From assembly GCA_014728225.1 (NCBI GenBank), contig WJLX01000012.1, positions 591-64,590 on the forward strand: a stretch of DNA of 64,000 bases, written 5' to 3'. The notes below the pieces were generated by a model, which worked only from the letters and a program-made list of their open reading frames with translations, was not told where the DNA came from and searched no databases. The DNA comes from Candidatus Coatesbacteria bacterium. GTDB lineage: Bacteria; RBG-13-66-14. Positions 1-64,000 of the stretch are shown piece by piece (within the stretch, counting starts at the first letter, position 1; the number at the start of each line of letters is the position of its first letter). The translations under genes and the position numbers were made by a program.

Positions 1-502
1 GCCGGGTGCTCCACCACTCGAACCACTTGCTCTCCACCCCGGCGGACTGGCTCATGTAGAGCGGATCGGCGAAGGCCGAGACCGCCACCGGCGGCTCTGT
101 CTCATAGTCGTAGCCCGGGGCGAACTGGGTAGTCAGGGTGGCCTCGGCGAACAGCCGCGCCAGGGGCGAGAGGGCGTAACCGGAGCGGGTGGCGAAGTCG
201 ATGCTGTCCGCCGAGGTGCGGAAGTCCTCGTCGCCCTGCTTGGTCTGGGCGAAGGCCAGGCTGAGTTCGCTGTTCCAGAAGAACTCGCCGGGCTCGTAGT
301 CCAGGGTACCCTCGAGGCCGGAGGTATAGGCCAGGGAGTTCTCGCCGCCGGCGGCCCAGTTGCTGAAGGAGGCCTGGGAGAGACCGGCGCTGAGATGCAG
401 GCTGTAGCTCCAGGGACCGTTCGCTTTCTCGGCGGGCTCTTCCTGGGCGGCCAGGGGGACGACCAGGGCGAGGAGTATCAACAGGCACAGGGTGGAATGC
501 AT
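1..502 (-). CDS. DUF3078-like outer-membrane beta-barrel protein, 5' part; gene continues past window start
   Basis: ATG at 500-502 on the minus strand. Signal peptide MHSTLCLLILLALVVPLAAQ. Motif SFSNWAAGGENSLAY, which I recall as typical of DUF3078. The frame runs open to the window edge, so it is absent from the ORF track. Confidence 0.45.
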   Translation of the reverse strand, partial: MHSTLCLLILLALVVPLAAQEEPAEKANGPWSYSLHLSAGLSQASFSNWAAGGENSLAYTSGLEGTLDYEPGEFFWNSELSLAFAQTKQGDEDFRTSADSIDFATRSGYALSPLARLFAEATLTTQFAPGYDYETEPPVAVSAFADPLYMSQSAGVESKWFEWWSTR

Positions 503-586
503 GGTTTCCTTTCCGTTGTAACGACGGCTGCGCTGCGGGTGATTCGTGATCACGGGACCGCCCCGTAGACCTTCCACCGGTCCGGC

Positions 587-1483
587 TCAACCGAGCGACA
601 GTTCGTAGACGTACATCCAGTTGAAGCCCTCCTCGCCGCGCAGGCCGGCGGCCAGGAAGGTTTTTTCCAACGGCAAAGGCACCGGGGTCCAGAGGTCGGC
701 CCCGGGATGCAGGTGGCGGATCAGCCGTCCCAGGGCCTGGACGAAGGCCGCGTCGAAGGCCGCCGGCTCGCCGCTGACGGCGCTGAGATAGAGGTGATCG
801 GGACGGGGATCGCCGGCGTAGAGCGGCGCCGCGGCGCGCAGGCCCCGCGGTCCCCGCCGGACCAGGATCGGTCGTCCACCCAGGGCTTCCCGCAGGCGCT
901 GCGCCGTGGCCGCGGGCAGCACCCAGCCCCGGGACAACAGTCCGGCGTAGTGCTCGCGACAGCCGGCCAGCAGGAAATCGAGCACCCCGGGCTCGTCGAT
1001 GTCGACGAGGGCCAGATCGTCGGTTCCGGCGGTGACTGCGGCGCGGTTTTCCAATGGTTTTTCCCGAGAGTAAGGATAGCCCGCGAAGGGTAAAACGAGC
1101 ACCTTGCGGAAGCCGCTGCCGGCGGCGAAACCGACGGAACGGTTGCTGTCCGCCGTCGACCAGCGGGCCATACCGTGTCCCAGCCGGTGCAGCTCGGCCA
1201 TGGTGAACTCGTGGAGCCGTCGACCCAGCCCCAGACCCCACTGCTGCGGGTCGACGCGCAGTCCCTCGAGCCACCATTCGTCGTCGGCCAGGCGACGCAC
1301 CCGGCTGACGCCGACCAGGCGGTCCCGCAACTCGGCGACGTAGACGCCGCCTTCGGCGATCCGGCGATCGATGGAGACAACGAGGTAGTCGTGACCCTCC
1401 CAGATGGTGCGGACCATTTGCCGAATCGGCTCGGCGTCGGCCGGCCGGGCGGGACGAAAGCTGAGCTCGTCGAAGTCTGCCAA
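587..1483 (-). CDS. GNAT-family N-acetyltransferase with C-terminal extension
   Basis: The N-terminal ~150 aa carry GNAT-like motifs (VYVAE...VGVSRV...WWLEGLRVDPQQWGLGLGRRL). The 298-aa ORF in this frame supersedes the artefactual 391-aa ORF 102..1277. Confidence 0.55.
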   Translation of the reverse strand: MADFDELSFRPARPADAEPIRQMVRTIWEGHDYLVVSIDRRIAEGGVYVAELRDRLVGVSRVRRLADDEWWLEGLRVDPQQWGLGLGRRLHEFTMAELHRLGHGMARWSTADSNRSVGFAAGSGFRKVLVLPFAGYPYSREKPLENRAAVTAGTDDLALVDIDEPGVLDFLLAGCREHYAGLLSRGWVLPAATAQRLREALGGRPILVRRGPRGLRAAAPLYAGDPRPDHLYLSAVSGEPAAFDAAFVQALGRLIRHLHPGADLWTPVPLPLEKTFLAAGLRGEEGFNWMYVYELSLG

Positions 1484-1558
1484 GGAACCTCCCCTAGCCC
1501 GCGAGCGTTATCCAAATACTAGACAACTATAGCATATCCACGCCCGGACGAGCGGACC

Positions 1559-1587
1559 TGGCAATCCGCCGCTCGACGGTCTATACT
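1559..1587 (+). promoter_or_regulatory. candidate sigma70-like promoter (-35 TGGCAA, 17-nt spacer, -10 TATACT) upstream of TPR gene
   Basis: Hexamers read in the AT-richer divergent spacer between the GNAT and TPR genes. Confidence 0.25.
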
Positions 1588-1620
1588 TGAGCAATCGATA
1601 ACCACCGAGGCGGTGCGGTA

Positions 1621-2127
1621 ATGGAAGACAAACCCCAAGGCCTGGAGCGCGACTTCAACGGTTTGGAGCCTGTGCGCTGCCCGTACTGCGGCCGGCGCTC
1701 CTACCCCACCCGGCCCCAGCCCCGGGTACGCTGCGCCTGGTGCGGTCGCGGGTTCCAGGTCCGCCTCGAGGGCGAGGACCCCTGGTACGAGCAGGCCGTC
1801 AAGGACCTCAATCGCGCCTTGGCCATCAAGACCGACCTCTTCCTGGCCTATCACAACCTCGGCCTGGCCTACAGCGAGATCGGCCAGTACGAGCAGGCGA
1901 TCACCGTCTTCGAGAAGGAACTCAAGCTCAGCCCCGATGACGCCGACACCTATTTTTTACTGGGGATGGCCTACGCCGGGGCGACTACCCAGTACAAGCG
2001 GGCCATCGCCAACCTGGAGCGCTACCTCGAGCTGCGTCCCGAGGCCACGGAGCGGGAGGAGATCCGCCGCCTGATCGCCCGGCTGGCCAAACTGGAGCAG
2101 GAGAACGGCGGCAACGGTCGGCACTGA
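1621..2127 (+). CDS. zinc-ribbon plus TPR-repeat protein
   Basis: CPYCG...CAWCG zinc ribbon at the N-terminus. TPR-like repeats follow (AYHNLGLAYSEIGQYEQAITVFEKELKLSPDDADTYFLLGMAY). Confidence 0.55.
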   Translation: MEDKPQGLERDFNGLEPVRCPYCGRRSYPTRPQPRVRCAWCGRGFQVRLEGEDPWYEQAVKDLNRALAIKTDLFLAYHNLGLAYSEIGQYEQAITVFEKELKLSPDDADTYFLLGMAYAGATTQYKRAIANLERYLELRPEATEREEIRRLIARLAKLEQENGGNGRH

Positions 2128-2237
2128 CCAACCCACTGACCAACCACGGACCAGCGGCGGAAAAAGACGAGCCCCCGGGGGCTCGATTGCTTTTCCGCAG
2201 GATTGATGCTGAACCGTAGTTTAGTCGGAGCGACGCC

Positions 2238-2434
2238 GGCGGAACTTTGAAAAAGGGTTGCGGAACCTAGTCCGCCACACCGCCTTTCCCCGCCGGAACC
2301 GGCACGGTTTTTGCATCTCGGCGACCGTTACGACCGATTGATAACGGTCGGCCTCCGCAAAAACCGTGCCGGTTCCGGCGGGAGTCCTATCAACTCGCGC
2401 TGCGTCGGCGAGGCCTGTTTTTCAAAGTTCCGCC
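2238..2434. repeat. nested palindromic repeat element, copy A (core 2293..2378, ATCTCGGC-first orientation)
   Basis: Core reads CCGGAACCGGCACGGTTTTTGC ... GCAAAAACCGTGCCGGTTCCGG. Inner hairpin GACCGTTA...TAACGGTC. Outer inverted repeat GGCGGAACTTTGAAAAAGG (2238-2256) / CCTGTTTTTCAAAGTTCCGCC (2414-2434). Lies between convergent 3' ends. Confidence 0.8.
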
Positions 2435-2436
2435 GG

Positions 2437-3741
2437 CTAACCGTTTTTGACGGTGATGTTGAAGGTTCGTTCGCCGACCTTGACGCGGACTTTGACCCGT
2501 TCGCTTTCGGGGTTGACGCGAATGTTGAGTCCGTCGGAGTCGCCGTCGACGGAGGCCTGCCAGGTGACCCGGGTGGCGGTGGCTTCGAGGACGCGGTCGT
2601 CCTCGCCGGCGGCGTAGTCGCCGCCCTTTTCGAAGCCGAGTTCGTAGTCGGCCAGCAGGGTGCCCTCGCCCTCGATGATCTCGGCGGAGCCGTCGAAGCC
2701 CTCGAAGGGCGGGTTGTCGTAGCGGTCGAGGTTGCCCCAGCGGATTTTGATGGTTCGGCCGTCGTCGTGAAGCCAGGCGTTGGCGCGGTTGTGATCGCCG
2801 ACGGCGCTGATCAGGATCACCCGTTCGAAGTCGCCGGCGGTGACTCGGACCCGGGCGTCGCCGCCCCGGGGTTCGACGTGGACGTTGAGGCCGTCGCCGT
2901 CGGCGGGGCGAACGGAAGCCTCCCAGCGGACGACGTCGGGGCCGTCTTCGAGGATGCGGTCGTTGGAGCCGCTGGAGTAGGAGCCGTCGCTTTCCCAGGA
3001 GTGGGTGTCGGTGACAGAGAGCTCGGCCCGACCGACGACGACGGTCACCTCGCCGTCGAAGGTTTCGAAGGGTGTGCTGGGGAAGGCATCGAGATTGCCC
3101 CAGCGAATCTTGACGGTCCGGTTGTCGTCGTGGAGCCAGGCGTTGGCGCGGTTGGGTCCGACCTCGCCCTCCTCGGGCGGTCCGCCCATGGTCCAGTTGG
3201 TCACCGAGCGGGTCAGCGAGCGTTCGTGCATTCCGTTGAGATCTACGACGAATTCGCCCAGCCAATCGCCCAGATGCAGGTGAACGATCTCTTCACCGGT
3301 GACCGTAATCCCGAAGGTCAGTCCGTCGGTGTCGTTCTGCGAGCTGGCGCGCCAACTGAGGTAATCGGGGCCTTTGTCGACGACGGCGTCGTCGCCGCCG
3401 GAGTCATAATCGCCGCCGGAGTCCAGCAGCTCATGGTTGATGACCGTGCAGGGGCTTTGCTCGGGGTCGAGGAAGCCGTCGAAATAGTTCAGTCCAACCC
3501 CGGGTCGGTTGTCGAGGTTGCCCCACTCGAGTTCGAAGACCAGCTGGGCGCGCTCGTCGTTGATCTCGCGCCGGGAGACCTGTTCGAGGCGCAGGACGTT
3601 GCCGGCGGAATCGAGTTGCAGGCTGGCGGCTCCCTGGGCGGCGGCGGGTACTCCCGTGGCGGCGTAGAGGGTAACGAGCAGCCAGGCTGGCGGACGGCTT
3701 TTCATCAAGTTCATCATAGTCGATAGCGACAGGCTTGGCAA
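2437..3741 (-). CDS. secreted protein with three tandem ~110-aa 'WGNL' repeat domains of unknown function
   Basis: Signal peptide. Internal repeats carry (L/I)(E/R)WGNLD...FDGF...GGDY..G.DD.V..GPD.V.W.AS...DGL...V.....GD(W/F)..EF. Paralog of the adjacent 3791..4315 gene. Confidence 0.6.
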   Translation of the reverse strand: MPSLSLSTMMNLMKSRPPAWLLVTLYAATGVPAAAQGAASLQLDSAGNVLRLEQVSRREINDERAQLVFELEWGNLDNRPGVGLNYFDGFLDPEQSPCTVINHELLDSGGDYDSGGDDAVVDKGPDYLSWRASSQNDTDGLTFGITVTGEEIVHLHLGDWLGEFVVDLNGMHERSLTRSVTNWTMGGPPEEGEVGPNRANAWLHDDNRTVKIRWGNLDAFPSTPFETFDGEVTVVVGRAELSVTDTHSWESDGSYSSGSNDRILEDGPDVVRWEASVRPADGDGLNVHVEPRGGDARVRVTAGDFERVILISAVGDHNRANAWLHDDGRTIKIRWGNLDRYDNPPFEGFDGSAEIIEGEGTLLADYELGFEKGGDYAAGEDDRVLEATATRVTWQASVDGDSDGLNIRVNPESERVKVRVKVGERTFNITVKNG

Positions 3742-3790
3742 GCTGGAGACCGCGTCTCCTGTTCGTTTCCATCCTCTTGCGGCTCGTTGT

Positions 3791-4315
3791 TCAGGGCGCG
3801 TCGATGGCCGGTCCGTCGGGGTTCCAGACCGAGGTCGATTCCTGCAGGGAGTCTTCGACGAGGTTGCCGGCGGCGATTTTGAACTCGCCGTGCCAATCGC
3901 CGACCTTGATATGGACGACGGTGTCGCGATTGGTGATCACGCGGACGGTTAGGCCGTCGGTCTTGCCGACGGTGCTGGCCCGCCAGCGGACGTAGGCCGG
4001 GCCGTCGTGGGTAACTTTGTCGTCGAGACCGTTCTCGTACTTGCCGCCGTGGTCGAACATCCGCACATCCACCACCCGGCATTCGCCGTGCTCGGGAGCG
4101 ACGAAGCCGTTGAATTTCTGGAAACCGACTCCGTCGACGCCTTCGAGGTTGCCCCATTCCAGGAAGATATTGACGGCGCGGCGTCCGCCTTCGAGTTCGG
4201 CGGTGGCGCGTTGTTCCACTTTGAGCATGTTGCCGCTTTCATCGACCCGGATGGTCATCGCAACGGCGGATACCGCCAGCAGCAGCGTAAAGACGAGTAG
4301 GATTCTGCCACGCAT
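3791..4315 (-). CDS. secreted single-domain paralog of the 'WGNL' repeat protein
   Basis: Start at internal Met (MRGRILLVFTLLLAVSAVA, a signal peptide) preceded by an AGGAGG RBS. It has the same domain signature: LEWGNLEGVDGVGFQKFNGF...WRAS...DGL...GDWHGEF. Confidence 0.6.
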   Translation of the reverse strand: MRGRILLVFTLLLAVSAVAMTIRVDESGNMLKVEQRATAELEGGRRAVNIFLEWGNLEGVDGVGFQKFNGFVAPEHGECRVVDVRMFDHGGKYENGLDDKVTHDGPAYVRWRASTVGKTDGLTVRVITNRDTVVHIKVGDWHGEFKIAAGNLVEDSLQESTSVWNPDGPAIDAP

Positions 4316-4490
4316 CTTTTCCTCCTTGATGGTGAAGGTGGGTTGGAACGACATTAGTAAATTATAGCGGGTGCTGGATTAGTTTGCAGAGGTGTTTGCG
4401 GGGTTTTCGGGCCGGTTTGTCATTTCCGCTCGCGGATCACCGGTCCGGGGTTGCCTGGTAAGCGGAACGCCTTTGCCGTATTGCACCGGG

Positions 4491-4554
4491 CCGTCACATT
4501 TCTTGCACTTGCAACGAACCCTTGGTCGGGTTCGTTGCGCAAGAAATGCGCCGG
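4491..4554. repeat. degenerate relative of the palindromic element (variant K)
   Basis: CACATTTCTTGCACTTGCAACGAACCC ttggtc GGGTTCGTTGCGCAAGAAATGCG. Imperfect hairpin sharing the TTCTTGC / GCAAGAA half-sites. Sits in a ~600-bp spacer. Confidence 0.5.
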
Positions 4555-4933
4555 CCCTCGCTTGTTGCCGGATGGCGGGCGTCCGGCGAGATGCGCGACG
4601 GGCGAGGGGGAGCTCATCGCCCCGGCGGGTATCAGCAGTGTAAGACGTGCTGCTGTGCGGGCGGGTTTATTAGACCCGCCCGCGAACTACCATTGGTAAT
4701 GCCCTGCTGGCGGGCAGACCCTGGCGTGGGCCGCCGTGGATCAGGGTTGGGGGCGGTTCGCCGTTAAGGGGTGACCGGCTGGCTCGCAGAGCCCGCCCGA
4801 CAGGGCTATCGGGTTGCGGCCGGGGCCAGAGGAGTCAGCCCACGCTTCGTCCTGGGTGGTTGATCCGTTCCTTTCTCACCCCGGCCCGTGAACGATCTTC
4901 CTCCCCGGCGGAGAGGGAAACCGATCCGGTGGG

Positions 4934-6766
4934 TCAACGGCTGATCACAAACCGTCGGGTCGCCCCTGAACCTTCTCCCGCCAGTCGGGCGAGGTAGACG
5001 CCCGGTTGGTATTGTTCCACATCGAGGAGGAGGGTGTGACGACCGGGGGTCGCCTCCAGGGTTTCCGTAGTTATCCGGCGGCCGGTGAGATCATAGATAG
5101 TCAGCGTCGCTGAGGCGCAGCCCTCGGGCAGGGTGTAGCTGAGCGTCAGGGCGTCGGCGGCCGGGCTGGGATAGGGCTCGTGAAGGGTCAGCCGCTGCGT
5201 CTGCGGTGGCGCGACGACGGCCTCCGTCGGGCCGTAGCGCTCGACCGCGCCCGCGTCCCCGGTGATCTCCAGCCAGTAGGAGTAAGCCTCGCCGGGGGTG
5301 ACGCCCCGGTCCAGCCAGCGGGTGGTTCGCCCGTCGAGGGCACCCGAGACGGCGATGGGATTCTCCCGGCCCCGCAGGACGCGAAGGCCGGCGGGGGGCT
5401 CGCCCTCGACGGCCCAGTCGACCAGGACGCCGTCCCCGCCGGGCGCCGCGCTCAGCTCGACCGCGCCGACGGGGAAGTCCTCGAGGGGGTCGGCCAGGGC
5501 GGCGGTGTAACCTACCGCGGCGCGCAGGACGTCGGTGCCGAAGGGCCAGTAATCCTCGTAGTTGGCCAGCAGGTCCGTGGTGGAATGGTAATGCGGGTTC
5601 TCGTCGTAATCGTTCTCGATCAGCAACAGGGCGGGGTAGCCGTTGTCCCAGAACGGCGAGTGGTCGCTCCACTCGAAGGCGGGGTCGTAGCTGGTGGCGA
5701 CGTTCAGGTCCGGGACGTACTCGGCGGCGAAGGTCTCCAGCCCCGTGGCCAGATCGCTGGATTGGCCGTCGTAGGGCACCCAGACGGTGTAGCCCTCCAG
5801 GCCGTCCCACAACACCATGTCGACGTTGATCACGCCCTGGATGTCGTCGCCGGCGGCGTAGGCCTGGTCGGCGTAGTAGGTGCTGCCGCACAGCCCCTGC
5901 TCCTCGGCGCCGAAGCAGATGTAGCGCAGGGTGGCGTCGAATTCATACTGGGAGAGGACGCGGGCGGCCTCGAGTACGGCGGCGGCGCCGCTGCCGTTGT
6001 CGTCGGCCCCGGGGGCGTCGTCCTCGCTGTTCCAGGGATAACCCGCCGTCGAGTCCAGGTGGCCGCAGATGATGTAGATCTCCTCCGGCGTGACCTGCCC
6101 CGGCTGCTCGGCGATGACGTTGTAGCAGGTGAAGGTGCTGCCGTACCAGGGGTCGGCGGTGAAGGTCTGAATCTCTCCGTCCAGGCCCAAACCGTCCAGA
6201 TAGTCCTCGGCGTAGAGGCAGGACTGGTAATACTGATCGTGCCGGGCGCTGCGGGTGACGAAGTCCTCCAGCTCCTGGATGACGTCCTTGATCTCGTCCT
6301 CGCTGACGGCGTCGACGATCTCGCTCAACTCCTGGTCGTCGGACCACGCCGGTGACGGACCGCCCGAGCTTTCGACCATGCGCGCCGGCGAGGCCGTTCG
6401 CAGGGGCAGGACGCCGTGGAGACCCTCGAGGTTGAAGCCCGGCGGCAGCTCGCCGTTCCAGCGCACCAGATAGAGCTGGTCCCGCCGCCAGACGACCACG
6501 CCCAGTTCGGCCGCTTTGCCCACCGCGGCCGGATCGTTGACCAGAACACGCAGGTACTCCCGGGTCTCGGCGTCACGGTCCAGGACGACGGCGTCGGGCG
6601 TCGCCTCGCCGAGGCAGACCGCGTAGTCGGCGCCCCGAAGAACGATCCGGGCGTCCGCGGGCGGAACGTCGCCCTCGTACAGCACCAGATCGGCGGCGCC
6701 GCCAGCGACGGCGAGCAACAGCAGAAACAACAAAGAAATCAAGGAAATCGCTCGGCGGATCGACAT
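4934..6766 (-). CDS. secreted M28-family aminopeptidase with PA domain and C-terminal T9SS-type sorting (Por secretion CTD) domain
   Basis: Start taken at the internal Met (MSIRRAISLISLLFLLLLAVA, a signal peptide). The upstream in-frame extension would overlap repeat copy B. M28 motifs: GHLDS, ADDNGSGAAAVLE, EEQGLCGS. C-terminal segment TLTIYDLTGRRITTETLEATPGRHTLLLDVEQYQPGVYLARL. Confidence 0.75.
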   Translation of the reverse strand: MSIRRAISLISLLFLLLLAVAGGAADLVLYEGDVPPADARIVLRGADYAVCLGEATPDAVVLDRDAETREYLRVLVNDPAAVGKAAELGVVVWRRDQLYLVRWNGELPPGFNLEGLHGVLPLRTASPARMVESSGGPSPAWSDDQELSEIVDAVSEDEIKDVIQELEDFVTRSARHDQYYQSCLYAEDYLDGLGLDGEIQTFTADPWYGSTFTCYNVIAEQPGQVTPEEIYIICGHLDSTAGYPWNSEDDAPGADDNGSGAAAVLEAARVLSQYEFDATLRYICFGAEEQGLCGSTYYADQAYAAGDDIQGVINVDMVLWDGLEGYTVWVPYDGQSSDLATGLETFAAEYVPDLNVATSYDPAFEWSDHSPFWDNGYPALLLIENDYDENPHYHSTTDLLANYEDYWPFGTDVLRAAVGYTAALADPLEDFPVGAVELSAAPGGDGVLVDWAVEGEPPAGLRVLRGRENPIAVSGALDGRTTRWLDRGVTPGEAYSYWLEITGDAGAVERYGPTEAVVAPPQTQRLTLHEPYPSPAADALTLSYTLPEGCASATLTIYDLTGRRITTETLEATPGRHTLLLDVEQYQPGVYLARLAGEGSGATRRFVISR

Positions 6767-6820
6767 ACGAACTCCATCGCGTTGGTGGTCGAAGGGCGGG
6801 CGGTTGATACCGGAGCAGCG

Positions 6821-7009
6821 CCCGAGAGACCGTTGACGAAACGGCTGCGCGGTCGGGCTCGTCGCGGTCGGAACCGGCACGGTTTTTGCGGAGGCCGACC
6901 GTTAACGTCGGCCGTAACGGTCGCCGAGATGCAAAAACCGTGCCGGTTCCGACCGCCGTGGCGTTGTCGGGTGTCGGCGCGGCGGGCCTTGCGTCAACGG
7001 TCTCTCGGG
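6821..7009. repeat. nested palindromic repeat element, copy B (core 6866..6954, GGAGGC-first orientation)
   Basis: Same 22-bp arms as copy A. Inner hairpin GACCGTTAACG...TAACGGTC. Outer inverted repeat CCCGAGAGACCGTTGACG (6821-6838) / CGTCAACGGTCTCTCGGG (6992-7009). Confidence 0.8.
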
Positions 7010-7026
7010 CGGCGGAGCGGGACGGC

Positions 7027-8286
7027 TCACTCGACCTGGTAGAGTTCGAGGTTGACGAAGCTGGCGAAGCCGCGGCGGACCTTGAGGTTGGTCATCGGCT
7101 GCAGGGTGCGCAGCTCGGTGGGGTCTTCCTCGCCGAGGAGGGCCCGGGCTTCCAGGAGGTAGTAGGTTCCGGGCGCCACCCCGACGAGCTGGAACTCGCC
7201 GATGTAGTTGCTGGTGGTGGTCTTGTAGGGGCGGCTCTCCTCGTATTCCTCCCGGGTGCGGTAGACCGCCACCGTGGCTCCCGGGACGGCGGTGCCCCGG
7301 ATCAGCACCCGACCGACGACGACGCCGGTGGTCTGGGGGTCCATCTCGATGGTGTCGGAGCGGCCGTAGCGTCCGCCGTCGAGGGTGGGGATGCGCAGGG
7401 AGTTGAAGATCGAGATCAATTCGCGCAGGTGGGCGTGGAACTCGTCGGCGGGCAGGCTGGCCTGCATGGTGTAGCCGACGCTGTTGCGCAGCAGGTAGCA
7501 GACGACGTGCCTGGTCGTTACGGTGGTTGCGCTGACGGGATCGGTGACGCCGTCATCGTAGACGGCCAGGTAGGGTTCGCCGCTGGCCAGTTCCCGCAGC
7601 AGTTCGGCCATCTCGTCCAGCTCTTCCTGATCCGCGGCGCTTTCAGCCTCGGCGGCGCGGACCTCCGGGGTCTTGTAGGGCACGCCCGTGGTCTGCTGGA
7701 GGGCTATCAGCCCTTCCATCACCGTCATATCCTCGATGATCACCTCACCGGCGTCGGGGTCGTCGTCGGCGGGTTCGTCGCTAGGCGTTTCCGGCGCGGG
7801 TGTCGGCTGCTCGCTCTCGGGGGGCGTTTCCGGGTACGCTTCAGGATCGAGGCCCTCCTCGGGCAGCGCCTCGTCGTCGAGCTCGCCGACGAGGGGTTCG
7901 GCGCTGTATTCGATCGGCCGGGGCAGCAGTTCGGGCTCCCGGCCCTCCCAGGCCTCGATCAGGGCCTGGACGCTGGTTTCGGCGCCGCGAACGCCGTAGC
8001 TGTTGCGGGCCAGCTTGCGATGGTCCGACGGGGTGTCGAGGGAGTCCATCACGTCGACGTAGACGCGGAAGCCGACGCGGCCGTCGGGGCTCTGCAGCAG
8101 GACCAGGGCGGCGCCGACGTTCTTTTCCACGCTCCAGCCCGCCGGGGCGGTGACCTGGAAGCCGTAGTCGGTGTTTGAGTAGGTCTGGCCGGTGATCGAG
8201 GTGCGGGCCGTCGCCGGGGCGAGGATACCCCAGGCCAGCAGCGCGGCGGCGGTCAGGCTCCAGAACGGTCGGCGCAGGTGTTTCAT
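7027..8286 (-). CDS. secreted hypothetical protein with acidic Pro/Glu-rich linker and C-terminal carboxypeptidase-regulatory-like beta-sandwich
   Basis: Internal Met start (MKHLRRPFWSLTAAALLAWGILAPATA, signal peptide). Low-complexity PETPPESEQPTPAPETPSDEPADDD. C-terminal VVGRVLIRGTAVPGATVAVY. Confidence 0.5.
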   Translation of the reverse strand: MKHLRRPFWSLTAAALLAWGILAPATARTSITGQTYSNTDYGFQVTAPAGWSVEKNVGAALVLLQSPDGRVGFRVYVDVMDSLDTPSDHRKLARNSYGVRGAETSVQALIEAWEGREPELLPRPIEYSAEPLVGELDDEALPEEGLDPEAYPETPPESEQPTPAPETPSDEPADDDPDAGEVIIEDMTVMEGLIALQQTTGVPYKTPEVRAAEAESAADQEELDEMAELLRELASGEPYLAVYDDGVTDPVSATTVTTRHVVCYLLRNSVGYTMQASLPADEFHAHLRELISIFNSLRIPTLDGGRYGRSDTIEMDPQTTGVVVGRVLIRGTAVPGATVAVYRTREEYEESRPYKTTTSNYIGEFQLVGVAPGTYYLLEARALLGEEDPTELRTLQPMTNLKVRRGFASFVNLELYQVE

Positions 8287-8429
8287 CGCGTCCATTATAG
8301 CACCCCGGACGCCCGGGTCAATGCCGTCGTTGATGCCCCTTGCAGTACCGGCCTCCAATCGGCTATGCTATTAGCCGTCCAGGGTCGATTCTACCGCGAG
8401 TCCCCGGGAGGGCGACTTTGCCGCTGTTC

Positions 8430-11400
8430 ATGTTCACCGACATCCAGGGTTCGACCCGGCTGTGGGAGAAGCACGGCCGGGCGATGGCCGAGATTCTCGA
8501 GCGCCACGACCGCCTGGTGGAGCAGACCGTCACCGAGTTCGGCGGGCGGATCCTCAAGCATCTGGGTGACGGCTTCTTTATCATCTTCAACGAAGGCGGC
8601 GATCCCCTGGGCTGCGCCCTGAGCCTGCAGCGGCGGATCGGCGCGGCGGACTGGAAACCCGTCGGCGATCTGCGGGTGCGCACGGCCCTGCACGCCGGCG
8701 AAGCCGAGCGCCTCGGCGAGGACTATTTCGGTCCGGTGATCAACCGTACGGCCCGGCTCTGCGACGCCGGCTGGGGCGGTCAGATCCTGCTCTCCCCCAG
8801 CGCCGCCGACTACGGACCCCTGCCCGAAGGGGCCGAACTGGTCGAGCTGGGCTCGCACCAGTTGCGCGACCTGGACCGGCCCCAGGAGATCCTGGCCCTC
8901 GACCACCCCGAGCTCCCCCTGCGCAGCTTTCCCGAGCTGCGCACGATGAGCGCCCGACCCAACAACCTGCCGCCCCAGTCGACCCCCTTCGTCGGCCGCG
9001 TCGAGGAGCGCCACGAACTGCACCGGCTCCTCGATAAGGAAGGCGCCCGCCTGCTGACGATCACCGGCCCCGGCGGGATGGGCAAGACCCGTCTGGCCCT
9101 CCAGGTGGCCGCCGAGCGGCTCGACCGCTACGACGACGGCGTCTACTTCGTCCCCCTGGCGCCGCTGGCCGACGTCGAGCAACTGGTCCCCGCCGTCGCC
9201 GAAGCTTTGTCGTACAGCTTTTCGCCCGGCTCGGAGCCCCAGGAGCAGCTGCTCAACTATCTCGAGGGCAAGCGCCTGCTGCTGGTCCTCGACAACTTCG
9301 AGCACCTGACTGCCGGGGTCGAGCTGGTGGCCGATATCAACGAGCGCGCCCCGTCGATTAACGTGCTGGCCACGAGCCGGACCCGCCTCAACCTGCGGGG
9401 CGAGCAGCTCTACACCATCGCCGGCCTGCAATTCCCCCGGCACTGGGAGCCCGCGCCCGAGGATCATTACAGCGCCCTGCACCTGTTCCTGGAGAGCGCC
9501 CGGCGTCTGGAGCCCGACTTCGTCATCACCCCGGACAACGTGCGCCAGGTTATCCGCGTCTGCAGCCTGGTCGGTGGGATGCCCTTGGGGATCGAGCTGG
9601 CGGCCAGTTGGGTGCGCACCCTGGAGCCCGCCGAGATCGTCGAGGAACTCGAGAGCGGGTTGGACTTCCTCGACACCGAGCTGCGCGATCTGCCCGAACG
9701 CCACCGCAGCCTCCTCGGGGTGGTCGACTACTCCTGGCGCCTGCTGAGCGAAGGGGAGCGGACCGTCTTCAGCTCGCTGGCCGTCTTCCGCGGCGGTTGC
9801 GACCGCGCCGCCGCCAAGGCCGTCCTCGGCGTCGGCCCCCGGGAGCTGATGAAGCTGGTGGATAAGTCCCTGCTGGAACGGGGCAGCGACAAACGCTATC
9901 GGATGCACGAAGTGGTGCGCGTCTTCGCCGAGGAGAAACTGGCGGCGGAACCCGAGCGACGGGAGAAGCTGCGCCTGGCCCATGTCGAGTACTTCAACGA
10001 GTTCCTGCAGCGGCGGCGCAAGGGTCTCAGCCGGGAAGAGGGCGCCGCTCTGCAGGAGTGCCGCCGCGAAGCCGACAATCTCAACGCCGCCTACGGTTAC
10101 GCCCTGAACACCGGCGATCGCGAGCTGCTCGCCGATTATCTCGAGGTCTTCTCCGCCTACATCAACGCGACCTACCGCCACCGCGAGCACCTGGAGCTCA
10201 GTCGCCGGGGCCTGGAGGTCCTGCCGCGACGGGACGATCGCGCCGACGGTCTGCTGCTGGCCGCCCAGGCCTCCTCCCTGGCCTCCCTGGGGCGCTACAA
10301 GGAGTCGATCGATTACGCCCGGCGCTCCTACGAGATCTTCGAGAAACTCGACGACGTCAGCAACGCCTACTACGTCATCTACCGCCTCGGCGCGGCCTAC
10401 TTCCGCACCTTTCAGATCGACAAGGCCCGCGAATACTTCATCAAGGCCCTCGAACTGGCTCGACGGCTGGACAGGCCCATGAGTCTGGCCAGCGCGCTGC
10501 TGGCCATCGGCGATATCGAGAACGCCAGCGGCAACCTGCACCAGGGGCTCGAGTACTGCAACGAGGCTCTGGAGATCAACCGCCGCGAGGGCCGCCGGAC
10601 CGGCGTGGTCAACTGCCTGATCACCGTGGCCGACATCTACAACCACCTGGGCGACCTGCGCACCGCCTACGAGCATCACGCCGAGGCCGTGCGCATCGCC
10701 GACGAAATCACCTACCTCCACGGCAGCGCCCTGGGGCGTTCGGCCCTCAGCGAGGTCGGTAACAAATTGCACCGGGGGCGCGTCAACCTCATCACGGCGC
10801 GGCGCTCCCTGGAGTTGTTCCAGGAGATCGGCGATGTCTACTGGCAGAACAACGCCCGCAGCGAGCTGGGCATCGCGCTGACCGACGAGGGCCAATACGA
10901 CGAGGGTCGCAGAATGCTCGATTCGGCGTTGAGCAGCTATCACGAAGAACGCGTCTCTCCGCTGATCGCCTACGTCGAGAGGTATCTGGGTCGACTCGAA
11001 CTCTTCAACGACGATCCCCACGCCGCCCTCGCCCACTTCACCCGCAGCCTCGAGCATTACTCGCTGAAAGAGTACTGGAGGCCCAGGCTGCAGGTGGAAC
11101 TCTACCAGGTCTGGGCCCGTCTCGCCGCCGGAGACAACCGGCGAACGCTCGCCGAGCTGGAGAGTATCGCCGCCGATTTCCACCGCTGCCTGAGCGGCGA
11201 AACCGATGAAAGCGGCGGCGTCATCGGGATCGGCCTGCACACCCTGCGGGGGCTGTCGCTGCGCTCGAGCGGCGCGGACCCGGCTGCAGAGCTTGACGAG
11301 GCCCGCCGCCTGCAGATCGCCGAGGAGAACGGTGAAGTCGACGATTGCGGCCTGCTGCTGGGGCTGGAGTTGTCGAGGGTCCTGCCCATGGACCCCGCCG

Positions 11401-11567
11401 CCCGGCTGATCGCCCGGCTGGCCGACGACGAGCGCACTCCGCGCTATTTCGCCCTCCAAGCCGCCGAGCTGCGCCGGGAACGCGGCATGCCCGTCGTCAA
11501 GCTCGAAGCCCCCGAGGACTACAACCGGGGCTACCAGGCGCTGCTGGCGGAGCTCGCCCGGCCCTGA
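8430..11567 (+). CDS. class III adenylate/guanylate cyclase fused to STAND AAA ATPase and TPR repeats
   Basis: Start at MFTDIQGSTRLWEKHG. Cyclase motifs: FTDIQGST, GDGFF, GPVINRTARL. Walker A ITGPGGMGKTRL; Walker B LLLVLDNFEHL. C-terminal TPR-like repeats. The antisense 1080-aa ORF 8391..11633 is an artefact. Confidence 0.7.
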   Translation: MFTDIQGSTRLWEKHGRAMAEILERHDRLVEQTVTEFGGRILKHLGDGFFIIFNEGGDPLGCALSLQRRIGAADWKPVGDLRVRTALHAGEAERLGEDYFGPVINRTARLCDAGWGGQILLSPSAADYGPLPEGAELVELGSHQLRDLDRPQEILALDHPELPLRSFPELRTMSARPNNLPPQSTPFVGRVEERHELHRLLDKEGARLLTITGPGGMGKTRLALQVAAERLDRYDDGVYFVPLAPLADVEQLVPAVAEALSYSFSPGSEPQEQLLNYLEGKRLLLVLDNFEHLTAGVELVADINERAPSINVLATSRTRLNLRGEQLYTIAGLQFPRHWEPAPEDHYSALHLFLESARRLEPDFVITPDNVRQVIRVCSLVGGMPLGIELAASWVRTLEPAEIVEELESGLDFLDTELRDLPERHRSLLGVVDYSWRLLSEGERTVFSSLAVFRGGCDRAAAKAVLGVGPRELMKLVDKSLLERGSDKRYRMHEVVRVFAEEKLAAEPERREKLRLAHVEYFNEFLQRRRKGLSREEGAALQECRREADNLNAAYGYALNTGDRELLADYLEVFSAYINATYRHREHLELSRRGLEVLPRRDDRADGLLLAAQASSLASLGRYKESIDYARRSYEIFEKLDDVSNAYYVIYRLGAAYFRTFQIDKAREYFIKALELARRLDRPMSLASALLAIGDIENASGNLHQGLEYCNEALEINRREGRRTGVVNCLITVADIYNHLGDLRTAYEHHAEAVRIADEITYLHGSALGRSALSEVGNKLHRGRVNLITARRSLELFQEIGDVYWQNNARSELGIALTDEGQYDEGRRMLDSALSSYHEERVSPLIAYVERYLGRLELFNDDPHAALAHFTRSLEHYSLKEYWRPRLQVELYQVWARLAAGDNRRTLAELESIAADFHRCLSGETDESGGVIGIGLHTLRGLSLRSSGADPAAELDEARRLQIAEENGEVDDCGLLLGLELSRVLPMDPAARLIARLADDERTPRYFALQAAELRRERGMPVVKLEAPEDYNRGYQALLAELARP

Positions 11568-11661
11568 GCCGTCCCGCGGCCCGCCCCGCCCATCCCCGCT
11601 CCCCCGGGGAGCGGTTCGGGGCGGGTAACACACGCCTTACGGCCGTCTACCCAGGCCCCGG

Positions 11662-11721
11662 CGCGGTTATTGCGCAACGCCCCCCGCTGCGGGGGGCGTT
11701 GCCGCGCAAGAACCGTGACGG
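11662..11721. repeat. degenerate relative of the palindromic element (variant J)
   Basis: CGCGGTTATTGCGCAACGCCCCCCGC tgc GGGGGGCGTTGCCGCGCAAGAACCGTGACGG. GC-rich hairpin flanked by GGTTATTGC / GCAAGAACCGTG half-sites. Confidence 0.5.
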
Positions 11722-11791
11722 GGCCGGCGGGCGGCCCGGGGTGGAGCGGGCGGGTTTGCCCCGGGGTGGGCGGGGTAGTACAATCGGCATC

Positions 11792-12457
11792 ATGCTGGAG
11801 TTGCGCGACGTCAGTCTGGAACGGGCCTGCGGCCTGGGCGGACCCTTCATCCGCCGGAAGCGCTTCACCGTCGCGGCGGGGCTGAATTGGCGCCTGCCGG
11901 AGCGGGGTTTGGCGCTGATTCGGGGTCCGGCGGGCTGCGGCAAGACCAGCCTGTTGCTGCTGCTGGCGGGCGCGCTCAAACCGGCCGCCGGTGAGTTGTT
12001 TATCGACGGTCGGCCGACGCGGCGCCGGGGTGGGCGTCGCCGCCGTCGGCTGTTCGCCGGAAACCTCTATCTGGGGCCGGAACCCGCGGCCTGGCAGTTG
12101 GAGGAGCGGGTGGGGGAGCTGTCCGACGAAGCCCGGGCTTGGGCCGCGGAGCTGACGGGGCTTTATCACGACGATGCAACGCGGCTGGGTGAGCTGTGCC
12201 GCTGGGGGCGGCTGGCTCTGGCCCTGGGGGCGCGGCTGGCTCTGCGGCCCCGGGCGCTGCTGCTGGATGATCCCGCTGCCGGATTGGACCCGGGCCGGAT
12301 CGACGATTTGGTGGGGGCGATAAAAAAAGCGGCCGCCGATCGTTTGGTGGTCGCGGCTGCGGCGGAACCGGGCTCGCTAGGTGCGGCCGCCGGGTTGACT
12401 TTGGTACTCGCTCAGTCGTCGCCGGGGCACTCCTCGAGCCGGGCGGCGAACTCGTAG
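11792..12457 (+). CDS. ABC-transporter-like ATP-binding protein (degenerate)
   Basis: Start MLELRDVSL. Walker A GPAGCGKTS. Walker B-like LLLDDPAAGLD. The upstream part of ORF 11345..12457 is Arg-rich junk. Confidence 0.45.
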   Translation: MLELRDVSLERACGLGGPFIRRKRFTVAAGLNWRLPERGLALIRGPAGCGKTSLLLLLAGALKPAAGELFIDGRPTRRRGGRRRRRLFAGNLYLGPEPAAWQLEERVGELSDEARAWAAELTGLYHDDATRLGELCRWGRLALALGARLALRPRALLLDDPAAGLDPGRIDDLVGAIKKAAADRLVVAAAAEPGSLGAAAGLTLVLAQSSPGHSSSRAANS

Positions 12458-12918
12458 ACAGCGTTGAGTTGACTCTCGGTCTGGATCGAGCCCGGGCGCA
12501 GGCGACGGACGTAATCGACGGCCTCCTCGGCATCCCAGCCCCGGCTGATCAGATAGGCGGCGATGACGGTGCCGGTCCGTCCCAGACCCATGTAGCAGTG
12601 GACGAGGATCGCCTCGCCGGCCCGGCGGGCCTCCTCGATGACCGCCACGGCGCGACGCAGCTCGGCGATGCTCGGGGCGGTGAAGTCGACGATCGGCAGG
12701 TGTTCGATGCGGCTGAAGGGTAGTTTGCCCAGCCCGACGCCCAGGGGTACCTCGGTCAGGGTCAGCAGGCGGCGGATACCGAGCTGCCTCAGGGCCTCCA
12801 GCTCGCGCCGCAGCCCCGTATAGGTGCCCGGCTTGCCCATGGCGGCCAGTTCACCCTCAATGTACCAGGTCAGATCGGGCAGGTCGGAGTGGGTGTTGGA
12901 GTCGCTCAAGGTTTTCAC
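12412..12918 (-). CDS. dual-specificity protein phosphatase
   Basis: CX5R active site VHCYMGLGRTG in a DSP-like fold context. Confidence 0.7.
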   Translation of the reverse strand: MKTLSDSNTHSDLPDLTWYIEGELAAMGKPGTYTGLRRELEALRQLGIRRLLTLTEVPLGVGLGKLPFSRIEHLPIVDFTAPSIAELRRAVAVIEEARRAGEAILVHCYMGLGRTGTVIAAYLISRGWDAEEAVDYVRRLRPGSIQTESQLNAVYEFAARLEECPGDD

Positions 12919-13033
12919 CTTTCGGCATTACCGTATCGTATTGCCATCGAATTGCCGCTGAGTCGCGAACTGCTTCTTATCCATGACTGCAACGAAAGTC
13001 TGCAACGAGATTAACTCATTCTGACAAGAAATG

Positions 13034-13060
13034 TCAAAAACCCCCGAAAATAACGGGGAT
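13034..13060 (-). terminator. intrinsic terminator downstream of panD
   Basis: On the minus strand: CCCCG-ttatttt-CGGGG hairpin followed by a TTTTT run. Lies in a local low-GC island. Confidence 0.5.
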
Positions 13061-13085
13061 TTACGACGCGCTGCCGCTGTGGAGC

Positions 13086-13451
13086 CTACTTGTCCTCGAG
13101 GTCGCTGATGGCGTTGTCTTCGTCGACGTAGACGACGCGCAGGTTGTAATCCTCTAGCTCATCGTCGTCGAGGAGGCGGTAGGCCAGGATGATTACCTGA
13201 TCGCCGACCTGGGCCAGGCGGGCCGCCGCCCCGCGGATACTGACCGTGCCCGAGCCGCGCTCCGCGTCGATCAGATAGGTCTCGAAGCGGTCGCCGGAAT
13301 CGATGTTGAAGACGTGCAGCAGCTCACCGGGCAGGAAGCCGGCCGCCTCGTAGAGGTCGGGATCCAGGGCGATCGAGCCCTCGTAGTCCAGCTCGGTTTC
13401 GCTGACGTTGGCGCGGTGGATCTTGCCTGTGACCATCCGGCGCAGAGCCAT
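13086..13451 (-). CDS. panD: aspartate 1-decarboxylase
   Basis: MALRRMVTGKIHRANVSETELDYEGSIALD matches the PanD N-terminus, including the Gly-Ser self-cleavage site. Confidence 0.85.
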   Translation of the reverse strand: MALRRMVTGKIHRANVSETELDYEGSIALDPDLYEAAGFLPGELLHVFNIDSGDRFETYLIDAERGSGTVSIRGAAARLAQVGDQVIILAYRLLDDDELEDYNLRVVYVDEDNAISDLEDK

Positions 13452-13567
13452 GGGACGGCCTCCTCGGTAGCGGTGGCGCTCAATGAGGTTTGACCAGGCG
13501 AAGTATAGTCCGCTACACTCGGAGTGTCAAGGCGGACCCCGCGGGGTCGAAAAGGAAGGGAAGGCCG

Positions 13568-14443
13568 ATGGAACCTGCCATTACACTGATCACGGGCTGT
13601 TCGTCGGGCATCGGCTTGGAGACGGCGCTGCTGGCCGCCCGGCGGGGCCACCGGGTCTACGCCACCATGCGTAACCTGGACAAGCGCGGCCCCCTGCTGG
13701 AACGGGCCGCGGCGGAGAAGCTGGAACTCGAGCTGCTGCGGCTGGACGTCACCGAACCGCAGAGCATCCGCGCCGCCGCCGCCGAGCTCGAAGGGCGCGA
13801 GGGCCGGCTGACCAATCTGGTCAACAACGCCGGCTTCAGCTACTTCGGCATCCTCGAACACTTCTCCGACGCCGAGATCCGCGACCAGTTCGACACCAAC
13901 GTTTTCGGGGTCCTGCGGACGACCCGGGCGCTGCTGCCGCTGATGCGTCGCGATAAATCACCCCGGCGGACCCTGGTCAACGTCTCCTCGCTCACCGGTC
14001 GCGTCGTCTATCCGCTGATGGGGCTCTACGCGGCGACCAAGTTCGCCGTCATCGCCCTGACCGAAGAGTGGCGCCACGAGCTGCGACCCTTCGGCATCCG
14101 CGCCGTCAGCGTCGAGCCCGGCGCCATCGACACCAACTTCGGCCGCGGCTCCCTCAAGCATCCGGCGGCCTACGACGGCGCCTCGCCCTACCGCGCCGTC
14201 GTCGAGACCGTCGAGAAACGCTTCGCCGCGATGACCACGGCCGAGGGGGGCTCACCGGTCACCGCCGCCCGGACGATCCTGCGGGCGATCGAGGCCCGCA
14301 AGCCCACTCTGCACTGGAGCTGCGGACCCAAATCCAAGCTCGCCACCTTCGCCCTGCGCTGCGCACCCTACAGCTTCGTCGAGTGGTCGATGCGGCGGGA
14401 CGCCGGTCTGAACAAAAAAGGAAAAACCCCGGAAAATGATTGA
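13568..14443 (+). CDS. short-chain dehydrogenase/reductase (SDR) family oxidoreductase
   Basis: Start MEPAITLITGCSSGIG preceded by AAGGAAGGGAAGG. Motifs TGxxxGxG, NNAG, YAATK. Confidence 0.8.
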   Translation: MEPAITLITGCSSGIGLETALLAARRGHRVYATMRNLDKRGPLLERAAAEKLELELLRLDVTEPQSIRAAAAELEGREGRLTNLVNNAGFSYFGILEHFSDAEIRDQFDTNVFGVLRTTRALLPLMRRDKSPRRTLVNVSSLTGRVVYPLMGLYAATKFAVIALTEEWRHELRPFGIRAVSVEPGAIDTNFGRGSLKHPAAYDGASPYRAVVETVEKRFAAMTTAEGGSPVTAARTILRAIEARKPTLHWSCGPKSKLATFALRCAPYSFVEWSMRRDAGLNKKGKTPEND

Positions 14444-14450
14444 CGGAGCA

Positions 14451-14819
14451 CTAGAAAACCATCACCTTGTCCGCCGTCGAGATGGCGTCGACGGCATCGT
14501 CCAGCCCGGCCACGGTGACGAAGTCCAGCAGGTCCTCCTCGCCGAGGTCGCGCTCACCCATCTCCGTCCGGCAGGCGAAGATCTCCGCTTTGTCCAGCAC
14601 GGCCAGCATCTGTTGGGGATTGTAACCCAGGCCCTTCTCGACGTTATAGAGCCCTTCGGCGTATTGCGGTCCGCTGCGGGCGCAATAGACGCCGTCGGAC
14701 ATCAGAAAGACCGTCAAGTGCACCGTGGGCAGGCGCATCATCCGCCGCGCCAGGCGCAATCCCGCCCGGGCGACGTCGTTGCCGAAGGGCGGGTGGGTGA
14801 TCACCAAGACCAGTTCCAT
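14451..14819 (-). CDS. DsrE/DsrF/TusD-like sulfur-relay family protein
   Basis: ~120 aa with conserved Cys (VYCARSG; IFACRTEMGERDL). Resembles TusD/DsrE. Confidence 0.55.
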   Translation of the reverse strand: MELVLVITHPPFGNDVARAGLRLARRMMRLPTVHLTVFLMSDGVYCARSGPQYAEGLYNVEKGLGYNPQQMLAVLDKAEIFACRTEMGERDLGEEDLLDFVTVAGLDDAVDAISTADKVMVF

Positions 14820-14913
14820 TCAACCTTCCAGGCTCGGGATCGAAGCGCTGCGGCTCTCGATCCCGCTTGAGCCGGTTATACGGTCCAGCAACGAAGACGA
14901 TAAAGAAGAACGG

Positions 14914-15285
14914 CTAGAGGGTCAGCACCTTGTCCGCGGTCGCCGTCTCTTCGTTGAGAATATCCATCGTACCCTTCTGGATGCCCTCGAGCATGTCGCC
15001 GTCCTGTAAGCCCCGCTCGCCCATGCAGGTACCGCAGGCGTAGATCGTCGCCTTCTCCAGGATCAGCGAGACCAGTTGCGGCGCGCTGAACGTCTGGGCC
15101 TCCAGCTCGCCGTAGGAGCCGTTGGCGTACTCCGCTCTCTTGCAGGCGCAGTAGACCGCTTCCGCCATCAGAAAGATCGACAGCTCCACGCCGGGCTCCT
15201 TGAGCAAGCGGCGGGCGATCCGCAGGGCGCTGCGGGTGGTTTCGTTGCCGTAGGGCGGGTTGGTGCAGATGATGAAGACGCGCAT
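14914..15285 (-). CDS. DsrE/DsrF/TusC-like sulfur-relay family protein (paralog)
   Basis: MRVFIICTNPPYGNE...VYCACKR...IYACGTCMGERGL. Tandem paralog of 14451..14819. Confidence 0.55.
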   Translation of the reverse strand: MRVFIICTNPPYGNETTRSALRIARRLLKEPGVELSIFLMAEAVYCACKRAEYANGSYGELEAQTFSAPQLVSLILEKATIYACGTCMGERGLQDGDMLEGIQKGTMDILNEETATADKVLTL

Positions 15286-15305
15286 GGAGACTCCTCGCAG
15301 ATTGA

Positions 15306-16871
<1,566 letters not shown>

Positions 16872-16879
16872 AGGCGCCG

Positions 16880-17704
16880 ATGACCAGCGACGATTACCGA
16901 AGCGCCCTGCGCTTCTTCCCCGCCGAACCGGGTCAACAGGTCCCCCGGGCCCACTTGCTGAGCCGTCGGGGCGAGCTGCGCTGCGGCGACTGCTGGGCCG
17001 CTGTGCTCTGGGGCGACGAACTCTGCCTGGGGGGCGATCCTTTCGGCAGTCCGGTGGATCCCGGTCGGCTGCAGGATCAGGTCGAGGTCGACATCCGCCT
17101 GTCCTGCGAGGTTCCGGCCCGCTCGCGGATCACCGCGCCGGCGGGGGAGCCGGCGGCGTTGGGCGCCCTGCCCGGGGCCGATTGGCGGGGCTTCTGCTAC
17201 ACCCCCGCCGTCTGGACCCCCCTGTTGCGCGCCCGTTTCGCCGAGGTCCAGGCCTGGACCCGGGTCGGTTTCGTCGGCGCCGCCCCCTACCCCACCCCGG
17301 AACACCCCGTGCGACCGTTGGAGCCCGGCGACGAGGCGGAGCTGGTCGAATTCGGCCAACCCTGGCTGTGGAAGTACCACGGCTCGGCCGCCGGCTTGAT
17401 CACTGCGGGCCGGGCCCGGGTCACCCTGGCGGACGGCCGTCCCCGGGCCGCGGCCGCTGTCTTCGCCGCCGACGACGCCTACGCCGAGTTGGCCGTGGTC
17501 ACCCACCCCGGCTTCCGCCGGCGGGGTCTGGGTCGGGCCGCCGCCGTCGCCCTGGCCGCCGCCGTCGCCGCCGAGGGCCTGACACCCTATTGGGAGACCG
17601 GCGCCGACAACGTCGGCAGCGTGGCCATCCCCCTCTCCCTGGGCTGGGAGCAGGTCAAGCTGACGCCGATGTACACTATCAACCGCCGCCCGCCGCTGGA
17701 CTGA
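16880..17704 (+). CDS. hypothetical protein with C-terminal GNAT acetyltransferase-like domain
   Basis: Start MTSDDYRSAL, 9 nt after the tgt stop. C-terminus AELAVVTHPGFRRRGLGRAAAVALAAAV is GNAT motif A-like. Confidence 0.5.
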   Translation: MTSDDYRSALRFFPAEPGQQVPRAHLLSRRGELRCGDCWAAVLWGDELCLGGDPFGSPVDPGRLQDQVEVDIRLSCEVPARSRITAPAGEPAALGALPGADWRGFCYTPAVWTPLLRARFAEVQAWTRVGFVGAAPYPTPEHPVRPLEPGDEAELVEFGQPWLWKYHGSAAGLITAGRARVTLADGRPRAAAAVFAADDAYAELAVVTHPGFRRRGLGRAAAVALAAAVAAEGLTPYWETGADNVGSVAIPLSLGWEQVKLTPMYTINRRPPLD

Positions 17705-17872
17705 CGACGACGCCCGCCGGGCCGGCGAGCAATGAAACGGGCGGGTCTGAGGACCCGCCCCGCGTCCAACCGTCCGCCCATTTAACCCCCTCCCGCTCCC
17801 CGCCGAGGAGGAAACTAGATTTGGGATTATCACCTGATTATGACCAAGCGCGAAGTCTGCTCCCGAGGTGGT

Positions 17873-18289
17873 TTAGCGCGTTTTCGGCGTCTCGATGGTT
17901 GAAGCTGAACGACCTTTCACGGATAAAGAGTCTGCCGTTACGCTTGAAGCCGTCGTGGTAGGCTTTTTGGCGGCGCTTGGCGTGGTCCCGGAAGTCTCGA
18001 GGCCGTTGATATGCACCTTGCCGTTGACCAAGGTCTTGTCATGGTTGATGCGTTTATGGTGAAAGCCGTTGAGCGACAGTTTCTTATTGGCCTTCCAGTC
18101 GTCGGAATAGACGATCATGTCCAGCGCGGCCTGGCGAGCGGCGGCGCGGCGCCGGCGCGTTGCGACGCCCCGGGGACGACGCTTGAACAATTTGCCGCAA
18201 CGCTTGCGCCGATACCGCCCGTCGGCGCAGCGGTAGTTGCAGCTGGGACGGTTGACGCGCCGCTCCCGCAACCCGCTCTTCCCCGTCAC
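17873..18289 (-). pseudogene. IS1595-family-like transposase remnant (internal deletion plus frameshift)
   Basis: Zinc ribbon (PSCNYRCADGRYRRKRCGKLF) fused to the distal half of a DDE domain (IVYSDDWKANKKLSLNGFHHKRINH...VHINGLE). After INGLE the motif continues in another frame (YHDGFKRNGRLFIRERSFSFNHRD). Local GC ~52% versus ~70% in the flanks. No clear terminal inverted repeats found. Confidence 0.5.
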
Positions 18290-18474
18290 ATTGCCCCCTC
18301 GTCAGTGGCGGGATGACAGACCCGTTCACACCACGGGAAGAACCCAACTGCAATAGCTGATGTTCACCTTCCGTGATGATCCCCTAGATTTACCCCGACC
18401 CATGCCGCTGCTTCCCGCACGGGCGACCGCCTCCGGTCGCCCGTGCTCGATCCGGCACCGACGAGGGCCGGCGC

Positions 18475-18530
18475 GTGTTTTTGCGCCGCCGGACCGGACG
18501 GGTCCGGCGGCGTTGCAAAAACCGTGACGG
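18475..18530. repeat. degenerate relative of the palindromic element (variant D)
   Basis: GTGTTTTTGC GCCGCCGGACC ggac GGGTCCGGCGGCG TTGCAAAAACCGTGACGG. Confidence 0.5.
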
Positions 18531-18542
18531 CCCGGCGCAGCG

Positions 18543-18579
18543 GCGACAATGGTTAAAAAACGACAACGGGTCGGCCCGC
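18543..18579 (-). terminator. intrinsic terminator downstream of ccdA-like gene
   Basis: On the minus strand: CGGGTCGGCgcggGCCGACCCG hairpin followed by TTGTCGTTTTTTAACC. Confidence 0.45.
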
Positions 18580-18613
18580 GCCGACCCGCTGCAACAATAA
18601 CCCGTCGATCGCC

Positions 18614-19474
18614 CTAGCCGAAGCTCAGCACGACCTGGATCTTGTCCAGGATCATCAGTACGCCCAGGGCCACCAGTAGCAGACCGCCGATGATCTCGAC
18701 GACCTTCATATGCTTCTTGACCTTCTCGAAGAAGTTCAGGGCGGCGTCGATGGCCAGGGCCGTCAGGATGAAGGGAATGCCGATGCCGATGCCGAAGGCG
18801 GCCAGCAGGATCACCGCCCCCCAGACGTTGGCCTGCAGGGCCATACCGATGATCCCACCCAGAAAGCCGCTGGTGCAGGCGCTGAAGGCGAAAGCGAAGG
18901 TCAGACCCATCAGGAAGCTGCCCACCAGGGTGCCGCTCTTACCTTTGAAGCTGCCGCCGCCGCCGATATAGTTGAGCACGGGGATGTTGACGAAGCCGGT
19001 CATGTGCAGGCCGAAGAGGACGACGATGTGCCCCAGCACCATGAAGAAGATCCGGCGGAAGGGGCTGCCCGGCGCCATGTTGACGCCGATCAGGCCGAAG
19101 ACCGCGCCCAGCAGGATGTAGACCACCAGGATGCCGAGGAAGAAGAACAGGGCGTTGAAGAACATCTTGCGCAGGTTGGCCCGCTTGCGCTTCTTCTTCT
19201 CCTCGGGGGGCAGGGCGTCCAGCTCCTCGCCCTTGAGCTGGCCCAGGGAGAGGCCGGTCATGTAGCTGATGTAGGCCGGGATCAGCGGCAGCACGCAGGG
19301 GGTGAAGAAGGTCACCAGACCCATCAGGATGGCGGTCAAGAAGCCGCCGAAGGAGAACTCCGGTGTACCGTCGACGGCGGCGAAGGCCCCCGTTGGCAGC
19401 ACCAGCAGCAGGATCACGGCGACGAACAGCAGGCGGCGCTTGGACACGTGAACACCTCCGAGGCGATTTAGCAA
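18614..19474 (-). CDS. ccdA: cytochrome c biogenesis / thiol-disulfide transfer membrane protein (CcdA/DsbD family)
   Basis: Polytopic membrane protein. Conserved TPCVLPLIP motif, plus a second Cys in FAFAFSACTSGF. Confidence 0.75.
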   Translation of the reverse strand: MLNRLGGVHVSKRRLLFVAVILLLVLPTGAFAAVDGTPEFSFGGFLTAILMGLVTFFTPCVLPLIPAYISYMTGLSLGQLKGEELDALPPEEKKKRKRANLRKMFFNALFFFLGILVVYILLGAVFGLIGVNMAPGSPFRRIFFMVLGHIVVLFGLHMTGFVNIPVLNYIGGGGSFKGKSGTLVGSFLMGLTFAFAFSACTSGFLGGIIGMALQANVWGAVILLAAFGIGIGIPFILTALAIDAALNFFEKVKKHMKVVEIIGGLLLVALGVLMILDKIQVVLSFG

Positions 19475-19522
19475 AAACGAATGCGTTATCTTACCCCAGC
19501 GGCGGGGTGGATTGCAAGGTTG

Positions 19523-20926
19523 CTAATATCGTCCTTCCGGGCCTTCGGGTTCGGTCTCCAGCGGCGGCGGACCCGCGGCCTGGTCGACCACGGACAGGGT
19601 CAGGGCGCCGGTCTCCCGGGCCCGCTCGTCCCGGGCCAGCCCCGGCACCCATAACGGTCCGGCGGCGTCGGCGATCACGGGGACGTGCTCGCGCTCCCAG
19701 GCCGGCACCCGGCTTTCGGAGAGGATCTTTTTCAGCTTTTTGGTGCCGACGCCGGACAGGCGCAGGGCGTCGCCGTCGATCCGGCTGCGCAGCGTCAGAG
19801 GCAGATCGGCGGTTTCGACGCTCAGGTGACCCAGAGAGCCCGTCATGGGTTTGTTCGACAGCTCGACCAGGTATGAACCCCACTCCCAGCGGCCGGGATC
19901 GTCCAGTTCCAGGGGCGCCGGCGGTTTGGGCAGCCGCTTCGGCCCCAGGCAGATCTTGTGCCAACTGCGGCGCAGGCGCAGGCTCTTGGGCAGATCGACG
20001 GCGGCCTGCTCGTTAGCGCCGCGGACGAGATCGGCCATCTCGACCAGGTGGGCGCTGGTCAGGTGGCCGCGCCAGCCGACGACGGCGGCCCAGACGGCGC
20101 GCAGCGTCTCGAACAGCAGGGCCTCGTGGATCTCGATCAGGCGCTGGATGCCGTAGACCTCACCCCAGGGGCCGGTGCCCAGGTAGGTCTCGGCGGCGAG
20201 TTCGTCGCCGCGGCGGCGCAGGAAGTCTCGCTGGCGCGCCAGGATGCCCGAGGCCCGGGCGATGTTGTGCAGCACCTCCGGATTGACCTGGGCCAGCAGC
20301 GGCAGGACCTGGTGACGGATCAGGTTGCGGGCGATGGCTTTGTCCCGGTTGGAGGGGTCCTCGATCCAGCCCACCCCCCGGCTGCGCAGGTAGGCCCGCA
20401 GGCGGCGGTGGCGCAGGTTGAGGAAAGGCCGCCAGAGCTCGCCGTCGTCGACGACCATCCCGGCCAGGCCGTCCAGACCCGCCCCCCGGGTCAGGTTGAC
20501 GATCAGGGTCTCGACCTGGTCCTCGAGGGTGTGCCCGAGGGTGATACGCCGGAAGCCCTCGCCGCGGCACAGCTCGCGCAGGAAGGTGTAGCGGGCCTCG
20601 CGGGCGGCGGCCTCGCCGCCGGAGCGGTCGGCATCCTTCCAGCGCCGCAGGTAGCTCTTGACGCCCAGCTCATCGCAGAGCTCGAGAACCCGGGAGGCGT
20701 CGGTGGTCGAGTCGGAGCGCAGCCGGTGATCGAAGTGGGCCACGGCCAACTCGAGGTCCAGTTCGGCCTCGACCAGGGCGCGCAGCAGGGCGGTGGAGTC
20801 GGCGCCGCCGGAAACGGCCACCAGCACCGGCGTACCCGGCGGCGGCGCCGAGTCGGTCAAGGCCTGGGCCAGGGGAGCAAAGGTTTCCTCGGGTGGAGTC
20901 CCTGTCTGACGGGCGGGGGGGGTCAT
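19523..20926 (-). CDS. tilS: tRNA(Ile)-lysidine synthetase
   Basis: PP-loop VAVSGGADSTALL. Length and C-terminal domain typical of TilS. Confidence 0.8.
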   Translation of the reverse strand: MTPPARQTGTPPEETFAPLAQALTDSAPPPGTPVLVAVSGGADSTALLRALVEAELDLELAVAHFDHRLRSDSTTDASRVLELCDELGVKSYLRRWKDADRSGGEAAAREARYTFLRELCRGEGFRRITLGHTLEDQVETLIVNLTRGAGLDGLAGMVVDDGELWRPFLNLRHRRLRAYLRSRGVGWIEDPSNRDKAIARNLIRHQVLPLLAQVNPEVLHNIARASGILARQRDFLRRRGDELAAETYLGTGPWGEVYGIQRLIEIHEALLFETLRAVWAAVVGWRGHLTSAHLVEMADLVRGANEQAAVDLPKSLRLRRSWHKICLGPKRLPKPPAPLELDDPGRWEWGSYLVELSNKPMTGSLGHLSVETADLPLTLRSRIDGDALRLSGVGTKKLKKILSESRVPAWEREHVPVIADAAGPLWVPGLARDERARETGALTLSVVDQAAGPPPLETEPEGPEGRY

Positions 20927-20939
20927 CGACCTCCTGCTG

Positions 20940-22508
20940 CTATTTACGGGTCGGGGCTTTGGGGTGCATCACGGCGCAGGGGATGATCATCTCGGGCATC
21001 GAGACGCCGCCGTGCTGGAAGGCGCCGGCGTAGTAGCGTCGCTGCTCGTGCTGACGGTAGGAGTAGACGAAGTTGTAGTCCTCGAGGGCGATCAGGTAGT
21101 TCTTGCCGATGCGCTCGGCGGGCAGGCGCCATTCGCCCGGACGGTCGATCAGCAGGGCGCCCTCGCCCTCGTAGCGCAGGTTCTGGCCGAACCACAACCG
21201 CAGGCCCTTGCTGGTGCGCTTGTCACAGTAGGCGATCACGGCCCGGCGGGTCTGGATGCTGCCGTGATCGGTGGTGATGACCACGGTGCAGTCGCGGCGG
21301 GCCAGCTCCTTGAGCCCGGCCAGCAGCTTCGAGTGGGCGAACCACGAGGCGGCCACGCTGCGGAAGCTCTGCGGCGTGTTGCTCATCTCGCTCAGGACGT
21401 CGAAGTAGGCCCGCTCGTGAGTCAGCACGTCGACGAAGTTGATCACCAGGGCGTAGAGGGTGGGATCACGCCAGCCGCGGAACAGCTCGGCGATATCGGC
21501 GTCGGCGCTGGTGCCGCGGGCCTTCTTGTAGCGCGGCCGTCGGGGCGGCTGGACGCCGTGGCGCTCCAGGCAGGCCCGCATCAGCTCGGCCTCGAACTTG
21601 TTCAGGCTGGCGTCCTCTTCGGAACGCTCGATCCACCAGTCGGGATACCGCTCGGCGATCTGGGCCGGGAAGAGGCCGGAGAAGATGGCGTTGCGGGCGT
21701 AGTTGGTGCTGGTGGGGATGATCGAGAAGTAGGGGAAGTCGTCGATCAGCCAGTCGGCCTCCAGGAAGCGCCGGAACAGCAGCCAGGCGTCGTAGCGCAT
21801 GGCGTCGATGACGATGAAGTACACCGGCCGTTTCTGGCCCAGGAAGGGGAAGACCACCCGGGGCAGGATGTCCGGGGCCAGCAGGGGCCGGCCGCCCTCG
21901 TCGGCGATCCAGTCGCGGTAGTTGTCGATGACGAAGCGGGCGAAGTGGGCGTCGTCCTCGCGCAGCAGTTGGTGGTGCAGGTCGTAGAGGTCGCGGTCCC
22001 GGGCGCTCTCCAGGGCGATATCCCACTTGACCAGGCTGACGTAGCGCTCCAGCCAGTCGTCGGGGTCGGCCAGCTCGTCCCGGGAGCTGTCGAGCTGGCG
22101 CAGCTCGGTCATGTAGCGCTGGACCAGGCTTTGGGCCTCCAGGGCCCGGGCCTCGAGGATGCGCTTGAGCACGCTGACCAGCTGGCTGGGCTTGACCGGC
22201 TTGACGACGAAGTCGTCGGCCGCCAGGCCGTAAGCCTCGTTCATCAGCTCCTCCTGCTCCCCCTTGGTGACCATCACCACGGGGAGCTCGGGGCGGATGC
22301 GCTTGAGTTCGGCCAGGGTCTCGGTGCCGGTCAGGCCCATCATCTGCTCGTCGAGGAGGACGAGGTCGAAGTGCTGCTCCAGCACGGCGCGCAGGGCGTC
22401 GTCGCCGTTGGTGACCCCGGCCACCTCGTAGCCCCGGCGCTTGAGGTACAGCACCTGGGAGCGCAGCAGCTCGATCTCGTCATCGACCCAGAGGATCTGC
22501 TTCTTCAT
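20940..22508 (-). CDS. porX: PorX-like response regulator (REC receiver + PglZ/alkaline-phosphatase-like domain)
   Basis: MKKQILWVDDEIELLRSQVLYLKRRGYEV... 522 aa. The domain order and many residues match how I remember Porphyromonas PorX: ILWADDEIDLL, PVVMVTK, YARNAIFSGL, FQHGG. Confidence 0.8.
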   Translation of the reverse strand: MKKQILWVDDEIELLRSQVLYLKRRGYEVAGVTNGDDALRAVLEQHFDLVLLDEQMMGLTGTETLAELKRIRPELPVVMVTKGEQEELMNEAYGLAADDFVVKPVKPSQLVSVLKRILEARALEAQSLVQRYMTELRQLDSSRDELADPDDWLERYVSLVKWDIALESARDRDLYDLHHQLLREDDAHFARFVIDNYRDWIADEGGRPLLAPDILPRVVFPFLGQKRPVYFIVIDAMRYDAWLLFRRFLEADWLIDDFPYFSIIPTSTNYARNAIFSGLFPAQIAERYPDWWIERSEEDASLNKFEAELMRACLERHGVQPPRRPRYKKARGTSADADIAELFRGWRDPTLYALVINFVDVLTHERAYFDVLSEMSNTPQSFRSVAASWFAHSKLLAGLKELARRDCTVVITTDHGSIQTRRAVIAYCDKRTSKGLRLWFGQNLRYEGEGALLIDRPGEWRLPAERIGKNYLIALEDYNFVYSYRQHEQRRYYAGAFQHGGVSMPEMIIPCAVMHPKAPTRK

Positions 22509-22561
22509 CGGCGGCTCTCTTCCAGGATCCCCCGGTTAACGTTACGGACGGCCCGCCGGTT

Positions 22562-23815
22562 TCAAATCTGTCCGGCCGGGGCGAGCTCGATGGTGAAGGT
22601 GGTGCCTTCGCCGAGGCGGGAATCGACACTGATCCGCCCGTGGTGGTAGTCGCTGATGATCCGCTTGGCCAGGGTCAAGCCCAGGCCCCAGCCGCGGTGC
22701 TTGGAGCTCTTGCCGGCGTCGAAGGCGTGACGCCGCATGTGGCGGGTCATCCCCGGGCCGTCGTCGGCGATCTTGATCACGACCAGGTCGCCCCGGCGTT
22801 CGAGGGTGACCTCGATGGAGCCCACCGGGGTGCTGACGCCGGGATCCAGGGCCTGCTCGACGCGGCGCTCCCGGGCCTCGCGGGTGCGGGCGCCGGCCTC
22901 GGCAGCGTTGCGGATCAGGTTCTCCAGCACCCAGCCGAAGAGGATCGGGTTGAGGGGCACCGGCGGCGTGTCCTCCAGCCGCGTCTTCAGGGCGACGTTG
23001 GCCAGGCTGATCCGTTTCCGGCAGTATTCGACGGCCTCTTCGACCACGGGCCGCGGGTTCAACGGCTCCAGCTCCGGGGCCGAGCCGACCACGGCGAAGC
23101 GGTTGACGATGGCCTCCAGCCGGCCGATGTCCGAGGCCAGCTCGGGCAAAACGTCGGGCAGGCTGGCCGGGTCGTCCTTGAGCAGCTCCAGCCAGCCCAG
23201 CAAACTGGAAACCGGCGTGCCGAGCTGGTGGGCCGTCTCCTTGGCCAGACCGACCCAGATGGCCTGCTGCTGGGACAGACGGAAGCGGTGGTTGGCGTAC
23301 AGCCCCAGCCCGCCGAAGAGGATGATGAAGCCGATGCCCACGCCGGGCACCCAGGCCAGGGAGCGGATGAAGTCGGGCAGGCGGTAGTGCAGGCGGAACA
23401 GCTCGCGCTCGAAGACTTCGCCGGTGGCTCGGTGGGTCTTGCGCTGGACCAGGCTGACCGGTTCGTTGGCCTCGTCCATCTCCTTGGCGATGCGCAGGAT
23501 CTCCAGGCGGGAATCGCTGTCGACGGGTTTGAGTCCGCCGGGCATGTTGCGCGAGGTGACGATCCGGCCGTCGACGGTGGTGACGACGGCGGGAAAGTCC
23601 AGCATCCCGCGCAGGCTCTCGACGATCTCGTCGAGCAGCCCCTGGGGGACCTCGGTGGCCGAGAGGATGGCCGACGAGACGTCGGCGTAGGCCAGGGCGA
23701 CGCTGCGGTACTCGTCCTCGAGGCGGTTGATCAACAGGTTGGAGTAGACGAACAACCCGACGCCGACGAGGACGAAGAGCAGGATGAAGTACAGGGTGAT
23801 CCGCCGTAGAACCAT
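22562..23815 (-). CDS. porY: sensor histidine kinase (PorY-like), cognate of the PorX-like regulator
   Basis: Two TM segments. H-box HQLGTPVSSLLGWLELL. HATPase_c motifs NAAEAG and DDGPGM, plus GWGLGL. Sits immediately upstream of porX in the same orientation. Confidence 0.7.
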   Translation of the reverse strand: MVLRRITLYFILLFVLVGVGLFVYSNLLINRLEDEYRSVALAYADVSSAILSATEVPQGLLDEIVESLRGMLDFPAVVTTVDGRIVTSRNMPGGLKPVDSDSRLEILRIAKEMDEANEPVSLVQRKTHRATGEVFERELFRLHYRLPDFIRSLAWVPGVGIGFIILFGGLGLYANHRFRLSQQQAIWVGLAKETAHQLGTPVSSLLGWLELLKDDPASLPDVLPELASDIGRLEAIVNRFAVVGSAPELEPLNPRPVVEEAVEYCRKRISLANVALKTRLEDTPPVPLNPILFGWVLENLIRNAAEAGARTREARERRVEQALDPGVSTPVGSIEVTLERRGDLVVIKIADDGPGMTRHMRRHAFDAGKSSKHRGWGLGLTLAKRIISDYHHGRISVDSRLGEGTTFTIELAPAGQI

Positions 23816-23816
23816 C

Positions 23817-24326
23817 TCAATCGCCCGGGGGGGTCTCCAACAGCAATCCGGCCTCGCGCTCGCAGGTCGCCGCCAGCTCGCTGAGGTGGCCGACCAGACC
23901 GGCGGGCTCGACGACGACGGGCAGGTCCAGGGCCAGGTACAAGCGGCGGCCGTCGGGGTGCAGGGCGTACTTGTAGCCCGCCAGGGCGAAGCTGCGCTCC
24001 AGGGCCCGGCGGGCCAGGGCAGCGCCCAGCAGGGGCGGGGTTTCGCCGTCGGCCGGGGCCGGCAGCTCCACCAGCAGGGCGCTCAGGAACAGCCGACCCT
24101 CGTCCAGATAGACGGTGATCCGCCAGTCACTGCGCCGGCCGGCGTAATCGACGTACAGGCGTCGGGGCTCGGCGGGATCGCTGGTGACCGTCAGCCCGGC
24201 CTCTTCGAGGGCTTGCAGGTATTCGACGGGGGCGGGCGGTTCCGCGTCGGTGGTCGGGGGCGTCGCGGCGGTCGCGGCGGCCAGGGCCGCGATGAGCAGT
24301 ACCGGCGCTGCCGACCGCTGCTTCAT
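23817..24326 (-). CDS. secreted hypothetical protein
   Basis: Start at MKQRSAAPVLLIAALAAATA (signal peptide). No recognisable catalytic motif. Confidence 0.4.
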   Translation of the reverse strand: MKQRSAAPVLLIAALAAATAATPPTTDAEPPAPVEYLQALEEAGLTVTSDPAEPRRLYVDYAGRRSDWRITVYLDEGRLFLSALLVELPAPADGETPPLLGAALARRALERSFALAGYKYALHPDGRRLYLALDLPVVVEPAGLVGHLSELAATCEREAGLLLETPPGD

Positions 24327-24356
24327 GCTTTGGGGAAACCTCATTCCGGCGTCGCC

Positions 24357-25292
24357 TCAGGGAAAGACCGCCAGTCCGCGCAGCTCGCCCTCGACGGGCG
24401 CCAGCAGCTCGATCCGGCCCGCGGCCGAGGTGCCCAGCCGGCGGTAGATACCCGGACCGGCCTCGAGTTCGGCATAGAAAAGAACGCTCTCGTTGTCGGT
24501 TTCGACGATCGGGAACAGCTCGTCGCCGGGCTCGTCGGTCAGCCGGCGCAGTCCGCTGTTGTCGACGTTATAGAGGAACAGGTCGTAATCGCCCAGTCCC
24601 TCCGGGGAGTCGGGATGGATGACGCCGCCGCGGTTGGAGGCGAAGACCAACCAGCGGGCGTCGTGGCTCCAGGAGGGTTGGATGTTGTCGGCGTGGTCCT
24701 CGACGAGGCCGTCGAACAGCTTGACACCGTGGTCGTAGCGCCAGATGTCCCGGCCCGAGGAGACGGCCTCGCCGGGATGGAGCTCGGCGTCGACGGTCAG
24801 GGCGAGGAAGTTGCCCCGCTGGTCCCAGCGGGCGTCGACGACACCGTTGTACAGCTCGGTGTTGACGTCCAGGGACGGAGAAACGCCCGGCTCGGTCAGG
24901 ACGCGCAGCACCGGGCCGTCGGAGTCGTAGGCCAGGTAGACGACGCCCTCGTTCCAGCTTACCGGGGCCGGAAAGCGGTCGTCGATCAGATTGTGCGTCA
25001 GCTTCTCGACCTCGCCGCCGTCGACGGGGACGCGGTAGATGTCCCAGTCGCCGTCGGCGTCCGAGGCGAAGAAAACCCACTCGCCGTCGCTGGAAAAGGC
25101 CGGCGAGGTCTTGTCGCCCCCGGTGAAGGTCAGCTGTTCGGTCGTCTCCTGCGTCCGATCGAAGAGGTAGACCTCGTCGGAGACGCCCCGGGAGGCGACG
25201 TAGGCCAGGCGGGGTTCGACGTTGCCGGCGCAGCCGGCGGCGAGCAGGGCCGTCGCCGCGGCGAATACGATAAATGGCTTGCTGCGGAACAT
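24357..25292 (-). CDS. TolB-like beta-propeller lipoprotein (PD40/WD40-like repeats)
   Basis: Lipobox LLAAGC after Met at codon 17. Repeated DG..IYF.S.R.G..DIY.. propeller blades. Confidence 0.6.
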   Translation of the reverse strand: MFRSKPFIVFAAATALLAAGCAGNVEPRLAYVASRGVSDEVYLFDRTQETTEQLTFTGGDKTSPAFSSDGEWVFFASDADGDWDIYRVPVDGGEVEKLTHNLIDDRFPAPVSWNEGVVYLAYDSDGPVLRVLTEPGVSPSLDVNTELYNGVVDARWDQRGNFLALTVDAELHPGEAVSSGRDIWRYDHGVKLFDGLVEDHADNIQPSWSHDARWLVFASNRGGVIHPDSPEGLGDYDLFLYNVDNSGLRRLTDEPGDELFPIVETDNESVLFYAELEAGPGIYRRLGTSAAGRIELLAPVEGELRGLAVFP

Positions 25293-25370
25293 CGCTTCTC
25301 TCCAGGCTGGGGAGGGGTCGGAACTCACGCCCGGTAGCATAGCAGATTGGAGCCGGTGCGGTAAAGCGGC

Positions 25371-27539
25371 TCAGTCGGCGAAGGGCTGGAGACCCAGCAG
25401 GTGGTTGGAGTTCTGATCGACGAGGTAGAGCTCCTCGACGCTGCTCCCGGCCACGGACCAGGGTCGCAGGGTCTCGACGTCGGGCTCACCGAGGTGCGAA
25501 GGCGCCACCAGCTCCAAGCGCTCGCCCCGGCGACGCACCGCCCGCAGGTCGATGGTTCCCAGGTGCTCCAGGGCCGGAGCGGCGGCGGCGGGGTTGCCGC
25601 CGTAGAGGTTGTCGGAACCTGCTCCGCGGCGGACCGGCCGGGTGGCGTCGAAGAACTGCAGCCGGTTGTTGTCGCCGCCCTCGGCCACCACCAACACGCC
25701 CTCCCGGGTGACCGTCAGGTCCGTCGGGGTGCGCAGTTGGCCCGGACCGTTGCCGTAGACGTCGAGTTCACCCAGGTAGTCGCCGGCGAAGCTGTAGATG
25801 ATGATCCGGTTGGCAGAGAGGTCGATGACGTACAGCCGGCCGTCGGGTCCGACGGCCAGGCGCGTCGGCTGGGCCAGGGCCGCCCCCCGGGCCGGGCGGA
25901 CGCCGATCTCCAGGTCCCAGCGCCCCGAGGGGCCCCAGCCCTGGAGCCGGTGGTTGAGGGTGTCGGCGACCAGCAGGAACCCGCCGTGATGAACGACGTC
26001 CTGGGGCCGGTTGAGGCTGCCCGGGGCGTCGCCGATCTTGCCCCGGCTGTTGTACAGGTAGCTGCCGTCAGGATCGTACTGCTTGATCGTCGAGTTGTGG
26101 GTGTCGGCGATCCAGACGCCGCCGTCGTCGTCGACGGCCACGGCGCTGGGGCCGGAGAGGGCGCCCTCGCCCCGGTGATCGCCGAAGCAGATCAGCGGCG
26201 CCCGGCGGCGGGAAGCGCTCTCGCGCTTGAGGGTTTCCAGATAGGTCCGCAGCGGCAGGCGGTGGACCCGGTTCTGGTTGTACTCGATGATGAAGAGATC
26301 GCCGCGGTGTTCGTCGACGTAGTAGGGATGCAGGCGCTGGAGCCCCAGGCTCGGCCTGGCGCTCAGGTCCCAGGCCCGCAAAGTGGTCAGCCCCGCCAGT
26401 CGCCGACGCAGGAGCTGGAGCTCCTCCCGATCGCCGACGGTCTCCTCGTTCGGCCGGGGCGGTCGCTGCGGAGCGTGGCGACGCTCGATCCGGCGCGGCG
26501 GCGGCGGGTTGTCGACCAGGGTCAACTCGACGTCGGCCTCGGCGGACAAAGTTGCGGGCGCGGCGGCGCCGGAGCGGGGCTCGGTCCTGCGGCGACGGGG
26601 CTTGACGGGTTCGGGACGCCTCAGGGGTCGCGGTGTGCGCCCCGCCAGATAGACCCGGTTGCGCCCGGCGTTCTTGGCGGCGTAAACCGCCTTGTCCGCG
26701 GCGTGGAGGACGGCGGCCCCGTCGGCGCCGTCCTCCGGATAGAGCCCGACGCCCAGGCTGGCGGTGACCCGGAAGCTGATGCCCTTCTCGGGCACGGGAA
26801 CGGTCTCGGCGGCCAGCTCGCGCCGGACCTTCTCGGCGATGCGGGCGCTTTTGGCCAGGTCGGCGTCGACCAGGATCAGGACCATCTCCTCGCCGCCCCG
26901 GCGCACGGCGAAGTCGCCGTCCCCCGCCGAGCGGCGCAGAACCGCGGCGGCGCTGCGCAGGGCGCGGTCGCCCACGGCGTGGCCGTAGGTGTCGTTGACC
27001 GATTTGAAGTGATCGAGGTCCAGCATCACCACGCCGTAGCGGCCGAAGCGCTCGGCGGCTTCACCGAAGCGGCGTTCCAGCTCGTCCTGACTGTAAAGCC
27101 CGGTCAGGGTGTCGAGCTGGGAGAGCTTGTCGTTGATGATCCCGGTCAGCAGCTCGACGAAGCCGCCGCAGGCCTGGAAGTCGTGTTCGCCCAGCTTGTG
27201 CGGCGGTTCGAGACCGAAGATCTCCAACCGACCGTAGAGCTGACCGCGGTGGTGCAGGGGCAGGGAGAAAACGGGGCTGCGGGCCTCGTTGCCATCCCCC
27301 GCCCCGGGCAGTTCGAGATAGCTCAACTCGGCGTCCTTGCCCGGGCTGCCCACGGGACGCTTGTCGAACAACGGGCAGTAGCGCGGATACCAGACCAGAC
27401 GCGGACGGCGGCAGGCCGTGATCCGGGTCAGGTGCTCCAAAACGGCGCGGAAGACCTCGACGATGTCGTCGGAGTTCCGCGACAGCTTCATCAGCTCGGT
27501 GAACGAGCCGGCGATACTGAAGTCGTCGCTCGCAGCCAC
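25371..27539 (-). CDS. diguanylate-cyclase (GGDEF) domain protein fused to C-terminal NHL-repeat beta-propeller
   Basis: GGDEF core: LDLDHFKSVNDTYGHAVGDRAL...RRGGEEMVLIL, i.e. a GGEEM variant. Pro/Arg-rich linker. Then NHL-like repeats (LNRPQDVVHHGGFLLVADTLNHRLQ; RLYVIDLSANRIIIY). Confidence 0.7.
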   Translation of the reverse strand: MAASDDFSIAGSFTELMKLSRNSDDIVEVFRAVLEHLTRITACRRPRLVWYPRYCPLFDKRPVGSPGKDAELSYLELPGAGDGNEARSPVFSLPLHHRGQLYGRLEIFGLEPPHKLGEHDFQACGGFVELLTGIINDKLSQLDTLTGLYSQDELERRFGEAAERFGRYGVVMLDLDHFKSVNDTYGHAVGDRALRSAAAVLRRSAGDGDFAVRRGGEEMVLILVDADLAKSARIAEKVRRELAAETVPVPEKGISFRVTASLGVGLYPEDGADGAAVLHAADKAVYAAKNAGRNRVYLAGRTPRPLRRPEPVKPRRRRTEPRSGAAAPATLSAEADVELTLVDNPPPPRRIERRHAPQRPPRPNEETVGDREELQLLRRRLAGLTTLRAWDLSARPSLGLQRLHPYYVDEHRGDLFIIEYNQNRVHRLPLRTYLETLKRESASRRRAPLICFGDHRGEGALSGPSAVAVDDDGGVWIADTHNSTIKQYDPDGSYLYNSRGKIGDAPGSLNRPQDVVHHGGFLLVADTLNHRLQGWGPSGRWDLEIGVRPARGAALAQPTRLAVGPDGRLYVIDLSANRIIIYSFAGDYLGELDVYGNGPGQLRTPTDLTVTREGVLVVAEGGDNNRLQFFDATRPVRRGAGSDNLYGGNPAAAAPALEHLGTIDLRAVRRRGERLELVAPSHLGEPDVETLRPWSVAGSSVEELYLVDQNSNHLLGLQPFAD

Positions 27540-27680
27540 GTCCCTAGCTTACCACGAGCGACCGTCGCAGACCAGGGGTTGCTCGACCGCCGTCTTGACC
27601 GGCGGCGGGCGCCGTGGTAGGGTTTTGCCGTTGGGCAAACCCACGCGAGCCCCGTCTCGACAACAATGGACGGTCGAACC

Positions 27681-28199
27681 ATGGGCGCCGTCAAGCGCTT
27701 CTTCACCCGCATCAAGGACTGGCTGCTGGGCAACCGGGACCCCCGGGAGATCGCCCTCGGCCTGGCCCTGGGCGCCGCGATCTCGGTCACCCCCCTGGTC
27801 GGCTTCCACGCCGTGCTGGCCGTCCTGCTGTCCTCGATCACCCCGGCCAACCGCCTGGCCGCCCTGGCCGCCACCCAGGTCGGCAATCCCCTGACCCTGC
27901 CCTTCTGGTTCTGGCTGGAGATCGAGATCGGCGGCTGGATCACCGGCACGATCATCGAGACCCGGCTGGACTTCACCAGCGTCGAGAGCGTCTTCCAGTC
28001 CCTGGGCGGCTTCCTCGGCGAGGCCGCCCTGCCCTGGATGATCGGTGCCGGCCTGCTCAGCGTCGCCGTCGGCTTCAGCGTCTACTACCTGACCATCCTC
28101 GTCGCCAAGCTCCTCCACCTGCGGATGCGCCGCAGACTGCTCGTCGAGGAGGCCCGCCGCGCCGCCGAAGAAGCAGCCGGAGAGAACGACGGCTGCTGA
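27681..28199 (+). CDS. DUF2062-family membrane protein
   Basis: Start MGAVKRFFTRIKDWLL. Motif GLALGAAISVTPLVGFHAVLAVLL...GNPLTLPFWF typical of DUF2062. Confidence 0.55.
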   Translation: MGAVKRFFTRIKDWLLGNRDPREIALGLALGAAISVTPLVGFHAVLAVLLSSITPANRLAALAATQVGNPLTLPFWFWLEIEIGGWITGTIIETRLDFTSVESVFQSLGGFLGEAALPWMIGAGLLSVAVGFSVYYLTILVAKLLHLRMRRRLLVEEARRAAEEAAGENDGC

Positions 28200-28200
28200 A

Positions 28201-28361
28201 CCGCGAACGACCTCGACGGACGCCAGCCACGCCAGCCCCCCGAGCCGGCACGGTTTTTGCGGAGGCGAACCGTCGCCGTCGCTCCGACGGCCGCCGAGCT
28301 GCAAAAACCGTGCCGGCTCGGGGGGCGAGGTCGAAAGACGGGCCGTCGAGGTCGTTCGCGG
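28201..28361. repeat. nested palindromic repeat element, copy E (core 28236..28326, GGAGGC-first, GAGCCGG variant)
   Basis: Core CCCCCGAGCCGGCACGGTTTTTGC GGAGGC ... GCCGAGCTGC AAAAACCGTGCCGGCTCGGGGGG. Outer inverted repeat CCGCGAACGACCTCGACGG (28201-28219) / CCGTCGAGGTCGTTCGCGG (28343-28361). Confidence 0.8.
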
Positions 28362-28506
28362 GGTCAATGTCCGTAAGCGAGCGTTGGCCTCCACACCGCC
28401 GCGCGCCGGCGGTCTTTCACTCCGTCGCCCTGTGGTGGTAAACTGGTGAGGTTGCGTGACCGGGCGTACGCGAACCAATCCGACGCTCACGAAAGGGAGG
28501 CGCGAA

Positions 28507-28848
28507 ATGCTGGTACACGATCACCGGACGATCGAGCGTGAGGAGGTCCAGACCGCGGGCGCCGTCGGCGTGGGCGTGCGCTGGCTGGTGACCAGGGCCA
28601 TGGGGGCGCCCAACTTCGCCATGCGCGAATTCGAGGTGGCGCCGGGCGGCCGGACGCCCCACCACTCCCACCCCTGGGAGCACGAGGTCTTCGTCCTCGC
28701 CGGCGGCGGCGAGATTCACGGTGACGACGGCGCGCAGCCGATCGGTCCGGGAACGGTGGTCTTGGTGGCCCCCGACGAACCCCACCATTTCGCCAACACG
28801 GGAGCCGAGGCTCTGCGCTTTCTCTGCCTGATCCCCCATCACGATTAG
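28507..28848 (+). CDS. cupin-domain protein
   Basis: HHSHPWEHEVFVLAGGGEIH...PHHFAN matches the cupin two-His/Glu metal motifs. Start MLVHDHRTIE. Confidence 0.65.
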   Translation: MLVHDHRTIEREEVQTAGAVGVGVRWLVTRAMGAPNFAMREFEVAPGGRTPHHSHPWEHEVFVLAGGGEIHGDDGAQPIGPGTVVLVAPDEPHHFANTGAEALRFLCLIPHHD

Positions 28849-28861
28849 CCAACGCTTCGAG

Positions 28862-30859
28862 GTGTCCATGGCGCGTAAACAACGAACCGGCGGGTTCTGG
28901 GACAGCCCCTGGCCCAAGGTGATCATCGTGGCGGCGGCGCTGCTGCCCCGGCTGCTGCTGTTGGGCGCCCTGGCGCCCAGCGAGTTCTTCACCGAACCGG
29001 TGATGGATTCCCAGGTCTACGACGATTGGGCCTGGACGATCGTTTCCGGGGAGTACCAGGGCCAGGCGGAGCATTACCTCAACGGCTCCTACTACATGGG
29101 GCCGCTGTACGCTTACTTCCTGACCCTGATCTTCGGGGTTTTCGGTCACAGCCTGCTGGCGGCGCGGCTGGTGGGGGCGCTCATCGGCGCGGCGACGGCC
29201 CTGCTGGTTTCCGGGATCGGCAACCGGCTGTTCGGTCGGAAGCTGGGCTTCGCCGCCGGCCTGGCGGCGGCCCTCTACCCGGCGCTGTTCTTCTACGACG
29301 CGGCCCTGCTGATGAGCGTGCTGCTGGTCTTCCTGACCGCCCTGGCGCTCTACCTGGTGCTGCGTGGGCAGCAGGGGGACCGCTGGTACCACTGGCTGGG
29401 CGCCGGGGCCTGCCTGGGCTGCTACGCCCTGGGCCGGGCCAACATCCTGCTCTTCGCCCCGGTGCTGGCGCTCTGGGTCTTCTTCAGTTTCTGGAAGAAA
29501 CCGGGGGAGGACGGCGTCGGCTCCGGTCTGGGCGGGCGCTGGAAAACGGAGCGGCGGCGGGGCTTCAAGCGCGTCGTGCTGCTGGCCGCCGGGACGCTGC
29601 TCTTCGTCGCGCCGGCGACCATCCATAACGCCGTCGAGGGCGGCGAGTTCGTCCCGGTGACGGCCAACGGCGGCATCAACTTCTACATCGGCAACAACGA
29701 GCTGGCCACCGGCGAGTACGTCAACCCCTCCTGGATCGATGTCAAGCACGACCCCGGCGGACTGTCCTACGTCGAGGGCCGGCTGGGCGAGCAGTTGACC
29801 TACGGCGAGGCCTCGCGCTGGTGGAGTGCGCGGGCCGGGGAGTGGATCGCCGACAACCCGGGTCGCTGGTTGGGGCTGCTGGGCACCAAGGCCTTCCTCT
29901 TCGCCCACCGCCACGAGATCATGCAGGTGGCCAACATCCACGTCATCCTGGGCTGGGAGACGCCGTCATGGTTCTTCGGCGTGCTGTTCACCCTGGCCCT
30001 GGCGGCCTTCGTCTGGGGGCGCGAACAGCGGCGACGGATGGGCGCGCTGTGGCTGTTCCTGTTGGTTTACGCCCTGTCGATCGTCGTCTTCTTCATCACC
30101 TCGCGTTACCGATTGCCCTTCGTCGTCGTCGCTCTGCCGGCGGCGGTCTGGGGGGCGCGGGAGCTGGTCCGGCGCTCGCGGCGGGGCGGCAGGGTGTTGG
30201 TAAAAACCCTGGCCCTGGTGGTGCCGCTGTTGGTGGTGACCAACATCCCCCTGAGCTGGTTGGGGATCGAGCTCCAGGGCAACGACGCCGCCCTGGCCAA
30301 CAACCGGGGCACGATCTACCTCGAGCAGGGCGCCTACCAGTTCGCCGCCGAGGAGTTCGAGCGCGCCGCCCGGGCCAACCCCAAGCTCTACGCCGTCTAC
30401 ACCAACCTGGGGATCGCCAACCTGCGCCGGGGGATGATCACCGAGGCCCGTAATAACTTCCGGCAGGCCCTCTCTCTCTACCCGGACCCCAAGGCGATGA
30501 TCAACCTGGGCGGGATCTACCTGGAGAAGGTCCAGAACGGTGAGCGCCAGTACCTCGACGATGCCGGCCGCTACCTGGCCCGGGCCGTGGAGCTGGTTCC
30601 GGGTAACCCCAACGCCAACATTAACTTCGCCATCTACCAGTTGGCCCTGGCCGATTACGAAGGCGCCGCCGACACCCTGGAGCGCGGGTTGGTCTACCGG
30701 CCGGACAATCCGCGCCTGCTGTTCTATCTGGGCCATCTCTACGCCAAGGAGCTGGAGCGTCCGGCGCGCGCCGTCGAGCTGTTGGAACGCTTCCTGGAGA
30801 CCCGGCCCTGGACCGCCGAGCACAATGTGGCCCTCTCCTGGTTGGAAGCGCTGCGCTAG
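28862..30859 (+). CDS. GT39/PMT-ArnT-family membrane glycosyltransferase with C-terminal TPR repeats
   Basis: N-terminal polytopic domain with DD/YY-rich loop (GSYYMGPLYAYFL), typical of dolichyl-phosphate-mannose/ArnT-type transferases. C-terminal ~250 aa are TPR (LANNRGTIYLEQGAYQFAAEEFERAARANP...). Confidence 0.65.
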   Translation: MSMARKQRTGGFWDSPWPKVIIVAAALLPRLLLLGALAPSEFFTEPVMDSQVYDDWAWTIVSGEYQGQAEHYLNGSYYMGPLYAYFLTLIFGVFGHSLLAARLVGALIGAATALLVSGIGNRLFGRKLGFAAGLAAALYPALFFYDAALLMSVLLVFLTALALYLVLRGQQGDRWYHWLGAGACLGCYALGRANILLFAPVLALWVFFSFWKKPGEDGVGSGLGGRWKTERRRGFKRVVLLAAGTLLFVAPATIHNAVEGGEFVPVTANGGINFYIGNNELATGEYVNPSWIDVKHDPGGLSYVEGRLGEQLTYGEASRWWSARAGEWIADNPGRWLGLLGTKAFLFAHRHEIMQVANIHVILGWETPSWFFGVLFTLALAAFVWGREQRRRMGALWLFLLVYALSIVVFFITSRYRLPFVVVALPAAVWGARELVRRSRRGGRVLVKTLALVVPLLVVTNIPLSWLGIELQGNDAALANNRGTIYLEQGAYQFAAEEFERAARANPKLYAVYTNLGIANLRRGMITEARNNFRQALSLYPDPKAMINLGGIYLEKVQNGERQYLDDAGRYLARAVELVPGNPNANINFAIYQLALADYEGAADTLERGLVYRPDNPRLLFYLGHLYAKELERPARAVELLERFLETRPWTAEHNVALSWLEALR

Positions 30860-30871
30860 GGGGACGTCGAG

Positions 30872-33800
30872 GTGGATGAGCTGCGGCGCGATCTGGAACG
30901 CTTTCTGCCCCCGGGGCTGGTGCGCTACGCCGTCAGCGACGCCGAGCGCATCGACGCCCTGCAGCGGGAGCTGGGCGTTCTCGAACGCCGCCACCACACC
31001 CTGGCCCTGGCCTGGCCTCTGCGCGGGGTCCTCGAGGGCGGGGGCTTTTTGCTGCCCGGAACGGTGCTGGCCGGCGATGTCGGCGCCCAGGACCACCCGA
31101 CCCACCGGCGGGCCGCCGAGGTGCTGCTGGCGGCCCTCGAGGAGTACAACGGCCGGCTGTTGGCCTGGGGCGCGGGGACCTTCCTGGCCTTCTTCCCCGG
31201 AGTCACCGCCTCGGGCTCCAGCACCCAGGCCAATTATTTTCGCGCCTGCCAGACGGCCAGCGAGATGGCCGAGCTCGAGCTCCCCGGCCTGCGCCAGGCC
31301 TTGACGGCGGGGCGGGGTGGTCTGGTGGTCTGCGCCGCCCTGGAGCGCAAGCTGACCGTGCCCGTCGGTGGAGCCGTCGGCGCGGCCCTGACCCTGACCG
31401 CGGCCGCCGAGCCGGGGACGATCCGCCTGTCGACGACGATGGCCGAGGTGGTCGCCGAGCGCTTCCAGGTCGTCGAGGGCTCCGGCGGTCCCCTGTTGGG
31501 AACCATCCTCTCCGGCCGTCGGGTCAACAAGGCCCTCGTCGAAGACCAGGCCCCCGTGCCGCCCGAGCATCTCCTCGACCGCCTGGCCCAGGCGGCGGCG
31601 GGGATGGAGCGCGCCCGGCCCTGGCTGGCCCCCTGGCAACTCGAGCCCCTGGGCGCCCGCTTCAGCGGACGGCGACCGCTGACCGCCGAGGCCGTCCTGG
31701 CCCTGGCCTGGCCGCCACCGGGCGAATCGGCCAACCGCGGCGCCGCCCTCGAGGAGCGCCTGCGCGTCGAGGCCGAACTCTGCGCCAACTGGGACGGCGA
31801 GCTCTGGGGGTTGGTACCGCACCCCGACGGACTCTGCAGCGCCTACGCCTTCCCCGACGTCCGCGCCGCCGGTGCGGCGGCCCTGGCCGTGCTGGCCGAG
31901 ACCGACGATCGCGGCGGGGCCATCGAGGTCGGCGAACTCTGCGATCATTACCTGCGGGGTCCCCGCTCCTCGGCGGCGGCTCCGGCGGGGAGGGCCTTGC
32001 GTTCGGCCTGCGGTGAGGCCCTGCTGGCCCCGACCGGGGAGCTGGTCTGTCATCCCGCCAGCCGGGACGAGGTCGAGCCGGAATTCGAAATCGTCCGCAG
32101 CCTCGAAGTCGCCGATCGCCCCCTGGCCGTGCTGCGCGCCGCCGCCGAGCGCGAGGAGGCCGGCCGGCCCCTGTTGGGCTGCGGCGAGCTGCTGGAGAAA
32201 ACGGACGCCTGGCTGGAGGAGTTGCGCCGCGGCGGCTCCATCGTCGGCGTGGTCACCGGCGGCCCCGGAGCGGGTAAGAGCCGGGCCTGCCGCGAGCTGC
32301 GCGACCTGTTCGCCGAGCTGGGCGACGCCCACCTGTTCCGTTGCCAATCCTGGTGGGCCTACGATCCCTACAGCCTGTGGCGGCGGACCCTGCTGGCCAT
32401 CTGGGGCCCCCCGGCCAGCACGGCGGCCAACCGGGCCCTGCGCGAGGCCCTCGGCGAGGCGGCCCCGCGCCTGGGCGAGTTCATCAGCCGCTTCACCGGC
32501 GGCGAGCTCTCCGAACCGCTGTGGGGCTTGAGCCCGCGCCAGAAGGGTCAGATGGCCGGCGAGCTGCTGCTGGCCGCCCTGCGCGCCCGCGAGGGCCGAC
32601 CCCTGGCCCTGGTCATCGACGACGCCGACTGGCTCGACGCCGGCAGCCTGCAACTGGTGCGTTCGTTGAGCGCGGCCGGTCTGCCCCTGGCGGTGATCCT
32701 CTGCTGCCGCCGGGCCCCGGAGGAGCTGAGCGCCCAGTACGCCGAACTCCAGCCCCTCGAACCCGACGAAGCCGCCGACCTGTTCGCCGACGCCGCCGGG
32801 CGTCCCGGGCCTTTCATCGAGCGCCTGCCGCGACGGGAGCTGGTACCGGGCAAGCTGTCCCACCTGGCCGCCCTGGCCGCCGCCGGAGCCGATCCGGCCC
32901 TGGGCGCTCGGCTGTCCCTGGAGCGCCTGGGGCAGGAGCTGCTGCGTCTGGAGCCCGACGGCGAGGCGCCGCAACTGGTCTCCGTCCTGGGGCCCCGCTT
33001 CGGCGCCGGGGACCTGGCCGCCGTCACCGACGGGGTCAGCGAGCTGCGCCGCCGGCTCGAATCCAGCCGCCTGCTGGAGCGCAGCGGCGGCGAGTACGCC
33101 TTCCGCGGCCGCGCCGTCTGGCAGGCCGCCTACACCGCCCTGGAACCTCGCCGTCGCCGGGAGCTGCACTTTCGCGCCGCCCGTTTCTACCAGCGCCAGC
33201 ACCGCGGCGTCGTCGCCCAGGCCGTCGCCCACTTCATGAACTGCGGCGATCCCGGTGAGCGGGTCACGGCGCTGGAGCTCGCCGGAGAGCGCGCCGCCGC
33301 CGTCGGCTCCTTCACCGCCGCCCGCCGCTACCTCCGCGAAGCCGTCGCCGCCGCCACCAACCGCCGCGACACCCGCCGCCTGATCGCCAAGCTGGCCGCC
33401 ATCCACACCCACGCCCGCAACTACCCCGAGGCCGACCGGCTCTACGACAACCTGCTCGAGGAGGCCGAGGAAGCCGAGCAGCGCCAGGCCGCCGAGTTGG
33501 CCCTCGATCGCGCCGAGCTCCAACTCGCCGTCGGCGATCCCGAGATGATCGAGCGCTGGGTCGCCCGCGCCGCCGCCCTGGAACCCGAGCTCGATCCACC
33601 GCGCCGGTCCTATCTACTCGGTGAGGCCGCCAAACTGCGCGGCGACGCCGAGGCGGCCCGCGAACATCTGGGTCGGGCCGCCGAAGCGCCCACCCCCGAG
33701 GGCGCCCGGGCCGCCGTCCGCCTCGGTCGACTGCTCCTCGGGGCTGATGAAACCGCCGAGGCTCTGGAATTTCTCCGGCGCGCCGAAGCCTGGGCCCGGC

Positions 33801-35014
33801 AGCAGAGCCATGTGGCCCTGATCGTCGAGGCCGTCCGCCTGGCCGCCGACGCCCACGCCGCCCGCGGCGCCGTCGACGAGGCCCGCGCGGCCCTCGAACA
33901 GGCCCTCGAGCGCGAGCGCGCCCTGCTGCAGGTCCAGCCCGTCGCCGAGACCCTGAGCGCCCTGGCCGATTTCTACGCCGCCGCCGGGGAGCGCCGCCGG
34001 GCCCTCGACTGCCTGACCGAGGCCGAGGCTACCTTCACCCGCCTCGAACTGCCCGTCAAACGCCTCGACGCCCGGGAGCGCCGCGCCGCCGTCAGCGCCG
34101 ACCTGGGCCGGATCGCCGTCGCCCGAGAGATCCTCGAAGAGGTGAGCGTCAAGCGCCGCGGCCTGCGCGACCGTTTCGGCGCCACCCGCTGCGCCCTGCT
34201 CGAGGGCCGCTTGGCCGCCCTGCAGGGTGACTGGCGCACCGCCAACAATGCCTACGACCAGGCCCTCCTCGGCGCCCGCGAGGTCGCCGACGAAGAGCTG
34301 ATCGCCGCCGCCCGACGCGGCCACGCCCACTCGCTGTTACATCAAGGAAGACTCGCCGAGTTCGACGAAAGCCTCGGGGAACTGGAAGCCGCCGAAGCCG
34401 CCTTGCTGAGCGGCGAACTATACCGCCTGCTCTACCTCTTCGACACCGCCGCCCGGGAGCACCGCCGGACCCTCGACGCCGACCCCGACTCCCTCGAACG
34501 CCGCCTGGCCCTGGCCCTCGATCACCTGAGCGCCGGCAACAGCCGGGCCGGAAAGCGCCTGCTCGCCGAAACCGCCTGGCCGCCGGCCCCCAGACTCGAA
34601 CTGGAACTCGATTACCGTCGGGCCCGGGTGCTAGTGACCCTGATCGAACACAAACCCGCCCGGGAAACCGAGCTCCAACGCTACCGCGAGCTGGCCGAAG
34701 GCGCCGACGCCGTCGTCCACCGCGCCCTGGCCGCCAAGGACGCCGCCGCCGGCCTGGTCCTCGACGGTGAACTCGCCGCCGCCCGGGAGCTCATCGACAG
34801 CGCCCTGACCCGCGAACCGCCCGCGATCGTCGGCTGGCAGTTGCAGTTCTTCGCCGGTCTGCTCGCCGGACGCGACGGCGACGCCGACGCCCGCGGCGAG
34901 TTCTTCGGCCAAGCCCTGCGTTCCCTCGAAGACTTCCGCCGCCGCCTGCCCGACGCCGAACTCCAGCGACGCCTCCAGCGCAGCGAAACCTACAACGCCC
35001 TGCGCCGCGGCTGA
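30872..35014 (+). CDS. giant STAND NTPase with N-terminal degenerate (pseudo) nucleotide-cyclase-like domain and extensive TPR repeats
   Basis: GTG start. P-loop VVTGGPGAGKSRACREL near aa 470. N-terminal segments align to class III cyclase motifs but lack the metal-binding Asp residues (TLALAWPL; GRLLAWGAGTFLAFF; GLVVCAALERKLTVPVGGAVGAALTLTAAAEPGTIRLS). About 800 aa of TPR-like helices follow. The antisense 1185-aa ORF is an artefact. Confidence 0.6.
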   Translation: MDELRRDLERFLPPGLVRYAVSDAERIDALQRELGVLERRHHTLALAWPLRGVLEGGGFLLPGTVLAGDVGAQDHPTHRRAAEVLLAALEEYNGRLLAWGAGTFLAFFPGVTASGSSTQANYFRACQTASEMAELELPGLRQALTAGRGGLVVCAALERKLTVPVGGAVGAALTLTAAAEPGTIRLSTTMAEVVAERFQVVEGSGGPLLGTILSGRRVNKALVEDQAPVPPEHLLDRLAQAAAGMERARPWLAPWQLEPLGARFSGRRPLTAEAVLALAWPPPGESANRGAALEERLRVEAELCANWDGELWGLVPHPDGLCSAYAFPDVRAAGAAALAVLAETDDRGGAIEVGELCDHYLRGPRSSAAAPAGRALRSACGEALLAPTGELVCHPASRDEVEPEFEIVRSLEVADRPLAVLRAAAEREEAGRPLLGCGELLEKTDAWLEELRRGGSIVGVVTGGPGAGKSRACRELRDLFAELGDAHLFRCQSWWAYDPYSLWRRTLLAIWGPPASTAANRALREALGEAAPRLGEFISRFTGGELSEPLWGLSPRQKGQMAGELLLAALRAREGRPLALVIDDADWLDAGSLQLVRSLSAAGLPLAVILCCRRAPEELSAQYAELQPLEPDEAADLFADAAGRPGPFIERLPRRELVPGKLSHLAALAAAGADPALGARLSLERLGQELLRLEPDGEAPQLVSVLGPRFGAGDLAAVTDGVSELRRRLESSRLLERSGGEYAFRGRAVWQAAYTALEPRRRRELHFRAARFYQRQHRGVVAQAVAHFMNCGDPGERVTALELAGERAAAVGSFTAARRYLREAVAAATNRRDTRRLIAKLAAIHTHARNYPEADRLYDNLLEEAEEAEQRQAAELALDRAELQLAVGDPEMIERWVARAAALEPELDPPRRSYLLGEAAKLRGDAEAAREHLGRAAEAPTPEGARAAVRLGRLLLGADETAEALEFLRRAEAWARQQSHVALIVEAVRLAADAHAARGAVDEARAALEQALERERALLQVQPVAETLSALADFYAAAGERRRALDCLTEAEATFTRLELPVKRLDARERRAAVSADLGRIAVAREILEEVSVKRRGLRDRFGATRCALLEGRLAALQGDWRTANNAYDQALLGAREVADEELIAAARRGHAHSLLHQGRLAEFDESLGELEAAEAALLSGELYRLLYLFDTAAREHRRTLDADPDSLERRLALALDHLSAGNSRAGKRLLAETAWPPAPRLELELDYRRARVLVTLIEHKPARETELQRYRELAEGADAVVHRALAAKDAAAGLVLDGELAAARELIDSALTREPPAIVGWQLQFFAGLLAGRDGDADARGEFFGQALRSLEDFRRRLPDAELQRRLQRSETYNALRRG

Positions 35015-35017
35015 ACG

Positions 35018-35215
35018 CCGGGAACCTTTGAAAAACGACGCCGGCCCGGCGCGCGGCGTCGGATACGCCCGGCGCCGGAACCGGCACGGTTTTTGCGGAG
35101 GCGCAGCGTGGCCGACGCTCCAACGGGCGCCGAGATGCAAAAACCGTGCCGGTTCCGGCGCCCCGGAGCGCCGCAGCGGCGCGGGCGTAGAGCGCTGTTT
35201 TTCAAAGGTTCCCGG
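35018..35215. repeat. nested palindromic repeat element, copy F (core 35071..35162, GGAGGC-first)
   Basis: Core GGCGCCGGAACCGGCACGGTTTTTGC GGAGGC ... GCCGAGATGC AAAAACCGTGCCGGTTCCGGCGCC. Outer inverted repeat CCGGGAACCTTTGAAAAACG (35018-35037) / CGCTGTTTTTCAAAGGTTCCCGG (35193-35215). Lies between the STAND gene and mutS. Confidence 0.8.
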
Positions 35216-35257
35216 CGGTTGTGCGAATAGGTCAACCCGGCCAAACCAGAGAAACCG

Positions 35258-37888
35258 ATGGCAGCCAAAGACCCCAACGACACACCGATGATGCGCCAGT
35301 ACCGTTCCTTCAAGGAGCGCTACCCGGGCTACCTGCTGCTGTTCCGGATGGGCGATTTCTACGAGACCTTCGGCGACGACGCGGTCACTGTGGCCGAGGC
35401 GCTCTCGATCACCCTGACCAGCCGGGACAAGGGCCGGGAAGACGCCGTCCCCCTGGCGGGCATTCCGATCAAGGCCTTGGATACCTACCTGCCCCGTCTG
35501 CTGCGCCGGGGCTACAAGGTGGCCCTGGCCGAGCAGCTCGAGGATCCGGCCCAGGCCAAGGGTCTCGTTGAGCGCGGCGTGGTGCGGCTCTATACTCAGG
35601 GCACCCTCTTCGAGGAGGAGCTGCTGCCCGACGGCGGGGCCAACTATCTGGCCGCCGTTCATGCCGATCGACGGGGCTTCGGCCTGGCGTTGTGCGAGTT
35701 GTCGACGGGGGAACTGCTGCTGGCGGATTACGCCGGCGGCGAGGCCCGCCGCACCCTGCTGGGGGAGCTGGCCCGCCGGCGGCCGCGGGAGTTCCTGCTC
35801 AGCGAGGCCGCCGGCTTCCTGCGCGATGAGCTGGATTCCGCCGCCGTGACCCTGCGGCCCGCGGGGGATTTCAGCCGCGCCGACGCCGAGCGCCGTCTGC
35901 GGGAGCACTACGGGGTCGGCTCCCTCGAGGGCTACGGAGCCGCCGGGTTCGGCGCCGCCTTGGGGGCCGCCGGGGCCGTGCTGGCCTATCTCGAGGAAAC
36001 CCAGCTCGGCGAGCCGGTCGCCCTGCGGCCGCCGCGTCCCCTGCACGGCGTCTCGAAGTTGCTGCTCGACCGCTCGACGATCGACACCCTGGAGCTGGTC
36101 AGCTCGGCCGGCGACCGCGCCTCGTCCAAGCGCAGCCTGCTGGCCCTGCTGGATCACAGCGCGACGCCGATGGGCCGCCGCTTGCTGCACCGCTGGCTGG
36201 TGGCGCCCCTGGCCCGCCTCGAGCCGATCATGACCCGCCAGGCCGCCGTGGCCGAACTGGCCGAGGATGCCCGGGCCCGCAAGCGCCTCGTCGCGGCCCT
36301 GAGCGGGACGGGCGATCTGGAACGCGCCGTGGGCCGGGCGGCCCACCGGCGGGCCGGAGCCCGGGATCTGGTGCTGATCCGGGAGAACCTGCGCCGGGCG
36401 CCGGAGCTGACGGAGTGGCTGGGGCGGCGCGAGGGCGCCCACTGGTCCGAACTCGGCGCCGGGCTGGAGGAACTGACGGCTCTGCGCGCCCTGCTGGAGC
36501 GCGGCCTGGTCGAGGAGCCGGGGCGGCTGGGTTCCGGGGCGGTGATCGCCCGGGGTTACGACGAGGCCTTCGATCGGGCCCTCGACGAACTCGACGAGGC
36601 CGAGGAGTGGATCCGCAATCTACAGCAAACCGAGCGCGAACGCTCGGGCGTCGACAGCCTCAAGGTGGGCTTCAACAAAGTCTTCGGTTACTATCTCGAG
36701 ATCCCGCGCTCCCGCTCCGACGAGGTTCCCGAGCACTACATCCGCAAGCAGACCCTGGTGGCCGCCGAACGCTTCATCACCCCGGAGCTCAAGGAGAAGG
36801 AGGCGGTCATCACCCGCAGCCGGGAACGGCTGGCCGGTCTCGAGGGGCGGATCTTCCGCCGCCTGCTCGAGGAGGTCGCCGGCTGGGCCGGCCCCCTGGG
36901 CGAGCTGGCCGGCGCCCTGGCCCGTCTCGACGTCATCACCTCCCTGGCGGCGACGGCCGCCGAGCTGGGTTGGTGCCGCCCCGAGATCGACGAGGGTCTG
37001 GTGCTGGAGATCGAGGAGGGCCGGCATCCCCTCGTCGAGCGCCATACCGCCGGGCCCTTCGTCCCCAACGACTGCCGCCTGGACGCCGACGAGCGGCAGA
37101 TCATGCTGCTCACCGGCCCCAACATGGCCGGTAAGTCGACCTACATCCGCCAGCTCGGTTTGGCCGTGGTGCTGGCCCAGGTCGGCTCCTTCGTTCCGGC
37201 CCGACGGATGCGTCTGGGGCTGGTCGACGCCGTCTACACCCGTGTGGGCGCCGCCGACGATATCGCCCGCGGCCTGTCGACCTTCATGGTCGAGATGACG
37301 GAGACGGCGCGGATCGTCAACTGCGCCACGCCGCGCAGCCTGCTGCTCCTCGACGAGGTCGGCCGGGGCACCAGCACCTCCGACGGGGTGGCCATCGCCT
37401 GGGCCGTGGCCGAGCACATCCACAACGCCGGGGGTCTCGGTGCGCGGACCGTCTTCGCCACTCACTACCACGAGCTGACCCGCCTGGTCGAGGAGCTGCC
37501 CCGGGCCTTCAACATGCAGTTGGCGGTCAGCGAGGACGGCGGCGAGGTACGCTTCCTGCACCGTGTCGAACCCGGCGCCGCCCGCACCAGCTACGGCGTC
37601 CACGTCGCCCGCCTGGCCGGACTGCCCCGGGGCGTAGTCCGGCGGGCCCGGGCCCTGCTGCGCCAGTTCGAGAAGGACCGCCTCGGCGCGCCGACGGCCC
37701 AGTTGACCCTGGCGCCGGCCGCGCCCGTCGACAACGAACCCGACTACGCCTGGTTGGCGGCCGAGCTGCGCTCGGCGAACCCCGACGCCCTGACGCCCCT
37801 GGCCGCCCTCAACCTGCTGGCCCAGTGGCGCGGTCGCCTGGAGGCCGACGGCGGCGACGATGAAGGAAATCAGCCCGCCGGCGGGTAG
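35258..37888 (+). CDS. mutS: DNA mismatch repair protein MutS
   Basis: N-terminal TPMMRQYRSFKERYPG...FYETFGDDA. Walker A GPNMAGKSTYIRQ. C-terminal dimerisation region. Confidence 0.9.
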   Translation: MAAKDPNDTPMMRQYRSFKERYPGYLLLFRMGDFYETFGDDAVTVAEALSITLTSRDKGREDAVPLAGIPIKALDTYLPRLLRRGYKVALAEQLEDPAQAKGLVERGVVRLYTQGTLFEEELLPDGGANYLAAVHADRRGFGLALCELSTGELLLADYAGGEARRTLLGELARRRPREFLLSEAAGFLRDELDSAAVTLRPAGDFSRADAERRLREHYGVGSLEGYGAAGFGAALGAAGAVLAYLEETQLGEPVALRPPRPLHGVSKLLLDRSTIDTLELVSSAGDRASSKRSLLALLDHSATPMGRRLLHRWLVAPLARLEPIMTRQAAVAELAEDARARKRLVAALSGTGDLERAVGRAAHRRAGARDLVLIRENLRRAPELTEWLGRREGAHWSELGAGLEELTALRALLERGLVEEPGRLGSGAVIARGYDEAFDRALDELDEAEEWIRNLQQTERERSGVDSLKVGFNKVFGYYLEIPRSRSDEVPEHYIRKQTLVAAERFITPELKEKEAVITRSRERLAGLEGRIFRRLLEEVAGWAGPLGELAGALARLDVITSLAATAAELGWCRPEIDEGLVLEIEEGRHPLVERHTAGPFVPNDCRLDADERQIMLLTGPNMAGKSTYIRQLGLAVVLAQVGSFVPARRMRLGLVDAVYTRVGAADDIARGLSTFMVEMTETARIVNCATPRSLLLLDEVGRGTSTSDGVAIAWAVAEHIHNAGGLGARTVFATHYHELTRLVEELPRAFNMQLAVSEDGGEVRFLHRVEPGAARTSYGVHVARLAGLPRGVVRRARALLRQFEKDRLGAPTAQLTLAPAAPVDNEPDYAWLAAELRSANPDALTPLAALNLLAQWRGRLEADGGDDEGNQPAGG

Positions 37889-38460
37889 ACATCCACCTGC
37901 AGCACGTCGTCGGTGTCGGCGTCCAGCCAGATCTCCGCCGTCTTCTCCAGCCCGCCGTACTCATCCTCGGCGTAGTACCACAGCAGGGCGTAGTTGTCGA
38001 CGCCCGCGCTCTGGTCGTTGAAGTCGGCGGTCACCGTCAGCAGGCGGACGTCGATGTCCTCCTCGTTGAGACCTTCGTCCAGCGCCGCGGCGTCTCCGGC
38101 GTTGATCCAGGACTCGGCGTCCTCGTAACGCGGCACCGTCTCCCACTCCGGTGAGGCCGGGGCCGCCTGGCTGAAGGTCGTGCCGTCGTAGTCCACCCGG
38201 ACCAACAGACCCGCGTAACCGTCGCCGAAGTGGAAGGTGAAGCAGGAGTCCTCGTGGGAGACGATCCGACCCTCGTCATCGAGGCGACAGCCGTAGATCA
38301 CCTGGAGCTCGCCCTCGGACAGCTCGGCGTCGCGGACATCCTCGGCCCTGTCGCGGGCCCAGCCCAGACTGTGGGGCGGCGGCGGGACGTACTGCGATAG
38401 ATCGCAGGCCGCCGCGGTCAACAGGACGGCTGCAACAACAATTACCAACCAACGCTTCAT
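37870..38460 (-). CDS. hypothetical lipoprotein
   Basis: MKRWLVIVVAAVLLTAAAC lipobox. Acidic secreted protein. Convergent 19-bp overlap with the mutS 3' end. Confidence 0.5.
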   Translation of the reverse strand: MKRWLVIVVAAVLLTAAACDLSQYVPPPPHSLGWARDRAEDVRDAELSEGELQVIYGCRLDDEGRIVSHEDSCFTFHFGDGYAGLLVRVDYDGTTFSQAAPASPEWETVPRYEDAESWINAGDAAALDEGLNEEDIDVRLLTVTADFNDQSAGVDNYALLWYYAEDEYGGLEKTAEIWLDADTDDVLQVDVYPPAG

Positions 38461-38546
38461 GCTTTGTCTCCCGTGTTGCGGCTGTTTCGCCGTTGGACCG
38501 TTTAACCATTATAGCCGAACAGACCCCGGGTTGCCGAAAGGAAGCC

Positions 38547-39524
38547 ATGCTGGAACTCGAAGACCTGAGCGAGGTGCTGCGCCGCGCCGCGGAGGAACCC
38601 CAATCCTTCCAGGGCTTTCTGTTGATCAAGCAACGCACAGTCAAGATGACCAAACGCGGCGATCCCTTCCTCCATCTCACCCTGGCCGACGCCACGGCGG
38701 CGGTCACCGGCGTGGTCTTCGCCGACCACAGCGCCTACGAGACCCTGCGCGATCCGGAAACCGTCTTCATCGCCCTGCGCGGCGTGGTCGAGAACAACCC
38801 GACATACGGGATGCAGCTCGTCATCCGCGAGGCCCGGCCGGTACGCGATGCCGATCGGGAACTGGGATTCGACGAGTCCCGCCTCGTACCCTCGACGCCC
38901 TACGACATCGACGCCCTCTGGCGAGAGGCTCTCGAACTGGTGGAATCGATCGCCGAAGAGGCCCTGCGCGAGGTCGTCCGCGAGCTGCTGACCGCGCACG
39001 AGGAACAACTGCGCCGCGCCCCCGCGGCGCGGACCATCCACCAGGCCTACCGCGGCGGCCTGCTCGAACACATGGTCTTCGTCGCCCGGGACGCCCGTTA
39101 TTACGCCGACAAGTACCCGGAACTCGACGCCGACCTGCTGCTGGCCGGCGCCCTGCTCCACGACATCGGCAAGCTCGTCGAACTGGACGACGGTCCACCC
39201 TACGACTATACCGACGCCGGACGCCTGATGGGACACCTCTATCAGGGGGCGCGGATGATCGAGGAGGCCGCCACGACCGCCGAGCTCGAAAACGACAAGA
39301 CCATGCAGCTCGTCCATCTGATCCTCTCCCACCACGGCGAGCGGGAGTACGGCGCCGTCACCACACCCAAGACCCGGGAGGCCGTCCTGCTGCACTACCT
39401 GGACAACATCGACGCCAAGCTGGCCATCTTCCGCCGCTACGTCGCCCAGGCCGGACCCGGCAACTGGACCGAGCCCGCCTGGGAGCTGGGACGGGCCCCG
39501 CTGTGGAAAGGCGGCGACGACTGA
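38547..39524 (+). CDS. YhaM-like 3'-5' exoribonuclease / OB-fold + HD-domain phosphohydrolase
   Basis: Start MLELEDLSEV after AAGGAAG. N-terminal OB-fold region, then HD motif ALLHDIGK...LSHHGEREYGA. Confidence 0.65.
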   Translation: MLELEDLSEVLRRAAEEPQSFQGFLLIKQRTVKMTKRGDPFLHLTLADATAAVTGVVFADHSAYETLRDPETVFIALRGVVENNPTYGMQLVIREARPVRDADRELGFDESRLVPSTPYDIDALWREALELVESIAEEALREVVRELLTAHEEQLRRAPAARTIHQAYRGGLLEHMVFVARDARYYADKYPELDADLLLAGALLHDIGKLVELDDGPPYDYTDAGRLMGHLYQGARMIEEAATTAELENDKTMQLVHLILSHHGEREYGAVTTPKTREAVLLHYLDNIDAKLAIFRRYVAQAGPGNWTEPAWELGRAPLWKGGDD

Positions 39525-39536
39525 GCGCCGCCGAGA

Positions 39537-39718
39537 CCCCGGAAAAGGAACCGCCGCCGCGTCTCTAACGACACGGCGCGGGACCGTCGGAACTGGCACG
39601 GTTTTTGCGGAGGCGGACCGTTAGCGTCAGCCGTAACGGCCGCTGAGATGCAAAAACCGTGCCAGTTCCGACGGAGGCGGCGAGCCTTATCAACTCTCGC
39701 GCATTCCCTTTTCCGGGG
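39537..39718. repeat. nested palindromic repeat element, copy G (core 39585..39674, GGAGGC-first, GGAACTGG variant)
   Basis: Core CCGTCGGAACTGGCACGGTTTTTGC GGAGGC ... GCTGAGATGC AAAAACCGTGCCAGTTCCGACGG. Inner GGACCGTTA...TAACGGCC. Outer inverted repeat CCCCGGAAAAGGAA (39537-39550) / TTCCCTTTTCCGGGG (39704-39718). Lies between convergent genes. Confidence 0.8.
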
Positions 39719-39804
39719 TCTCCGCGGCTCGCGCAATAGCCAACCGGGAGGGCTCAGGCCCTCCCGGTTGGCGTACTGGATAACAACTCGGACGCGACGG
39801 GCGT

Positions 39805-41277
39805 CTAGCCGTTGTGTTCGGCGTTGCCGCCCCACATCGCCCAGTCGGTCAGGTCGTCGTCGCCGGTGTCGAAGCCCACCAGGGTGCCGTAGTCGGTGCC
39901 CACGTAAACCCAGCCGTCCCACAGGGCGGGCTGGAAGCGCACGGGCTCGCCGATCTCGACCCGCCACAACAGCTCGCCGTCGTCGGCGTCGAGGCAGATC
40001 ACGTAGCCGTCTTCGGTGCCGATGACGAGCTTGTCGTCGGCGAAGGAGGGCGGAGTGAGCATCCGGCCGCCCAGGCGTTCGCCCTCCGGCTCGTAAAAAT
40101 ACTCGAAGAGCACCTCGCCGGAGTCGATGTCGGTGCAGATGACGGCGTCGCCCTGAGAGGCCCAGGAGCGGTCCCCGCGGACCACGGGCCGCGATCCCTG
40201 GTAGGCCCAGACGCCGGAGACGCTGGACAGACCCACGTTGCCGGCGGCCTGGTGCAGTTGGGCCGTCTCCGGGGCGGCGGCGAAACCGACAGAGGAGTCG
40301 GCCGCCGCTTGTTCTTCGTGGTAGGCCTGTTCGGCGTTGTAGGCGTGGCGCAGGTAATCGGCCTTACGTCGCTGCCACAGTTCTTCATTGGTGCGGGTAC
40401 CGGTCTTGTCGTCGAGGCGGGCCAGGCCCTCGTAGGCGAGCGTACCGTACTCGTCCTCCTCGTCGCCTTCCTCGCGCTGGCTGACGTAGATCTCGCCGTC
40501 GGCGATCCAGGGGGCGCTGGTGGCCAGCAATTGTTCGCTGAAGATCTCGGCCCCGGTCGCCAAATCCAGGCGGTAGACCGTGCCCTCGAGGCAGGTGAAG
40601 TAGACGGAGTCGTCGTCGATGATCGGGGCACTGAGCACCTCTCCGATGATGGGGACGTCCCAGATCTTGCGGCCGCTCTCCAGCTCGCGGGCGGTTATCC
40701 GATGACCGCCCTGACCCGGATAGGTCATCACGATCCGCTTGCCGGTGATCGCCGGCTGGGCCATCAGCGGGTCGCCCAGCCATTCGCCCCAGACCATCTG
40801 GCCGCTGGCGGCGTCGAGAACGTAGAGGATGCAGCTTTCGGTATTGAAGGCCACCCGGCCCTGATCGAAGACGGCAGCGGTGGGACCATCGTCGCCGGAC
40901 TTGAACATCCAGGCCGCCGCGCCGTCGTCGGCGTCGAAGGCGTAGAACTCGTAGGAGCCGAAACCGCCGCCGACGTAGACCAGCCCGTCGCCAACCGCCG
41001 GGGTGGCCAGAGGCCGGCCGCCGGGAACGGCGAGCCGCCAGCCCTCACCGTCGAGGTCCGTCTCGAAGCTCTCCACGACGATAGCCAGCTCGTCACCGGC
41101 AAGGACCGTCTCCGCGGCCGCCTGGGGTACATCGGGGTCACCGTAGTTGTACTCACCCAGCGCACTCTGCTGCGTAATATCGGGCATGCTCTGTTCCAGG
41201 TAGTCGTCGGCGGCGATAGCGACGACGGTAGTCAGCACGGCCGGGACAACCAACATCAACCAGCGCGGTTTATCCAT
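39805..41277 (-). CDS. secreted PQQ-like (BamB-type) beta-propeller repeat protein
   Basis: Signal peptide. Repeated blades of the type G.VY.....G.LYA.DA.TG...W. Confidence 0.6.
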   Translation of the reverse strand: MDKPRWLMLVVPAVLTTVVAIAADDYLEQSMPDITQQSALGEYNYGDPDVPQAAAETVLAGDELAIVVESFETDLDGEGWRLAVPGGRPLATPAVGDGLVYVGGGFGSYEFYAFDADDGAAAWMFKSGDDGPTAAVFDQGRVAFNTESCILYVLDAASGQMVWGEWLGDPLMAQPAITGKRIVMTYPGQGGHRITARELESGRKIWDVPIIGEVLSAPIIDDDSVYFTCLEGTVYRLDLATGAEIFSEQLLATSAPWIADGEIYVSQREEGDEEDEYGTLAYEGLARLDDKTGTRTNEELWQRRKADYLRHAYNAEQAYHEEQAAADSSVGFAAAPETAQLHQAAGNVGLSSVSGVWAYQGSRPVVRGDRSWASQGDAVICTDIDSGEVLFEYFYEPEGERLGGRMLTPPSFADDKLVIGTEDGYVICLDADDGELLWRVEIGEPVRFQPALWDGWVYVGTDYGTLVGFDTGDDDLTDWAMWGGNAEHNG

Positions 41278-41367
41278 CGGAAACCTCCGGGGCTTGGTGG
41301 AAGGGACGTTGTTTATCTACGCCGTGGGGTCGGGTTTGGTTGCAGGGCCGCGGCGGGAGCATGCGGT

Positions 41368-41580
41368 CCGCGCCGGCGTCAATCCAGACCTGGTTGAAGG
41401 TGGTTTGCGGCGGCTTGGCGATGCGGCCGCCGGAACCGGCACGGTTTTTGCATCTCGGCGACCGTTACTGACGATGATAACGGTTCGCCTCCGCAAAAAC
41501 CGTGCCGGTTCCGGCGGCGCGGTCCAGAGTTGTCGGTGTCGGGTCTCTGGTGGCGGGGTCTGGATTGACGCCGGCGCGGG
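41368..41580. repeat. nested palindromic repeat element, copy H (core 41426..41518, ATCTCGGC-first)
   Basis: Core GCCGCCGGAACCGGCACGGTTTTTGC ATCTCGGC GACCGTTActgacgatgaTAACGGTTC GCCTCC GCAAAAACCGTGCCGGTTCCGGCGGC. Outer inverted repeat CCGCGCCGGCGTCAATCCAGACC (41368-41390) / GGTCTGGATTGACGCCGGCGCGG (41558-41580). Confidence 0.8.
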
Positions 41581-41634
41581 GCCGGGATTATTGAGCCGGT
41601 CGTTGAGTCGGGGGCGATGAAGGCGTCGAGGGGT

Positions 41635-42354
41635 TTAATCGGTCATTTCGTCGATCTCGTCCCAGTCGGGCCGGGCGGCGATATAGTCCTGGATCAGCTC
41701 GCGGGCGCGTTCGGCGTCGCCGCGCAGGACGTGGATGGTACCCCAGTAGCCCTTGGCGGTGGTGAAGATGCCGTCGAACCAGGGTACGTAGTTGCTAATG
41801 ATGTAGTAGGGGATGTTGTTTTGTTTGAGCAGGCCGGTCAGCAGGCGGGCCTGCATCTCGTTGGCGGCGCGGTGGACCTCGTCGGTGGCCATCGCCCGGC
41901 CGAGGCGGTGCTGGTGCCAGTCCTCGGGTGGGCCGTCGTCGAGCTCCGCGGCCATTTCGGCCAGTTTTTCCTCGAGTTCCCAGGGGTCGTAGAAGCGGCC
42001 GCCGTCGTAGGGTTGGTAGACCAGTTCCTGGTTGTCGGTGAGGACGAAGGGTGCTTGGGCGACCTCGGCCAGGTAGATCAGCAGCTCGACCAGTTTGAGC
42101 TGCTCGAGCTCTTCCCCGGCGGGCGGGGCTTCGTCCTCGCCGGCGTAGCGCCAGAGGCTGGTTTTCTTGCGGTAGTAGTCGAGGACTGCCGGGGGCGGTT
42201 CGAGGCTCTGCAAGTGCTCCTCGAGTTCCCTGTCGCGCAGGAATTCGAGGGCCAGACCGGGAGCCCGACCGCGCAGCTCGCCGAGGGGGTTTTCGACGTC
42301 CCCCAGGTGACGCAGGAGGTATTCGGGGTCGACGACGATGCGTACGCTGTCCAT
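41635..42354 (-). CDS. hypothetical cytoplasmic protein
   Basis: 239-aa ORF with normal coding composition. No motif I can name. Confidence 0.45.
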   Translation of the reverse strand: MDSVRIVVDPEYLLRHLGDVENPLGELRGRAPGLALEFLRDRELEEHLQSLEPPPAVLDYYRKKTSLWRYAGEDEAPPAGEELEQLKLVELLIYLAEVAQAPFVLTDNQELVYQPYDGGRFYDPWELEEKLAEMAAELDDGPPEDWHQHRLGRAMATDEVHRAANEMQARLLTGLLKQNNIPYYIISNYVPWFDGIFTTAKGYWGTIHVLRGDAERARELIQDYIAARPDWDEIDEMTD

Positions 42355-42454
42355 GGCGGCCTTTCCGGGGGCGGTTCAGTTACAGTTTAGCACAACGGGG
42401 GGGAGATGCGCCGCCGCTCTTGCGGGCCGGGGGCGCGGGGGTTACAATCGGAGG

Positions 42455-42841
42455 GTGGACGGCAAGCTGAAAGAAACCCACCGTCGCGCCGACGGGCGCC
42501 CCCTGGGCCGTCGGCTGGGCTGGATTCTGTTGCTGATCGGGCTGGGCCTGGCCGCCTACCTGCTGTTGGGCTCGAAGAACAGCATCTTCGAGCTGCGCGA
42601 GCTGCGCGAGGAGAAGGCGGAGTTGCTGGAGCGCCGTCGGGAAGCCGAGCGCAGCCTGGAGCGTTACCGGGAGCTGCTGGAGCGGCTGGAGACCGACGAC
42701 GCCTTCCTGGAGGAGCTGGTTCGGGAGCGCCTGGGTCTGGCCGCTCCGGGGGAACGGGTCTATGTTATCATCGATAAAACCTCGGCGGACGGGGAGAACA
42801 CGGAGGGCGCTGACGCCGCCGATCCCGCCGGTGGGGATTGA
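42455..42841 (+). CDS. ftsB: cell-division protein FtsB/DivIC-like (septum formation initiator)
   Basis: Short basic N-terminus, single TM (WILLLIGLGLAAYLLL), coiled coil (ELRELREEKAELLERRREAERSLERYRELL), conserved ...ERLGLAAPGERVYVI. Start codon uncertain: GTG at 42455, or ATG at 42338 which would overlap the divergent gene. Confidence 0.5.
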   Translation: MDGKLKETHRRADGRPLGRRLGWILLLIGLGLAAYLLLGSKNSIFELRELREEKAELLERRREAERSLERYRELLERLETDDAFLEELVRERLGLAAPGERVYVIIDKTSADGENTEGADAADPAGGD

Positions 42842-43005
42842 CGTGAGGTGAAAGAGTTGCAAGGGCGACTCATTGGATTGGAGGACGGCGTGGCGTCCCG
42901 TCGCGGTCGGACGGACCGCGGCGGCGCCCGGGAACCGCTGCCGGTCGGGCATCGCATATTCCGATTCGCCGACAACCGTTCCCCCGCTTCCACAAAGGAT
43001 TGACC

Positions 43006-44451
43006 ATGGGCAAGAAGAACCGCAAGGGCTCCGTCGAGAGCATTACCGATATCAACGAGGACTTTTCCGCCTGGTACGTCGACGTCGTGCGCCAGGCCAA
43101 GCTGGCCGATTACACCTCCCTCAAGGGCTGCATGGTCATCCGGCCCTACGGCTTCGCCCTGTGGGAGAACATGCGCGACCATCTGGACAAGCGGATCAAG
43201 GATACGGGTCACGTCAACGCCTACTTCCCGCTGTTCATTCCGGAGAGCCTGCTGCAGAAGGAGGCCGACCACGTCGAGGGCTTCGCTCCGGAGGTGGCTT
43301 GGGTGACCCACGGCGGCGAGAAGGAGCTCGAGGAGCGGGTCTGCGTCCGACCGACCTCCGAGGCGATCATCGGCAGCATCTACTCCAAGTGGATCCAGTC
43401 CTACCGCGACCTGCCCCTGCTGATCAACCAGTGGGCCAACGTGGTCCGTTGGGAGAAGGTCACCCGGCTGTTCCTGCGGACCACGGAGTTCCTCTGGCAG
43501 GAGGGTCACACCTGCCACCGCACCGAGCAGGAGGCCATCAACGAGGCTCTCAAGATGCTCGAGGTCTACGAACGCTTCTACGAGGAGGATCTGGCCGTTC
43601 CCGTGCTCAAAGGGGTCAAGAGCGAGGCGGAGAAATTCGCCGGCGCCCGCAGCACCTTCTGCGTCGAGGCCCTGATGCAGGACGGTAAGGCGTTGCAGGC
43701 GGGCACGACCCATGATCTGGGTCAGCACTTTGCCAAGGTGTTCGATATCAAGTTCCTCGACGAGGACGAGAGCGAGAAGTACGTTCACCAGACCAGTTGG
43801 GGCGTCAGCACGCGTTCGGTGGGCGCCCTGGTGATGACCCACGGCGACGCCCGCGGTCTGCGCCTGCCCCCGCGGGTGGCTCCGACCCAGATCGTCGTCG
43901 TGCCGATCCTGTTCGACGACACCCGAGAGGACACCCTCAGCTATTGCGCCTACGTACTGGAGTGCCTGGAGGGCTACCGGGTGGAGTTCGACACCTCGCC
44001 CAAGAGCCCGGGCTGGAAGTTCGCCGAGGCCGAGCTGCGCGGGATCCCGCTGCGGATCGAGGTCGGCCCCCGGGACATCAAGCAGGATCAGGTGACGATG
44101 GTGCGTCGCGATACCGGCGAGAAGCGTCCGGTGCTGGTCGAGGATCTGGAGCGGATCGTCGGCGAGACGCTGGAGGACATCCAGCAGAAGTTGTACCAGC
44201 AGGCCCTGGAGTACCGCCAAGCCCACACCTGGAGCGTGTCCGGCCTCGACGAGCTGGCCGAGCGTCTCGAGGAGCAGCGCGGTCTGTACCACGCCCCCTG
44301 GTGCGGCAGCCCCGAGTGTGAGACCGCGGTCAAGGATCGCACCAAGGCCACCATCCGCTGTCTGCCCTTCGAGCAACCCGAGGACAAGGGCGTCTGCCTG
44401 GTCTGCGGCGCCGAGGCCAAGTGGGACGCCGTCTTCGCCCGGGCCTATTAG
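43006..44451 (+). CDS. proS: prolyl-tRNA synthetase (archaeal/eukaryal-type, class II)
   Basis: Class II motifs: FLRTTEFLWQEGH; GKALQAGTTHDLG. C-terminal zinc-binding tail CGSPECE...CLVCG. 481 aa. Confidence 0.9.
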   Translation: MGKKNRKGSVESITDINEDFSAWYVDVVRQAKLADYTSLKGCMVIRPYGFALWENMRDHLDKRIKDTGHVNAYFPLFIPESLLQKEADHVEGFAPEVAWVTHGGEKELEERVCVRPTSEAIIGSIYSKWIQSYRDLPLLINQWANVVRWEKVTRLFLRTTEFLWQEGHTCHRTEQEAINEALKMLEVYERFYEEDLAVPVLKGVKSEAEKFAGARSTFCVEALMQDGKALQAGTTHDLGQHFAKVFDIKFLDEDESEKYVHQTSWGVSTRSVGALVMTHGDARGLRLPPRVAPTQIVVVPILFDDTREDTLSYCAYVLECLEGYRVEFDTSPKSPGWKFAEAELRGIPLRIEVGPRDIKQDQVTMVRRDTGEKRPVLVEDLERIVGETLEDIQQKLYQQALEYRQAHTWSVSGLDELAERLEEQRGLYHAPWCGSPECETAVKDRTKATIRCLPFEQPEDKGVCLVCGAEAKWDAVFARAY

Positions 44452-44475
44452 CTCCTTCGGTGCGTTCGTTTTTTA

Positions 44476-44503
44476 CGACCCCGCCCGCGGGCGGGGTTTT
44501 TTG
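44476..44503 (+). terminator. intrinsic terminator after proS
   Basis: GACCCCGCCCGCGGGCGGGGT hairpin followed by TTTTTTG. Confidence 0.6.
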
Positions 44504-44583
44504 CGGCCGCTCCCGTACCACGGCGGCGGTGTCGTCCCTCCGCGGCCGGGGGCCCACCGGGTCTGCCCCCGGCGCGACACCGG

Positions 44584-44648
44584 CCCGGCACGGTTCTTGC
44601 GATGACGACGGACCCGGCCGGGTCCGTCGTCGCAACAACCGCGCCGGG
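44584..44648. repeat. degenerate relative of the palindromic element (variant I)
   Basis: CCCGGCACGGTTCTTGCGATGACGACGGACCCGG CCGGGTCCGTCGTCGCAACAACCGCGCCGGG. Imperfect 31-bp palindrome sharing GGCACGGTTCTTGC with the core arm. Confidence 0.5.
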
Positions 44649-44738
44649 CCTTTGGCTTGGGCGTTGTTCACTGGTGCGGGGCGTTGCAGGGGCTCGGTCG
44701 TCTGTTATAATCAATAGGCAACCGCAGGGGAAACGGCT

Positions 44739-45377
44739 ATGCTGACCATCGGCTGGACGGGGGGCGTCTGCGCGGGCAAGACGACGGCCCTGCGCTGCCT
44801 GGGCGAGATCGCCGCCCTGGAGGTTCTCGACGCCGACGCCCTGGGTCATCACCTGCTGCGCGAGGAGGGGATCAGGGGGCGGGTCGTCGAGCTGCTGGGC
44901 GCCGAGGTCCTGGGGGCCGACGACGAGCTGGACCGCGGCGCGGTCGGTCTGCGGGTCTTCGCCGACCGGGCCCTGCTGGAGCGCTTCAACGCCCTGGTGC
45001 ATCCGCCCTTGGTGGAGCGCATCGGCCGGGCCGTCGCGGCGGCCCGCGAGCGTCCGCCGCGGGGGCGGGAGGCCTTCGTCGTCGACGCGGCGTTGATCTA
45101 CGAGTGGGGCATCCAGGACCTTTTCGACGTCGTGGTGGCGGTGCGCGCCGTGTCCGGCCTGGCCCTGCGGCGGTTGAGGGAGCGGGGTCTCGACGAGGAC
45201 GGAGCGCGCCGGCGGATGGCGGCCCAGTTGCCGGCGCAGAGCAAGGCCCGGCGGGCGGACTTCGTCGTGGTCAACGACGACGACCTGACGGCCCTGCGGC
45301 GGCGGGTGCGTTTCCTCTGGGAGCATCAGTTGTACGAGCTGCGCCGGGAGCGGGGAACGGTGGACGACGATGGCTGA
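44739..45377 (+). CDS. coaE: dephospho-CoA kinase
   Basis: MLTIGWTGGVCAGKTT P-loop. ~210 aa. Confidence 0.8.
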   Translation: MLTIGWTGGVCAGKTTALRCLGEIAALEVLDADALGHHLLREEGIRGRVVELLGAEVLGADDELDRGAVGLRVFADRALLERFNALVHPPLVERIGRAVAAARERPPRGREAFVVDAALIYEWGIQDLFDVVVAVRAVSGLALRRLRERGLDEDGARRRMAAQLPAQSKARRADFVVVNDDDLTALRRRVRFLWEHQLYELRRERGTVDDDG

Positions 45378-46020
45378 GCGGTTGCGTGACAACCAGGCCG
45401 AGCTGCGGCGGCGCGTGCGCCGCGCCCGGGTGGTGCCGCTGATCCGCACCCGGGAGGCCGCAACGGCCCGCCGGGTGGGCGGAACGTTGATCGCGGCCGG
45501 CGCCACGGTCCTCGAGGTGGCGTTGACCTGCCCTGATGCCCCGGCGGTCCTGCGGGCGCTGTCGCCGGCGGACTGCCTGGTCGGCGCGGCCAGCGTGGCG
45601 GACGAGGAGTCCCTGCGGGCCGCTCTGGAGGCCGGGGCGGACTTCGCCGTCAGCGCCCACCTCGATCGTCGCTTGATCGAGGTTTGCCAGGCGGCCGGTC
45701 GGCCCTTCATCCCCGGGGCGGCGACGCCGACGGAGATTTGCGCCGCCGTCGAGTCCGGCGCCGAGCTGGTCAAGGTCTTTCCGGCCCGACAGCTCGGCGG
45801 ACCGGCCTACCTGCGGTCCCTGCTGGGTCCGCTGCCCGGTCTGCGCCTGCTGCCGGCGGGGGGGATCGCCCTCGAGGAGATCGACGACTATCTGGCGGCC
45901 GGCGCCTGGGGCGTCGTCGTCGGCAATGCTCTGATCGGCGCCGCCGAGCCGTCCGCGGCCTACACCGAGCTGCAGCGCCGCCTGTCCGCGGAACGGTCCG
46001 GCGCGGGAGGTGGATCGTGA
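45370..46020 (+). CDS. eda: KDPG/KHG aldolase
   Basis: TIM-barrel aldolase motifs: LEVALTCPDA; ELVKVFPA; LLPAGGI. 8-nt overlap with coaE. Confidence 0.75.
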   Translation: MAERLRDNQAELRRRVRRARVVPLIRTREAATARRVGGTLIAAGATVLEVALTCPDAPAVLRALSPADCLVGAASVADEESLRAALEAGADFAVSAHLDRRLIEVCQAAGRPFIPGAATPTEICAAVESGAELVKVFPARQLGGPAYLRSLLGPLPGLRLLPAGGIALEEIDDYLAAGAWGVVVGNALIGAAEPSAAYTELQRRLSAERSGAGGGS

Positions 46021-46385
46021 CGAGGCTGGTGCCGTTGCTGCTGCTGTGTTTGTCGACGGTCGTTCCCGCCCAGGCCGTGTCCGTCGAGGAGCTGGTCATC
46101 CGCCCCGACGGCGAGATCGTCCTGGAGCTCAACCTCAATGAGGACGGGGCGGGGTACTTCTTCCGCGCCGAGCTGGAGTGGTGGACCTGGGCCGGCGAGC
46201 GCGGCTACCGCGAGCTGGAGTACGGCCGGCGCCATACCCGCTTCAGCGGCCCGACGGGACCGCTGACCATGGGTGAGCTGTCCCGGTTGACCGGCGGGGC
46301 GTCCATCAAGCTGGCCGTGATCACCGTCACCCTGGTCGACGACGCGGGCAACCGCGTGCGCGAGGAGTACCGGTGGCGGCCCTGA
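46017..46385 (+). CDS. small secreted protein of unknown function
   Basis: GTG start overlapping the eda TGA (GTGA), preceded by a GGGAGG RBS. Signal peptide VTRLVPLLLLCLSTVVPAQA. Confidence 0.45.
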   Translation: MTRLVPLLLLCLSTVVPAQAVSVEELVIRPDGEIVLELNLNEDGAGYFFRAELEWWTWAGERGYRELEYGRRHTRFSGPTGPLTMGELSRLTGGASIKLAVITVTLVDDAGNRVREEYRWRP

Positions 46386-48064
46386 GGCCGGCGGACGAAG
46401 CCGCCCCCGAGGCCCTGCCCCTGCGCCTGGGAGCCGGGCTGCCGCCGTCGGCCGCCGAGCGGCCCTGGGTGTTGGTGGAGAGTCACGCCGGTGAGACCCA
46501 CCCCGGCGCCGCCCACCTCGAAGACCTCTCGCGGGAGCTGGCCGACGCCCTGCTCGGGGCCGGACTGGCCCCCTACCGGGCCCACTGCACCGATCTGTGT
46601 GACGGCGTGGCCCAGGGCACCCCGGCGATGGGCCTCTCCCTGGCCGGGCGCGAGCTCTACGCCCTGGCCGCCGAGCTCCACGCCCGCGGCGGACACGCCG
46701 TCGCGGCGGTCTTCGTCGCCGCCTGCGACAAGGCCCTGCCCGGTCAACTGCTGGCCGCCGTCCGGCTGGACCTGCCCTGCCTGGTCCTGCCCGGCGGGGT
46801 GATGCCCCGGGCCGCCGGCGACGCAACCCTGGCCGACGTCGGCGACTGGGCCGCCGCCCGGCGGCGCGGCGCCCTGGGGCGTGAGGAATACGAGCGCCGA
46901 CGCCGGGGCGCCTGTCCCGGACCCGGAGCCTGCGCCTTCCTGGGCACGGCGGGCACCATGCAGTGCCTGGCCGAGGGCCTGGGGCTGGCCCTGCCCGGCA
47001 GCGCCCTGCTGCCGACGACGGGTGGCGAGCTGACCGTCGCTCTGGGGCGCGTCGCCGAGCGCCTGCCCGGCCTGCTGGCGGACGGACCCACCCCGCGCCG
47101 CCTGCTCGACGCCCGCTCCCTGCGTAACGCCGTACGCCTGACCGCCGCCCTGGGCGGTTCGACCAACGCCCTGCTCCACCTGGCCGCCCTGGCCCGGGAG
47201 CTGGGAACGCCCTTCGAGCTGCGCGCCGTCGACACCCTCTGCGCCGCGGTGCCCCGCCTGGTCGATCTGCGCCCCGCCGGACGCCGTCCCACAGACCGCT
47301 TCCATCTGGCCGGCGGAGTGCCCGCCGTCGTCGAGCGCCTGCTCGAGCTCGGTTGCTGGGAGCCGGAGGCCCGGACCGTCCTCGGCGATTGGCCGACGAC
47401 CCTGGCTCGTTGGCGCGAACGCGACGAGCCCGGCGTCCGCCTGCGTCTGTTGGATGAACTGGGCGAGACGCCGACGGATTATCTGGCCCCGGCGCGGGAA
47501 CCCTTCGCCCCCGGCGGCGGATTGCGCGTCCTCTTCGGCAATCTGGCCCCCCGGGGCGCCGTGGTCAAGGCCGCCGGTCTCGAGCGTCGGCTCGTCGCCG
47601 GACCGGCGCGGGTCTTCGCCGGCGAGGCCGCCGCCCTGGAAGCCGTGGCCGCCGGGGCGATCGCTCCGGGCGAGGTCCTCGTCCTGCCCGGCCAGGGACC
47701 CCGCGGCGCCGGAATGCCCGAGCTCTACTACCTGACCGCCGCCATGCGCGAACATCCCCGATTGAGCGGCTCGACGGCCCTCGTCACCGACGGCCGCTTC
47801 TCCGGCGCCACCAGCGGACCCTGCGTCGGCCATGTCTGCCCCGAGGCTGCCGTCGGCGGTCCCCTGGCCCTGGTGCGCGACGGCGATCCCGTGCGCGTCG
47901 ACCTCGAGGGGCGCCGCCTGGAGCTGCTGGTCGAGCCGAGTGAACTGGAGCGCCGCCGGGCGACACCCCCTGCGCCCGCCCCCGCCGCGGGCCGACTCGG
48001 TCGCCTGTACCGCGCCCTGGCCCGCCAGGCCGACGAGGGGGCCGGTCTCGACATCCCCGCCTGA
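46373..48064 (+). CDS. IlvD/EDD-family sugar-acid dehydratase
   Basis: Motifs: ACDKALPG; [17 protein letters not shown]; TDGRFSGAT. The flanking eda and PfkB genes suggest a 2-keto-3-deoxy sugar-acid pathway rather than ilvD. Confidence 0.75.
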
Positions 48065-48076
48065 CGAGGTGACAAC

Positions 48077-48508
48077 GTGCGCTACGAAGAGATGCGGACA
48101 GCCTTCGAGCTGCTGCTCGGGGCCCGGCTGCTGGAGGCCCGGCGCTCGCAGTGGCACGTGCGCTTGCTGCTCGAACGCCCCGGACGTTCGGCCCTCGGCT
48201 GTCCCGCCCTCTGGTACCTCACCGGCGCCCTGGTCAACTGCGCAGACCTCGTCTACCGCCCCGCCGCCGGGGAACGACTGCTGGCCCCGGAGCGCCTGGC
48301 CGAACTCGAGCCCCGGTTGGAGGCCGTCGGCGGCGCGGATCCGACCCTCGAGCTGGCCTGCACCGACCGCGACGGTGGTCCCGGCGCCTTGAGCCTGCGG
48401 GCCCGCGGTCTGCTGCTCTACGACGCCGCCGGCGAGGAGCTGACCCTCGACGGCCTGCGGACAACGGCCCGCGAGTGCTGGGGCCGCGGGACGGAGGACG
48501 ACGGGTGA
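48077..48508 (+). CDS. hypothetical protein
   Basis: GTG start after GAGGTGA. Lies within the operon between the dehydratase and the kinase. Confidence 0.4.
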
Positions 48509-49410
48509 GCCGACCCCTGCTGTTCACCGCCGGCGAGCTGATGCTGGAGACCCACCGGGAACACCCCGGCCATCGCTCCGTCGGCGGCGCCGCCGCCAAC
48601 GCCGCCCTGGCCTTCACCCTCACCGGGGGCCGCGCCGCGCTCGCCTGCCGCCTGGCCGAGGACGACGAGCTGCCCCGGTTGCGCGCCGCCCTCGAGCGCC
48701 GCTGCCTCTGGAGTCCCGCCGTGCGCCTCGGCGGACCCTTCAACGCCGTCTACGACATCGGCGGCCGCTGCCCCTACAGCCGCTTCGGCTACACCCGCGA
48801 CGGCAGCGCCGGCAGCCGCCTGACCGTCGACGACCTCGACGACGCCCTCCTCGCCGCCGCCGACGTCGTCCTGGTCTCCGGCGTCTTCAGCTCCCTCAAC
48901 GACGGCGGCCGCCGCGTCGGCCTGTACCTCGTCGAGCACGCCCGCCCCGGCGCCCTGCGGGCTTACGACGTCAACCGCCGCCCCGCCCTGGTCGACGACG
49001 TCCGCGCCCGGGAGCTTTACCGCCAACTGGCCCCGCGCCTCGACCTCGTCAAGGCCGACCTCGCCGAGGCCCGCCTGCTTTGGGGGCCCGGCGGACCCGA
49101 CGCCCTGCTCGCCCGGGCCGCCGAGCAGCACCACCACGTCCTGATCACCCTCGGAGCCGACGGCCTGCTGCTCCACAGCCACGGCGCGACGATCCGCCAA
49201 ACCGCCTTGCCCGCCGACGAGATCGACCCCACCGGCGCCGGCGACGCCGCCCTCGGCGCCGCCCTCCACGGTCTGGCCCGCGGCGACTCCCCCGACGCCG
49301 TCGCCCGCAGCGCCGCCGCCTGTGGCGCCCGCTGCGTCACCCGCCACGGCGCCTGGGGCTACGCCGACAATCACTCACCCCACTTACTCCAACAAAGAGA
49401 AGAAGAATGA
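48505..49410 (+). CDS. PfkB-family carbohydrate kinase (2-keto-3-deoxygluconate kinase-like)
   Basis: GTG start overlapping the upstream TGA. PfkB signature DPTGAGDA plus an N-terminal GG motif. Confidence 0.65.
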   Translation: MSRPLLFTAGELMLETHREHPGHRSVGGAAANAALAFTLTGGRAALACRLAEDDELPRLRAALERRCLWSPAVRLGGPFNAVYDIGGRCPYSRFGYTRDGSAGSRLTVDDLDDALLAAADVVLVSGVFSSLNDGGRRVGLYLVEHARPGALRAYDVNRRPALVDDVRARELYRQLAPRLDLVKADLAEARLLWGPGGPDALLARAAEQHHHVLITLGADGLLLHSHGATIRQTALPADEIDPTGAGDAALGAALHGLARGDSPDAVARSAAACGARCVTRHGAWGYADNHSPHLLQQREEE

Positions 49411-49880
49411 AAAGCCTGCTCATTGCTCTGCTGCTCATCGCCCTGCTGGCCCCCGCCGCCGCCCAGGTCCGCACCTTCGGCCTCGGCCTGATCGCCGGCG
49501 AACCCAGCGGCCTGTCCGCCAAACTCAACCTGTCCCAGACCAGCGCCCTGGCCTTTCATCTCGCCTGGAGCTTCAACGGCGGCATCGCCGCCGGGGCCGA
49601 CTACCTCTTCCATATGCCCTGGCTGCCCAGCCCCTGGCGCCCCTACCTCGGCGTCGGCGGCCGCTTCCACATCCGCGACCGCGACCACGCCGACAAACCC
49701 GACGAACTCGAAGACGACGAGACCGAATTCCACCTCGCCGGACGCGGCCTGATCGGCTGTGAATACCTCTTCCTCGACGGCCGCCTCGGCGTGGGCCTCG
49801 AAGCCGGACTGGGCCTCGACTTCATCCCCGGCGTCGATTTCGACGCCTCCGGCGGCCTGACCCTGCGCTACTATTTCTAG
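49407..49880 (+). CDS. small outer-membrane beta-barrel protein
   Basis: Start MKSLLIALLLIALLAPAAAQ after AAAGAGAAGAAG. Alternating amphipathic strands. C-terminal LTLRYYF, with an aromatic last residue. Confidence 0.55.
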   Translation: MKSLLIALLLIALLAPAAAQVRTFGLGLIAGEPSGLSAKLNLSQTSALAFHLAWSFNGGIAAGADYLFHMPWLPSPWRPYLGVGGRFHIRDRDHADKPDELEDDETEFHLAGRGLIGCEYLFLDGRLGVGLEAGLGLDFIPGVDFDASGGLTLRYYF

Positions 49881-50018
49881 CACGAGCACCCGACGACGAC
49901 AGCCCGGACCCCCTTCACAGCACCCCCTTATTCTTGACACACCCCGCGCCCCGGTGTTACTTTCATTGCGCTATCAACACCCACGGGGAGCTCCCCGCAA
50001 CCCCCGACAAAGACAACT

Positions 50019-50864
50019 TTGGTCCCCAGCTTAAAAAGGCTGCTGGCGGCTCTGCGCCGTCTGCCCGGCATCGGCGCCAAATCCGCCCAGCGCATCGGCT
50101 ACCACCTCCTGCGCGCCGACGACCAACAGAGCCTCGAACTCGCCCGCTCCATCGTCAACCTCACCCGCCGCGTCGGACTCTGCTCCATCTGCGGCAACAC
50201 CGCCGAGGTGGGCCGCAATCAAGAACGGGCCAAGTACGGGGGCCACGCCTTAGAAGACGGACGGACCACCCGCGAAGAACCCACCGACGAGCCGGGCCGC
50301 AATCAAGAACGGGCCAAGTACGGGGGCCACGACTTAGAAGGCGGACGGACCACCCGCGAAGAACCCGCCGGCGAGCCGGGCCGCAATCAGGGGGGGCCGC
50401 ATAATGGGGGCGGATCACCCGCAGAGGCGGATTACGAGACCCCCGACGGCGGCGCGACAAGCCTCGTCTGCGACATCTGCGCCGATCCCGAACGCGACCA
50501 CGGCCGCCTGCTGATCGTCGAGGAACCCTACAACGTCGAGGCCTTCGAGCGCACCGGCGTTTACGACGGCTACTATCACGTCCTGGGGGGCTTGTTCGAT
50601 CCCCTCGCCGGGATCGGCGCCGAGGAGCTGAGCCTCGACCACCTGGTCGTCCGCCTGCGCCGCGGCGCCTATCGCGAGGTCATTCTGGCCACCAGTCCGA
50701 CCTCGGCCGGTGAGGCCACCGCCTCTTATCTGCGGGAACTGCTCGAGCCTCTCGAACTCGAGGTCACCCGCATCGCCGTGGGCCTCTCCGCCGGCGCCGA
50801 CGTCGACTACGCCGACGAGGTCTCCCTGCGCCTGGCCCTCGAGGGACGCCGCCGCTTTAGCTGA
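50019..50864 (+). CDS. recR: recombination protein RecR carrying an ~85-aa low-complexity insertion inside the zinc finger
   Basis: MVPSLKRLLAALRRLPGIGAKSAQRIGYHLL (helix-hairpin-helix). CSICGN ...[insert]... CDICAD. Toprim/C-terminal RecR motifs are intact. Confidence 0.8.
   Translation: MVPSLKRLLAALRRLPGIGAKSAQRIGYHLLRADDQQSLELARSIVNLTRRVGLCSICGNTAEVGRNQERAKYGGHALEDGRTTREEPTDEPGRNQERAKYGGHDLEGGRTTREEPAGEPGRNQGGPHNGGGSPAEADYETPDGGATSLVCDICADPERDHGRLLIVEEPYNVEAFERTGVYDGYYHVLGGLFDPLAGIGAEELSLDHLVVRLRRGAYREVILATSPTSAGEATASYLRELLEPLELEVTRIAVGLSAGADVDYADEVSLRLALEGRRRFS
50211..50392 (+). repeat. in-frame 84-bp tandem repeat (~2.2 copies) inside recR
   Basis: GGCCGCAATCAAGAACGGGCCAAGTACGGGGGCCAC... 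repeated at 50211 and 50295, with a third partial start at 50379. Encodes GRNQERAKYGGH(A/D)LE(D/G)GRTTREEP(T/A)(D/G)EP. Confidence 0.8.
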
Positions 50865-51139
50865 GGCTGGCGGCCGACGCGGGCGACTGGTATACTGGAG
50901 CTGTTATCACGGTGGCGGCGGTATCCCGACCGCAGCCTCCTTCGACGCCGGACGGGCCGACGCCGGACGGGCGTTTATGCGGATGATGACCCGCCTCGAC
51001 CGGTAAACCAGCGTCAAACCTTATCTCAACCCGGCCTTTTCTTTACCACGTGACCCGGGAGCCCGGGAGAACGCAACCGCAGCAATCCAGCGGGCGGCGC
51101 AATCCCGGCCCCGCAAGCTCGCCGCGGAGTGGCTGAATC

Positions 51140-51637
51140 ATGGAACACGAACAAAGCGTTGAGCTTTTCGAGGAAGATTATCAAATCATCAACCGCGTGC
51201 TGTCCCGTCTGCTGACGGAGGCCAACGCCCGCATCGTCCTGCTGGTCGACCGCTCCGGGCAGTTGATCAGCTCCCACGGCGACACCTCCAATATGGACTC
51301 CACCGCCTTCGCCAGCCTGTCGGCGGGCAACTTCGCCGCCACCAGCGCCCTGGCGAAGATCCTCGGCCAGGACGAGTTCTCCGTGCTCTTCCACCAGGGA
51401 GAGAAGGAGTCCATCCATATCTCCATCGTCCAGAGTCGGGTCATCCTGGTCATCGTTTTCGACAACCGCACCAGCCTCGGTCTGGTACGGCTGCGGGTCA
51501 AGAAGGCCCTCGAAGAGCTGTCCACCGTCTTCGAGAACATCTTCGCCAAGCTGGGCGCCTCCAGCCAGAGCCGCAGCCTGGACTCCTCCTTCGCCTCGGT
51601 CGCCGAGAGCGAGATCGATAATCTCTTCAAGGACTAA
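51140..51637 (+). CDS. mglB: Roadblock/LC7-domain protein (MglB-like GTPase-activating protein)
   Basis: Roadblock fold hallmarks: VLLVDRSGQLISSHGD...AALSAGNFAA. Located immediately upstream of mglA. Confidence 0.7.
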   Translation: MEHEQSVELFEEDYQIINRVLSRLLTEANARIVLLVDRSGQLISSHGDTSNMDSTAFASLSAGNFAATSALAKILGQDEFSVLFHQGEKESIHISIVQSRVILVIVFDNRTSLGLVRLRVKKALEELSTVFENIFAKLGASSQSRSLDSSFASVAESEIDNLFKD

Positions 51638-51705
51638 CCAGCGGGCGGCGCGTCCGGCTCCAAGCGAACGCCGCCGCTTCTTAAAAGCACGGGGGATGGC
51701 TCTCG

Positions 51706-52299
51706 ATGTCGCTGATCAACTACGCCAATAAGGAGATCAACTGTAAGATCGTCTATTACGGTTGCGGCCTGTGCGGCAAGACGACCAACCTGCTCTACAT
51801 CCACAAGAAGATCGCCGCCGAGTACCGCGGCAAGCTGGTCAGTCTGGCCACCGAAACCGACCGCACCCTGTTCTTCGATTTCCTGCCCCTCGATCTGGGC
51901 AGCATCCAGGGCTTCACCACCCGCTTCCACCTCTACACCGTCCCCGGCCAGGTCCACTACGACGCCTCGCGCAAGCTGATCCTCAAGGGCGTCGACGGCC
52001 TGGTCTTCGTCGTCGACTCCCAGGTCGAACGCATCGAGGACAATATCGAGAGCCTGGAGAACCTCAAGGTCAATCTGCGCAGCCAGGGCTACGAACTCGA
52101 TGACCTGCCCATGGTCGTGCAGTACAACAAGCGCGACCTGCCAAACGTCGTCCCCGTCGAGGAGCTGGAGCGCCAGATCAACCACCGCAACGACCCCAGT
52201 TTCGAATCCATCGCCACCGAGGGCGTCGGCGTCTTCGACACCCTGCGCGCGATCAGCAAGCTCATCCTGGCCAGCATCAGCCAGAAGCAATCCGTCTAG
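51706..52299 (+). CDS. mglA: Ras-like small GTPase MglA
   Basis: MSLINYANKEINCKIVYYGCGLCGKTTNLLYI...TETDRTLFFDFLPLDLG...FHLYTVPGQVHYDASRKLILKGVDGLVFVVDSQ...QYNKRDLPN. Near-identical motif-for-motif to the Myxococcus MglA sequence as I remember it. Confidence 0.9.
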   Translation: MSLINYANKEINCKIVYYGCGLCGKTTNLLYIHKKIAAEYRGKLVSLATETDRTLFFDFLPLDLGSIQGFTTRFHLYTVPGQVHYDASRKLILKGVDGLVFVVDSQVERIEDNIESLENLKVNLRSQGYELDDLPMVVQYNKRDLPNVVPVEELERQINHRNDPSFESIATEGVGVFDTLRAISKLILASISQKQSV

Positions 52300-52506
52300 T
52301 CTTTTCATCCAGGCGACTCCGGCGACGTCCGTCGGGGAGGTAACCCGTTCCCGATGCTGGAAGAGGCACCACCCGTCCTGCGCTGAAACACTGGGGTGGA
52401 TGGCCGCCCTTCCGGCCTCTTTACGCCGGACAACCGACGACCGTCAGCGTCCGTTACGCGCCGCCGAGCAACCCCAAACCCGACCGGAAGCCAACCACCG
52501 CCGACC

Positions 52507-53127
52507 ATGCCCTTCGATGGAGACTTAAAGGATTTCGCCCTGCCCGACATCCTGCAGATGCTGCAGATGGGTAAGCGCACCGGCGCCCTGTCGATCCGGC
52601 GCGGTGAGGATATCGGCACCCTCTACTTCCGCAAGGGCGAACTCGTCCACGCCACCTTCGCCAACATGACCGGCGAGGATGCCGCCTACGCGCTGTTGAA
52701 ATGGAAGAACGGCCGCTTCCGCTTCGACACCACCATCTATCCCACCCGGCGGACCATCGACATCTCCGCCACCAATCTGATTCTGGAATCGGCGCGGCGC
52801 TCCGATGAGCTGCGCGACCTGCAGACCGAGCTGCCGCCGCCGGACACCGTGCTGACCTTCGCCAAGGTCGAGGGCGCCCACGACGATATTCACCTCTCGC
52901 CCCAGCAGTGGAAGGTCCTGGCCCTGATCGACGGCGCGCGCACCATTACCGAGATCTGCGCCGTCTCGGACCAGGATGAGGTCACCGTGCTGCAGACCCT
53001 CGAGGAGATGATCAATATCGGCCTGGTCAGGCGGGTCGGGGATAACGCGGCGGGCGAGGAGGAGATCGACCTCGACGAGGAAATCGGCGCCCCCGACGAT
53101 GACTGGGACCGTCCGCCGGGCTCCTGA
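52507..53127 (+). CDS. DUF4388-domain protein downstream of mglA
   Basis: MPFDGDLKDFALPDILQMLQMGKRTGALSIRRGEDIGTLYFRKGELVHA matches the DUF4388 N-terminal signature. Acidic C-terminus. Confidence 0.55.
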   Translation: MPFDGDLKDFALPDILQMLQMGKRTGALSIRRGEDIGTLYFRKGELVHATFANMTGEDAAYALLKWKNGRFRFDTTIYPTRRTIDISATNLILESARRSDELRDLQTELPPPDTVLTFAKVEGAHDDIHLSPQQWKVLALIDGARTITEICAVSDQDEVTVLQTLEEMINIGLVRRVGDNAAGEEEIDLDEEIGAPDDDWDRPPGS

Positions 53128-53203
53128 GCCGGCACCGCCGTCCCGTTCCCCCCGCCGCCCCGCCCTTCGACCCATTTCCAGCCACCCGTCGAGTCCGCCC
53201 CGT

Positions 53204-55387
53204 ATGAAAAACCTCTTGGCAGTGCTGAATCCGGCGCAGCAGAAGGCGGTGACCCACCGCGGGGCGCCCCTGCTGGTTCTCGCCGGCGCCGGTACGGGCA
53301 AGACGCGCACCGTCACCGTGCGCATCGCCCATCTGCTCGAAGAGGACGGCGTCCAGCCCGACGAGATCCTGGCCATCACCTTCACCAACAAGGCCGCCGG
53401 GGAGATGCGTGAACGGGTCAACTCCCTGCTGGGGGCCGAGGAGACCCGGGGCACCGCCGAGCGCATCTGGATCCACACCTTCCACGCCTTTTGCGCCCGG
53501 GTCCTGCGCCGCGACATCCACCACCTGCCCGACCGCGAGCGCGAATTCGTCATCGCCACCCAGGCCGACCAGCGCTCGATCATCAAGCGCCTGATCGGCC
53601 CGGAGCGCAGCGGCGACGTCAAGCCCAACGAGGTCGTCAGCGTCATCTCCCGGGCCAAGAACAACCTCGTCCAGGCCGGCTCCTTCCCCGCCTCCACGGC
53701 GCGGGAGAAGCGTATCAAGGAGCTGTTCCTGGAGTACGAGAGCCAGCTCCGCGACACCAACGCCCTGGACTACGCCGACCTGATCCTGCTGACCGTCACC
53801 CTGTTCCACGAGTACCCGGACGTGCTGGCCCGTTACCGCCGCCGCTTCCGCCATATCCTCGTCGACGAGTACCAGGACACCAACACCGCCCAGCACGATC
53901 TGATCCGCCTGCTGGCCGGCGCGGGCGAGAACCTCTGCGTCGTCGGCGACCCCGACCAGAGCATCTACCGCTGGCGCGGCGCCGAGCCCGAGAACATCGC
54001 CCGCTTCCCCGAAGAGTTCCCCGGCGCCCGGATCATCAAGCTACTGGAGAACTACCGCTCGACGCGCAACATCCTCAAGGTCGCCAACGCCCTGATCGCC
54101 AACAACCCGCTGACCTTGGGCGAGGACAAGGAGCTGTGGACCAAGGGCGAGGAGGGCAAGCGGGTCATCGTCTACGCCGGGCCCGACGAGTACGACGAGA
54201 GCGGCTGGATCGCCACCCAGATCTTCAACGCCGTCCACAACCGGGACGAAGGCGGCTACGACGACTATGCCGTGCTCTACCGCACCAACGCCCAGAGCCG
54301 GGTCCTCGAGGACGCCCTGCGCAAGCGCTCGATCCCCTACAACATCATCGCCGACGTCCGTTTCTACGACCGGCGCGAGATCCGCGATCTGCTGGCCTAC
54401 CTGCGCCTGCTGGTCAACCCCAACGACCTGCTGTCCTTCCGCCGCATCGTCAACGTCCCCAGCCGCGGCGTGGGCAAGATCTCGGTCAACACGATGATGG
54501 AGGAGGTCGAGAAGGACCGCAGCCACCTGCCCGACGTCATCCGCCGCTGCATCGACGAGGAGCTGATCCCGCCCCGGGCCCGACGGGCCGTCGACAACCT
54601 GATGGAGCTTCTCGACGAACTGACCACCCGGCGGGCGCCCGTGGACGAACTCCTCGAGGAGCTGCTCGAGCGCATCGACTACACCGCCTGGCTGCAGAAG
54701 TCCAACGACGCCGTCAGCCGCCTGGAGAACGTCGAGCAGTTCCTGGAGACCGCCCGCGACTTCACCGCGGCCAACCCCGAGGGCAGCCTGGAGGACTTCC
54801 TCGAGGAGGTCTCTCTGACGGCGCCGATCGACAACTTCGACGAGCACGCCGGCTCGGTCTCCCTGCTGACCCTCCACGCCGCCAAGGGGCTGGAGTTCCC
54901 CGTCGTCTTCATCAGCGGCCTGGAGGAGGGGCTGATCCCCCTGGTGCGCCGGAGCTCCCGCGAGGCCGAGGCCGAGTTGCAGGAGGAGCGCCGCCTGCTC
55001 TACGTGGGCATCACCCGCGGCCAGTACCGCGTCTACCTGACCCGGGCCCTGCGGCGCAACCTCCAGGGGCGCAAGGTCTACAACCAGCCCAGCCGGTTTT
55101 TGAAGGAGCTGCCGCCGGACCTGCTCGACGACCGCTCCATCCGCGAACTCAACGTGCTGTCGACCACCGAGGACCTGCGGGCCGTCGAACAGAAGAAACA
55201 GCGCGTCAAGAAGGCCCAGAAGGGCGTCGTCTTTTCGACGGGGGATCGGGTGTGGCACGACAAGTGGGGCCGGGGGATCATCCTCTCCCGGGCCGGCGAC
55301 GGTCCCAACCTCAAGCTGACCGTCAAGTTCGCCCGTCACGGGATCAAGAAGCTGGTGGCCAAATACGCCAACCTGCAAAAGATGTAA
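53204..55387 (+). CDS. uvrD: UvrD/PcrA-family ATP-dependent DNA helicase
   Basis: Helicase motifs: GAGTGKTRT; TFTNKAAGEMRER; VDEYQDTN; LENYRST; TLHAAKGLEF. C-terminal Tudor-like tail. Confidence 0.85.
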   Translation: MKNLLAVLNPAQQKAVTHRGAPLLVLAGAGTGKTRTVTVRIAHLLEEDGVQPDEILAITFTNKAAGEMRERVNSLLGAEETRGTAERIWIHTFHAFCARVLRRDIHHLPDREREFVIATQADQRSIIKRLIGPERSGDVKPNEVVSVISRAKNNLVQAGSFPASTAREKRIKELFLEYESQLRDTNALDYADLILLTVTLFHEYPDVLARYRRRFRHILVDEYQDTNTAQHDLIRLLAGAGENLCVVGDPDQSIYRWRGAEPENIARFPEEFPGARIIKLLENYRSTRNILKVANALIANNPLTLGEDKELWTKGEEGKRVIVYAGPDEYDESGWIATQIFNAVHNRDEGGYDDYAVLYRTNAQSRVLEDALRKRSIPYNIIADVRFYDRREIRDLLAYLRLLVNPNDLLSFRRIVNVPSRGVGKISVNTMMEEVEKDRSHLPDVIRRCIDEELIPPRARRAVDNLMELLDELTTRRAPVDELLEELLERIDYTAWLQKSNDAVSRLENVEQFLETARDFTAANPEGSLEDFLEEVSLTAPIDNFDEHAGSVSLLTLHAAKGLEFPVVFISGLEEGLIPLVRRSSREAEAELQEERRLLYVGITRGQYRVYLTRALRRNLQGRKVYNQPSRFLKELPPDLLDDRSIRELNVLSTTEDLRAVEQKKQRVKKAQKGVVFSTGDRVWHDKWGRGIILSRAGDGPNLKLTVKFARHGIKKLVAKYANLQKM

Positions 55388-55392
55388 GCGGG

Positions 55393-56481
55393 GTGGGAGC
55401 AGTGACAGTCAAACAGATCGCCCTGGAGGACATCGAGCGCGGGATCCGCGCCGTCCTGACCGAGAAGGGGCGCGACAAGGAAGAGCTCATCCAGGGCTTC
55501 CTCGACATCCTCGGCCGGGGGATGGGGGTCAGCCGCGCCTGCTACAACGAGAAGCAGGGCCAGAGCTTCATCACCGCCCTGGAGTGGTGCAACGACGGCA
55601 TCAAGCCCTCCCTGGGCCAGAAGCTGCCCGACCGCTTCATGCGCGCCCTGGTCACCGGCGACATCCACTACTTCACCCGGGAGACCGCCGCCGGGTTGCT
55701 GCCCAAGGAGCTGAAGTTCATCGCCGGCACCGTGCTGTCGATCCTGGAGTTCCTGCAGAACATCACCGCCATCATCGCCGGGCCGATCTACATCGACGGC
55801 CAGATGACCTCCGTGGTCTCCCTGGATATCTGCCGGGAGCATCGGGAGCGCAAGGACTGGAACCGGGAGCAGCTCGACTTCACCGCCAAGATGATCCGCC
55901 TGCTGGGCGACGAGCTGCGCCGCCGTCACTGGTCGGCCCCGATCAAAGCCGAGCCCAAGTCCGCCCTGTTGGTTCTCGATCTGGTCCAATCGACCAACCT
56001 GGTCCTCGACTACGGCGACGACATCTACATCGACCAGATCGATCTGTTTCACAAGGCGTTCATGGAGCACCCCTCCTCCCGGGAGCTGATCTTCATCAAG
56101 AACACCGGCGACGGCTTCCTGGTCGTCTACCGCAACGCCCGGGACTGCTTCACCGTGGCCTGGGACTTCCTGCTCGACAACCCCCTGCAGGACAGCCGGC
56201 TGCGGATCGGCATCCACTGGGGTTCCATCAAGAGCGGCGTCGGCGGCGACCCCCTGGGCGTCGAGGTGCACCGCGTCTTCCGTATCGAAGGTGTCAGCAC
56301 CCGGGACCGCGTCTTCGCCACGGGCTTCCGCAAACTGCCGCCCCACGGGCGGATCATGGCCACCCAGGAGATCCTCAACCTGCTGACCAAGGAGCAGCGG
56401 CGCTACTTCCACCGCGCCGGTCGCTTCCGTCTGCGCGGTTTCGCCGAGCCCTGCCCCCTCTGGGTGGCCAGCCGCGATTGA
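55393..56481 (+). CDS. GAF-domain-containing class III adenylate/guanylate cyclase
   Basis: GTG start (55393 or 55402). N-terminal GAF-like ~180 aa. C-terminal cyclase domain: ALLVLDLVQST...GDGFLVVY...RLRIGIHWGS...GDPLGVEVHRVFRIEG. Confidence 0.65.
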   Translation: MGAVTVKQIALEDIERGIRAVLTEKGRDKEELIQGFLDILGRGMGVSRACYNEKQGQSFITALEWCNDGIKPSLGQKLPDRFMRALVTGDIHYFTRETAAGLLPKELKFIAGTVLSILEFLQNITAIIAGPIYIDGQMTSVVSLDICREHRERKDWNREQLDFTAKMIRLLGDELRRRHWSAPIKAEPKSALLVLDLVQSTNLVLDYGDDIYIDQIDLFHKAFMEHPSSRELIFIKNTGDGFLVVYRNARDCFTVAWDFLLDNPLQDSRLRIGIHWGSIKSGVGGDPLGVEVHRVFRIEGVSTRDRVFATGFRKLPPHGRIMATQEILNLLTKEQRRYFHRAGRFRLRGFAEPCPLWVASRD

Positions 56482-56665
56482 GGCCGCTTTTCCGCCGTTG
56501 CGCTGCGCAGAAGCGGGGGGACTTTTTTTACCCCGGCTGGACGGATTAGTCGGCGGCGGCTGGGCTTGCGGGGGTGGTTATGCGCCCCGGCGTCGCGCGA
56601 CGACAGCTTGATAAACAAGGCCCCCGCGGGGGCGTGACCTTTAACCGGCAAAACCATGGAGGAGC

Positions 56666-58156
56666 ATGCTGCGCTACGAGTTCGACCACGACACACCGGC
56701 CGAGGAGATCAAGAGGCAACTCATCGACGAGGGCGTCAGCACCATCGACCTCAAGTACATCGACCTGCCCGGCCGCTGGCACCACCTGACCCTGCCCGTG
56801 GAGGGCCTGAACGAGAAGATCTTCACCAAGGGCGTCGGCTTCGACGGATCCTCGATCCCCGGCTTCCAGCGCGACGTCACCGGCGGCGACATGGTCATGC
56901 TGCCCGACAAGACCACGGCGATGGAGGACGTCTTCTGGGAGGAGCGCTGCGTCAGCTTCATCTGCGACTGCGCCGACGCCGCCACCGGCGAGCCCTTCAC
57001 CGGCGACCCCCGCGGCGTGGCCAAGCGCGCCGTCGCCTACGCCAAGCAGTTCTTCGCCGCCAATGAGACGGCCAAGACCGCCGGAGCCGCCGACGGCCTG
57101 TTCAGCCCCGAGTTCGAGTTCTTCGTCTTCGACGACGTGGTCATCACCAAGCGCGACCAGGCTCTGGGCTACCGCCTGGATTGCGAGGAGGCCGACTGGA
57201 ACTTCGACGAGAACGAGTTCGGCAACAGCGGCTTCCAGCTCCGCCACCAGGCCGGTTACCACGCCGTCAACCCGGCGGACAAGACCTACGACCTGCGCAA
57301 CGAGATCGTCCGTTTGCTCATCGAGATGGGCATCCCGGTCAAGTACCACCATCACGAGGTCGGCGGACCGGGACAGTGCGAGATCGAGCTGCTGTTCGAA
57401 CGCCTGGTCACCGCCGCCGACAACGGCATGTGGACCAAGTACATCATCCACAACCTGGCCTACCAGTACGGCCGGTCGGCCACCTTCATGCCCAAGCCGA
57501 TCTACGGCGTGGCCGGCAACGGTATGCACGTCCACCAGTATCTGATCAAGGACGACGGCCACAGCGCCTTCGCCGGTGAGGACGAGACCGGCTTCAACGC
57601 CCTGGCCCGGGCCTACACCGCCGGCATCCTCAAGCACGGTCGCAGCCTGGCCGCCGTCACCAACGCCAGCACCAACTCCTACAAGCGGCTGGTCGAGGGC
57701 TACGAGGCCCCGGTCTGGCTGTTCTACGGCATGGCCAACCGCGAGGCCGCCTGCCGCGTCCCGGCCTACGCCGCCCCGGCCAAGCGCCGCGTCGAGTTCC
57801 GCTCCGGCGACGCCACCGCCAACCTGTACCTGATGCTGGCGGCGATGCTGATGGCCGGGATCGACGGCATCGAGCGCGGGCTGGACCCCTCCGCCGAGGG
57901 CTTCGGTCCCTACGGCGCCGAGGGCACCACCCGGATGGCCGAGCTGACCGGGCAGGAGCGCAAGGACCACGTCATGCCCCGCGACTTCACCCAGGCGTTG
58001 CACGCCCTGGAGCGCGACCACGATTACCTGATGCGGGGCGGGGTCTTCGACGAGCCGCTGATCGAGGCCTACCTGCGCTACAAGTACGACCACGAGCTGG
58101 CCAAAATCCTCAACCGCCCCCACCCCTACGAGCTGTTCCTGTACTACGATCTCTAG
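56666..58156 (+). CDS. glnA: glutamine synthetase
   Basis: GS beta-grasp and catalytic motifs: FDGSSIPGF; KPIYGVAGNGMHVHQ; NSYKRLV. Confidence 0.9.
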   Translation: MLRYEFDHDTPAEEIKRQLIDEGVSTIDLKYIDLPGRWHHLTLPVEGLNEKIFTKGVGFDGSSIPGFQRDVTGGDMVMLPDKTTAMEDVFWEERCVSFICDCADAATGEPFTGDPRGVAKRAVAYAKQFFAANETAKTAGAADGLFSPEFEFFVFDDVVITKRDQALGYRLDCEEADWNFDENEFGNSGFQLRHQAGYHAVNPADKTYDLRNEIVRLLIEMGIPVKYHHHEVGGPGQCEIELLFERLVTAADNGMWTKYIIHNLAYQYGRSATFMPKPIYGVAGNGMHVHQYLIKDDGHSAFAGEDETGFNALARAYTAGILKHGRSLAAVTNASTNSYKRLVEGYEAPVWLFYGMANREAACRVPAYAAPAKRRVEFRSGDATANLYLMLAAMLMAGIDGIERGLDPSAEGFGPYGAEGTTRMAELTGQERKDHVMPRDFTQALHALERDHDYLMRGGVFDEPLIEAYLRYKYDHELAKILNRPHPYELFLYYDL

Positions 58157-58379
58157 GCCGGGGGCCCGCCCGCGGGCGGGATGGAGAACCGGGACGCACG
58201 AAGACCCCGGGTCGGGGCGCCAGCTCCGACCCGGGGTTCACTTGTCGGCCGCGCTGTGCCGGCGAGGTCAACGCAAGAGCGGCCCCGCCGGGCCGCTCGT
58301 CACGGATCTCGAGGCACTTCTGTCAAACCTGCGCAATCAAGCCCGCAAGGGGTGTTATGTCATAGCCCGCACTCCCCGG

Positions 58380-59000
58380 CTACTCCATTCCGCCGGGGTT
58401 GGGTCGGGTCTCGGCGACCTCGATCAGGGCCAGCAGGGCGCCGAAAACCTCGTCGGCCGGATGGCGGTTGCCGCCGTGGAGCTCGGCCAGGGCGATGCCG
58501 TCGGTGGCGTCGAGGACCAGCTCGGCCAGCAGATCCGGCCCCAGGTCGCCCCGTCGGGGGGGACCGTCGGACAGGGAGGAGCGCAACAGCTCGCGCAGCC
58601 GATCCCGGCCGGCGTTGACCAGCCGGGCGCTCTCGTCGTCCCGGCCGACGGTCTGGAGGAACTCCAGGGTCCGGGCCCGGTTGCGGACGTAGCCGGTAAA
58701 ATCGTTGAAGACGGCGTAACCGAAGGCGACCAGGCCGTCGATGCCCGCTGAACCGGCCTCGAGAGCCTCGGCGCACCGGCGCAGCAGCTCCGCCGCCTCG
58801 GCGCTCCAGACGGCGCGCAGCAGGTCGGCTTTGGCGCCGAAGTGCTGGTAGATCGAGGAGACGGAGAGCCCGGCGGCGGCGGCGACGTCGCGCATCCGCA
58901 GCCCGGCGACCGGGGTCTCGGCGAGCAGGCCGCGGGCGGCGGCGATGATCCGGTCCCGGGTCGCGGCCGGTCCGGCGTCGTCGGGGGAAGGGTGTGCCAT
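58380..59000 (-). CDS. TetR-family transcriptional regulator
   Basis: N-terminal HTH RDRIIAAARGLLAETPVAGLRMRDVAAAAGLSVSSIYQHF. Start at internal Met MAHPSPDD. Confidence 0.75.
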   Translation of the reverse strand: MAHPSPDDAGPAATRDRIIAAARGLLAETPVAGLRMRDVAAAAGLSVSSIYQHFGAKADLLRAVWSAEAAELLRRCAEALEAGSAGIDGLVAFGYAVFNDFTGYVRNRARTLEFLQTVGRDDESARLVNAGRDRLRELLRSSLSDGPPRRGDLGPDLLAELVLDATDGIALAELHGGNRHPADEVFGALLALIEVAETRPNPGGME

Positions 59001-59117
59001 GACGACCCCATTATCCCAAGGCGCGGGGGGGTTGGTCAAGGCTGCCGAACAACGGTTCGGCGCGTCGTCAGCCGCTCCGCGCTTCGCTGGACCCCTGCGG
59101 CCGAACGGCCGTTCGGT

Positions 59118-59465
59118 TCAGCCGCGCAGATTCTCCAGGCGCCGGCGGGCCTCCGGCACCTGCTCGAGCAGGCCGGAGATCAGCCCGCAGGGCAGCTCGG
59201 CGCACTCGGCGCAGGTCTTGAAGCCCCTGTCGATGGCGCAGGCCCGGATCTCGCATTCCGGGGCGTGACAACCCAGGGGTTGCGGCGGGCGAGCCAAGCA
59301 GCCGTCACAGGGCAGATCCGCCGCATCGATCTCGGTCTGGTAGAGCTCGCTCCACTGCCGGGCGACTTCGGCGAAGGCCGCCCGGTCGCCGGAGCGGGTG
59401 GCGATGAAGGCCGGGCATTCGGCGCATTCCAGGCCGCAGCATCCTCCGTGTTCCAGCATGCTCAC
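59118..59465 (-). CDS. cysteine-rich DUF3795-like protein
   Basis: Twelve Cys in C..C / CxxC arrays (GCCGLECAECPAF; CDGCLARPPQPLGCHAPECEIRACAID; CAECAELPCG). Confidence 0.5.
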   Translation of the reverse strand: MSMLEHGGCCGLECAECPAFIATRSGDRAAFAEVARQWSELYQTEIDAADLPCDGCLARPPQPLGCHAPECEIRACAIDRGFKTCAECAELPCGLISGLLEQVPEARRRLENLRG

Positions 59466-59791
59466 TCCTTGGCCCAGACACCGAAGACGTGGCCCTCGGG
59501 GTCGCGCAGGCGGGCGTAAAAACCCATTCCGCCGCCGATGTCGGTCTTGGGGACCACCACGGCGCCGCCGGCGGCCTCGACCCCGCCCTGGACCGCCTCG
59601 ATGTCGGCGACCTCGAAGTAGATCACCGGATGCTCGACGTCGGCGGTGGGCTCACCGCCCAGGTTGCCGCCCAGATCGAACATCTCCGGGCCGCCGTAGC
59701 TGGTCCTGCCCCAGCCGAGAACGTTGCAGTAGAAGTCGAGCTGGGCCCGCCGGTCCTCGGCCGGTACCTCGAACCATACGATCCGGGACAT
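59462..59791 (-). CDS. VOC-family (glyoxalase/bleomycin-resistance fold) protein
   Basis: IVWFEVPAED...GFYARLRDPEGHVFGVW matches the Glyoxalase_2 pattern. Confidence 0.65.
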   Translation of the reverse strand: MSRIVWFEVPAEDRRAQLDFYCNVLGWGRTSYGGPEMFDLGGNLGGEPTADVEHPVIYFEVADIEAVQGGVEAAGGAVVVPKTDIGGGMGFYARLRDPEGHVFGVWAKE

Positions 59792-59821
59792 TGCCCTCCT
59801 CTCGTTGTTGTACCGCTTTGA

Positions 59822-59935
59822 CTAGTCGCTCTTCTTGAACTGGTCCCGGGGCGCGCCGCACTCCGGGCACTGCTGGGGTCGGCAGCGCACCTTGGCGGTC
59901 CGGTGACCGCACTTGCCGCAGACGTAGACCGGCAT
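59822..59935 (-). CDS. small (37 aa) zinc-ribbon protein, not in the ORF track
   Basis: ATG preceded by a GGGAGGAGG RBS. Encodes MPVYVCGKCGHRTAKVRCRPQQCPECGAPRDQFKKSD, with CxxC...CxxC. Stop TAG at 59822-59824. Confidence 0.4.
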   Translation of the reverse strand: MPVYVCGKCGHRTAKVRCRPQQCPECGAPRDQFKKSD

Positions 59936-59947
59936 TCCGCCTCCTCC

Positions 59948-61060
59948 CTATTCGACAGATGGATTGGCGTTCCACGGTTGACCGACGTATTGCTGATAGA
60001 ACTCAGTGGCGCTGATGGTCTCGAAAAGGGGATCGGCGGCAAAGGCTGCGGTGGGTTTCAAGACCACGCTGACATAGTAGTCCTTGTTCCAGTCTGCGGC
60101 TACCAGAGTGATCGGGTCCGGAGCGGCGATCACCCGGGAGGCGCCGTCGGCGAAGTTGTAGATTTTCAAGCAGTTGAGGGGGTCTTGATCGTTCCAGTCG
60201 GCGGCTGCCGCCGGCTCGGTGGTGGGGCCGTCGACGAGGGGTAGTCGATTTCATCTTCGTGCATCTCGCCCAGCCGGAGCAGTATCCGGGCGTCTTCCAG
60301 GTATTCTCAAGCTCGCCCACCACATATCGACTACGCAGATGGCCTCCAGGGTGCGGCAGTCGTAGACACCGAGATTACCAACACTGGTGTCGGCCCAATA
60401 GCGGGAACCGTCCTGCCAGAGTCCGAGCTCGCCATACTTGCGCAGGGGGCTTAACCGATGACACCCTTGCCTTACGGTTAGCTGGAATCCGGTATGCGCG
60501 AGGTGATCACCCGTGGCGAGCACGAGGTGCCGCTCGTCGGGGGATCGGCTATAGCGGGCTTGGTAACCCAACTCACCCTTGGCGGCGTTGTCGATGAATG
60601 CTTGTGCGGCTGCTAACAGCGCAGCGGCGTCACTCAAACCGGCTGTCGCCTCGACCTCGGCCAGGGCCGATAAGGCTTCCCGATCGAGCAGAAAACAGCC
60701 GGGTGTCCAGCCCGTGGTGCCGTCCTCCAGGATCACTTCTCGCCAGAGTATATGCCCTCCGGGGTCGTCGACGCTATACTCGTCGTGTTCATCGACCGCG
60801 GTGACCAATTGATCCCGCCGCAGGAGGGCGATTCTGGGGCTGGTCCGAGCCCGCCGCCGGGCGTACCGGTAACTCTTCGGCCGTACAGATCAAAACCGGC
60901 GCGGTCGCGGGGGTTTTGCTTTCCCAGGAGTTAGTCGTTTGATCGACCTGTTCCACCATGCCGGTCAGCTTCAGGACGGGGAGTTCAGCGGCCCGTCATC
61001 CGCCCGCTCATTGGCACAGCCCGCGATTAAGGTATGCAGCACCAGGGCTGCTAATCGATA
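59948..61060 (-). pseudogene. fragmented lipoprotein gene (signal peptide, then frameshifts and an in-frame TGA)
   Basis: From 61060: MKQYRLAALVLHTLIAGCANE lipobox, then a stop. The protein continues in two other frames (ORF 60251..60808). After the TGA at 60251 it reads through in-frame into 59948..60169 (repeat AADWN(D/K)). Local GC is visibly lower than the surroundings. Confidence 0.45.
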
Positions 61061-61199
61061 CTGTTTCATTGATTACCTTCCCGACAGCTTGAAGCGCTGA
61101 GACGTTGATCCCGTGAGCCGCTCCGTGCCAACCGGATCGCGCTTGACTGGCGATGTGTTTCAGTTGCCGCGTTTCTCAGGGCCTGAGCAGGTGCAACGG

Positions 61200-61538
61200 C
61201 TACTTGCTCCACAGGCCCAGCAGGGTGCCCTCGGGGTCGGTGAACAGGCCGATCTTGCCGTAGTCCCCGCCGTCGCCGGTGTCGATCTTCATCTCGCCCA
61301 TCACGGTCTTGCCGCCGCGGGCCTCGATCTTCTTCATGGTCTCCGGGATGCTCTCGACCTCGATATACAGCACCGGGACCCGACCGCGGGGGTCCAGGCC
61401 GCCGCCCAGCCCCGCGGGCGGGTTGACCAGCAGGTACTCGCCGGAGGGTTGCGTTTTCCAGCCGAACAGCTTGCCGTAGAACTCGCCCTGCTTCTCGGTG
61501 TCCCTGGCCGGGAGGTCGAAGTGAACGATGCCGTACAT
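61200..61538 (-). CDS. VOC-family (glyoxalase-fold) protein
   Basis: MYGIVHFDLPARD...GKIGLFTDPEGTLLGLW. Second VOC paralog in this neighbourhood. Confidence 0.65.
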   Translation of the reverse strand: MYGIVHFDLPARDTEKQGEFYGKLFGWKTQPSGEYLLVNPPAGLGGGLDPRGRVPVLYIEVESIPETMKKIEARGGKTVMGEMKIDTGDGGDYGKIGLFTDPEGTLLGLWSK

Positions 61539-61711
61539 GGCGCTCCTTGGTGTGGTTGTGGTGGACACTGCGAGGGTTCAAGTCGGCGCCGGTCCGGGGG
61601 CTCGCGCCTCGGGAAAAACGTATCAGCGGAACCGCATGGATGACAACTTAGGATTGTACTACAGGGCGGTTTCCAGGGCCAGGGGTTTTCGTGGTTGTGC
61701 TCTGTGGATGC

Positions 61712-61741
61712 TTGACTTCAAGCGTCGCGTTGCGTTACACT
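61712..61741 (+). promoter_or_regulatory. candidate promoter for tRNA-Leu (-35 TTGACT, 18-nt spacer, -10 TACACT)
   Basis: Hexamers lie 40 nt upstream of the tRNA 5' end. Confidence 0.3.
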
Positions 61742-61780
61742 TCCGCGGGTCCGGGGCGCCCTTCGGCGCCCGTTCCCGAC

Positions 61781-61867
61781 GCCGGGATGGCGGAACTGGC
61801 AGACGCGCATGGTTGAGGGCCATGTGGGGGAGACCCCATAGGAGTTCAAGTCTCCTTCCCGGCACCA
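61781..61867 (+). tRNA. tRNA-Leu (anticodon GAG)
   Basis: 87 nt with encoded CCA. Acceptor GCCGGGA/TCCCGGC. Anticodon stem CATGG/CCATG with loop TTGAGGG. Long variable arm GGGG-aga-CCCC. T-arm AGGAG-TTCAAGT-CTCCT. Confidence 0.85.
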
Positions 61868-61968
61868 GTACAATCAACAAACCACCCGGGAGGCTGGAGG
61901 GCACTGGTGCGCTCGCTGCGAACGAGCGACGCCGGTTGGCTCCCGGCGGCACCCGGGGGTTTTTCTAG

Positions 61969-63831
<1,863 letters not shown>

Positions 63832-63845
63832 GCGGTCGGGGGCGG

Positions 63846-64000
63846 GGGTGAGACGGTGATCTTCTGGCGGAAATGGCTGCGCGACTTCGTCCGCTTCGTG
63901 CTCCAGGCCCCGGCCCGGGCGCTGGCCTTCCTGGAGGTCGAGCCGGCCACCCTGACCCTGCTGGGCCTCACGGCGAGCCTGGGCGCCGGGTTCGTCGCCG
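63846..64000 (+). CDS. membrane protein, 5' part only (possibly CDP-alcohol phosphatidyltransferase family)
   Basis: GTG start. VIFWRKWLRDFVRFVL...EPATLTLLGLTASLGAGF resembles the N-terminal PN.LT..R.. region of that family. Truncated by the window end. Confidence 0.25.

Follow-up and report, generated by a model that had tools for sequence, protein, structure and literature searches.

What domain is shared by two adjacent genes of a Candidatus Coatesbacteria genome, and what might it do for the cell? The genes lie on the minus strand of a 64,000-nucleotide stretch of contig WJLX01000012.1, the whole of which is referred to here as the window. A sequence-only reading had described a 434-aa protein (here protein A) with three copies, and its 174-aa neighbour (protein B) with one copy, of a repeat with the signature WGNL. 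It could place the repeat in no family and proposed that it is a carbohydrate- or surface-binding module.

Genes A and B

Gene B occupies positions 3791..4315 on the minus strand and encodes 174 aa, made up of a signal peptide (residues 1-19), a single WGNL domain of the longer, N-terminal type defined below (3854-4258; HMM match E=5.6e-60) and a conserved C-terminal tail. In the list of open reading frames the gene can be extended to 3791-4354. The ATG start is at 4315, and an AAGGAGG Shine-Dalgarno site (∼4321-4327) is found 6 nt upstream of it. The product is 100% identical to P0003, deposited as a 'hypothetical protein' of a Candidatus Coatesbacteria MAG.

Gene A, also on the minus strand, spans 2437..3741 and encodes 434 aa when read from a TTG at 3741. 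Its three WGNL domains comprise one of the N-terminal type (repeat 1, 3220..3624; HMM match E=2.6e-51) and two of the internal type (repeat 2, 2803..3153, E=5.1e-43; repeat 3, 2440..2790, E=2.3e-43). The start is more probably the ATG at 3717, giving 426 aa, than the TTG, because the TTG merely defines the longest open reading frame and P0001, a protein 95% identical to the gene A product, was called from the methionine equivalent to ATG 3717. A third conserved ATG of gene A is located at 3705, and the ATG–ATG pair is kept in a related strain (L015). An HMM scan of the window revealed no copies of the domain beyond those in genes A and B.

The intercistronic spacer (3742..3790, minus strand) measures 49 nt to the TTG of gene A or 73 nt to the ATG at 3717. 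It contains a 6-bp stem-loop (3745-3759) whose stem is not followed by a T-run on the transcribed strand. The fold energy of this stem-loop is not unusual (z=-0.09), and its pairing is kept in the related strain through a two-sided change, from GGAGAC/GTCTCC to GGAGGC/GCCTCC. Given the short distance (49–73 nt) and the lack of a terminator tail, co-transcription of B and A is probable.

Two types of repeat unit

The WGNL signature is found at residues 73, 214 and 335 of the 434-aa open reading frame and once in protein B. A BLASTP comparison of B with A gave three separate matches, to repeat 1 (E=2e-40, 39% identity), repeat 2 (2e-15) and repeat 3 (7e-15); the identity between B and repeat 1 is 39–40%. 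Because these matches are distinct and so strong, the count of three domain copies in the larger protein and one in the smaller is confirmed far beyond chance. A and B are tandem paralogues built from one repeat domain.

An alignment of ten units distinguishes two types. The N-terminal type, comprising B and repeat 1 of A, is ∼135 aa long and carries an extra hairpin (D..GN.L.VEQ) and a conserved tail (E.SL..S...W), which in repeat 1 of A read GN.L.LEQ and ERSL..S...W, respectively. The internal type, comprising repeats 2 and 3 of A, is ∼115 aa long and opens with the residues NRANAW. The unit length of ∼110 aa given earlier is thus close for the internal type and too short for the N-terminal type, which has the hairpin and tail in addition, whilst the motif string derived from the sequence agrees with the alignment. 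Across the wider superfamily uncovered by the searches described below, here called the WG domain, the pattern becomes WG.[LI]D ... [WF]DG ... G ... FE.GG.Y..G.DD ... V.W.S.T ... DG[LIV].V, with W35, G36, G51, G58, D80, W92, D101 and G102 near-invariant.

The domain matches no curated family

Searches of Pfam-A and NCBIfam gave no match to A or B even at E<=10. PHROGs returned only matches with E>0.08 and PADLOC nothing for either protein, so that neither can be counted amongst phage or anti-phage defence proteins on this basis. When 60 domain segments were compared with Pfam at E<=5, no family recurred and no CBM or lectin model was matched. Searches of PDB sequences, using protein A, a 10-unit profile and a 60-sequence superfamily profile as queries, gave marginal matches only, these being to de novo designed Ig domains (E=2e-6), the S-layer protein EA1 (E=0.043) and Mtr2 (E=0.035). 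The match to the designed Ig domains covers only the C-terminal hairpin, is probably compositional and was set aside. The literature on TTHA1873 (the best structural match, see below), Coatesbacteria and WGNL yielded nothing useful on function.

Thus, no confident match of the Pfam or CDD kind, which would have counted against novelty, was obtained in Pfam, NCBIfam, PHROGs, PADLOC or PDB sequences. Together with the structural comparisons below, this makes it well supported that the WGNL domain represents a genuine new family of exported proteins with no assigned function, matched by none of the curated families or PDB sequences and structures searched.

Predicted structure

AlphaFold2 modelling of mature B, using a 60-sequence alignment, gave a model with a mean pLDDT of 94.6 and a pTM of 0.88. 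It consists of 12 beta strands and one helical turn, and its last five residues are disordered. The WGNL domain is therefore predicted to be all-beta, most simply a sandwich, in line with the fold that had been guessed from the sequence. In the model of the three-domain protein (pLDDT 77, pTM 0.41) three separately folded beta domains are joined by low-confidence or disordered linkers.

The best Foldseek match of the B model in the PDB was TTHA1873 of Thermus thermophilus (PDB 7wwn, 7wrk and 7wwo), with E=1e-4, TM 0.41 and an rmsd of 9.4 Å. This protein is of similar size (∼159 residues); however, across the three entries the TM score is 0.36–0.41, the rmsd 9–10 Å and the identity 12–13%, there is no sequence-profile match, and common ancestry is not established. 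The next matches were to leukocidins, the alpha-macroglobulin receptor-binding domain, cohesins and the adhesin domain of CLIPPER, all with TM<0.5, and a viral structure library gave nothing better than the PDB matches. Cohesins and the alpha-macroglobulin receptor-binding domain are, like B, single domains (130–175 residues, protein-binding) and were retrieved with Foldseek probabilities of up to 0.98, but their TM scores are 0.26–0.39, and A and B have no dockerin partners, cellulosome context or sequence similarity to them. A pore-forming toxin was considered and rejected: the leukocidin alignments have an rmsd of 17–22 Å and contain more columns than the query has residues, and are not meaningful.

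With the three-domain model as query, Foldseek found nothing beyond generic arrays of tandem sandwiches, as in adhesins and S-layer proteins (TM<=0.25). The top matches were PrgB with its Ig-like domains, the Als and MSCRAMM adhesins and the SbsC S-layer domains, which like A and B are exported, non-catalytic proteins of beta-sandwich-type modules with flexible linkers. Their TM scores are nevertheless 0.12–0.25 with no sequence similarity, A and B carry no LPXTG, SLH or other anchor, and the single-domain model has no match with TM>0.5. Since all the structural matches have TM<0.5 and a high rmsd, the resemblance of the models to adhesins and cohesins is generic.

Close relatives in the Coatesbacteria

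Only five close relatives emerged when 5.8 billion proteins were searched by word index, and a profile query added just one more protein, of 235 aa and 26% identity. A genome scan, with one genome per GTDB species, gave seven loci of the close family, all of them in Candidatus Coatesbacteria or unclassified MAGs. When all loci were scanned with the HMM, three forms could be distinguished, having one domain (L010, L011, L012 and B of the window), two domains (L002, L006, L007, L008 and L009) or three domains (A of the window and L001).

The surroundings of these genes are partly conserved. A TPR gene on the opposite strand (62–66% identity) follows the locus in L007, L009 and L002, and in L007 and L009 it is in turn followed by a GNAT gene (44–46% identity). 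At this syntenic locus (gene, TPR, GNAT) the number of domain copies varies within the Coatesbacteria. The upstream gene encodes an ABC-F ATPase in L009 and L002, is a similarly sized open reading frame in L007, and in the window encodes an M28 peptidase, which has a T9SS C-terminal sorting domain (33.9 bits against a cut-off of 27). A functional link between A and B and this peptidase was rejected, as the neighbour is not syntenic in the related genomes. Indeed, no conserved operon partner was seen in the neighbourhoods examined; the flanking TPR, GNAT, ABC-F and M28 genes suggest no functional link.

In a tree of the individual units, the N-terminal and internal types separate. B clusters with the one-domain proteins, to which it is 63% identical, and with the first repeat of the two-domain forms (60%); repeat 3 of A falls together with the second domain of these two-domain Coatesbacteria proteins. 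Repeats 1, 2 and 3 of A each pair with the same-numbered repeat of L001, so the three-domain architecture predates the split between the two organisms. Upstream of L001 is a 79-aa open reading frame with a signal peptide and fragments of the motif, which looks like a truncated B-like gene. The tandem arrangement of B and A thus recurs, though not throughout the phylum.

The same pair, with B of 174 aa and A of 423 aa, is present on a contig obtained from a different sample (L015), which has 94% DNA identity to the window. Between the two strains gene A shows 42 synonymous and 19 non-synonymous codon differences, and its nucleotide changes fall mostly at third positions (48, compared with 12 at first and 8 at second positions). 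This bias indicates purifying selection on the reading frame of gene A, as judged from the codon comparison. Gene B shows 8 synonymous and 15 non-synonymous codon differences, with about nine of the replacements, counted manually, lying within the signal peptide.

A sparse superfamily of distant relatives

When 1.84 billion cluster representatives were searched exhaustively with a profile, 137 proteins were retrieved at E<=1e-3, 19 of them at E<=1e-10. Each represents a cluster at 50% identity, so that 137 is a lower bound for the superfamily, which is nonetheless sparse. The domain is therefore not restricted to the two genes of the window. Source annotations of the relatives are either 'hypothetical protein' or absent.

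Of these relatives 103 were scanned with Pfam; hardly any has a Pfam domain, and no family was matched in more than nine of them. The WG domain stands by itself or is combined with non-catalytic modules of surface proteins. The accessory domains found were CarboxypepD_reg (nine proteins), SLH (five), PEGA (four), EF-hand (two), SpaA (one) and Kazal (one). In the ten long relatives checked, the accessory stretches lie outside the WG domain. SLH forms a C-terminal cell-wall anchor in the five distant relatives that have it. CarboxypepD_reg, PEGA and SpaA (PF13620, PF08308 and PF17802) are, like the WG domain with which they co-occur, non-catalytic and exported, but they make up other parts of the relatives checked and do not match A or B. 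No catalytic domain, be it a glycoside hydrolase, lyase, esterase or other CAZyme or a domain of another kind, was detected by Pfam in A, B or the 103 relatives, the single fn3_3 match amongst the relatives being to a non-catalytic sandwich. Co-occurrence with glycoside hydrolases or with T9SS sorting domains had been put forward as a guide to the role of the repeat; the check gave neither in the 103 relatives, and A and B likewise have no C-terminal sorting domain of the Por_Secre_tail, TIGR04183 or TIGR04131 type.

Two of the loci with distant relatives (L003 and L013) share a neighbourhood consisting of PPDK_N, Lactamase_B, one further gene, the WG protein, an unannotated protein of ∼870 aa and an HTH_HVO_0163 regulator. 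L013 has in addition a weak PMT_2 match, and L003 a thiolase adjoining a DUF35-type gene. From its gene content this neighbourhood looks archaeal.

Export and possible function

Both proteins begin with a Sec-type signal peptide, as the sequence-only reading had noted. By eye and by a hydrophobicity heuristic, the two N-termini read MRGRILLVFTLLLAVSAVA, with cleavage before MT, and M(M)NLMKSRPPAWLLVTLYAATGVPAAAQGA, with cleavage before AS. Each sequence shows the n-, h- and c-regions expected for Sec export, and its cleavage site is AXA-like. The same heuristic was applied to 141 proteins, namely the 137 profile matches and the close homologues of A and B. Of these, 135 start with methionine, and 124 of the 135 have a signal-peptide-like N-terminus, with a lipobox also present in six. 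No SLH domain, lipobox, T9SS tail or LPXTG motif was found in A or B, and the two proteins could simply be soluble in the periplasm.

The explanation that we favour, with a confidence that is no more than middling, is that B and A are Sec-exported, probably co-transcribed paralogues whose non-catalytic, all-beta modules have a binding or structural role at the cell envelope. Several features taken together point to a non-catalytic module outside the cytoplasm: the export signals, the all-beta fold, the lack of a catalytic partner, the surface anchors and sandwich domains of the relatives, the variable copy number and the acidic nature of the mature proteins (pI 4.4 and 5.1). What structural resemblance there is, although weak, is to beta-sandwiches of binding or surface proteins. 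The role itself and the final location of the proteins are inferred. The WGNL domain would then act outside the cytoplasm as a binding or structural unit, whether in the periplasm, on the outer surface or in a surface layer. By analogy with tandem beta-sandwich surface proteins, the number of domain copies (one, two or three) may set the valency or reach of the protein. The likely functional site is the long, conserved, acidic and Gly-rich loop between strands 6 and 7 (F-D/E-x-G-G-x-Y-x-x-G-x-D-D), to which the near-invariant Asp-Gly pair at the start of strand 10 (D101-G102) probably contributes. Judging by its sequence conservation, the site may hold Ca2+ or some other metal, or else a ligand.

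A rival reading is that the domain is a lectin- or CBM-like sandwich which binds exopolysaccharide or mat glycans, with the multi-copy form raising avidity. The all-beta model, the export of the proteins and the origin of the organism in polysaccharide-rich microbial mats, as given by the sample sources, are all consistent with this, and the conserved W35, W92 and Y74 could, together with the acidic loop, make up a site for sugar binding assisted by Ca2+. The CBMs of CAZy are similarly exported beta-sandwich-type modules with conserved aromatic and acidic residues. CBMs are usually found attached to carbohydrate-active enzymes, however, and no glycoside hydrolase, catalytic lyase domain or esterase accompanies the WG domain in any (0/103) of the relatives. 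Moreover, none of the 60 domain sequences matched a Pfam CBM or lectin family at E<=5, and the best PDB neighbours are not CBMs. We therefore think carbohydrate binding unlikely, and of the original proposal of a carbohydrate- or surface-binding module it is the surface-binding or structural half that fares better. Alternatively, B and A could be S-layer-like envelope subunits that self-associate, perhaps jointly, to build a lattice or sheath on the surface. The five distant relatives ending in SLH anchors point in this direction, as do those with PEGA or CarboxypepD_reg, since surface-layer proteins typically have such modules. The acidic mature proteins, the pairing of a one-domain with a three-domain protein kept in two strains, the profile match to EA1 and the fold match to SbsC would also fit, but the latter two are weak enough to be due to chance. 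A and B themselves have no anchoring domain, and several Coatesbacteria species have only a one- or two-domain gene within the DNA examined. A lattice-forming role is thus also doubtful, and about equally plausible as carbohydrate binding, for which there is no specific support.

The fact that A and B have a signal peptide but neither an anchor nor a secretion tail would also be expected of a soluble periplasmic protein whose role is unrelated to surface binding; it might buffer a metal or Ca2+, serve as a chaperone, inhibit a protease or be a toxin-related component. The Asp- and Gly-rich conserved loop, the Kazal inhibitor domain in one relative, the EF-hands in two and the leukocidin-type toxins amongst the Foldseek matches could each be taken to suggest such a role. 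Against this, the Kazal and EF-hand domains are rare accessories outside the WG domain, the leukocidin alignments carry no weight for the reasons given above, and the peptidase next to the locus in the window is not kept as a neighbour in related genomes. We regard a soluble protein of this kind as the least likely of these alternatives. Bolder than the favoured envelope role, and again improbable as matters stand, is the suggestion that the WG domain defines a structurally new superfamily of extracytoplasmic beta-sandwiches, without a counterpart in Pfam or the PDB, in bacteria and apparently archaea, and that the Coatesbacteria paralogues are the main building blocks of an undescribed surface layer or adhesive coat.

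What has been found is a domain of a well-known class, the non-catalytic beta-sandwich modules of the cell surface or periplasm, rather than a new kind of system. With a clear motif, a sufficiently deep alignment and a high-confidence model, it is ready for curation. It also provides a first handle on the exported proteins of the Coatesbacteria, to our knowledge a candidate phylum without a cultured member. Should the fold prove new, or the proteins turn out to be building blocks of the envelope, the family would inform how mat-dwelling Coatesbacteria build and use their surface.

The spacer upstream of gene B

The region between gene B and the M28 peptidase gene had been described as a non-coding leader of ∼600 bp. 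The gap is real, measuring 618 bp (4316..4933, minus strand) and containing only short open reading frames and no credible gene. The label of leader is harder to uphold, as the spacer is specific to this genome: in L009 and L007 the upstream open reading frame, which in L009 encodes the ABC-F protein, ends within ∼95 bp of the gene. A TATAAT-like box 45 nt upstream of B was considered as a promoter and rejected, since the close strain keeps the Shine-Dalgarno site but not this box. An Rfam search of positions 1-9000 gave no family at or near its gathering score, the only matches being sub-threshold, miRNA-like ones due to hairpins. The spacer may be a leader, the terminator region of the M28 gene or the remnant of a rearrangement. 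On the transcribed strand it contains two stable hairpins, each present as a single copy in the window, at 4480-4565 (-55.8 kcal/mol, z=-9.1) and at 4650-4690 (z=-5.7).

Inverted repeats and a promoter-like site around genes A and B

Gene B, which encodes the one-domain WGNL protein, is preceded by a spacer with a very stable nested hairpin on the minus strand (4480-4565), in which perfect inner arms of 11 nt lie within outer arms of 19 nt. Its calculated free energy is -55.8 kcal/mol, compared with -26.3 kcal/mol in shuffled sequences (z=-9.1), and it occurs once across the window. The Rfam match to ‘MIR814’ at this position was below threshold and was rejected, as it reflects the hairpin only. 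The same spacer contains a 13-bp G+C-rich palindrome (4657-4683, z=-5.7), which lies ∼250 nt 3' of the stop codon of the M28 peptidase gene and lacks a T/U tail; it might serve as a terminator or be bound by a protein.

Between genes B and A there is a small stem-loop (3745-3759) of unremarkable fold energy. In the 94%-identical strain (L015, about 645-660) both arms have changed, from GGAGAC/GTCTCC to GGAGGC/GCCTCC, such that pairing is kept. This retention of pairing despite a two-sided change is a hint of a functional RNA element between the two genes. A sigma-70-like site at 3713-3741 on the minus strand, TTGCCA-17-TATGAT (10 of 12 positions matching), lies across the annotated start of the three-domain gene A and is kept in the related strain. 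If the site is used, transcription would begin close to the ATG at 3705, the third conserved one (MKSRPP...), and gene A may thus be transcribed separately as well, possibly without a leader.

The adjacent M28 peptidase gene

The M28 family peptidase (4934-6880, minus strand) carries a C-terminal sorting domain of the T9SS type (Por_Secre_tail, scoring 33.9 bits where the cut-off is 27), which suggests that the organism is a diderm with type IX secretion. Synteny of this gene with the WGNL genes is absent in other Coatesbacteria. At its 5' end is a palindromic region (6859-6964) with miRNA-like Rfam matches on both strands, all sub-threshold (35 bits, the gathering score being 79); the region is probably a plain inverted repeat.

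Elsewhere in the window, the plus strand (8340-11567) encodes a 1075-aa protein combining an adenylate/guanylate cyclase domain, a STAND/NB-ARC-type ATPase and MalT-like TPR repeats.

Gene neighbourhoods in relatives

In the microbial-mat relative L001, the three-domain gene is directly preceded by a 79-aa ORF (1365-1604) with a signal peptide and pieces of the domain motif (ENGNRIE..., FDNGDRYRRGADDKV). This ORF appears to be a B-like paralogue that was truncated or frameshifted.

The two distant relatives L003 (4572-14225) and L013 (3247-14257) share a neighbourhood, whose gene content looks archaeal, with the order PPDK_N, Lactamase_B, one gene, the WG protein, an unannotated protein of ∼870 aa and an HTH_HVO_0163-type regulator. 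In both, the WG protein combines CarboxypepD_reg with the WG domain, and L013 has an additional weak PMT_2-like glycosyltransferase match. The gene content of this neighbourhood suggests a surface-glycoprotein locus.

Follow-up and report, generated by a model that had tools for sequence, protein, structure and literature searches.

An operon-like PorY-PorX pair and a T9SS-type sorting tail in a Coatesbacteria genome

The stretch of Candidatus Coatesbacteria DNA analysed here (64 kb, hereafter the window) carries a kinase gene directly upstream of a response regulator gene, and the two probably form an operon-encoded PorY-PorX two-component system, orthologous to the split pair of Porphyromonas gingivalis, that tunes a type IX secretion system (T9SS). 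By homology, the kinase would sense a periplasmic signal via a sensor domain of about 120 residues; in P. gingivalis, the PorY sensor domain has as its ligand PorA-CTD, the sorting domain at the C-terminus of a T9SS cargo protein. The kinase would then autophosphorylate on H196 and pass the phosphate to D53 of PorX. Phospho-PorX is expected to dimerise, which would switch on its protein contacts and its zinc-dependent phosphodiesterase, an activity that cleaves oligonucleotides; SigP and PorL are known partners of PorX. The activated regulator may thus tune the secretion system, whose cargo would include an M28 peptidase encoded at 4934-6766.

A compact gene cluster around porY and porX

An earlier note on this DNA, made from the sequence alone, had described an adjacent, same-strand pair of a kinase and a REC-PglZ regulator, and both open reading frames were recovered on the minus strand, 53 bp apart. 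According to the open reading frame coordinates and a terminator scan, they belong to a cluster of seven tightly packed genes, all on the minus strand and closed by one terminator, with gaps of 30, 12, 1, 53, 13 and 48 bp from the first gene to the last:

25371-27539, minus strand: GGDEF and NHL-repeat protein heading the cluster (TIGR00254, 142 bits; the motif reads GGEEM)
24357-25340, minus strand: PD40/TolB-like beta-propeller with a lipoprotein-type N-terminus, LLAAGC (PF07676 PD40, 61.7 bits)
23817-24344, minus strand: small secreted protein of 175 aa with a hydrophobic, signal-like N-terminus
22562-23815, minus strand: porY orthologue, 417 aa
22509-22561, minus strand: porY-porX spacer, 53 bp, with purine-rich GGAAGAGAG shortly 5' of the porX ATG
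20940-22508, minus strand: porX orthologue, 522 aa, separated from porY by the 53-bp spacer
19523-20926, minus strand: tilS, tRNA lysidine synthetase (TIGR02432, 164 bits, plus TilS_C), 13 bp 3' of porX
18614-19474, minus strand: DsbD_TM/CcdA-like membrane protein (weak ArsG/DsbD matches), last gene of the cluster
18563-18592, minus strand: two overlapping terminator-like calls, 21 bp past the last gene

The larger terminator-like call has a 13-bp stem with nine G-C pairs and a T-run. These were the only minus-strand terminator-like sites within 18000-28500, and the scan called none in the porY-porX spacer. No sigma-70-like promoter was found on the minus strand by a promoter scan that is uninformative for this phylum, and an Rfam scan of the window returned nothing. 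The genes porY and porX are arranged as an operon, and we infer their co-transcription from spacing only.

Several neighbours of the pair recur in relatives. The stop codon of the 175-aa gene lies 1 bp from the porY start. Its product had no match in Pfam or NCBIfam, but it is 37% identical (E=9e-19) to the product of a 152-aa gene at the same position in the Coatesbacteria relative L081, and another relative, L083, has one too, so that by homology this gene upstream of porY is conserved among Coatesbacteria relatives. The PD40 gene upstream of porY is likewise conserved within the lineage: it shows 34% identity (E=5e-52) to the gene at the same position in the relative L082 and is also present in L081. 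In P. gingivalis, by contrast, porY has neither a PD40 lipoprotein gene nor a small secreted protein gene beside it. On the downstream side, the porX-tilS adjacency recurs in L081 and the P0009 lineage, whereas in most other lineages porX is followed by tsaB-rimI-accD. The DsbD_TM gene holds an equivalent position in L081.

Assignment of the regulator and the kinase

The domain matches in the regulator, the kinase and the peptidase were all far beyond chance. The regulator passed the PorX equivalog model NF052313 of NCBIfam with 542 bits against a cutoff of 300, its residues 4-517 aligning with positions 2-513 of the 513 in the model. Pfam placed Response_reg (PF00072) at residues 5-114 with 86.9 bits and, in the profile search that the earlier note had proposed, PglZ at residues 229-424 with 60 bits. 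This is the architecture of PorX: REC, a helical linker and a phosphodiesterase domain of the PglZ/alkaline-phosphatase type. Residues 5-517 aligned with crystallised P. gingivalis PorX (7PV7, E=3e-110), and 7PV7 and 8TED both matched at E~1e-110. The closest known regulators are the PorX proteins of P. gingivalis (PGN_1019) and Flavobacterium johnsoniae, with PDB entries 7PV7/7PVA/7PVK, 8TED and 8P6F. With these the regulator shares its length class, REC plus helical bundle plus PglZ, the phospho-acceptor Asp, the Thr nucleophile and the Zn ligands. The predicted phospho-acceptor D53 aligns with D58 of P. gingivalis, and D235, T268, D360/H364 and D414/H415 correspond one to one to D239, T272, D361/H365 and D415/H416, the reference residues being those given for P. 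gingivalis (PMC9757075). D53 and the active-site residues D235, T268, D360, H364, D414 and H415 were invariant in 19 homologues. The regulator is thus a full-length PorX orthologue, as the earlier note had proposed from the residue pattern, with all its predicted catalytic and phospho-acceptor residues intact.

Since PglZ domains are common to BREX, the PglZ protein might instead belong to a BREX/Pgl-type phage defence system and not be a signalling regulator. It did match the BREX_PglZ_3 model NF033449 weakly, and BREX-3 PglZ has the same PglZ/alkaline-phosphatase fold. However, the match of 73.4 bits fell far short of the cutoff of 250, and the PorX equivalog model was passed. Furthermore, BREX PglZ lacks a receiver domain, which is present here at the N-terminus, sits in a different gene context and is longer: the 522 aa of the regulator lie within the 500-530 aa class of PorX, compared with at least 600 aa for BREX PglZ (PMC9757075). 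No brx or pgl genes were found in the window. With the NF033449 cutoff failed and no BREX neighbours, we rejected the phage defence reading, to which we give almost no probability.

The closest known kinase to the PorX neighbour is PorY of P. gingivalis (PGN_2001/PG0052). Only HisKA and HATPase_c were identified by Pfam in the window kinase, with no HAMP and no PAS. Hydropathy placed a first transmembrane segment at residues ~5-30, a periplasmic sensor at ~30-150 and a second transmembrane segment at ~150-174, followed by the ATP-binding domain. The H-box reads ETAHQLGTP, with H196 as the predicted phosphorylation site. The protein is deposited at NCBI merely as a "hypothetical protein"; the contig's proteins include MBD3398904-MBD3398947, with locus tags beginning GF399_. 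For comparison, authentic porY (locus L110:809-1996, minus strand) was recovered via the published primers of PMC8050853, and its identity was confirmed with three published primers and with residue A35, which marks the periplasmic boundary. When metagenomes were scanned with an 18-nt primer, most matches were due to chance, and only four of the loci fetched carried real porY, recognised by the two reverse primers. In BLASTP, the window kinase was 33% identical to this P. gingivalis PorY (residues 2-411 versus 15-388, 182 bits, E=8e-58), which bears out the PorY-like label of the earlier note, and the alignment ran end to end with the periplasmic sensor included. Both proteins have a transmembrane segment, a periplasmic domain of ~115-120 aa, a second transmembrane segment, DHp and CA, with no HAMP or PAS. 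The transmembrane segments of P. gingivalis PorY fall at ~15-38 and ~148-174 by hydropathy, and its periplasmic region is given as A35-R149 (PMC12152298). The H-box (KETAHQLGTP.SSL..W.ELLK) and the G2 box (RGWGLGL.LAKRII) are near-identical in the two. The window kinase differs by an insertion of ~20 residues in its ATP-binding domain (~residues 307-328).

PorY membership cannot be read from a curated cutoff because NCBIfam has no PorY model; the best match of authentic PorY itself was AtoS, with 126 bits under a cutoff of 646. A family profile was therefore built from 15 PorX-linked kinases, with no Bacteroidota sequence among them. It gave PorY 333-337 bits, whereas the best kinase outside the family reached 92 bits. 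A profile of the sensor domain only recovered PorY at E~5e-21 (72 bits) and, among 2,950 open reading frames, matched only family members and PorY. These comparisons identify the window kinase as a PorY orthologue. The label "hypothetical protein" and the missing curated model would leave room for the kinase to be an unrelated neighbour of porX by coincidence, which we consider very improbable: the full-length PorY alignment, the family profile and the linkage counts all refute it, the same kinase family preceding PorX in 21 loci from at least seven phylum-level groups.

The sorting tail and the link to a T9SS

The earlier note had also read the C-terminus of a peptidase in the window as a Por-secretion-type domain and proposed searches with CTD models. 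The features are:

4934-6766, minus strand: M28 aminopeptidase, secreted type, 610 aa (Peptidase_M28 PF04389, 116 bits)
~4943-5173, minus strand: T9SS type A sorting domain, residues 532-608 of the 610 (PF18962 and TIGR04183)

The tail scored 34.0 bits with PF18962 (cutoff 27) and 30.4 bits with TIGR04183 (cutoff 23). FlgD_ig, at 16.6 bits, stayed under its cutoff of 27, and no single stretch reached that cutoff. A tail with 64% identity occurs in another Coatesbacteria MAG, in a protein named by NCBI as "T9SS type A sorting domain-containing protein". A homology search with the CTD alone gave two matches, since the query was short. As in gingipain and other Bacteroidota cargo, the domain lies at the very C-terminal end of a hydrolase whose N-terminus looks signal-like (hydrophobic, MSIRRAISLISLLFLLLLAVAGGAADL, judged from hydropathy only and with no dedicated signal-peptide predictor) and passes both curated cutoffs, although its scores exceed them only modestly. 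We therefore take the tail, on these model scores, as a genuine T9SS type A CTD and not a generic FlgD/Ig domain.

Coatesbacteria is likely a T9SS-bearing phylum because it combines PorY and PorX orthologues with a T9SS sorting tail on a peptidase. PorX co-occurs with T9SS, is found wherever T9SS is found and occurs only in the FCB group (PMC9757075). The host of the window PorX is a high-GC candidate phylum, which is not assigned to the FCB group at NCBI. No core T9SS genes (sprA/sov, porK-N, porU/V, sigP) were found in the window. Furthermore, a search for core T9SS, ECF sigma factor (sigP-like) and PorL-like genes in the window and beside porYX in the ~85 loci examined found none, the neighbours in these loci being housekeeping genes only. 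Because no T9SS gene neighbours porYX, the T9SS link here rests on one cargo-type tail and the published co-occurrence.

This gene context could also mean that the PorXY-type system does not control a T9SS here and serves nucleotide second-messenger turnover, sensing an envelope signal and clearing c-di-GMP breakdown products or other oligonucleotides. The cluster begins with the GGDEF and NHL-repeat gene, which also occurs near porYX in two relatives, on the same strand in L081. PorX has been crystallised with pGpG, and it cuts linear as well as cyclic oligonucleotides (PMC9757075). However, the GGDEF gene of L082 is on the opposite strand and 7 kb away, GGDEF does not adjoin porYX outside Coatesbacteria, and cyclic dinucleotides were not cleaved by PorX in vitro (PMC9757075). 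The T9SS-type cargo tails in the window and in the other MAG also speak against turnover as the role, as do the published surveys of PorX. We consider the turnover reading quite unlikely and prefer a PorY-PorX system that tunes a T9SS.

porY-porX linkage across genomes

In Porphyromonas, porX and porY are not linked, as the earlier note had said and as is stated in PMC4800418, PMC10951265 and PMC8050853; there porX is an orphan, whereas in the window it lies directly 3' of the kinase gene. Elsewhere the linked layout is common. Among the 72 assessable genome loci, from a sample of the best-scoring 80 of at least 590 in which MAG taxon labels may be imprecise, porY and porX were linked in 21; in 20 the kinase gene lay at most 117 bp upstream of porX, and in one more at 1.8 kb. 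The linked groups were Fibrobacteraceae, Latescibacteria, Zixibacteria, Eisenbacteria, Gemmatimonadota and Poribacteria, and the pair was also linked in the Coatesbacteria relatives L081 and L082 and in the closed Gemmatimonadota genome CP070758.1. Linked porY and porX are therefore no peculiarity of this genome and are widespread outside Bacteroidota. We found no paper that describes porY-porX as a conserved operon outside Bacteroidota. The conserved adjacency, in the 21 loci and in three Coatesbacteria loci, serves as a proxy from which phosphotransfer from the kinase to PorX is predicted. Whether PorY acts as the PorX kinase in P. gingivalis is disputed (PMC9757075; 10.1101/2024.05.15.594396), and the linkage bears on this dispute.

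The usual setting of the linked pair is a housekeeping block, serS-porY-porX-tsaE/tsaB-rimI-accD-folC. Bacteroidota keep porX-tsaB-accD but porY is missing from the block. Most likely, porY was lost from it by Bacteroidota, Calditrichia and most Ignavibacteria, and the linked layout appears to be ancestral and broken up later in Bacteroidota. This ancestral-state reconstruction is provisional because it draws on a rough NJ tree of PorX with midpoint rooting and on a best-scoring subset of the loci. A simple model in which serS and porY moved together was rejected, as serS did not lie beside porY in the P. gingivalis loci, where it gave no matches.

A wider scenario can be sketched, which we regard as speculative and probably wrong in at least some part: the operon within the serS...folC block would be ancestral to the whole T9SS-bearing radiation, the orphan state in Bacteroidota would have arisen secondarily through a break immediately 5' of porX, and in Coatesbacteria the operon would have been rebuilt with a GGDEF cyclase, a periplasmic PD40 lipoprotein and a small secreted protein. 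If true, the ancestral operon would be independent genomic evidence for PorY as the cognate PorX kinase, which two recent structural papers doubted. The rebuilt operon would hint that the PorX phosphodiesterase acts in vivo on pGpG derived from c-di-GMP, and that dedicated periplasmic partner proteins gate PorY.

The earlier note expected the window to be informative for T9SS evolution outside Bacteroidota. The linked layout brings a modest comparative gain, but the novelty was overstated: PorX has been described across the FCB group (PMC9757075), T9SS has been suggested for Fibrobacterota, Gemmatimonadota, Cloacimonadota, Ignavibacteriota and others (PMC11285876), and the linkage is widespread. 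The result is unlikely to surprise a T9SS specialist. For the window, the main yield is a better annotation, in which a "hypothetical protein" becomes a PorY orthologue with a PorX neighbour and a T9SS-tailed peptidase. The comparative result may prove the more useful one: the "orphan" state of PorY and PorX is limited to Bacteroidota and a few other lineages, while in other groups the two form a conserved operon. Such operon-encoded pairs would be genetically simpler systems for studies of PorXY signalling.

Identity of the regulator and the adjacent kinase

The cluster genes and the peptidase gene, all on the minus strand, were as follows.
25371-27539, -: GGDEF+NHL cyclase gene, first of the cluster
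24357-25340, -: PD40 lipoprotein gene, second
23817-24344, -: gene of a 175-aa secreted protein, third, followed by porY and porX
22562-23815, -: porY, 417 aa, HisKA and HATPase_c domains
20940-22508, -: porX, 522 aa, receiver domain at residues 5-114 and PglZ domain at 229-424
19523-20926, -: tilS, after porX
18614-19474, -: DsbD_TM-like gene, last of the cluster
4934-6766, -: M28 peptidase gene (Peptidase_M28, 116 bits)

The regulator and kinase ORFs were clearly coding because their GC3 was 0.94-0.95 (window GC about 68%). Over its whole length the regulator scored 542 bits with NF052313 (NCBIfam equivalog, "T9SS response regulator signal transducer PorX"; cutoff 300), and its residues 5-517 aligned with the P. 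gingivalis PorX structures 7PV7/7PVA/7PVK (E=3e-110); the F. johnsoniae PorX structures 8TED and 8P6F aligned equally well. Functional residues of PorX are the phospho-acceptor D58, the nucleophile T272 and D239/D361/H365/D415/H416 of two zinc sites (PMC9757075). Their counterparts in the structure alignment were D53, T268, D235, D360, H364, D414 and H415, with none missing and all invariant among 19 homologues from different phyla. Thus the domains, the family score and the retained catalytic residues bore out the earlier note, which had described a REC plus PglZ regulator following the PorX pattern, and on sequence grounds we assign the regulator to PorX. A BREX-3 PglZ identity was rejected, that model giving just 73 bits against a cutoff of 250.

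NCBIfam returned generic kinase matches and nothing more specific for the kinase, which is a "hypothetical protein GF399_01140" in its GenBank record. PorY-family kinases are named generically across databases ('HAMP domain-containing histidine kinase'); a HAMP domain was not detected in the window kinase. NCBIfam holds a PorX model and no PorY model, and authentic PorY itself matched AtoS best, at 126 bits, far under the cutoff. The poor annotation of these kinases is probably due to the missing model. A reference PorY was therefore recovered with the porY primers in Table 2 of PMC8050853. The exact 18-nt primer scan of metagenome contigs gave many chance matches; four loci (L110, L127, L191, L199; GC 46-49%) also had the two reverse primers, spaced as published (nt 26-526). 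The reference, ORF L110:809-1996(-), encodes 395 aa, and its periplasmic segment opens at A35, exactly as published for P. gingivalis PorY (PMC12152298).

The window kinase matched this reference with 33% identity in BLASTP (residues 2-411 vs 15-388, 182 bits, E=8e-58), across both TM segments, the periplasmic domain and the ATP-binding domain, the H-box being near-identical. Hydropathy placed TM1 and TM2 at ~5-30 and ~150-174 in the window kinase and at ~15-38 and ~148-174 in PorY. Profiles were built solely from kinases adjoining PorX in non-Bacteroidota genomes and scored on the 2,950 ORFs of all fetched loci: the full-length profile gave PorY 333-337 bits, the highest-scoring unrelated kinase reaching 92 bits, and the sensor-only profile (residues 1-178 of the window kinase) had no matches beyond PorX-linked kinases and the four copies of PorY (about 72 bits, E~5e-21). 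From this similarity the window kinase is taken to be PorY, and the earlier claim of a PorY-like kinase directly upstream of the regulator in the same orientation held, with a 53-bp gap and an end-to-end match to real PorY. It differs from P. gingivalis PorY in a ~20-residue Arg/Glu-rich insertion (ARTREARERRVEQALDPGVSTPVG) in the ATP-binding domain (kinase residues ~307-328, window ~22830-22900, -). The periplasmic domain was modelled confidently by AlphaFold (pLDDT 90.2, pTM 0.84) as helix-helix-strand-strand-helix-strand-strand. Foldseek against the PDB gave no significant match for it; the weak top matches were extracytoplasmic PAS/PDC-type sensor domains (E 0.01-0.1, TM 0.30-0.43), which is only suggestive of that fold class.

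Gene order in Coatesbacteria and other phyla

The seven same-strand genes were separated by 30, 12, 1, 53, 13 and 48 bp, and the only terminator-like sites on the minus strand between 18.0 and 28.5 kb lay at 18563-18592, right after the last gene. From these tight gaps and sites we infer that the cluster is likely co-transcribed. The cyclase domain has GGEEM in place of GGEEF/GGDEF and no obvious RxxD inhibitory site upstream; the NHL repeats are C-terminal and the first ~135 residues are without family match.

The window belongs to a Candidatus Coatesbacteria MAG, and the closest PorX and kinase homologues were likewise from Coatesbacteria, RBG_13_66_14 among them. The closest long relative (L081, 59% kinase identity) had the same gene order plus an IS200-like Y1 transposase gene (8173-8595) between the GGDEF and PD40 genes. 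A second relative (L082) retained PD40-porY-porX, with the GGDEF gene 7 kb off on the opposite strand. The PD40 and small-protein genes were true homologues across these loci. A 1,380-aa AAA_16/STAND-type NTPase with TPR repeats is encoded at 30872-35014 (+) and also in L082 (4930-9081). In the window it follows a PMT_2 glycosyltransferase-TPR protein (28862-30859), and in L082 these two genes separate the GGDEF gene from PD40-porY-porX. In a more distant lineage labelled Coatesbacteria (L204/L205, protein P0009), porX-tilS-hprt was preceded by Lon and HSP20, and no kinase lay upstream of porX, indicating that porX-tilS adjacency is shared within the phylum label and that porY linkage was lost in that lineage.

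That porX and porY are unlinked in Porphyromonas, as the earlier note stated, is well documented for P. gingivalis (PMC4800418, PMC10951265, PMC8050853). We scanned the best-scoring 80 of at least 590 PorX loci, one genome per species, and 72 had enough upstream DNA to judge. In 20 of these 72, a PorY-family kinase gene on the same strand ended no more than 117 bp before porX began, and in one more it lay 1.8 kb upstream. Linkage was found in Fibrobacteraceae (2/2), Latescibacteria (4/4), Zixibacteria (4/4), Eisenbacteria (2/2), Poribacteria (2/2), Gemmatimonadetes (1/1) and one clade of Ignavibacteria-labelled MAGs. The genes were unlinked in all sampled Bacteroidota (Balneolales, Rhodothermales, Cytophagia, Chitinophagaceae, Prevotella, Breznakibacter), Calditrichia, Melioribacter and most Ignavibacteriaceae, LCP-89 and Cloacimonadota; Calditrichia also had orphan PorY-family kinases. 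A rough tree of PorX sequences put the linked loci together and the unlinked ones mostly in one large clade.

Neighbour-gene clustering, with genes named by NCBIfam, revealed a recurrent block serS-porY-porX-tsaB-rimI-accD-folC, present in the closed Gemmatimonadota genome CP070758.1 as serS-porY-porX-tsaE-tsaB-rimI-accD-folC. Unlinked loci typically kept porX-tsaB-(rimI)-accD and missed serS-porY, which argues that porX stayed put and the break fell just upstream of it; serS was not found beside porY in P. gingivalis. Provisionally, the linked operon would be ancestral and broken upstream of porX, a modest comparative finding. No description of an operonic porY-porX was found in the literature, and the only PorX/PorY phylogeny found was limited to Bacteroidetes (PMC7323717). 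PorX has been described as confined to the FCB group (PMC9757075); however, it is present in Coatesbacteria, which NCBI taxonomy places under "Bacteria candidate phyla", and in Poribacteria (linked pair in both chromosomes OZ241983.1 and OZ252032.1), both outside that group.

A conserved operon is the classic mark, at genome level, of cognate partners, and linkage in at least seven phylum-level groups bears on PorY-PorX cognacy, though it cannot settle the P. gingivalis case. Because secretion persists in porY mutants, two structural studies questioned whether PorY is the kinase that acts on PorX physiologically (PMC9757075; 10.1101/2024.05.15.594396).

Possible type IX secretion and other features of the window

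The last 77 residues of the M28 peptidase scored above the curated cutoffs of PF18962 (34.0 vs 27) and TIGR04183 (30.4 vs 23), in agreement with the Por-secretion-type C-terminal domain proposed earlier; a generic FlgD_ig identity failed (16.6 bits, cutoff 27), which favours a T9SS sorting domain. A second cargo-type tail, named by NCBI, occurs in another Coatesbacteria MAG. No core T9SS gene was found within the 64-kb window, and no T9SS gene or sigma factor flanked porY-porX at any locus examined. Several non-Bacteroidota FCB phyla are probable T9SS holders (PMC11285876).

The Coatesbacteria pair is confirmed as a further example of the known PorXY system in a poorly studied phylum. That it regulates a T9SS there is partly supported, through PorX and PorY family membership, the cargo-type tails and published co-occurrence. 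It seems improbable that nucleotide signalling is the main function of the module in Coatesbacteria, a role with which the GGDEF gene heading the operon and the affinity of PorX for pGpG would be consistent. T9SS regulation would be the preferred reading.

Adjoining the peptidase, a 443-aa secreted-looking protein (7027-8358, -) has an acidic low-complexity middle, a below-cutoff C-terminal carboxypeptidase-regulatory-like/prealbumin-like domain and no T9SS tail. A 1,075-aa protein (8340-11567, +) combines an N-terminal adenylate/guanylate-cyclase-like region with a large AAA/TPR regulatory part; it matched LipJ, AfsR and HaaT weakly and has a 19-bp overlap with the start of the adjacent gene on the minus strand. 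Next to tgt are two DsrE/DsrF-like sulfur-relay genes in tandem (14451-15285, -). The region 46000-50000 (72-76% GC) holds long overlapping ORFs on both strands, an IlvD/Edd-family dehydratase (46373-48064, +) being its sole assignable gene. The Rfam scan of the window gave no match, and tRNA-Leu(GAG) (61781-61867, +) was the only RNA gene found. Three successive genes at 51140-53127 (+) encode an MglB-like GTPase-activating protein (NF052242, 102 bits), a small GTPase of Ras-like, MglA-like type and a DUF4388 protein; an MglA/MglB-type module governs the polarity of gliding cells in Myxococcus.

Follow-up and report, generated by a model that had tools for sequence, protein, structure and literature searches.

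A dispersed family of nested palindromes in a Candidatus Coatesbacteria species, with core arms that match the sigma-54 promoter consensus

Among the described systems that come closest to the repeat family reported here, the REP/RAYT systems are mainly proteobacterial, and the Correia elements fold into hairpins and are processed when co-transcribed. The Frpo/ssi sequences, which serve conjugative plasmids as promoters on single-stranded DNA, form a long imperfect hairpin, the stem of which rebuilds a duplex promoter with a mismatch bubble at the melting region. In promoters of the sigma-54 class, a T-rich spacer beside the GC is typical of tight-binding sites (nifH-type promoters). We know of no repeat family that spreads sigma-54 promoters, and the literature searched held no report of such a family and no match to the element itself. 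Correia elements, which occur in Neisseria, are marked by promoters of the sigma-70 type, 26-bp terminal repeats that are conserved, a duplication of TA and a site for IHF. As small palindromic repeats they bring promoters into intergenic regions (PMC10969869). The published RpoN promoter consensus of Geobacter sulfurreducens is TTGGCACGGTTTTTGCT, and a sigma-54 site from ChIP-seq work in E. coli reads AGGGCACGGTTTTTGCA.

The DNA analysed here (the window) is a 64,000-nt stretch of contig WJLX01000012.1 from a Candidatus Coatesbacteria bacterium. The original prediction held that it contains seven full copies of a 22-bp perfect inverted repeat, all of them intergenic, and this was confirmed: 14 of 14 arms of CCGGAACCGGCACGGTTTTTGC (seven inverted pairs) lay where they had been placed, with 0-2 mismatches and against an expectation of 0 from 100 shuffles, and arms never occurred singly within the window. 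The wider claim, that this is a real repeat family of intergenic palindromes, densely spaced and with changes in the arms that are compensated, is likewise supported. These seven copies (type A), four shorter, degenerate relatives within the window that had been missed (type B) and two full copies just past the window end make 13 elements in ~68 kb, or ~1 copy per 5-9 kb. We propose with moderate confidence, from sequence comparison, that they are REPIN- or Correia-like dispersed palindromes, with arms that act as sigma-54 promoters, or as sites bound by the holoenzyme, placed face to face. The proposal is built on the observed anatomy and copy number of the elements, the identity of the arms to published consensus sequences, compensated changes, absence from orthologous sites and reproducibility across assemblies.

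The full type A unit measures 161-212 bp and is a nested palindrome, laid out as outer arm, spacer, core arm, inner segment, core arm, spacer and outer arm. Every core is enclosed by a second, copy-specific outer inverted repeat, previously missed, which explains the ~200-bp span (35018-35215) first assigned to the focal copy. The outer stem has a perfect run of 13-23 bp in every copy, and of 16-23 bp in the seven copies of the window; in copy 6 it reaches 22 bp if one mismatch is allowed. The inner segment is present as originally described, with its asymmetry of GGAGGC on one side and GCCGAG(A/C)TGC on the other, as is the apical stem GACCGTTA/TAACGGTC in four of the seven copies. All 15 copies scored have A beside the loop on one side and G on the opposite side, an asymmetry that also holds for the two extra copies past the window end. 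In the two informative copy pairs the inner segment does not follow the flanks in orientation, which is expected if hairpin loops flip. Pairwise identity among copies is 93-94% in the arms, 77% in the inner segment, 55% in the outer arms and 58% in the spacers (shuffled 56%); compared with the rest of the sequence analysed, as a possible source elsewhere, the spacers gave chance-level matches only.

The focal copy (copy 5) is a complete nested palindrome of type A at 35016-35217, as delimited by inverted-repeat detection, its fold and the empty junction in five relatives. Its left outer arm CGCCGGGAACCTTTGAAAAAC (35016-35036) begins 1 nt past the stop codon of a STAND ATPase gene and is complementary at 21 of 21 bases to the right outer arm GTTTTTCAAAGGTTCCCGGCG (35197-35217), which lies 40 nt upstream of the mutS start. 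The left core arm (35075-35096, plus strand) contains the sigma-54-type element CGGCACGGTTTTTGC, which points rightwards to the centre, with GG at 35083-35084 and GC at 35095-35096; this is the G side, the next base being G. The right core arm (35137-35158, minus strand) has the same sigma-54-type element, is the A side (TTGCATCTC) and points leftwards. Between them, the 40-nt asymmetric inner segment (35097-35136) consists of GGAGGC, a variable apical hairpin and GCCGAGAT. Given the usual 12-nt distance, start sites would be predicted near 35108 (plus strand) and 35125 (minus strand). The outer-arm motif CTTTGAAAAAC(AGCC) is common to copies 1, 3 and 5, the ninth copy, past the window (L018:17470-17662), and L005, L007 and L008. 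Insertion of the core into a pre-existing palindrome was rejected for this CTTTGAAAAAC subfamily, as the motif is never solo and occurs only within elements.

Copies occur in all gene contexts, as had been claimed. Copies 1 (2235-2437, core 2289-2382) and 6 (39527-39728, core 39584-39674) lie between convergent genes, the right outer arm of the former ending on the first base of a stop codon and the latter starting 2 nt past the stop codon of an HD-domain gene. Copy 3 (15369-15569, core 15411-15511), in which both arms are TGGCACGG, separates divergent DsrE-like and tgt genes. Copies 2, 4, 5 and 7 lie between tandem genes, which are on the minus strand for copy 2 (6819-7011, core 6864-6956; upstream of an M28 peptidase gene) and copy 7 (41368-41579, core 41426-41518). 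Copy 4 (28201-28361, core 28235-28326) lies between DUF2062 and cupin genes, has the arm variant CCCGAGCC and occupies a position at which a relative (L011/L012) carries a type C element. The adjoining genes are housekeeping genes (mutS, tgt, a peptidase). That the copies never overlap genes holds for the genes supported by GC3, save for 1 nt of the stop codon at 2437. The spurious open reading frames attributed to the copies do exist, with the peptides RNRHGFC/RNWHGFC and QKPCRF/QKPCQF. A small peptide (SD-like GGAGG followed by ATG-CAA-AAA-CCG) was considered and rejected, since some copies have CTG or GTG in place of the ATG and conservation stops at the arm. When the four core-spanning frames were translated, concatenated and searched against a collection of 5.8 billion proteins, for spurious reading frames called over other copies, none of the 193 word-sharing candidates reached E <= 10.

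The 14-mer GGCACGGTTTTTGC is found in all 14 window arms, with GG (-24) and GC (-12) exactly 10 nt apart and the T-rich spacer beside the GC that marks tight-binding sites, and is identical at 14 of 14 nt to the core of both the G. sulfurreducens consensus and the E. coli site, the only contexts in which this string occurred in the literature searched. The chance of such a match, spacer included, is ~1e-7 for one arm. The arm also matches the extended consensus TGGCACG-N4-TTGCW. Across 16 copies from at least three genomes the 14-mer is invariant in 15 while its flanks vary, the exception (L001b) being a type C allele. Other arm alleles, namely type C (GGCGTTGGCACGTTTCTTGC, in L001 and L011) and GGCACAGTTTTTGC (in L014), retain only GGCAC-N5-TTGC; they differ in the upstream 8 nt and in the spacer, and within a copy a change in one arm is matched in the other. 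On a score matrix derived from 29 Salmonella sites, which themselves score 16.4-28.7 bits, the A side reaches 13.4-20.5 bits and the G side 7.6-14.6. Outside the repeats, three relatives share a solo site TGGCA(C/T)TTTTTTTGC, an invariant island that precedes the same sugar-transferase gene by ~95 nt; this suggests that the lineage uses sigma-54. Among the roles first put forward, a protein-binding palindrome comes closest, although the consensus -24/-12 arm had gone unrecognised.

The type B elements depart from this pattern. At 4488-4557 the order is GGCC, arm GTCACATTTCTTGC, a perfect copy-specific hairpin, arm GCAAGAAATGCGCC and GGCC (E 0.02); the arms are GGCGCGGTTATTGC and GTCACGGTTCTTGC at 11646-11733 (E 0.004), and GGCACGGTTCTTGC and GGCGCGGTTGTTGC at 44573-44659 (E 1e-4), downstream of proS and its canonical terminator. 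The fourth, at 18456-18540, lies just downstream of a canonical terminator (18563-18592) and has the arms GGCGCGTGTTTTTGC and GTCACGGTTTTTGC, a pair that recurs in a different genome (the relative L015). The arms of type B follow the GG/GC spacing rule only in part: positions critical for sigma-54 show conserved changes (GTCAC, GGCGC), and in three cases the spacing is 11 nt. These deviations and the recurrence of one arm pair across genomes mean that something besides canonical promoter activity maintains at least type B.

Even the type A elements are unlike known sigma-54 promoters in several ways. Their sites are perfect face-to-face pairs in a multi-copy palindrome and have no consistent relation to gene starts: only 6 of the 14 predicted promoters face a gene in its sense direction, and two of the copies (1 and 6) have convergent neighbours. 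The neighbouring genes are not typical of a sigma-54 regulon. No upstream activator site common to all copies was found, and one subfamily shares CTTTGAAAAACAGCC ~40-55 nt upstream of the GG. Neither the window nor the related loci retrieved contained rpoN or a gene for an enhancer-binding protein (GAFTGA motif, RpoN box).

In the sigma-54 reading, the elements of this Candidatus Coatesbacteria species would be a repeat family of nested palindromes, dispersed and non-autonomous, with a functional core of two consensus sigma-54 (-24/-12) promoters facing each other across ~40 nt. From the observations above we infer sigma-54 binding, transcription, a mechanism of spread and a process of arm correction. 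First, each 22-bp arm would bind an RNA polymerase holoenzyme with sigma-54; with a distance of ~18 nt between the predicted start sites, which are on opposite strands, the DNA could be opened by no more than one polymerase at once. Second, an enhancer-binding ATPase would fire a transcript that exits via the opposite arm into the adjoining sequence, so that the unit would work alike in either orientation. Third, the read-through RNA of neighbouring genes, or extruded single strands, could fold into the hairpin. Finally, we ascribe the perfect complementarity of core and outer arms to hairpin-templated correction (template switching in quasi-palindromes), to selection for pairing on two strands, or to both. 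As a variant, we looked for intrinsic terminators made of a spacer hairpin and the outer-arm T-run, with which each half-element would be a small sigma-54-driven RNA gene. Copy 5 and copy 1 (on one side) could plausibly have such a terminator, but the pattern is not consistent over the copies, and the idea was rejected.

Should the arms bind the sigma-54 holoenzyme, this would be the first such family known to us, built of symmetric pairs of which either orientation works. Consensus sites would number in the hundreds in a genome of a few megabases at ~1 copy per 5-9 kb, and either much of the intergenic landscape would be wired to one sigma factor and its activators, or the sites would form a large sink for that factor. 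The same arithmetic counts against the sigma-54 reading, as hundreds of strong sites, if the density is genome-wide, would be a heavy sigma-54 sink. If sigma-54 is not involved, the elements still constitute a well-defined new REPIN-like family. In either case they offer a clean natural case of concerted hairpin-arm evolution, from a candidate phylum that is almost unknown.

The most serious alternative is a purely selfish, REPIN-like element, the arm hairpin of which would be recognised on single-stranded DNA by a single-copy transposase encoded elsewhere (RAYT/IS200-IS605-like or other), with the likeness to sigma-54 sites being incidental or secondary. We regard it as unlikely. Like REP, BIME and REPIN sequences, the elements are extragenic in every gene-orientation context, occur in high copy number and consist of inverted, conserved, hairpin-forming units around a variable spacer, with compensated stem changes; they lack target-site duplications (no direct repeat was found beside any of 14 copies), and their enzyme, if there is one, is not adjacent. 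The A/G strand asymmetry and the conserved mismatches of type B could be cues for strand-specific hairpin-binding enzymes, and the contigs of other assemblies break in the arms. However, chance is very unlikely to have produced a 14/14 match to an independent sigma-54 consensus, what the different arm alleles have in common is exactly the sigma-54 core and little more, and the outer stems, a second, copy-specific layer that REPINs lack, are left unexplained. In contrast to REP sequences, the arm CCGGAACCGGCACGGTTTTTGC has no internal dyad and no GTAG-type tetranucleotide at its foot, and the host belongs to a candidate FCB-group phylum. Transposase neighbours, for which a search had been suggested, did not appear: no IS200/IS605, IS110 or other transposase is among the ~45 annotated window genes, 68 kb yielded no gene for a Y1 or other transposase, and neither the window genes nor those called in the related loci include a RAYT gene or a Y1_Tnp or other transposase domain.

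A selfish origin would also fit the narrow distribution of the elements, which one lineage has in abundance and its relatives have rarely or not at all. The focal copy is missing from the orthologous STAND ATPase-mutS junction of five relatives with 67-74% MutS identity, in which the two genes range from a 4-nt overlap to 32 nt apart. A strict pattern scan of genome contigs gave two matches, which are a near-identical locus in the closely related MAGs L001 and L002, and the same scan of metagenomes gave five real contigs; L003 and L009 from the latter were rejected as low-GC chance palindromes without GG. No genes shared with the window were found in L001-L008 by tblastx, and plasmid and phage collections held no match to the element.

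Other mobile or promoter-bearing elements provide partial parallels. The elements resemble Correia elements in being small, palindromic, intergenic, hairpin-forming and promoter-like, but they are conserved centrally, with copy-specific termini, and their promoter class is that of sigma-54. They share with MITEs their short length, non-coding and intergenic nature, inverted-repeat termini and absence from orthologous sites in relatives; unlike MITEs, they have no target-site duplication, and their between-arm segments, among copies of a single genome, are 58% identical versus 56% when shuffled, so that the earlier view of them as different from a conventional MITE is upheld by the lack of both duplication and whole-length similarity. 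No parent insertion sequence was found. Integron attC sites were rejected as an identity: the ends CCGGAAC/GTTCCGG share only AAC/GTT with RYYYAAC / GTTRRRY, the copies lie dispersed between housekeeping genes, and the annotated window genes include no integrase.

It is also conceivable, if quite improbable, that the element acts in RNA, with a ~200-nt hairpin in read-through transcripts serving as a 3'-end stabiliser, an RNase III site or an insulator/terminator. The folds are extremely stable on both strands, at -128 to -151 kcal/mol across elements and -150 kcal/mol for copy 5 (z ~-10 on either strand); in four of the seven window copies a stop codon lies 0-2 nt from the start of the element, the A-tract/T-tract outer arms of one subfamily recall a bidirectional terminator, and the insertion split a formerly tight STAND ATPase-mutS pair. 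The pairing itself is strongly maintained. In the core stem 98.9% of cells are paired, 12 of 25 pairs are changed on both sides, 27 arm changes are double versus one single, and covariation as strong was seen in 0 of 500 shuffles; the compensated variants reported earlier (TCGG.., ..AACTGG.., CCCGAGCC..) do match on both arms of a copy. On the other hand, one G-U wobble among ~350 core cells, and outer stems that are perfectly Watson-Crick although their sequences are unrelated among copies, are atypical of stems selected as RNA. Nothing specifically favours the structured-RNA gene that had been suggested, and pairing almost exclusively of Watson-Crick type on both strands agrees better with a constraint at the level of DNA, or on two strands, than with an RNA from one strand. 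Nor did the proposal of a bidirectional terminator stand: in place of a hairpin followed by a U-tract, the core reads TTTTTGC, hairpin, GCAAAAA on both strands, with the T-run before and the A-run after. Canonical intrinsic terminators exist separately, next to copy 1 at 2168-2185 and next to two of the type B copies at 18563-18592 and just after proS, so that termination does not require the elements. Moreover, copy 3 lies between divergent genes, where no transcript ends, and the invariant arm sequence is left unexplained. Rfam, when checked as had been advised, gave no match at the gathering score across the whole window, with generic hairpin matches only (e.g., a miRNA precursor, which scored 32.6 bits where the threshold is 150).

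Highly doubtful, in our judgement, is a palindrome bound by another DNA-binding protein (a nucleoid organiser, or an uptake or partition signal) or one that acts as a non-transcribing sink for the sigma-54 holoenzyme. Invariant arms do imply sequence-specific recognition, and palindromic TGGCAC-N5-TTGC pairs recur as dense arrays in 66 viral contigs (a control pattern gave 1 hit), where they look more like operator or iteron arrays than promoters. However, no candidate protein is known, and the window arms, unlike uptake sequences, are never single. For a sink, the ChIP-seq study in E. coli points both ways: most sites occupied by the sigma-54 holoenzyme are transcriptionally inactive there, but roadblock repression by the bound holoenzyme was not seen.

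A structure-gated form of the sigma-54 promoter seems very improbable. Here the arm stem of the element, as a cruciform or as single strand (lagging-strand template, repair or transfer), would restore a -24/-12 promoter in duplex form, with the -12 GC as its exact end. Past this GC lie conserved unpaired bases, an A-C mismatch and then ATCTC opposite TCC, which could provide a ready-made fork junction, and the holoenzyme might bind it very tightly or start without the enhancer-binding ATPase. The stem that ends at the -12 GC and gives way to a conserved unpaired loop recalls Frpo/ssi, a comparison that serves as a lead only: those sequences are sigma-70-dependent, from plasmid leading regions and transferred single strands, whereas the present elements are chromosomal, symmetric and multi-copy. 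Were it true, transcription or priming at many intergenic sites would be tied to DNA topology or replication.

An artefact of assembly or a chimera in the metagenome bin deserves almost no credence: repeats often mislead assemblers and Logan contigs break at the arms, but four independent long assemblies of the same species, 99.8% identical (JGI Ga0153774, GCA_054921935.1 from NCBI, and ERZ922771 and ERZ922774 from ENA), carry copies 4-7 in the same places, and short contigs confirm the unique flanks of copies 6 and 7. Neither presence/absence nor loop-flip polymorphism was seen among these strains at 99.8% identity. Inside the elements, the assemblies differ from the window at only two positions: a single assembly does so in copy 4, and the other three do so in copy 5. 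The Logan contigs break exactly inside the 22-bp arms, some of them ending in the left arm of copy 7, and the elements could be of use in explaining contig breaks in Coatesbacteria assemblies, as well as in binning and strain typing.

The original prediction of a structured palindromic repeat family is confirmed and extended by our analysis. The window contains 14 matches to the arm CCGGAACCGGCACGGTTTTTGC (three mismatches or fewer), which form seven inverted pairs at the seven predicted places, when none are expected in shuffled sequence; the arms of one core pair lie 40-42 nt apart. As predicted, the partner arm is complementary wherever TCGG.., ..AACTGG.. or CCCGAGCC.. deviates from the consensus, and the inner segment is asymmetric, GGAGGC lying opposite GCCGAG(A/C)T. 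When the copies are oriented alike, this segment contains ATCTC, GGCG, a variable apex, CGCC and TCC in that order. A second inverted repeat, absent from the original description, encloses every core; it is copy-specific, pairs perfectly over 16-23 bp (in copy 6 it reaches 22 bp with one mismatch), and its arms are separated by 123-166 nt. The whole units, numbered 1 to 7 from left to right, occupy 2235-2437, 6819-7011, 15369-15569, 28201-28361, 35016-35217 (the focal copy 5), 39527-39728 and 41368-41579. The spacers between outer and core arms (19-45 nt) are mutually non-complementary and unrelated among copies (58% identity versus 56% in shuffled sequence).

The conservation persists on proper alignment, with 98.9% of cells paired in the core stem and both-sided changes at 12 of 25 pairs versus one one-sided (wobble) change, a covariation unmatched by any shuffle or slid register. 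The outer stems are perfect despite their differing sequence between copies. Template-switch correction of quasi-palindromes is a known mutational process and could be one candidate for the origin of the arm complementarity; flipping of hairpin loops that lie between inverted repeats is also known. Copies 1 and 6 have the spacer motif GCGCGAG(AG)TTGATA(A)GG in common, and copies 2 and 7 have CCGACACC(C)GACAAC. If the core arms are named A side and G side by the base after GC (right and left, respectively, in copy 5), within each pair one copy has the motif 5' of the A side and its partner has it 5' of the G side, and because of this switch the inner segment appears to flip relative to its flanks.

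The MutS protein of the window is 100% identical to one named from a Candidatus Coatesbacteria MAG, and a T9SS sorting domain and a PorV gene are consistent with an FCB-group organism. Four independent assemblies represent the same species (99.6-99.9% identity): one from a JGI metagenome, one NCBI MAG and two from ENA microbial mats. Copies 4-7 are in place in all four, whose elements depart from the window at only two positions, one each in copies 4 and 5; in the same-species contig L024, copy 4 has A for C at window position 28299, which restores the family consensus GAGATGC (TTGCATC, A side). Because copies 4-7 recur across these assemblies and same-species Logan contigs terminate within the 22-bp arms of copies 5-7, the repeats are real and not assembly artefacts. 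Beyond the window end, same-species sequence holds two further full copies (L018:15485-15667 and L018:17470-17662). The latter, the ninth copy, has the outer-arm motif CTTTGAAAAACAGCC in common with copies 1, 3 and 5 and with L005, L007 and L008; no solo occurrence of this motif was found apart from the elements.

With a looser search, and with a covariance model trained on 14 copies, shorter, degenerate relatives (type B) were detected at 4488-4557, 11646-11733, 18456-18540 and 44573-44659, so that about 68 kb hold nine full (type A) elements and four of type B. In a type B element, GGCC is followed by a similar arm, a perfect G+C-rich hairpin specific to the copy, the partner arm and a second GGCC; their arms are recurrently asymmetric (GTCAC on one, GGCGC on the other), and one arm has an 11-nt spacing in the element at 18456-18540 and in the relatives' loci L015 and L017. 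An identical type B arm pair recurs at different loci of different genomes (L015 ~889-1013 and L017 ~1674-1799). Elsewhere, the strict type A pattern was found at one locus common to two Coatesbacteria MAGs that are close relatives of each other, L001 and L002 (93-96% identity over aligning segments), and in five contigs from one metagenome (L004-L008), and the two-tier architecture is seen again in these copies. L001, which also has type A, carries a third arm allele, type C (GGCGTTGGCACGTTTCTTGC), at 6893-7080. Type C also occurs in a relative at L011:1-30 and L012:1-16, Logan contigs that both break inside the element, which is located at the contig start upstream of a cupin gene and is orthologous to window copy 4. 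L014 carries a further allele, GGCACAGTTTTTGC. These two alleles have essentially only GGCAC-N5-TTGC in common with type A, and both arms of one copy are altered together.

Relatives whose MutS is 67-74% identical have at most 32 nt, or even a 4-nt overlap, between the STAND ATPase gene and mutS; the focal copy's intergenic region is about 243 nt. Because the relatives' junction carries no element, the focal copy is a gain in the window lineage. Elements are few in these relatives: L014, L015 and L017 each carry one, 5' of the STAND ATPase gene, and the 22.7 kb searched in L010 hold none. At L010:5640-5740, a tandem repeat of AACCGAGCTATGCCCCCGGCA fills the intergenic region 5' of the STAND ATPase gene, the place of a palindromic element in three other relatives.

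What the arms may be is suggested by their sequence. Each holds GG-N10-GC as (T/C)GGCACGGTTTTTGC(A/G), the -24/-12 pattern of sigma-54 promoters. In a text search of eight million papers, the exact 14-mer that is invariant in type A arms was confined to two sigma-54 studies, as the core of TTGGCACGGTTTTTGCT, a consensus drawn from 110 predicted RpoN promoters of Geobacter sulfurreducens (PMC2725144), and of AGGGCACGGTTTTTGCA, an E. coli sigma-54 ChIP-seq site (PMC4591121). With a matrix of 29 Salmonella sites (PMC3844500), the arms score 7.6-20.5 bits versus 16.4-28.7 for the training sites, and the A-side arm always outscores the G-side arm. Both arms are directed to the centre, so that each element is a convergent pair; assuming the usual 12-nt distance, about 18 nt would separate two putative starts, one on each strand. 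A sigma-54-like solo site, TGGCA(C/T)TTTTTTTGC, forms an invariant island amid diverged DNA about 95 nt 5' of the same Bac_transf sugar-transferase gene in three relatives (L010:18174-18188 (-), L014:14686-14700 (-) and L015 ~13240 (-)), with a conserved TTGAC...TATATT sigma-70-like promoter directly downstream; its flanks in L010 (GTTGGCAC...TTGCAGCAG) are similar to the type C arm. A generic sigma-54-core palindrome was found in 66 viral contigs versus one for a composition-matched control. These IMG/VR matches (L030-L095) hold 7-13 TGGCAY-N5-TTGC sites within 200-900 bp in dense arrays of alternating orientation with variable spacers, one of them (L095:3199-3470) flanked by a gene block that includes a terminase and by a divergent block. 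The arrays, candidate sigma-54 promoters, decoys or operator arrays, differ in kind from the window elements. The arm alleles, the solo site and the viral palindromes go beyond a single motif match.

Our best explanation, at an evenly balanced level of belief, is a REPIN- or Correia-like dispersed nested palindrome whose arms would be consensus sigma-54 promoters, or holoenzyme binding sites, that face each other. A simple promoter role is argued against by several observations: only six of the 14 predicted promoters face a gene in sense orientation, and convergent genes flank two copies; the adjoining genes are housekeeping genes; no upstream motif common to all copies was found; the type B changes (GTCAC, GGCGC) fall on sigma-54-contacted positions, with the 11-nt spacing and the recurrence of one arm pair across genomes in addition; and neither rpoN or a GAFTGA ATPase nor any transposase was found in the 0.9 Mb searched, which was mostly viral contigs. 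The main rival, a purely selfish hairpin element recognised by a putative transposase encoded elsewhere, seems to us rather unlikely. An RNA-level role is possible, and each type A unit has a predicted fold of -128 to -151 kcal/mol on either strand (z-score of about -10 versus shuffles for the focal copy); because the stem changes are strictly Watson-Crick and two-sided, they fit a constraint on DNA or on both strands. A different binding protein is also possible. The terminator role suggested originally is rejected, since on both strands T-runs lie before the core hairpin and A-runs after it; ordinary terminators adjoin copy 1 (2168-2185) and the type B element at 18456-18540 (18563-18592), and another follows proS.

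The family does not appear to be already catalogued: no Rfam family matched at threshold, plasmid and phage collections had no similarity to the elements, and a literature search on sigma-54 and repeats found nothing relevant. The elements resemble REPINs in their inverted doublet, variable loop, compensated changes, lack of target duplication and lineage-specific abundance, but fail the definition of a REP unit, and no RAYT gene was seen in the sequence searched. Like Correia elements they carry promoters, here putative, although promoter class and anatomy differ. The family does not qualify as a MITE, in agreement with the original view that it is unlike a conventional one.

Other features of the locus were also observed. 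An 84-bp tandem repeat (2.3 copies, 93% identity) lies at 50198-50389, where contigs from three other same-species assemblies stop. The region 51140-53127 holds Roadblock/LC7, Arf-like small GTPase and PatA_N genes in this order (the latter two names taken from same-species contigs L018-L020), a set similar to an MglA/MglB-type polarity module. Two very large STAND-type NTPase/TPR proteins are encoded at 8340-11567, with an N-terminal adenylate/guanylate cyclase domain, and at 30872-35014. Finally, mutS (35258-37888) belongs to a small Coatesbacteria group at 62-74% MutS identity, outside which the next-best relatives reach only 43-49%, with many proteins of archaeal MAGs among them (Thermoplasmata, Methanolobus, Methanoperedens).

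Follow-up and report, generated by a model that had tools for sequence, protein, structure and literature searches.

The recR gene of a Candidatus Coatesbacteria genome carries an in-frame tandem repeat between the two cysteine pairs of its zinc finger, and near-identical genes from other assemblies carry one to four copies of a related unit. The stretch of DNA analyzed, called here the window, is 64,000 nucleotides long, and positions are counted from its first letter. The repeat is probably a young, lineage-specific coding minisatellite located at the tip of the zinc-finger hairpin, where it would be a tolerated passenger of a functional RecR and not a new domain. The insert-bearing RecR is a new variant of a well-known protein, not a new system. 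The gene and its parts are as follows.

50019-50864, plus strand: recR coding sequence, 281 amino acid residues, TTG start, TGA stop (open reading frame and domain matches)
50034-50159, plus strand: RecR_HhH, residues 6-47 (Pfam PF21176, 55.6 bits)
50181-50192, plus strand: first zinc knuckle, C55-S-I-C58, its two Cys invariant across the 119-RecR alignment
50193-50210, plus strand: G-N-T-A-E-V, native N-terminal half of the loop (homologue of canonical xN[IL]T[DE])
50211-50294, plus strand: repeat unit 1, 84 bp, GRNQERAKYGGHALEDGRTTREEPTDEP (TRF, codon-register alignment)
50295-50378, plus strand: repeat unit 2, 84 bp, GRNQERAKYGGHDLEGGRTTREEPAGEP (TRF, codon-register alignment)
50379-50468, plus strand: degenerate third unit and native C-terminal half of the loop, GRNQGGPHNGGGSPAEADYETPDGGATSLV (TRF, alignment)
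50469-50480, plus strand: second zinc knuckle, C151-D-I-C154, Cys invariant in the 119-RecR alignment
50505-50777, plus strand: Toprim domain (Toprim_4), residues 163-253 (Pfam PF13662, 72.7 bits)
50781-50852, plus strand: RecR C-terminal motif (RecR_C), residues 255-278 (Pfam PF21175, 28.2 bits)

The encoded protein is 100% identical to MBD3398941.1, deposited at NCBI from a Candidatus Coatesbacteria MAG. It scores 195.4 bits with the RecR equivalog model TIGR00615 (NCBIfam), above the curated cutoff of 162.55, and the match is divided by the insert into two stretches. The helix-hairpin-helix, the Toprim domain and the C-terminal motif are all detected by Pfam, which returned no match to the RecR zinc-finger model PF02132 or to any other zinc-finger model. 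All four Cys residues of the finger are kept. In comparison with canonical RecR (TIGR00615; PDB codes 1VDD, 3VDP, 5Z2V, 8K3F and 8A93), the domain order, the four Cys residues and the predicted fold are the same; however, the spacer between the Cys pairs has 8 residues there, 92 residues here and 55-142 residues in the sister alleles.

The insert lies between the hexapeptides CSICGN (residues 55-60) and CDICAD (residues 151-156), which are separated by 90 residues. A repeat with a period of 84, 2.3 copies, 93% matches and no indels was located by TRF at 50198-50389 with a score of 335. It is the only strong tandem repeat across the 64 kb, the runner-up having a score of 67. Units 1 and 2 are the same at 80 of 84 nucleotides (95%) and 24 of 28 amino acid residues (86%), with four nucleotide differences, all nonsynonymous. 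A unit-specific pattern has two matches in the window and none in 100 shuffles, so chance is ruled out. In the third unit the agreement with the full units ends after the first 11-18 nucleotides. This stretch contains a G7 run at 50390-50396, a G-quadruplex-like motif, and a 15-16-bp internal duplication, GGGCCGCAATCAGGGG / GGGCCGCATAATGGGG, at 50378-50410. In the two full units an 11-bp near-duplication, CAAGAACGGGC / CAAGTACGGGG, at 50220-50240 and 50304-50324 takes the place of a G8 run found in the relatives. These sub-repeats suggest that small-scale template slippage has reshaped the window allele.

The original prediction, made by a model from the DNA alone, had described an in-frame 84-bp tandem repeat between the Cys pairs of RecR, a third partial unit, and an intact frame with intact Toprim motifs downstream. 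The open reading frame and TRF confirm the repeat, the degenerate unit at 50379-50468 corresponds to the third one, and the Pfam and TIGR00615 matches agree with the remainder. The two units of 28 residues also stand, while the identity of 93% ascribed to them is the TRF nucleotide figure, the peptides being 86% identical. The predicted insert length of 85 residues is about right, the net gain being 84 over the 8-residue spacing. The prediction that a normally compact C4 finger is split here is borne out by the spacing of the Cys pairs in other RecR proteins.

This spacing, counted from the second Cys of the first pair to the first Cys of the second, was compared in the window RecR and 118 of its best homologues. 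It is 8 residues in 106 of 106 sequences from outside Coatesbacteria, 13-20 residues in the insert-free RecR of Coatesbacteria, and 55, 84, 92 (the window), 113 and 142 residues in the insert-bearing lineage, an extra loop of 47-134 residues over the canonical spacing. A search of genome and metagenome contigs for further alleles or intermediates, in which the species-representative set did not include the source MAG, found insert-free RecR only: six Coatesbacteria species genomes and five metagenome contigs have a loop of 12-15 residues after CxxCxN, that is, a spacing of 14-17. The insert-free Coatesbacteria proteins (P0006-P0013; L006-L011) are 61-80% identical to the window RecR and have the same loop ends, N-[ITV]-A-E ... 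[LV]-[VIT]-C. Their loops, too, are lengthened, to 13-20 residues, and variable in sequence; they contain neither a tandem repeat nor the GRNQ...YGG...GRTT unit. From these alignments it appears that Coatesbacteria had already relaxed the otherwise fixed loop length, and that one species-level lineage then gained the minisatellite.

Five other assemblies contain a near-identical recR with 1, 2, 3 or 4 copies of a related 87-bp (29-aa) unit, as counted in short-read assemblies, which can collapse or expand repeats. Their RecR chains of 244, 273, 302 and 331 residues correspond to one, two, three and four units followed by a short degenerate tail; the window protein has 281 residues. The contigs are 93-97% identical to the window at the DNA level and share with it the order of genes: PfkB kinase, a small beta-barrel-like protein, recR, Roadblock/LC7, Arf-like GTPase, DUF4388 and UvrD. 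Among the four alleles with 87-bp units the flanks differ at 0.05-0.84% of 2-3 kb of positions. Because alleles of one to four units have flanks that differ so little, the copy number must shift much faster than point substitutions accumulate. Alleles L002 and L004, for example, differ by one unit in the array but at only 1 of 2049 flank positions. The 3-unit allele, array included, is identical in L002 and L003, which come from two different samples. Unit 1 of L004 consists of the 5' half of L002 unit 1 and the 3' half of L002 unit 2. Its unit 2 has four differences of the type seen in L001 unit 3, and for this reason L004 is not a mere collapsed copy of L002. Such mosaic units appear to be the pattern expected from unequal exchange.

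All length differences between alleles and between lineages are multiples of three, both in the units (84 versus 87 bp) and in the tails (90 versus 60 nt). The tails of the two lineages cannot be aligned. The units of the two lineages have the short motifs G-R-N/I-Q, Y-G-G, G-R-T-T and E-P in common. In some of the relatives' units the last codons encode H-T-A-E-V, copied from the native N-T-A-E-V just ahead of the array, and the duplications therefore took in native loop sequence.

Bacterial coding minisatellites, or VNTRs, show length polymorphism arising by slipped-strand events or unequal recombination; they are used in MLVA and are seen in surface-protein repeats. The recR array is like them in its head-to-tail units, its period that is a multiple of three, the absence of indels within the array, the mosaic units, and the copy number that varies, as counted from assemblies, among near-identical strains. 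It is unlike the usual coding VNTRs in that it is found in a cytoplasmic housekeeping recombination mediator and between zinc ligands, not in a surface protein or linker region.

Selection was estimated by Nei-Gojobori counts between the window and the lineage with 87-bp units. The recR flanks have 19-24 synonymous and 2 nonsynonymous differences (pN/pS 0.031-0.039). Within the repeat, pN/pS is 0.85 between the window units and those of the relatives and 2.85 among ten distinct units of the relatives, while units 1 and 2 of the window have no synonymous and 4 nonsynonymous differences between them. The insert is present in both lineages, so the flanks were under constraint in a gene that already had it. 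Purifying selection at a pN/pS of 0.03 in the flanks indicates that recR here is functional and is not a pseudogene. Among the units there are approximately 15 nonsynonymous and 2 synonymous events, which is not a significant departure from the neutral expectation of 3:1, and for this reason we take the insert to be free of constraint rather than under positive selection. The pN/pS value above 1 among the units could hint at diversifying selection, but the counts are too small to tell.

The composition of the insert also differs from that of the flanks. Aligned insert positions have diverged by about 20% between the lineages, in comparison with 1-12% per 100 nt around them. The GC3 value is 0.70-0.77 in the insert and 0.87-0.92 in the flanks, the codon-position GC profile of the insert is flat, and the rare codons TTA, ACA and CCT are present in it. 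The low GC3 and the rare codons would fit a young sequence. Disorder-promoting residues make up 79% of the insert and 51% of the flanks, and hydrophobic residues 14% and 42%, respectively. The net charge of the insert is about -7, although a single unit, at -1 to -2, is only slightly acidic. An acidic insertion of the halophile type was rejected on account of these weakly acidic units and of the RecR flanks, which are not acidic.

The divergence from the 87-bp-unit relatives is uneven along the gene. Ahead of the array, 200 nt of recR (50018-50217) have 0-1 differences where about 7.5 are expected. Downstream of it, 396 nt within 50454-50864 have 21-26, and there are 4 in the 100 nt that precede the start codon. 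Either recombination, over a tract with its end at the array, or constraint on synonymous sites in the 5' part of the gene may explain the low divergence there.

The structure of the window RecR was predicted by AlphaFold2 with a mean pLDDT of 79.8. Outside the array, the ten-residue blocks of the core mostly have values of 83-97 with one dip, to 68, at residues 251-260. In the insert, the blocks over roughly residues 71-140 have values of 41-52, with only a weak helix at residues 66-73; only 5 sequences of the 119-sequence alignment contribute in the insert columns, and this shallow alignment may be responsible for part of the low confidence. The model outside the insert is a confident RecR fold, and the top Foldseek matches are all RecR structures (4JCV, 3VDP, 5Z2V, 1VDD and others) with target-normalised TM values of 0.75-0.88. 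When the window protein is aligned by sequence to 3VDP and 2V1C, the alignments are interrupted exactly at residues 62/63 and 149/150, and the canonical halves of the spacer, xN.T[DE] and ..V-C, are preserved on either side of the insert.

In C. jejuni RecR the CxxC motifs are located in the beta1-beta2 and beta2-beta3 loops (PMC10454854). The strands predicted at residues 52-54 and 61-63 of the window protein match beta1 and beta2 of this finger subdomain, which would put the insert ahead of the second CxxC, in the beta2-beta3 loop. The role of the RecR finger is described in reviews as structural and stabilising (PMC12192639; PMC10454854). At the N-N dimer interface of T. tengcongensis RecR, helix alpha1 of one subunit is in contact with a loop residue of the other (PMC3510498). 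By analogy, oligomerisation or access to DNA could be influenced by the long acidic loops, of which a tetramer would have four.

A recently expanded minisatellite and a tolerated surface loop were both among the options of the original prediction. The two are upheld together, by the 1-4 units found among strains with flank differences of 0.05-0.8% and by an array that is unconstrained and predicted to be disordered within a gene that is otherwise constrained. A frameshift, which was named as the sign of a pseudogene, is seen in none of the six alleles, and the flanks have a pN/pS of 0.03. In the predicted structure the array is disordered and the RecR fold around it is preserved. Sister genomes with an uninterrupted finger were expected in the case of an artefact; other Coatesbacteria species are indeed without the repeat, but the nearest relatives (93-97% nucleotide identity) are all repeat-bearing.

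These observations allow us to propose the following course of events. The loop between the CxxC knuckles of RecR would first have lost its fixed length in Coatesbacteria. Head-to-tail duplication of a segment of about 28-29 codons, the native TAEV codons among them, would then have begun in one species-level lineage, and replication slippage or unequal recombination between units would alter the copy number faster than point mutation. Every allele remains in frame because the period is a multiple of three. The peptide, rich in Gly, Arg, Glu, Thr and Pro, would project from the hairpin tip of the finger, between beta2 and the second CxxC, as a disordered and probably surface-exposed loop. All four zinc ligands could still assemble, in which case zinc binding would be retained, and the HhH, Toprim and C-terminal modules would work as in an ordinary RecR. 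The peptide sequence itself would be under little or no selection, functionally neutral and free to drift.

A RecR spacer that has 8 residues in all sampled proteins outside Coatesbacteria thus stretches to 55-142 residues in a gene under strong purifying selection. This is a natural experiment on the tolerance of a structural zinc finger, and it argues that in RecR the hairpin tip of this finger is dispensable for the core mechanism. In this Coatesbacteria population the array could serve for strain typing. For annotation and assembly pipelines it is a warning, since the Pfam zinc-finger model fails on such a protein and short reads may miscount the copies.

The repeat was found in recR only. 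A repeat search of the 64-kb window and a pattern search of the window and the fetched loci gave no copy of the unit elsewhere than in recR, and blastn-short and tblastn of the unit against the window and 38 loci gave just chance 11-12-mers and compositional matches. The unit pattern had no match in metagenome contigs, a collection that evidently does not contain the JGI samples carrying the alleles. An exhaustive phmmer search of 1.84 billion representative proteins with the 86-aa insert returned a RecR relative only, besides two weak chance matches to repetitive proteins: P0121 (E 6.6e-5), which by its sequence looks like a eukaryotic repeat, and P0122, a repeat protein of 2325 aa (E 2.6e-4). 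No Rfam family was matched over the whole window. The fold z-scores of the unit sequence, -0.27 as RNA and +1.22 as DNA, are not below those of shuffles, and the unit is not palindromic. At the unit starts there are relaxed G-quadruplex motifs alone (loops of up to 9 nt) and none by the canonical definition. It may be speculated that the relaxed motif contributes to the instability of the array. An intein, an intron and translational bypass were rejected on size, missing motifs and the lack of an Rfam match.

An alternative to the tolerated minisatellite is that the insert is adaptive, a flexible arm serving as an RGG/YGG-like tether for nucleic acid or a partner, or as a solubilising acidic loop, with the copy number tuning the assembly or loading of RecR. 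We regard this as improbable. Two lineages at a divergence of 3-4.5% have both kept the insert in frame, but its peptide is not under purifying selection, with pN/pS of 0.85-2.85 in the units versus 0.03 in the flanks. The four short motifs common to both unit types speak for an arm of this kind; the tails of the two lineages, however, are unalignable, and the copy number is free to vary from 1 to 4. The net charge of about -7 and, by analogy with T. tengcongensis RecR, a loop position that would adjoin the N-N dimer interface are in favor of such a role. On the other hand, no similar peptide occurs in other protein families among the 1.84 billion representatives, and other Coatesbacteria manage without the insert.

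It is very unlikely that the array and its G runs form a contingency locus, switching or modulating RecR by frameshift or by length and so giving heterogeneous recombination or escape from a factor that targets RecR. The sequence CAGGGGGGGGCC, with its G8 run, is present in 8 of the 10 distinct 87-bp units and CAAGGGGGGGCC, with G7, in the other two, and the window retains the G7 run at 50390. However, both full units of the window have AGAACGGG in place of the G8 run, the frame is kept in 6 of 6 assembled alleles, and the database matches included no frameshifted or truncated form. Copy number that outpaces the flanking substitutions and unit variation that is nearly all nonsynonymous could be expected of such a locus, but the ratio of about 15:2 is not significantly off the neutral 3:1, and recR is a housekeeping gene, neither a surface nor a restriction gene. 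In a related reading the loop is a selected hypervariable module of RecR, diversifying with the help of slippage-prone G tracts and tuning RecFOR or escaping an inhibitor, for example one encoded by a phage. There is little to recommend this either; if true, it would mean a contingency-type locus in a core recombination gene.

Rickettsia palindromic elements and in-frame MITEs place a short extra peptide in a conserved protein without destroying it. The recR unit resembles the Rickettsia elements in being an extra in-frame peptide tolerated by a conserved protein; it differs from them in being confined to a single locus, non-palindromic and tandemly amplified, with ends that copy native codons. 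A foreign in-frame mobile insertion of this kind, or the remnant of an intein or intron, duplicated later, is extremely unlikely. For recR the insert has an atypical codon-position GC pattern, and the genome does have a family of dispersed 93-bp palindromic elements, but the unit has no sequence in common with that family, nor a palindrome, fold signal or Rfam match of its own. No other copy was found in the window or the 38 loci at the DNA or protein level, none outside the RecR lineage in the 1.84 billion proteins apart from the two chance matches, and none in the metagenome scan. The unit ends that copy the native TAEV codons point to endogenous duplication, and inteins are longer than the insert and have motifs that are missing from it. 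That the whole insert was produced by short-read misassembly, an option which the original prediction had left standing and which 84-bp units that are 95% identical and shorter than typical reads, together with the one-unit difference between L002 and L004, might favor, is extremely unlikely in view of an insert that is always in frame in six independent assemblies from three pipelines (NCBI MAG, JGI and Logan), of an identical 3-unit allele from two samples, and of the L001-type differences in the second unit of L004. An error in the exact copy number of the window is a different matter, and there is some chance of it, although we think the count is likely to be correct.

Several other features of the window were observed. 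In this genome recR is outside the common dnaX-ybaB-recR arrangement. Just downstream of it, between genes, is a perfect 15-bp tandem duplication, CGACGCCGGACGGGC x2, at 50943-50972; the region has a 13-nt gap in the relatives, which is another indel of the slippage type. The genes directly downstream of recR, at 51140-53127, encode Roadblock/LC7, Arf-like small GTPase and DUF4388 (PatA_N) proteins, a set which we take to resemble an MglB/MglA-type GTPase module. In the syntenic relatives this module is followed by a UvrD helicase gene.

The dispersed elements of about 93 bp are located at 2289-2382, 6864-6956, 15411-15511, 28235-28326, 35016-35217 (core 35072-35161), 39584-39674 and 41426-41518, with a partial match at 18507-18535. 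They have perfectly complementary arms of 25-30 nt, CCGGAACCGGCACGGTTTTTGC ... GCAAAAACCGTGCCGGTTCCGG, around an interior of 40-42 nt, and where the arms change the changes are paired, so that complementarity is preserved. The elements are found in both orientations, are essentially intergenic and have no Rfam match. They look like a REP- or MITE-like family, or a family of structured intergenic RNAs or terminators, unrelated to the recR repeat.

Over the whole window there are 7 runs of at least 7 G on the plus strand and no run of at least 7 C. The homopolymer runs show this strand asymmetry in a window with its probable genes divided evenly between the strands (21 versus 23). A direct repeat of 103 nt, at 2689-2791 and 3052-3154 (81% identity, spaced by 363 nt), is located within a probable minus-strand gene at 2437-3741 and is likely to be an internal duplication of a protein domain.
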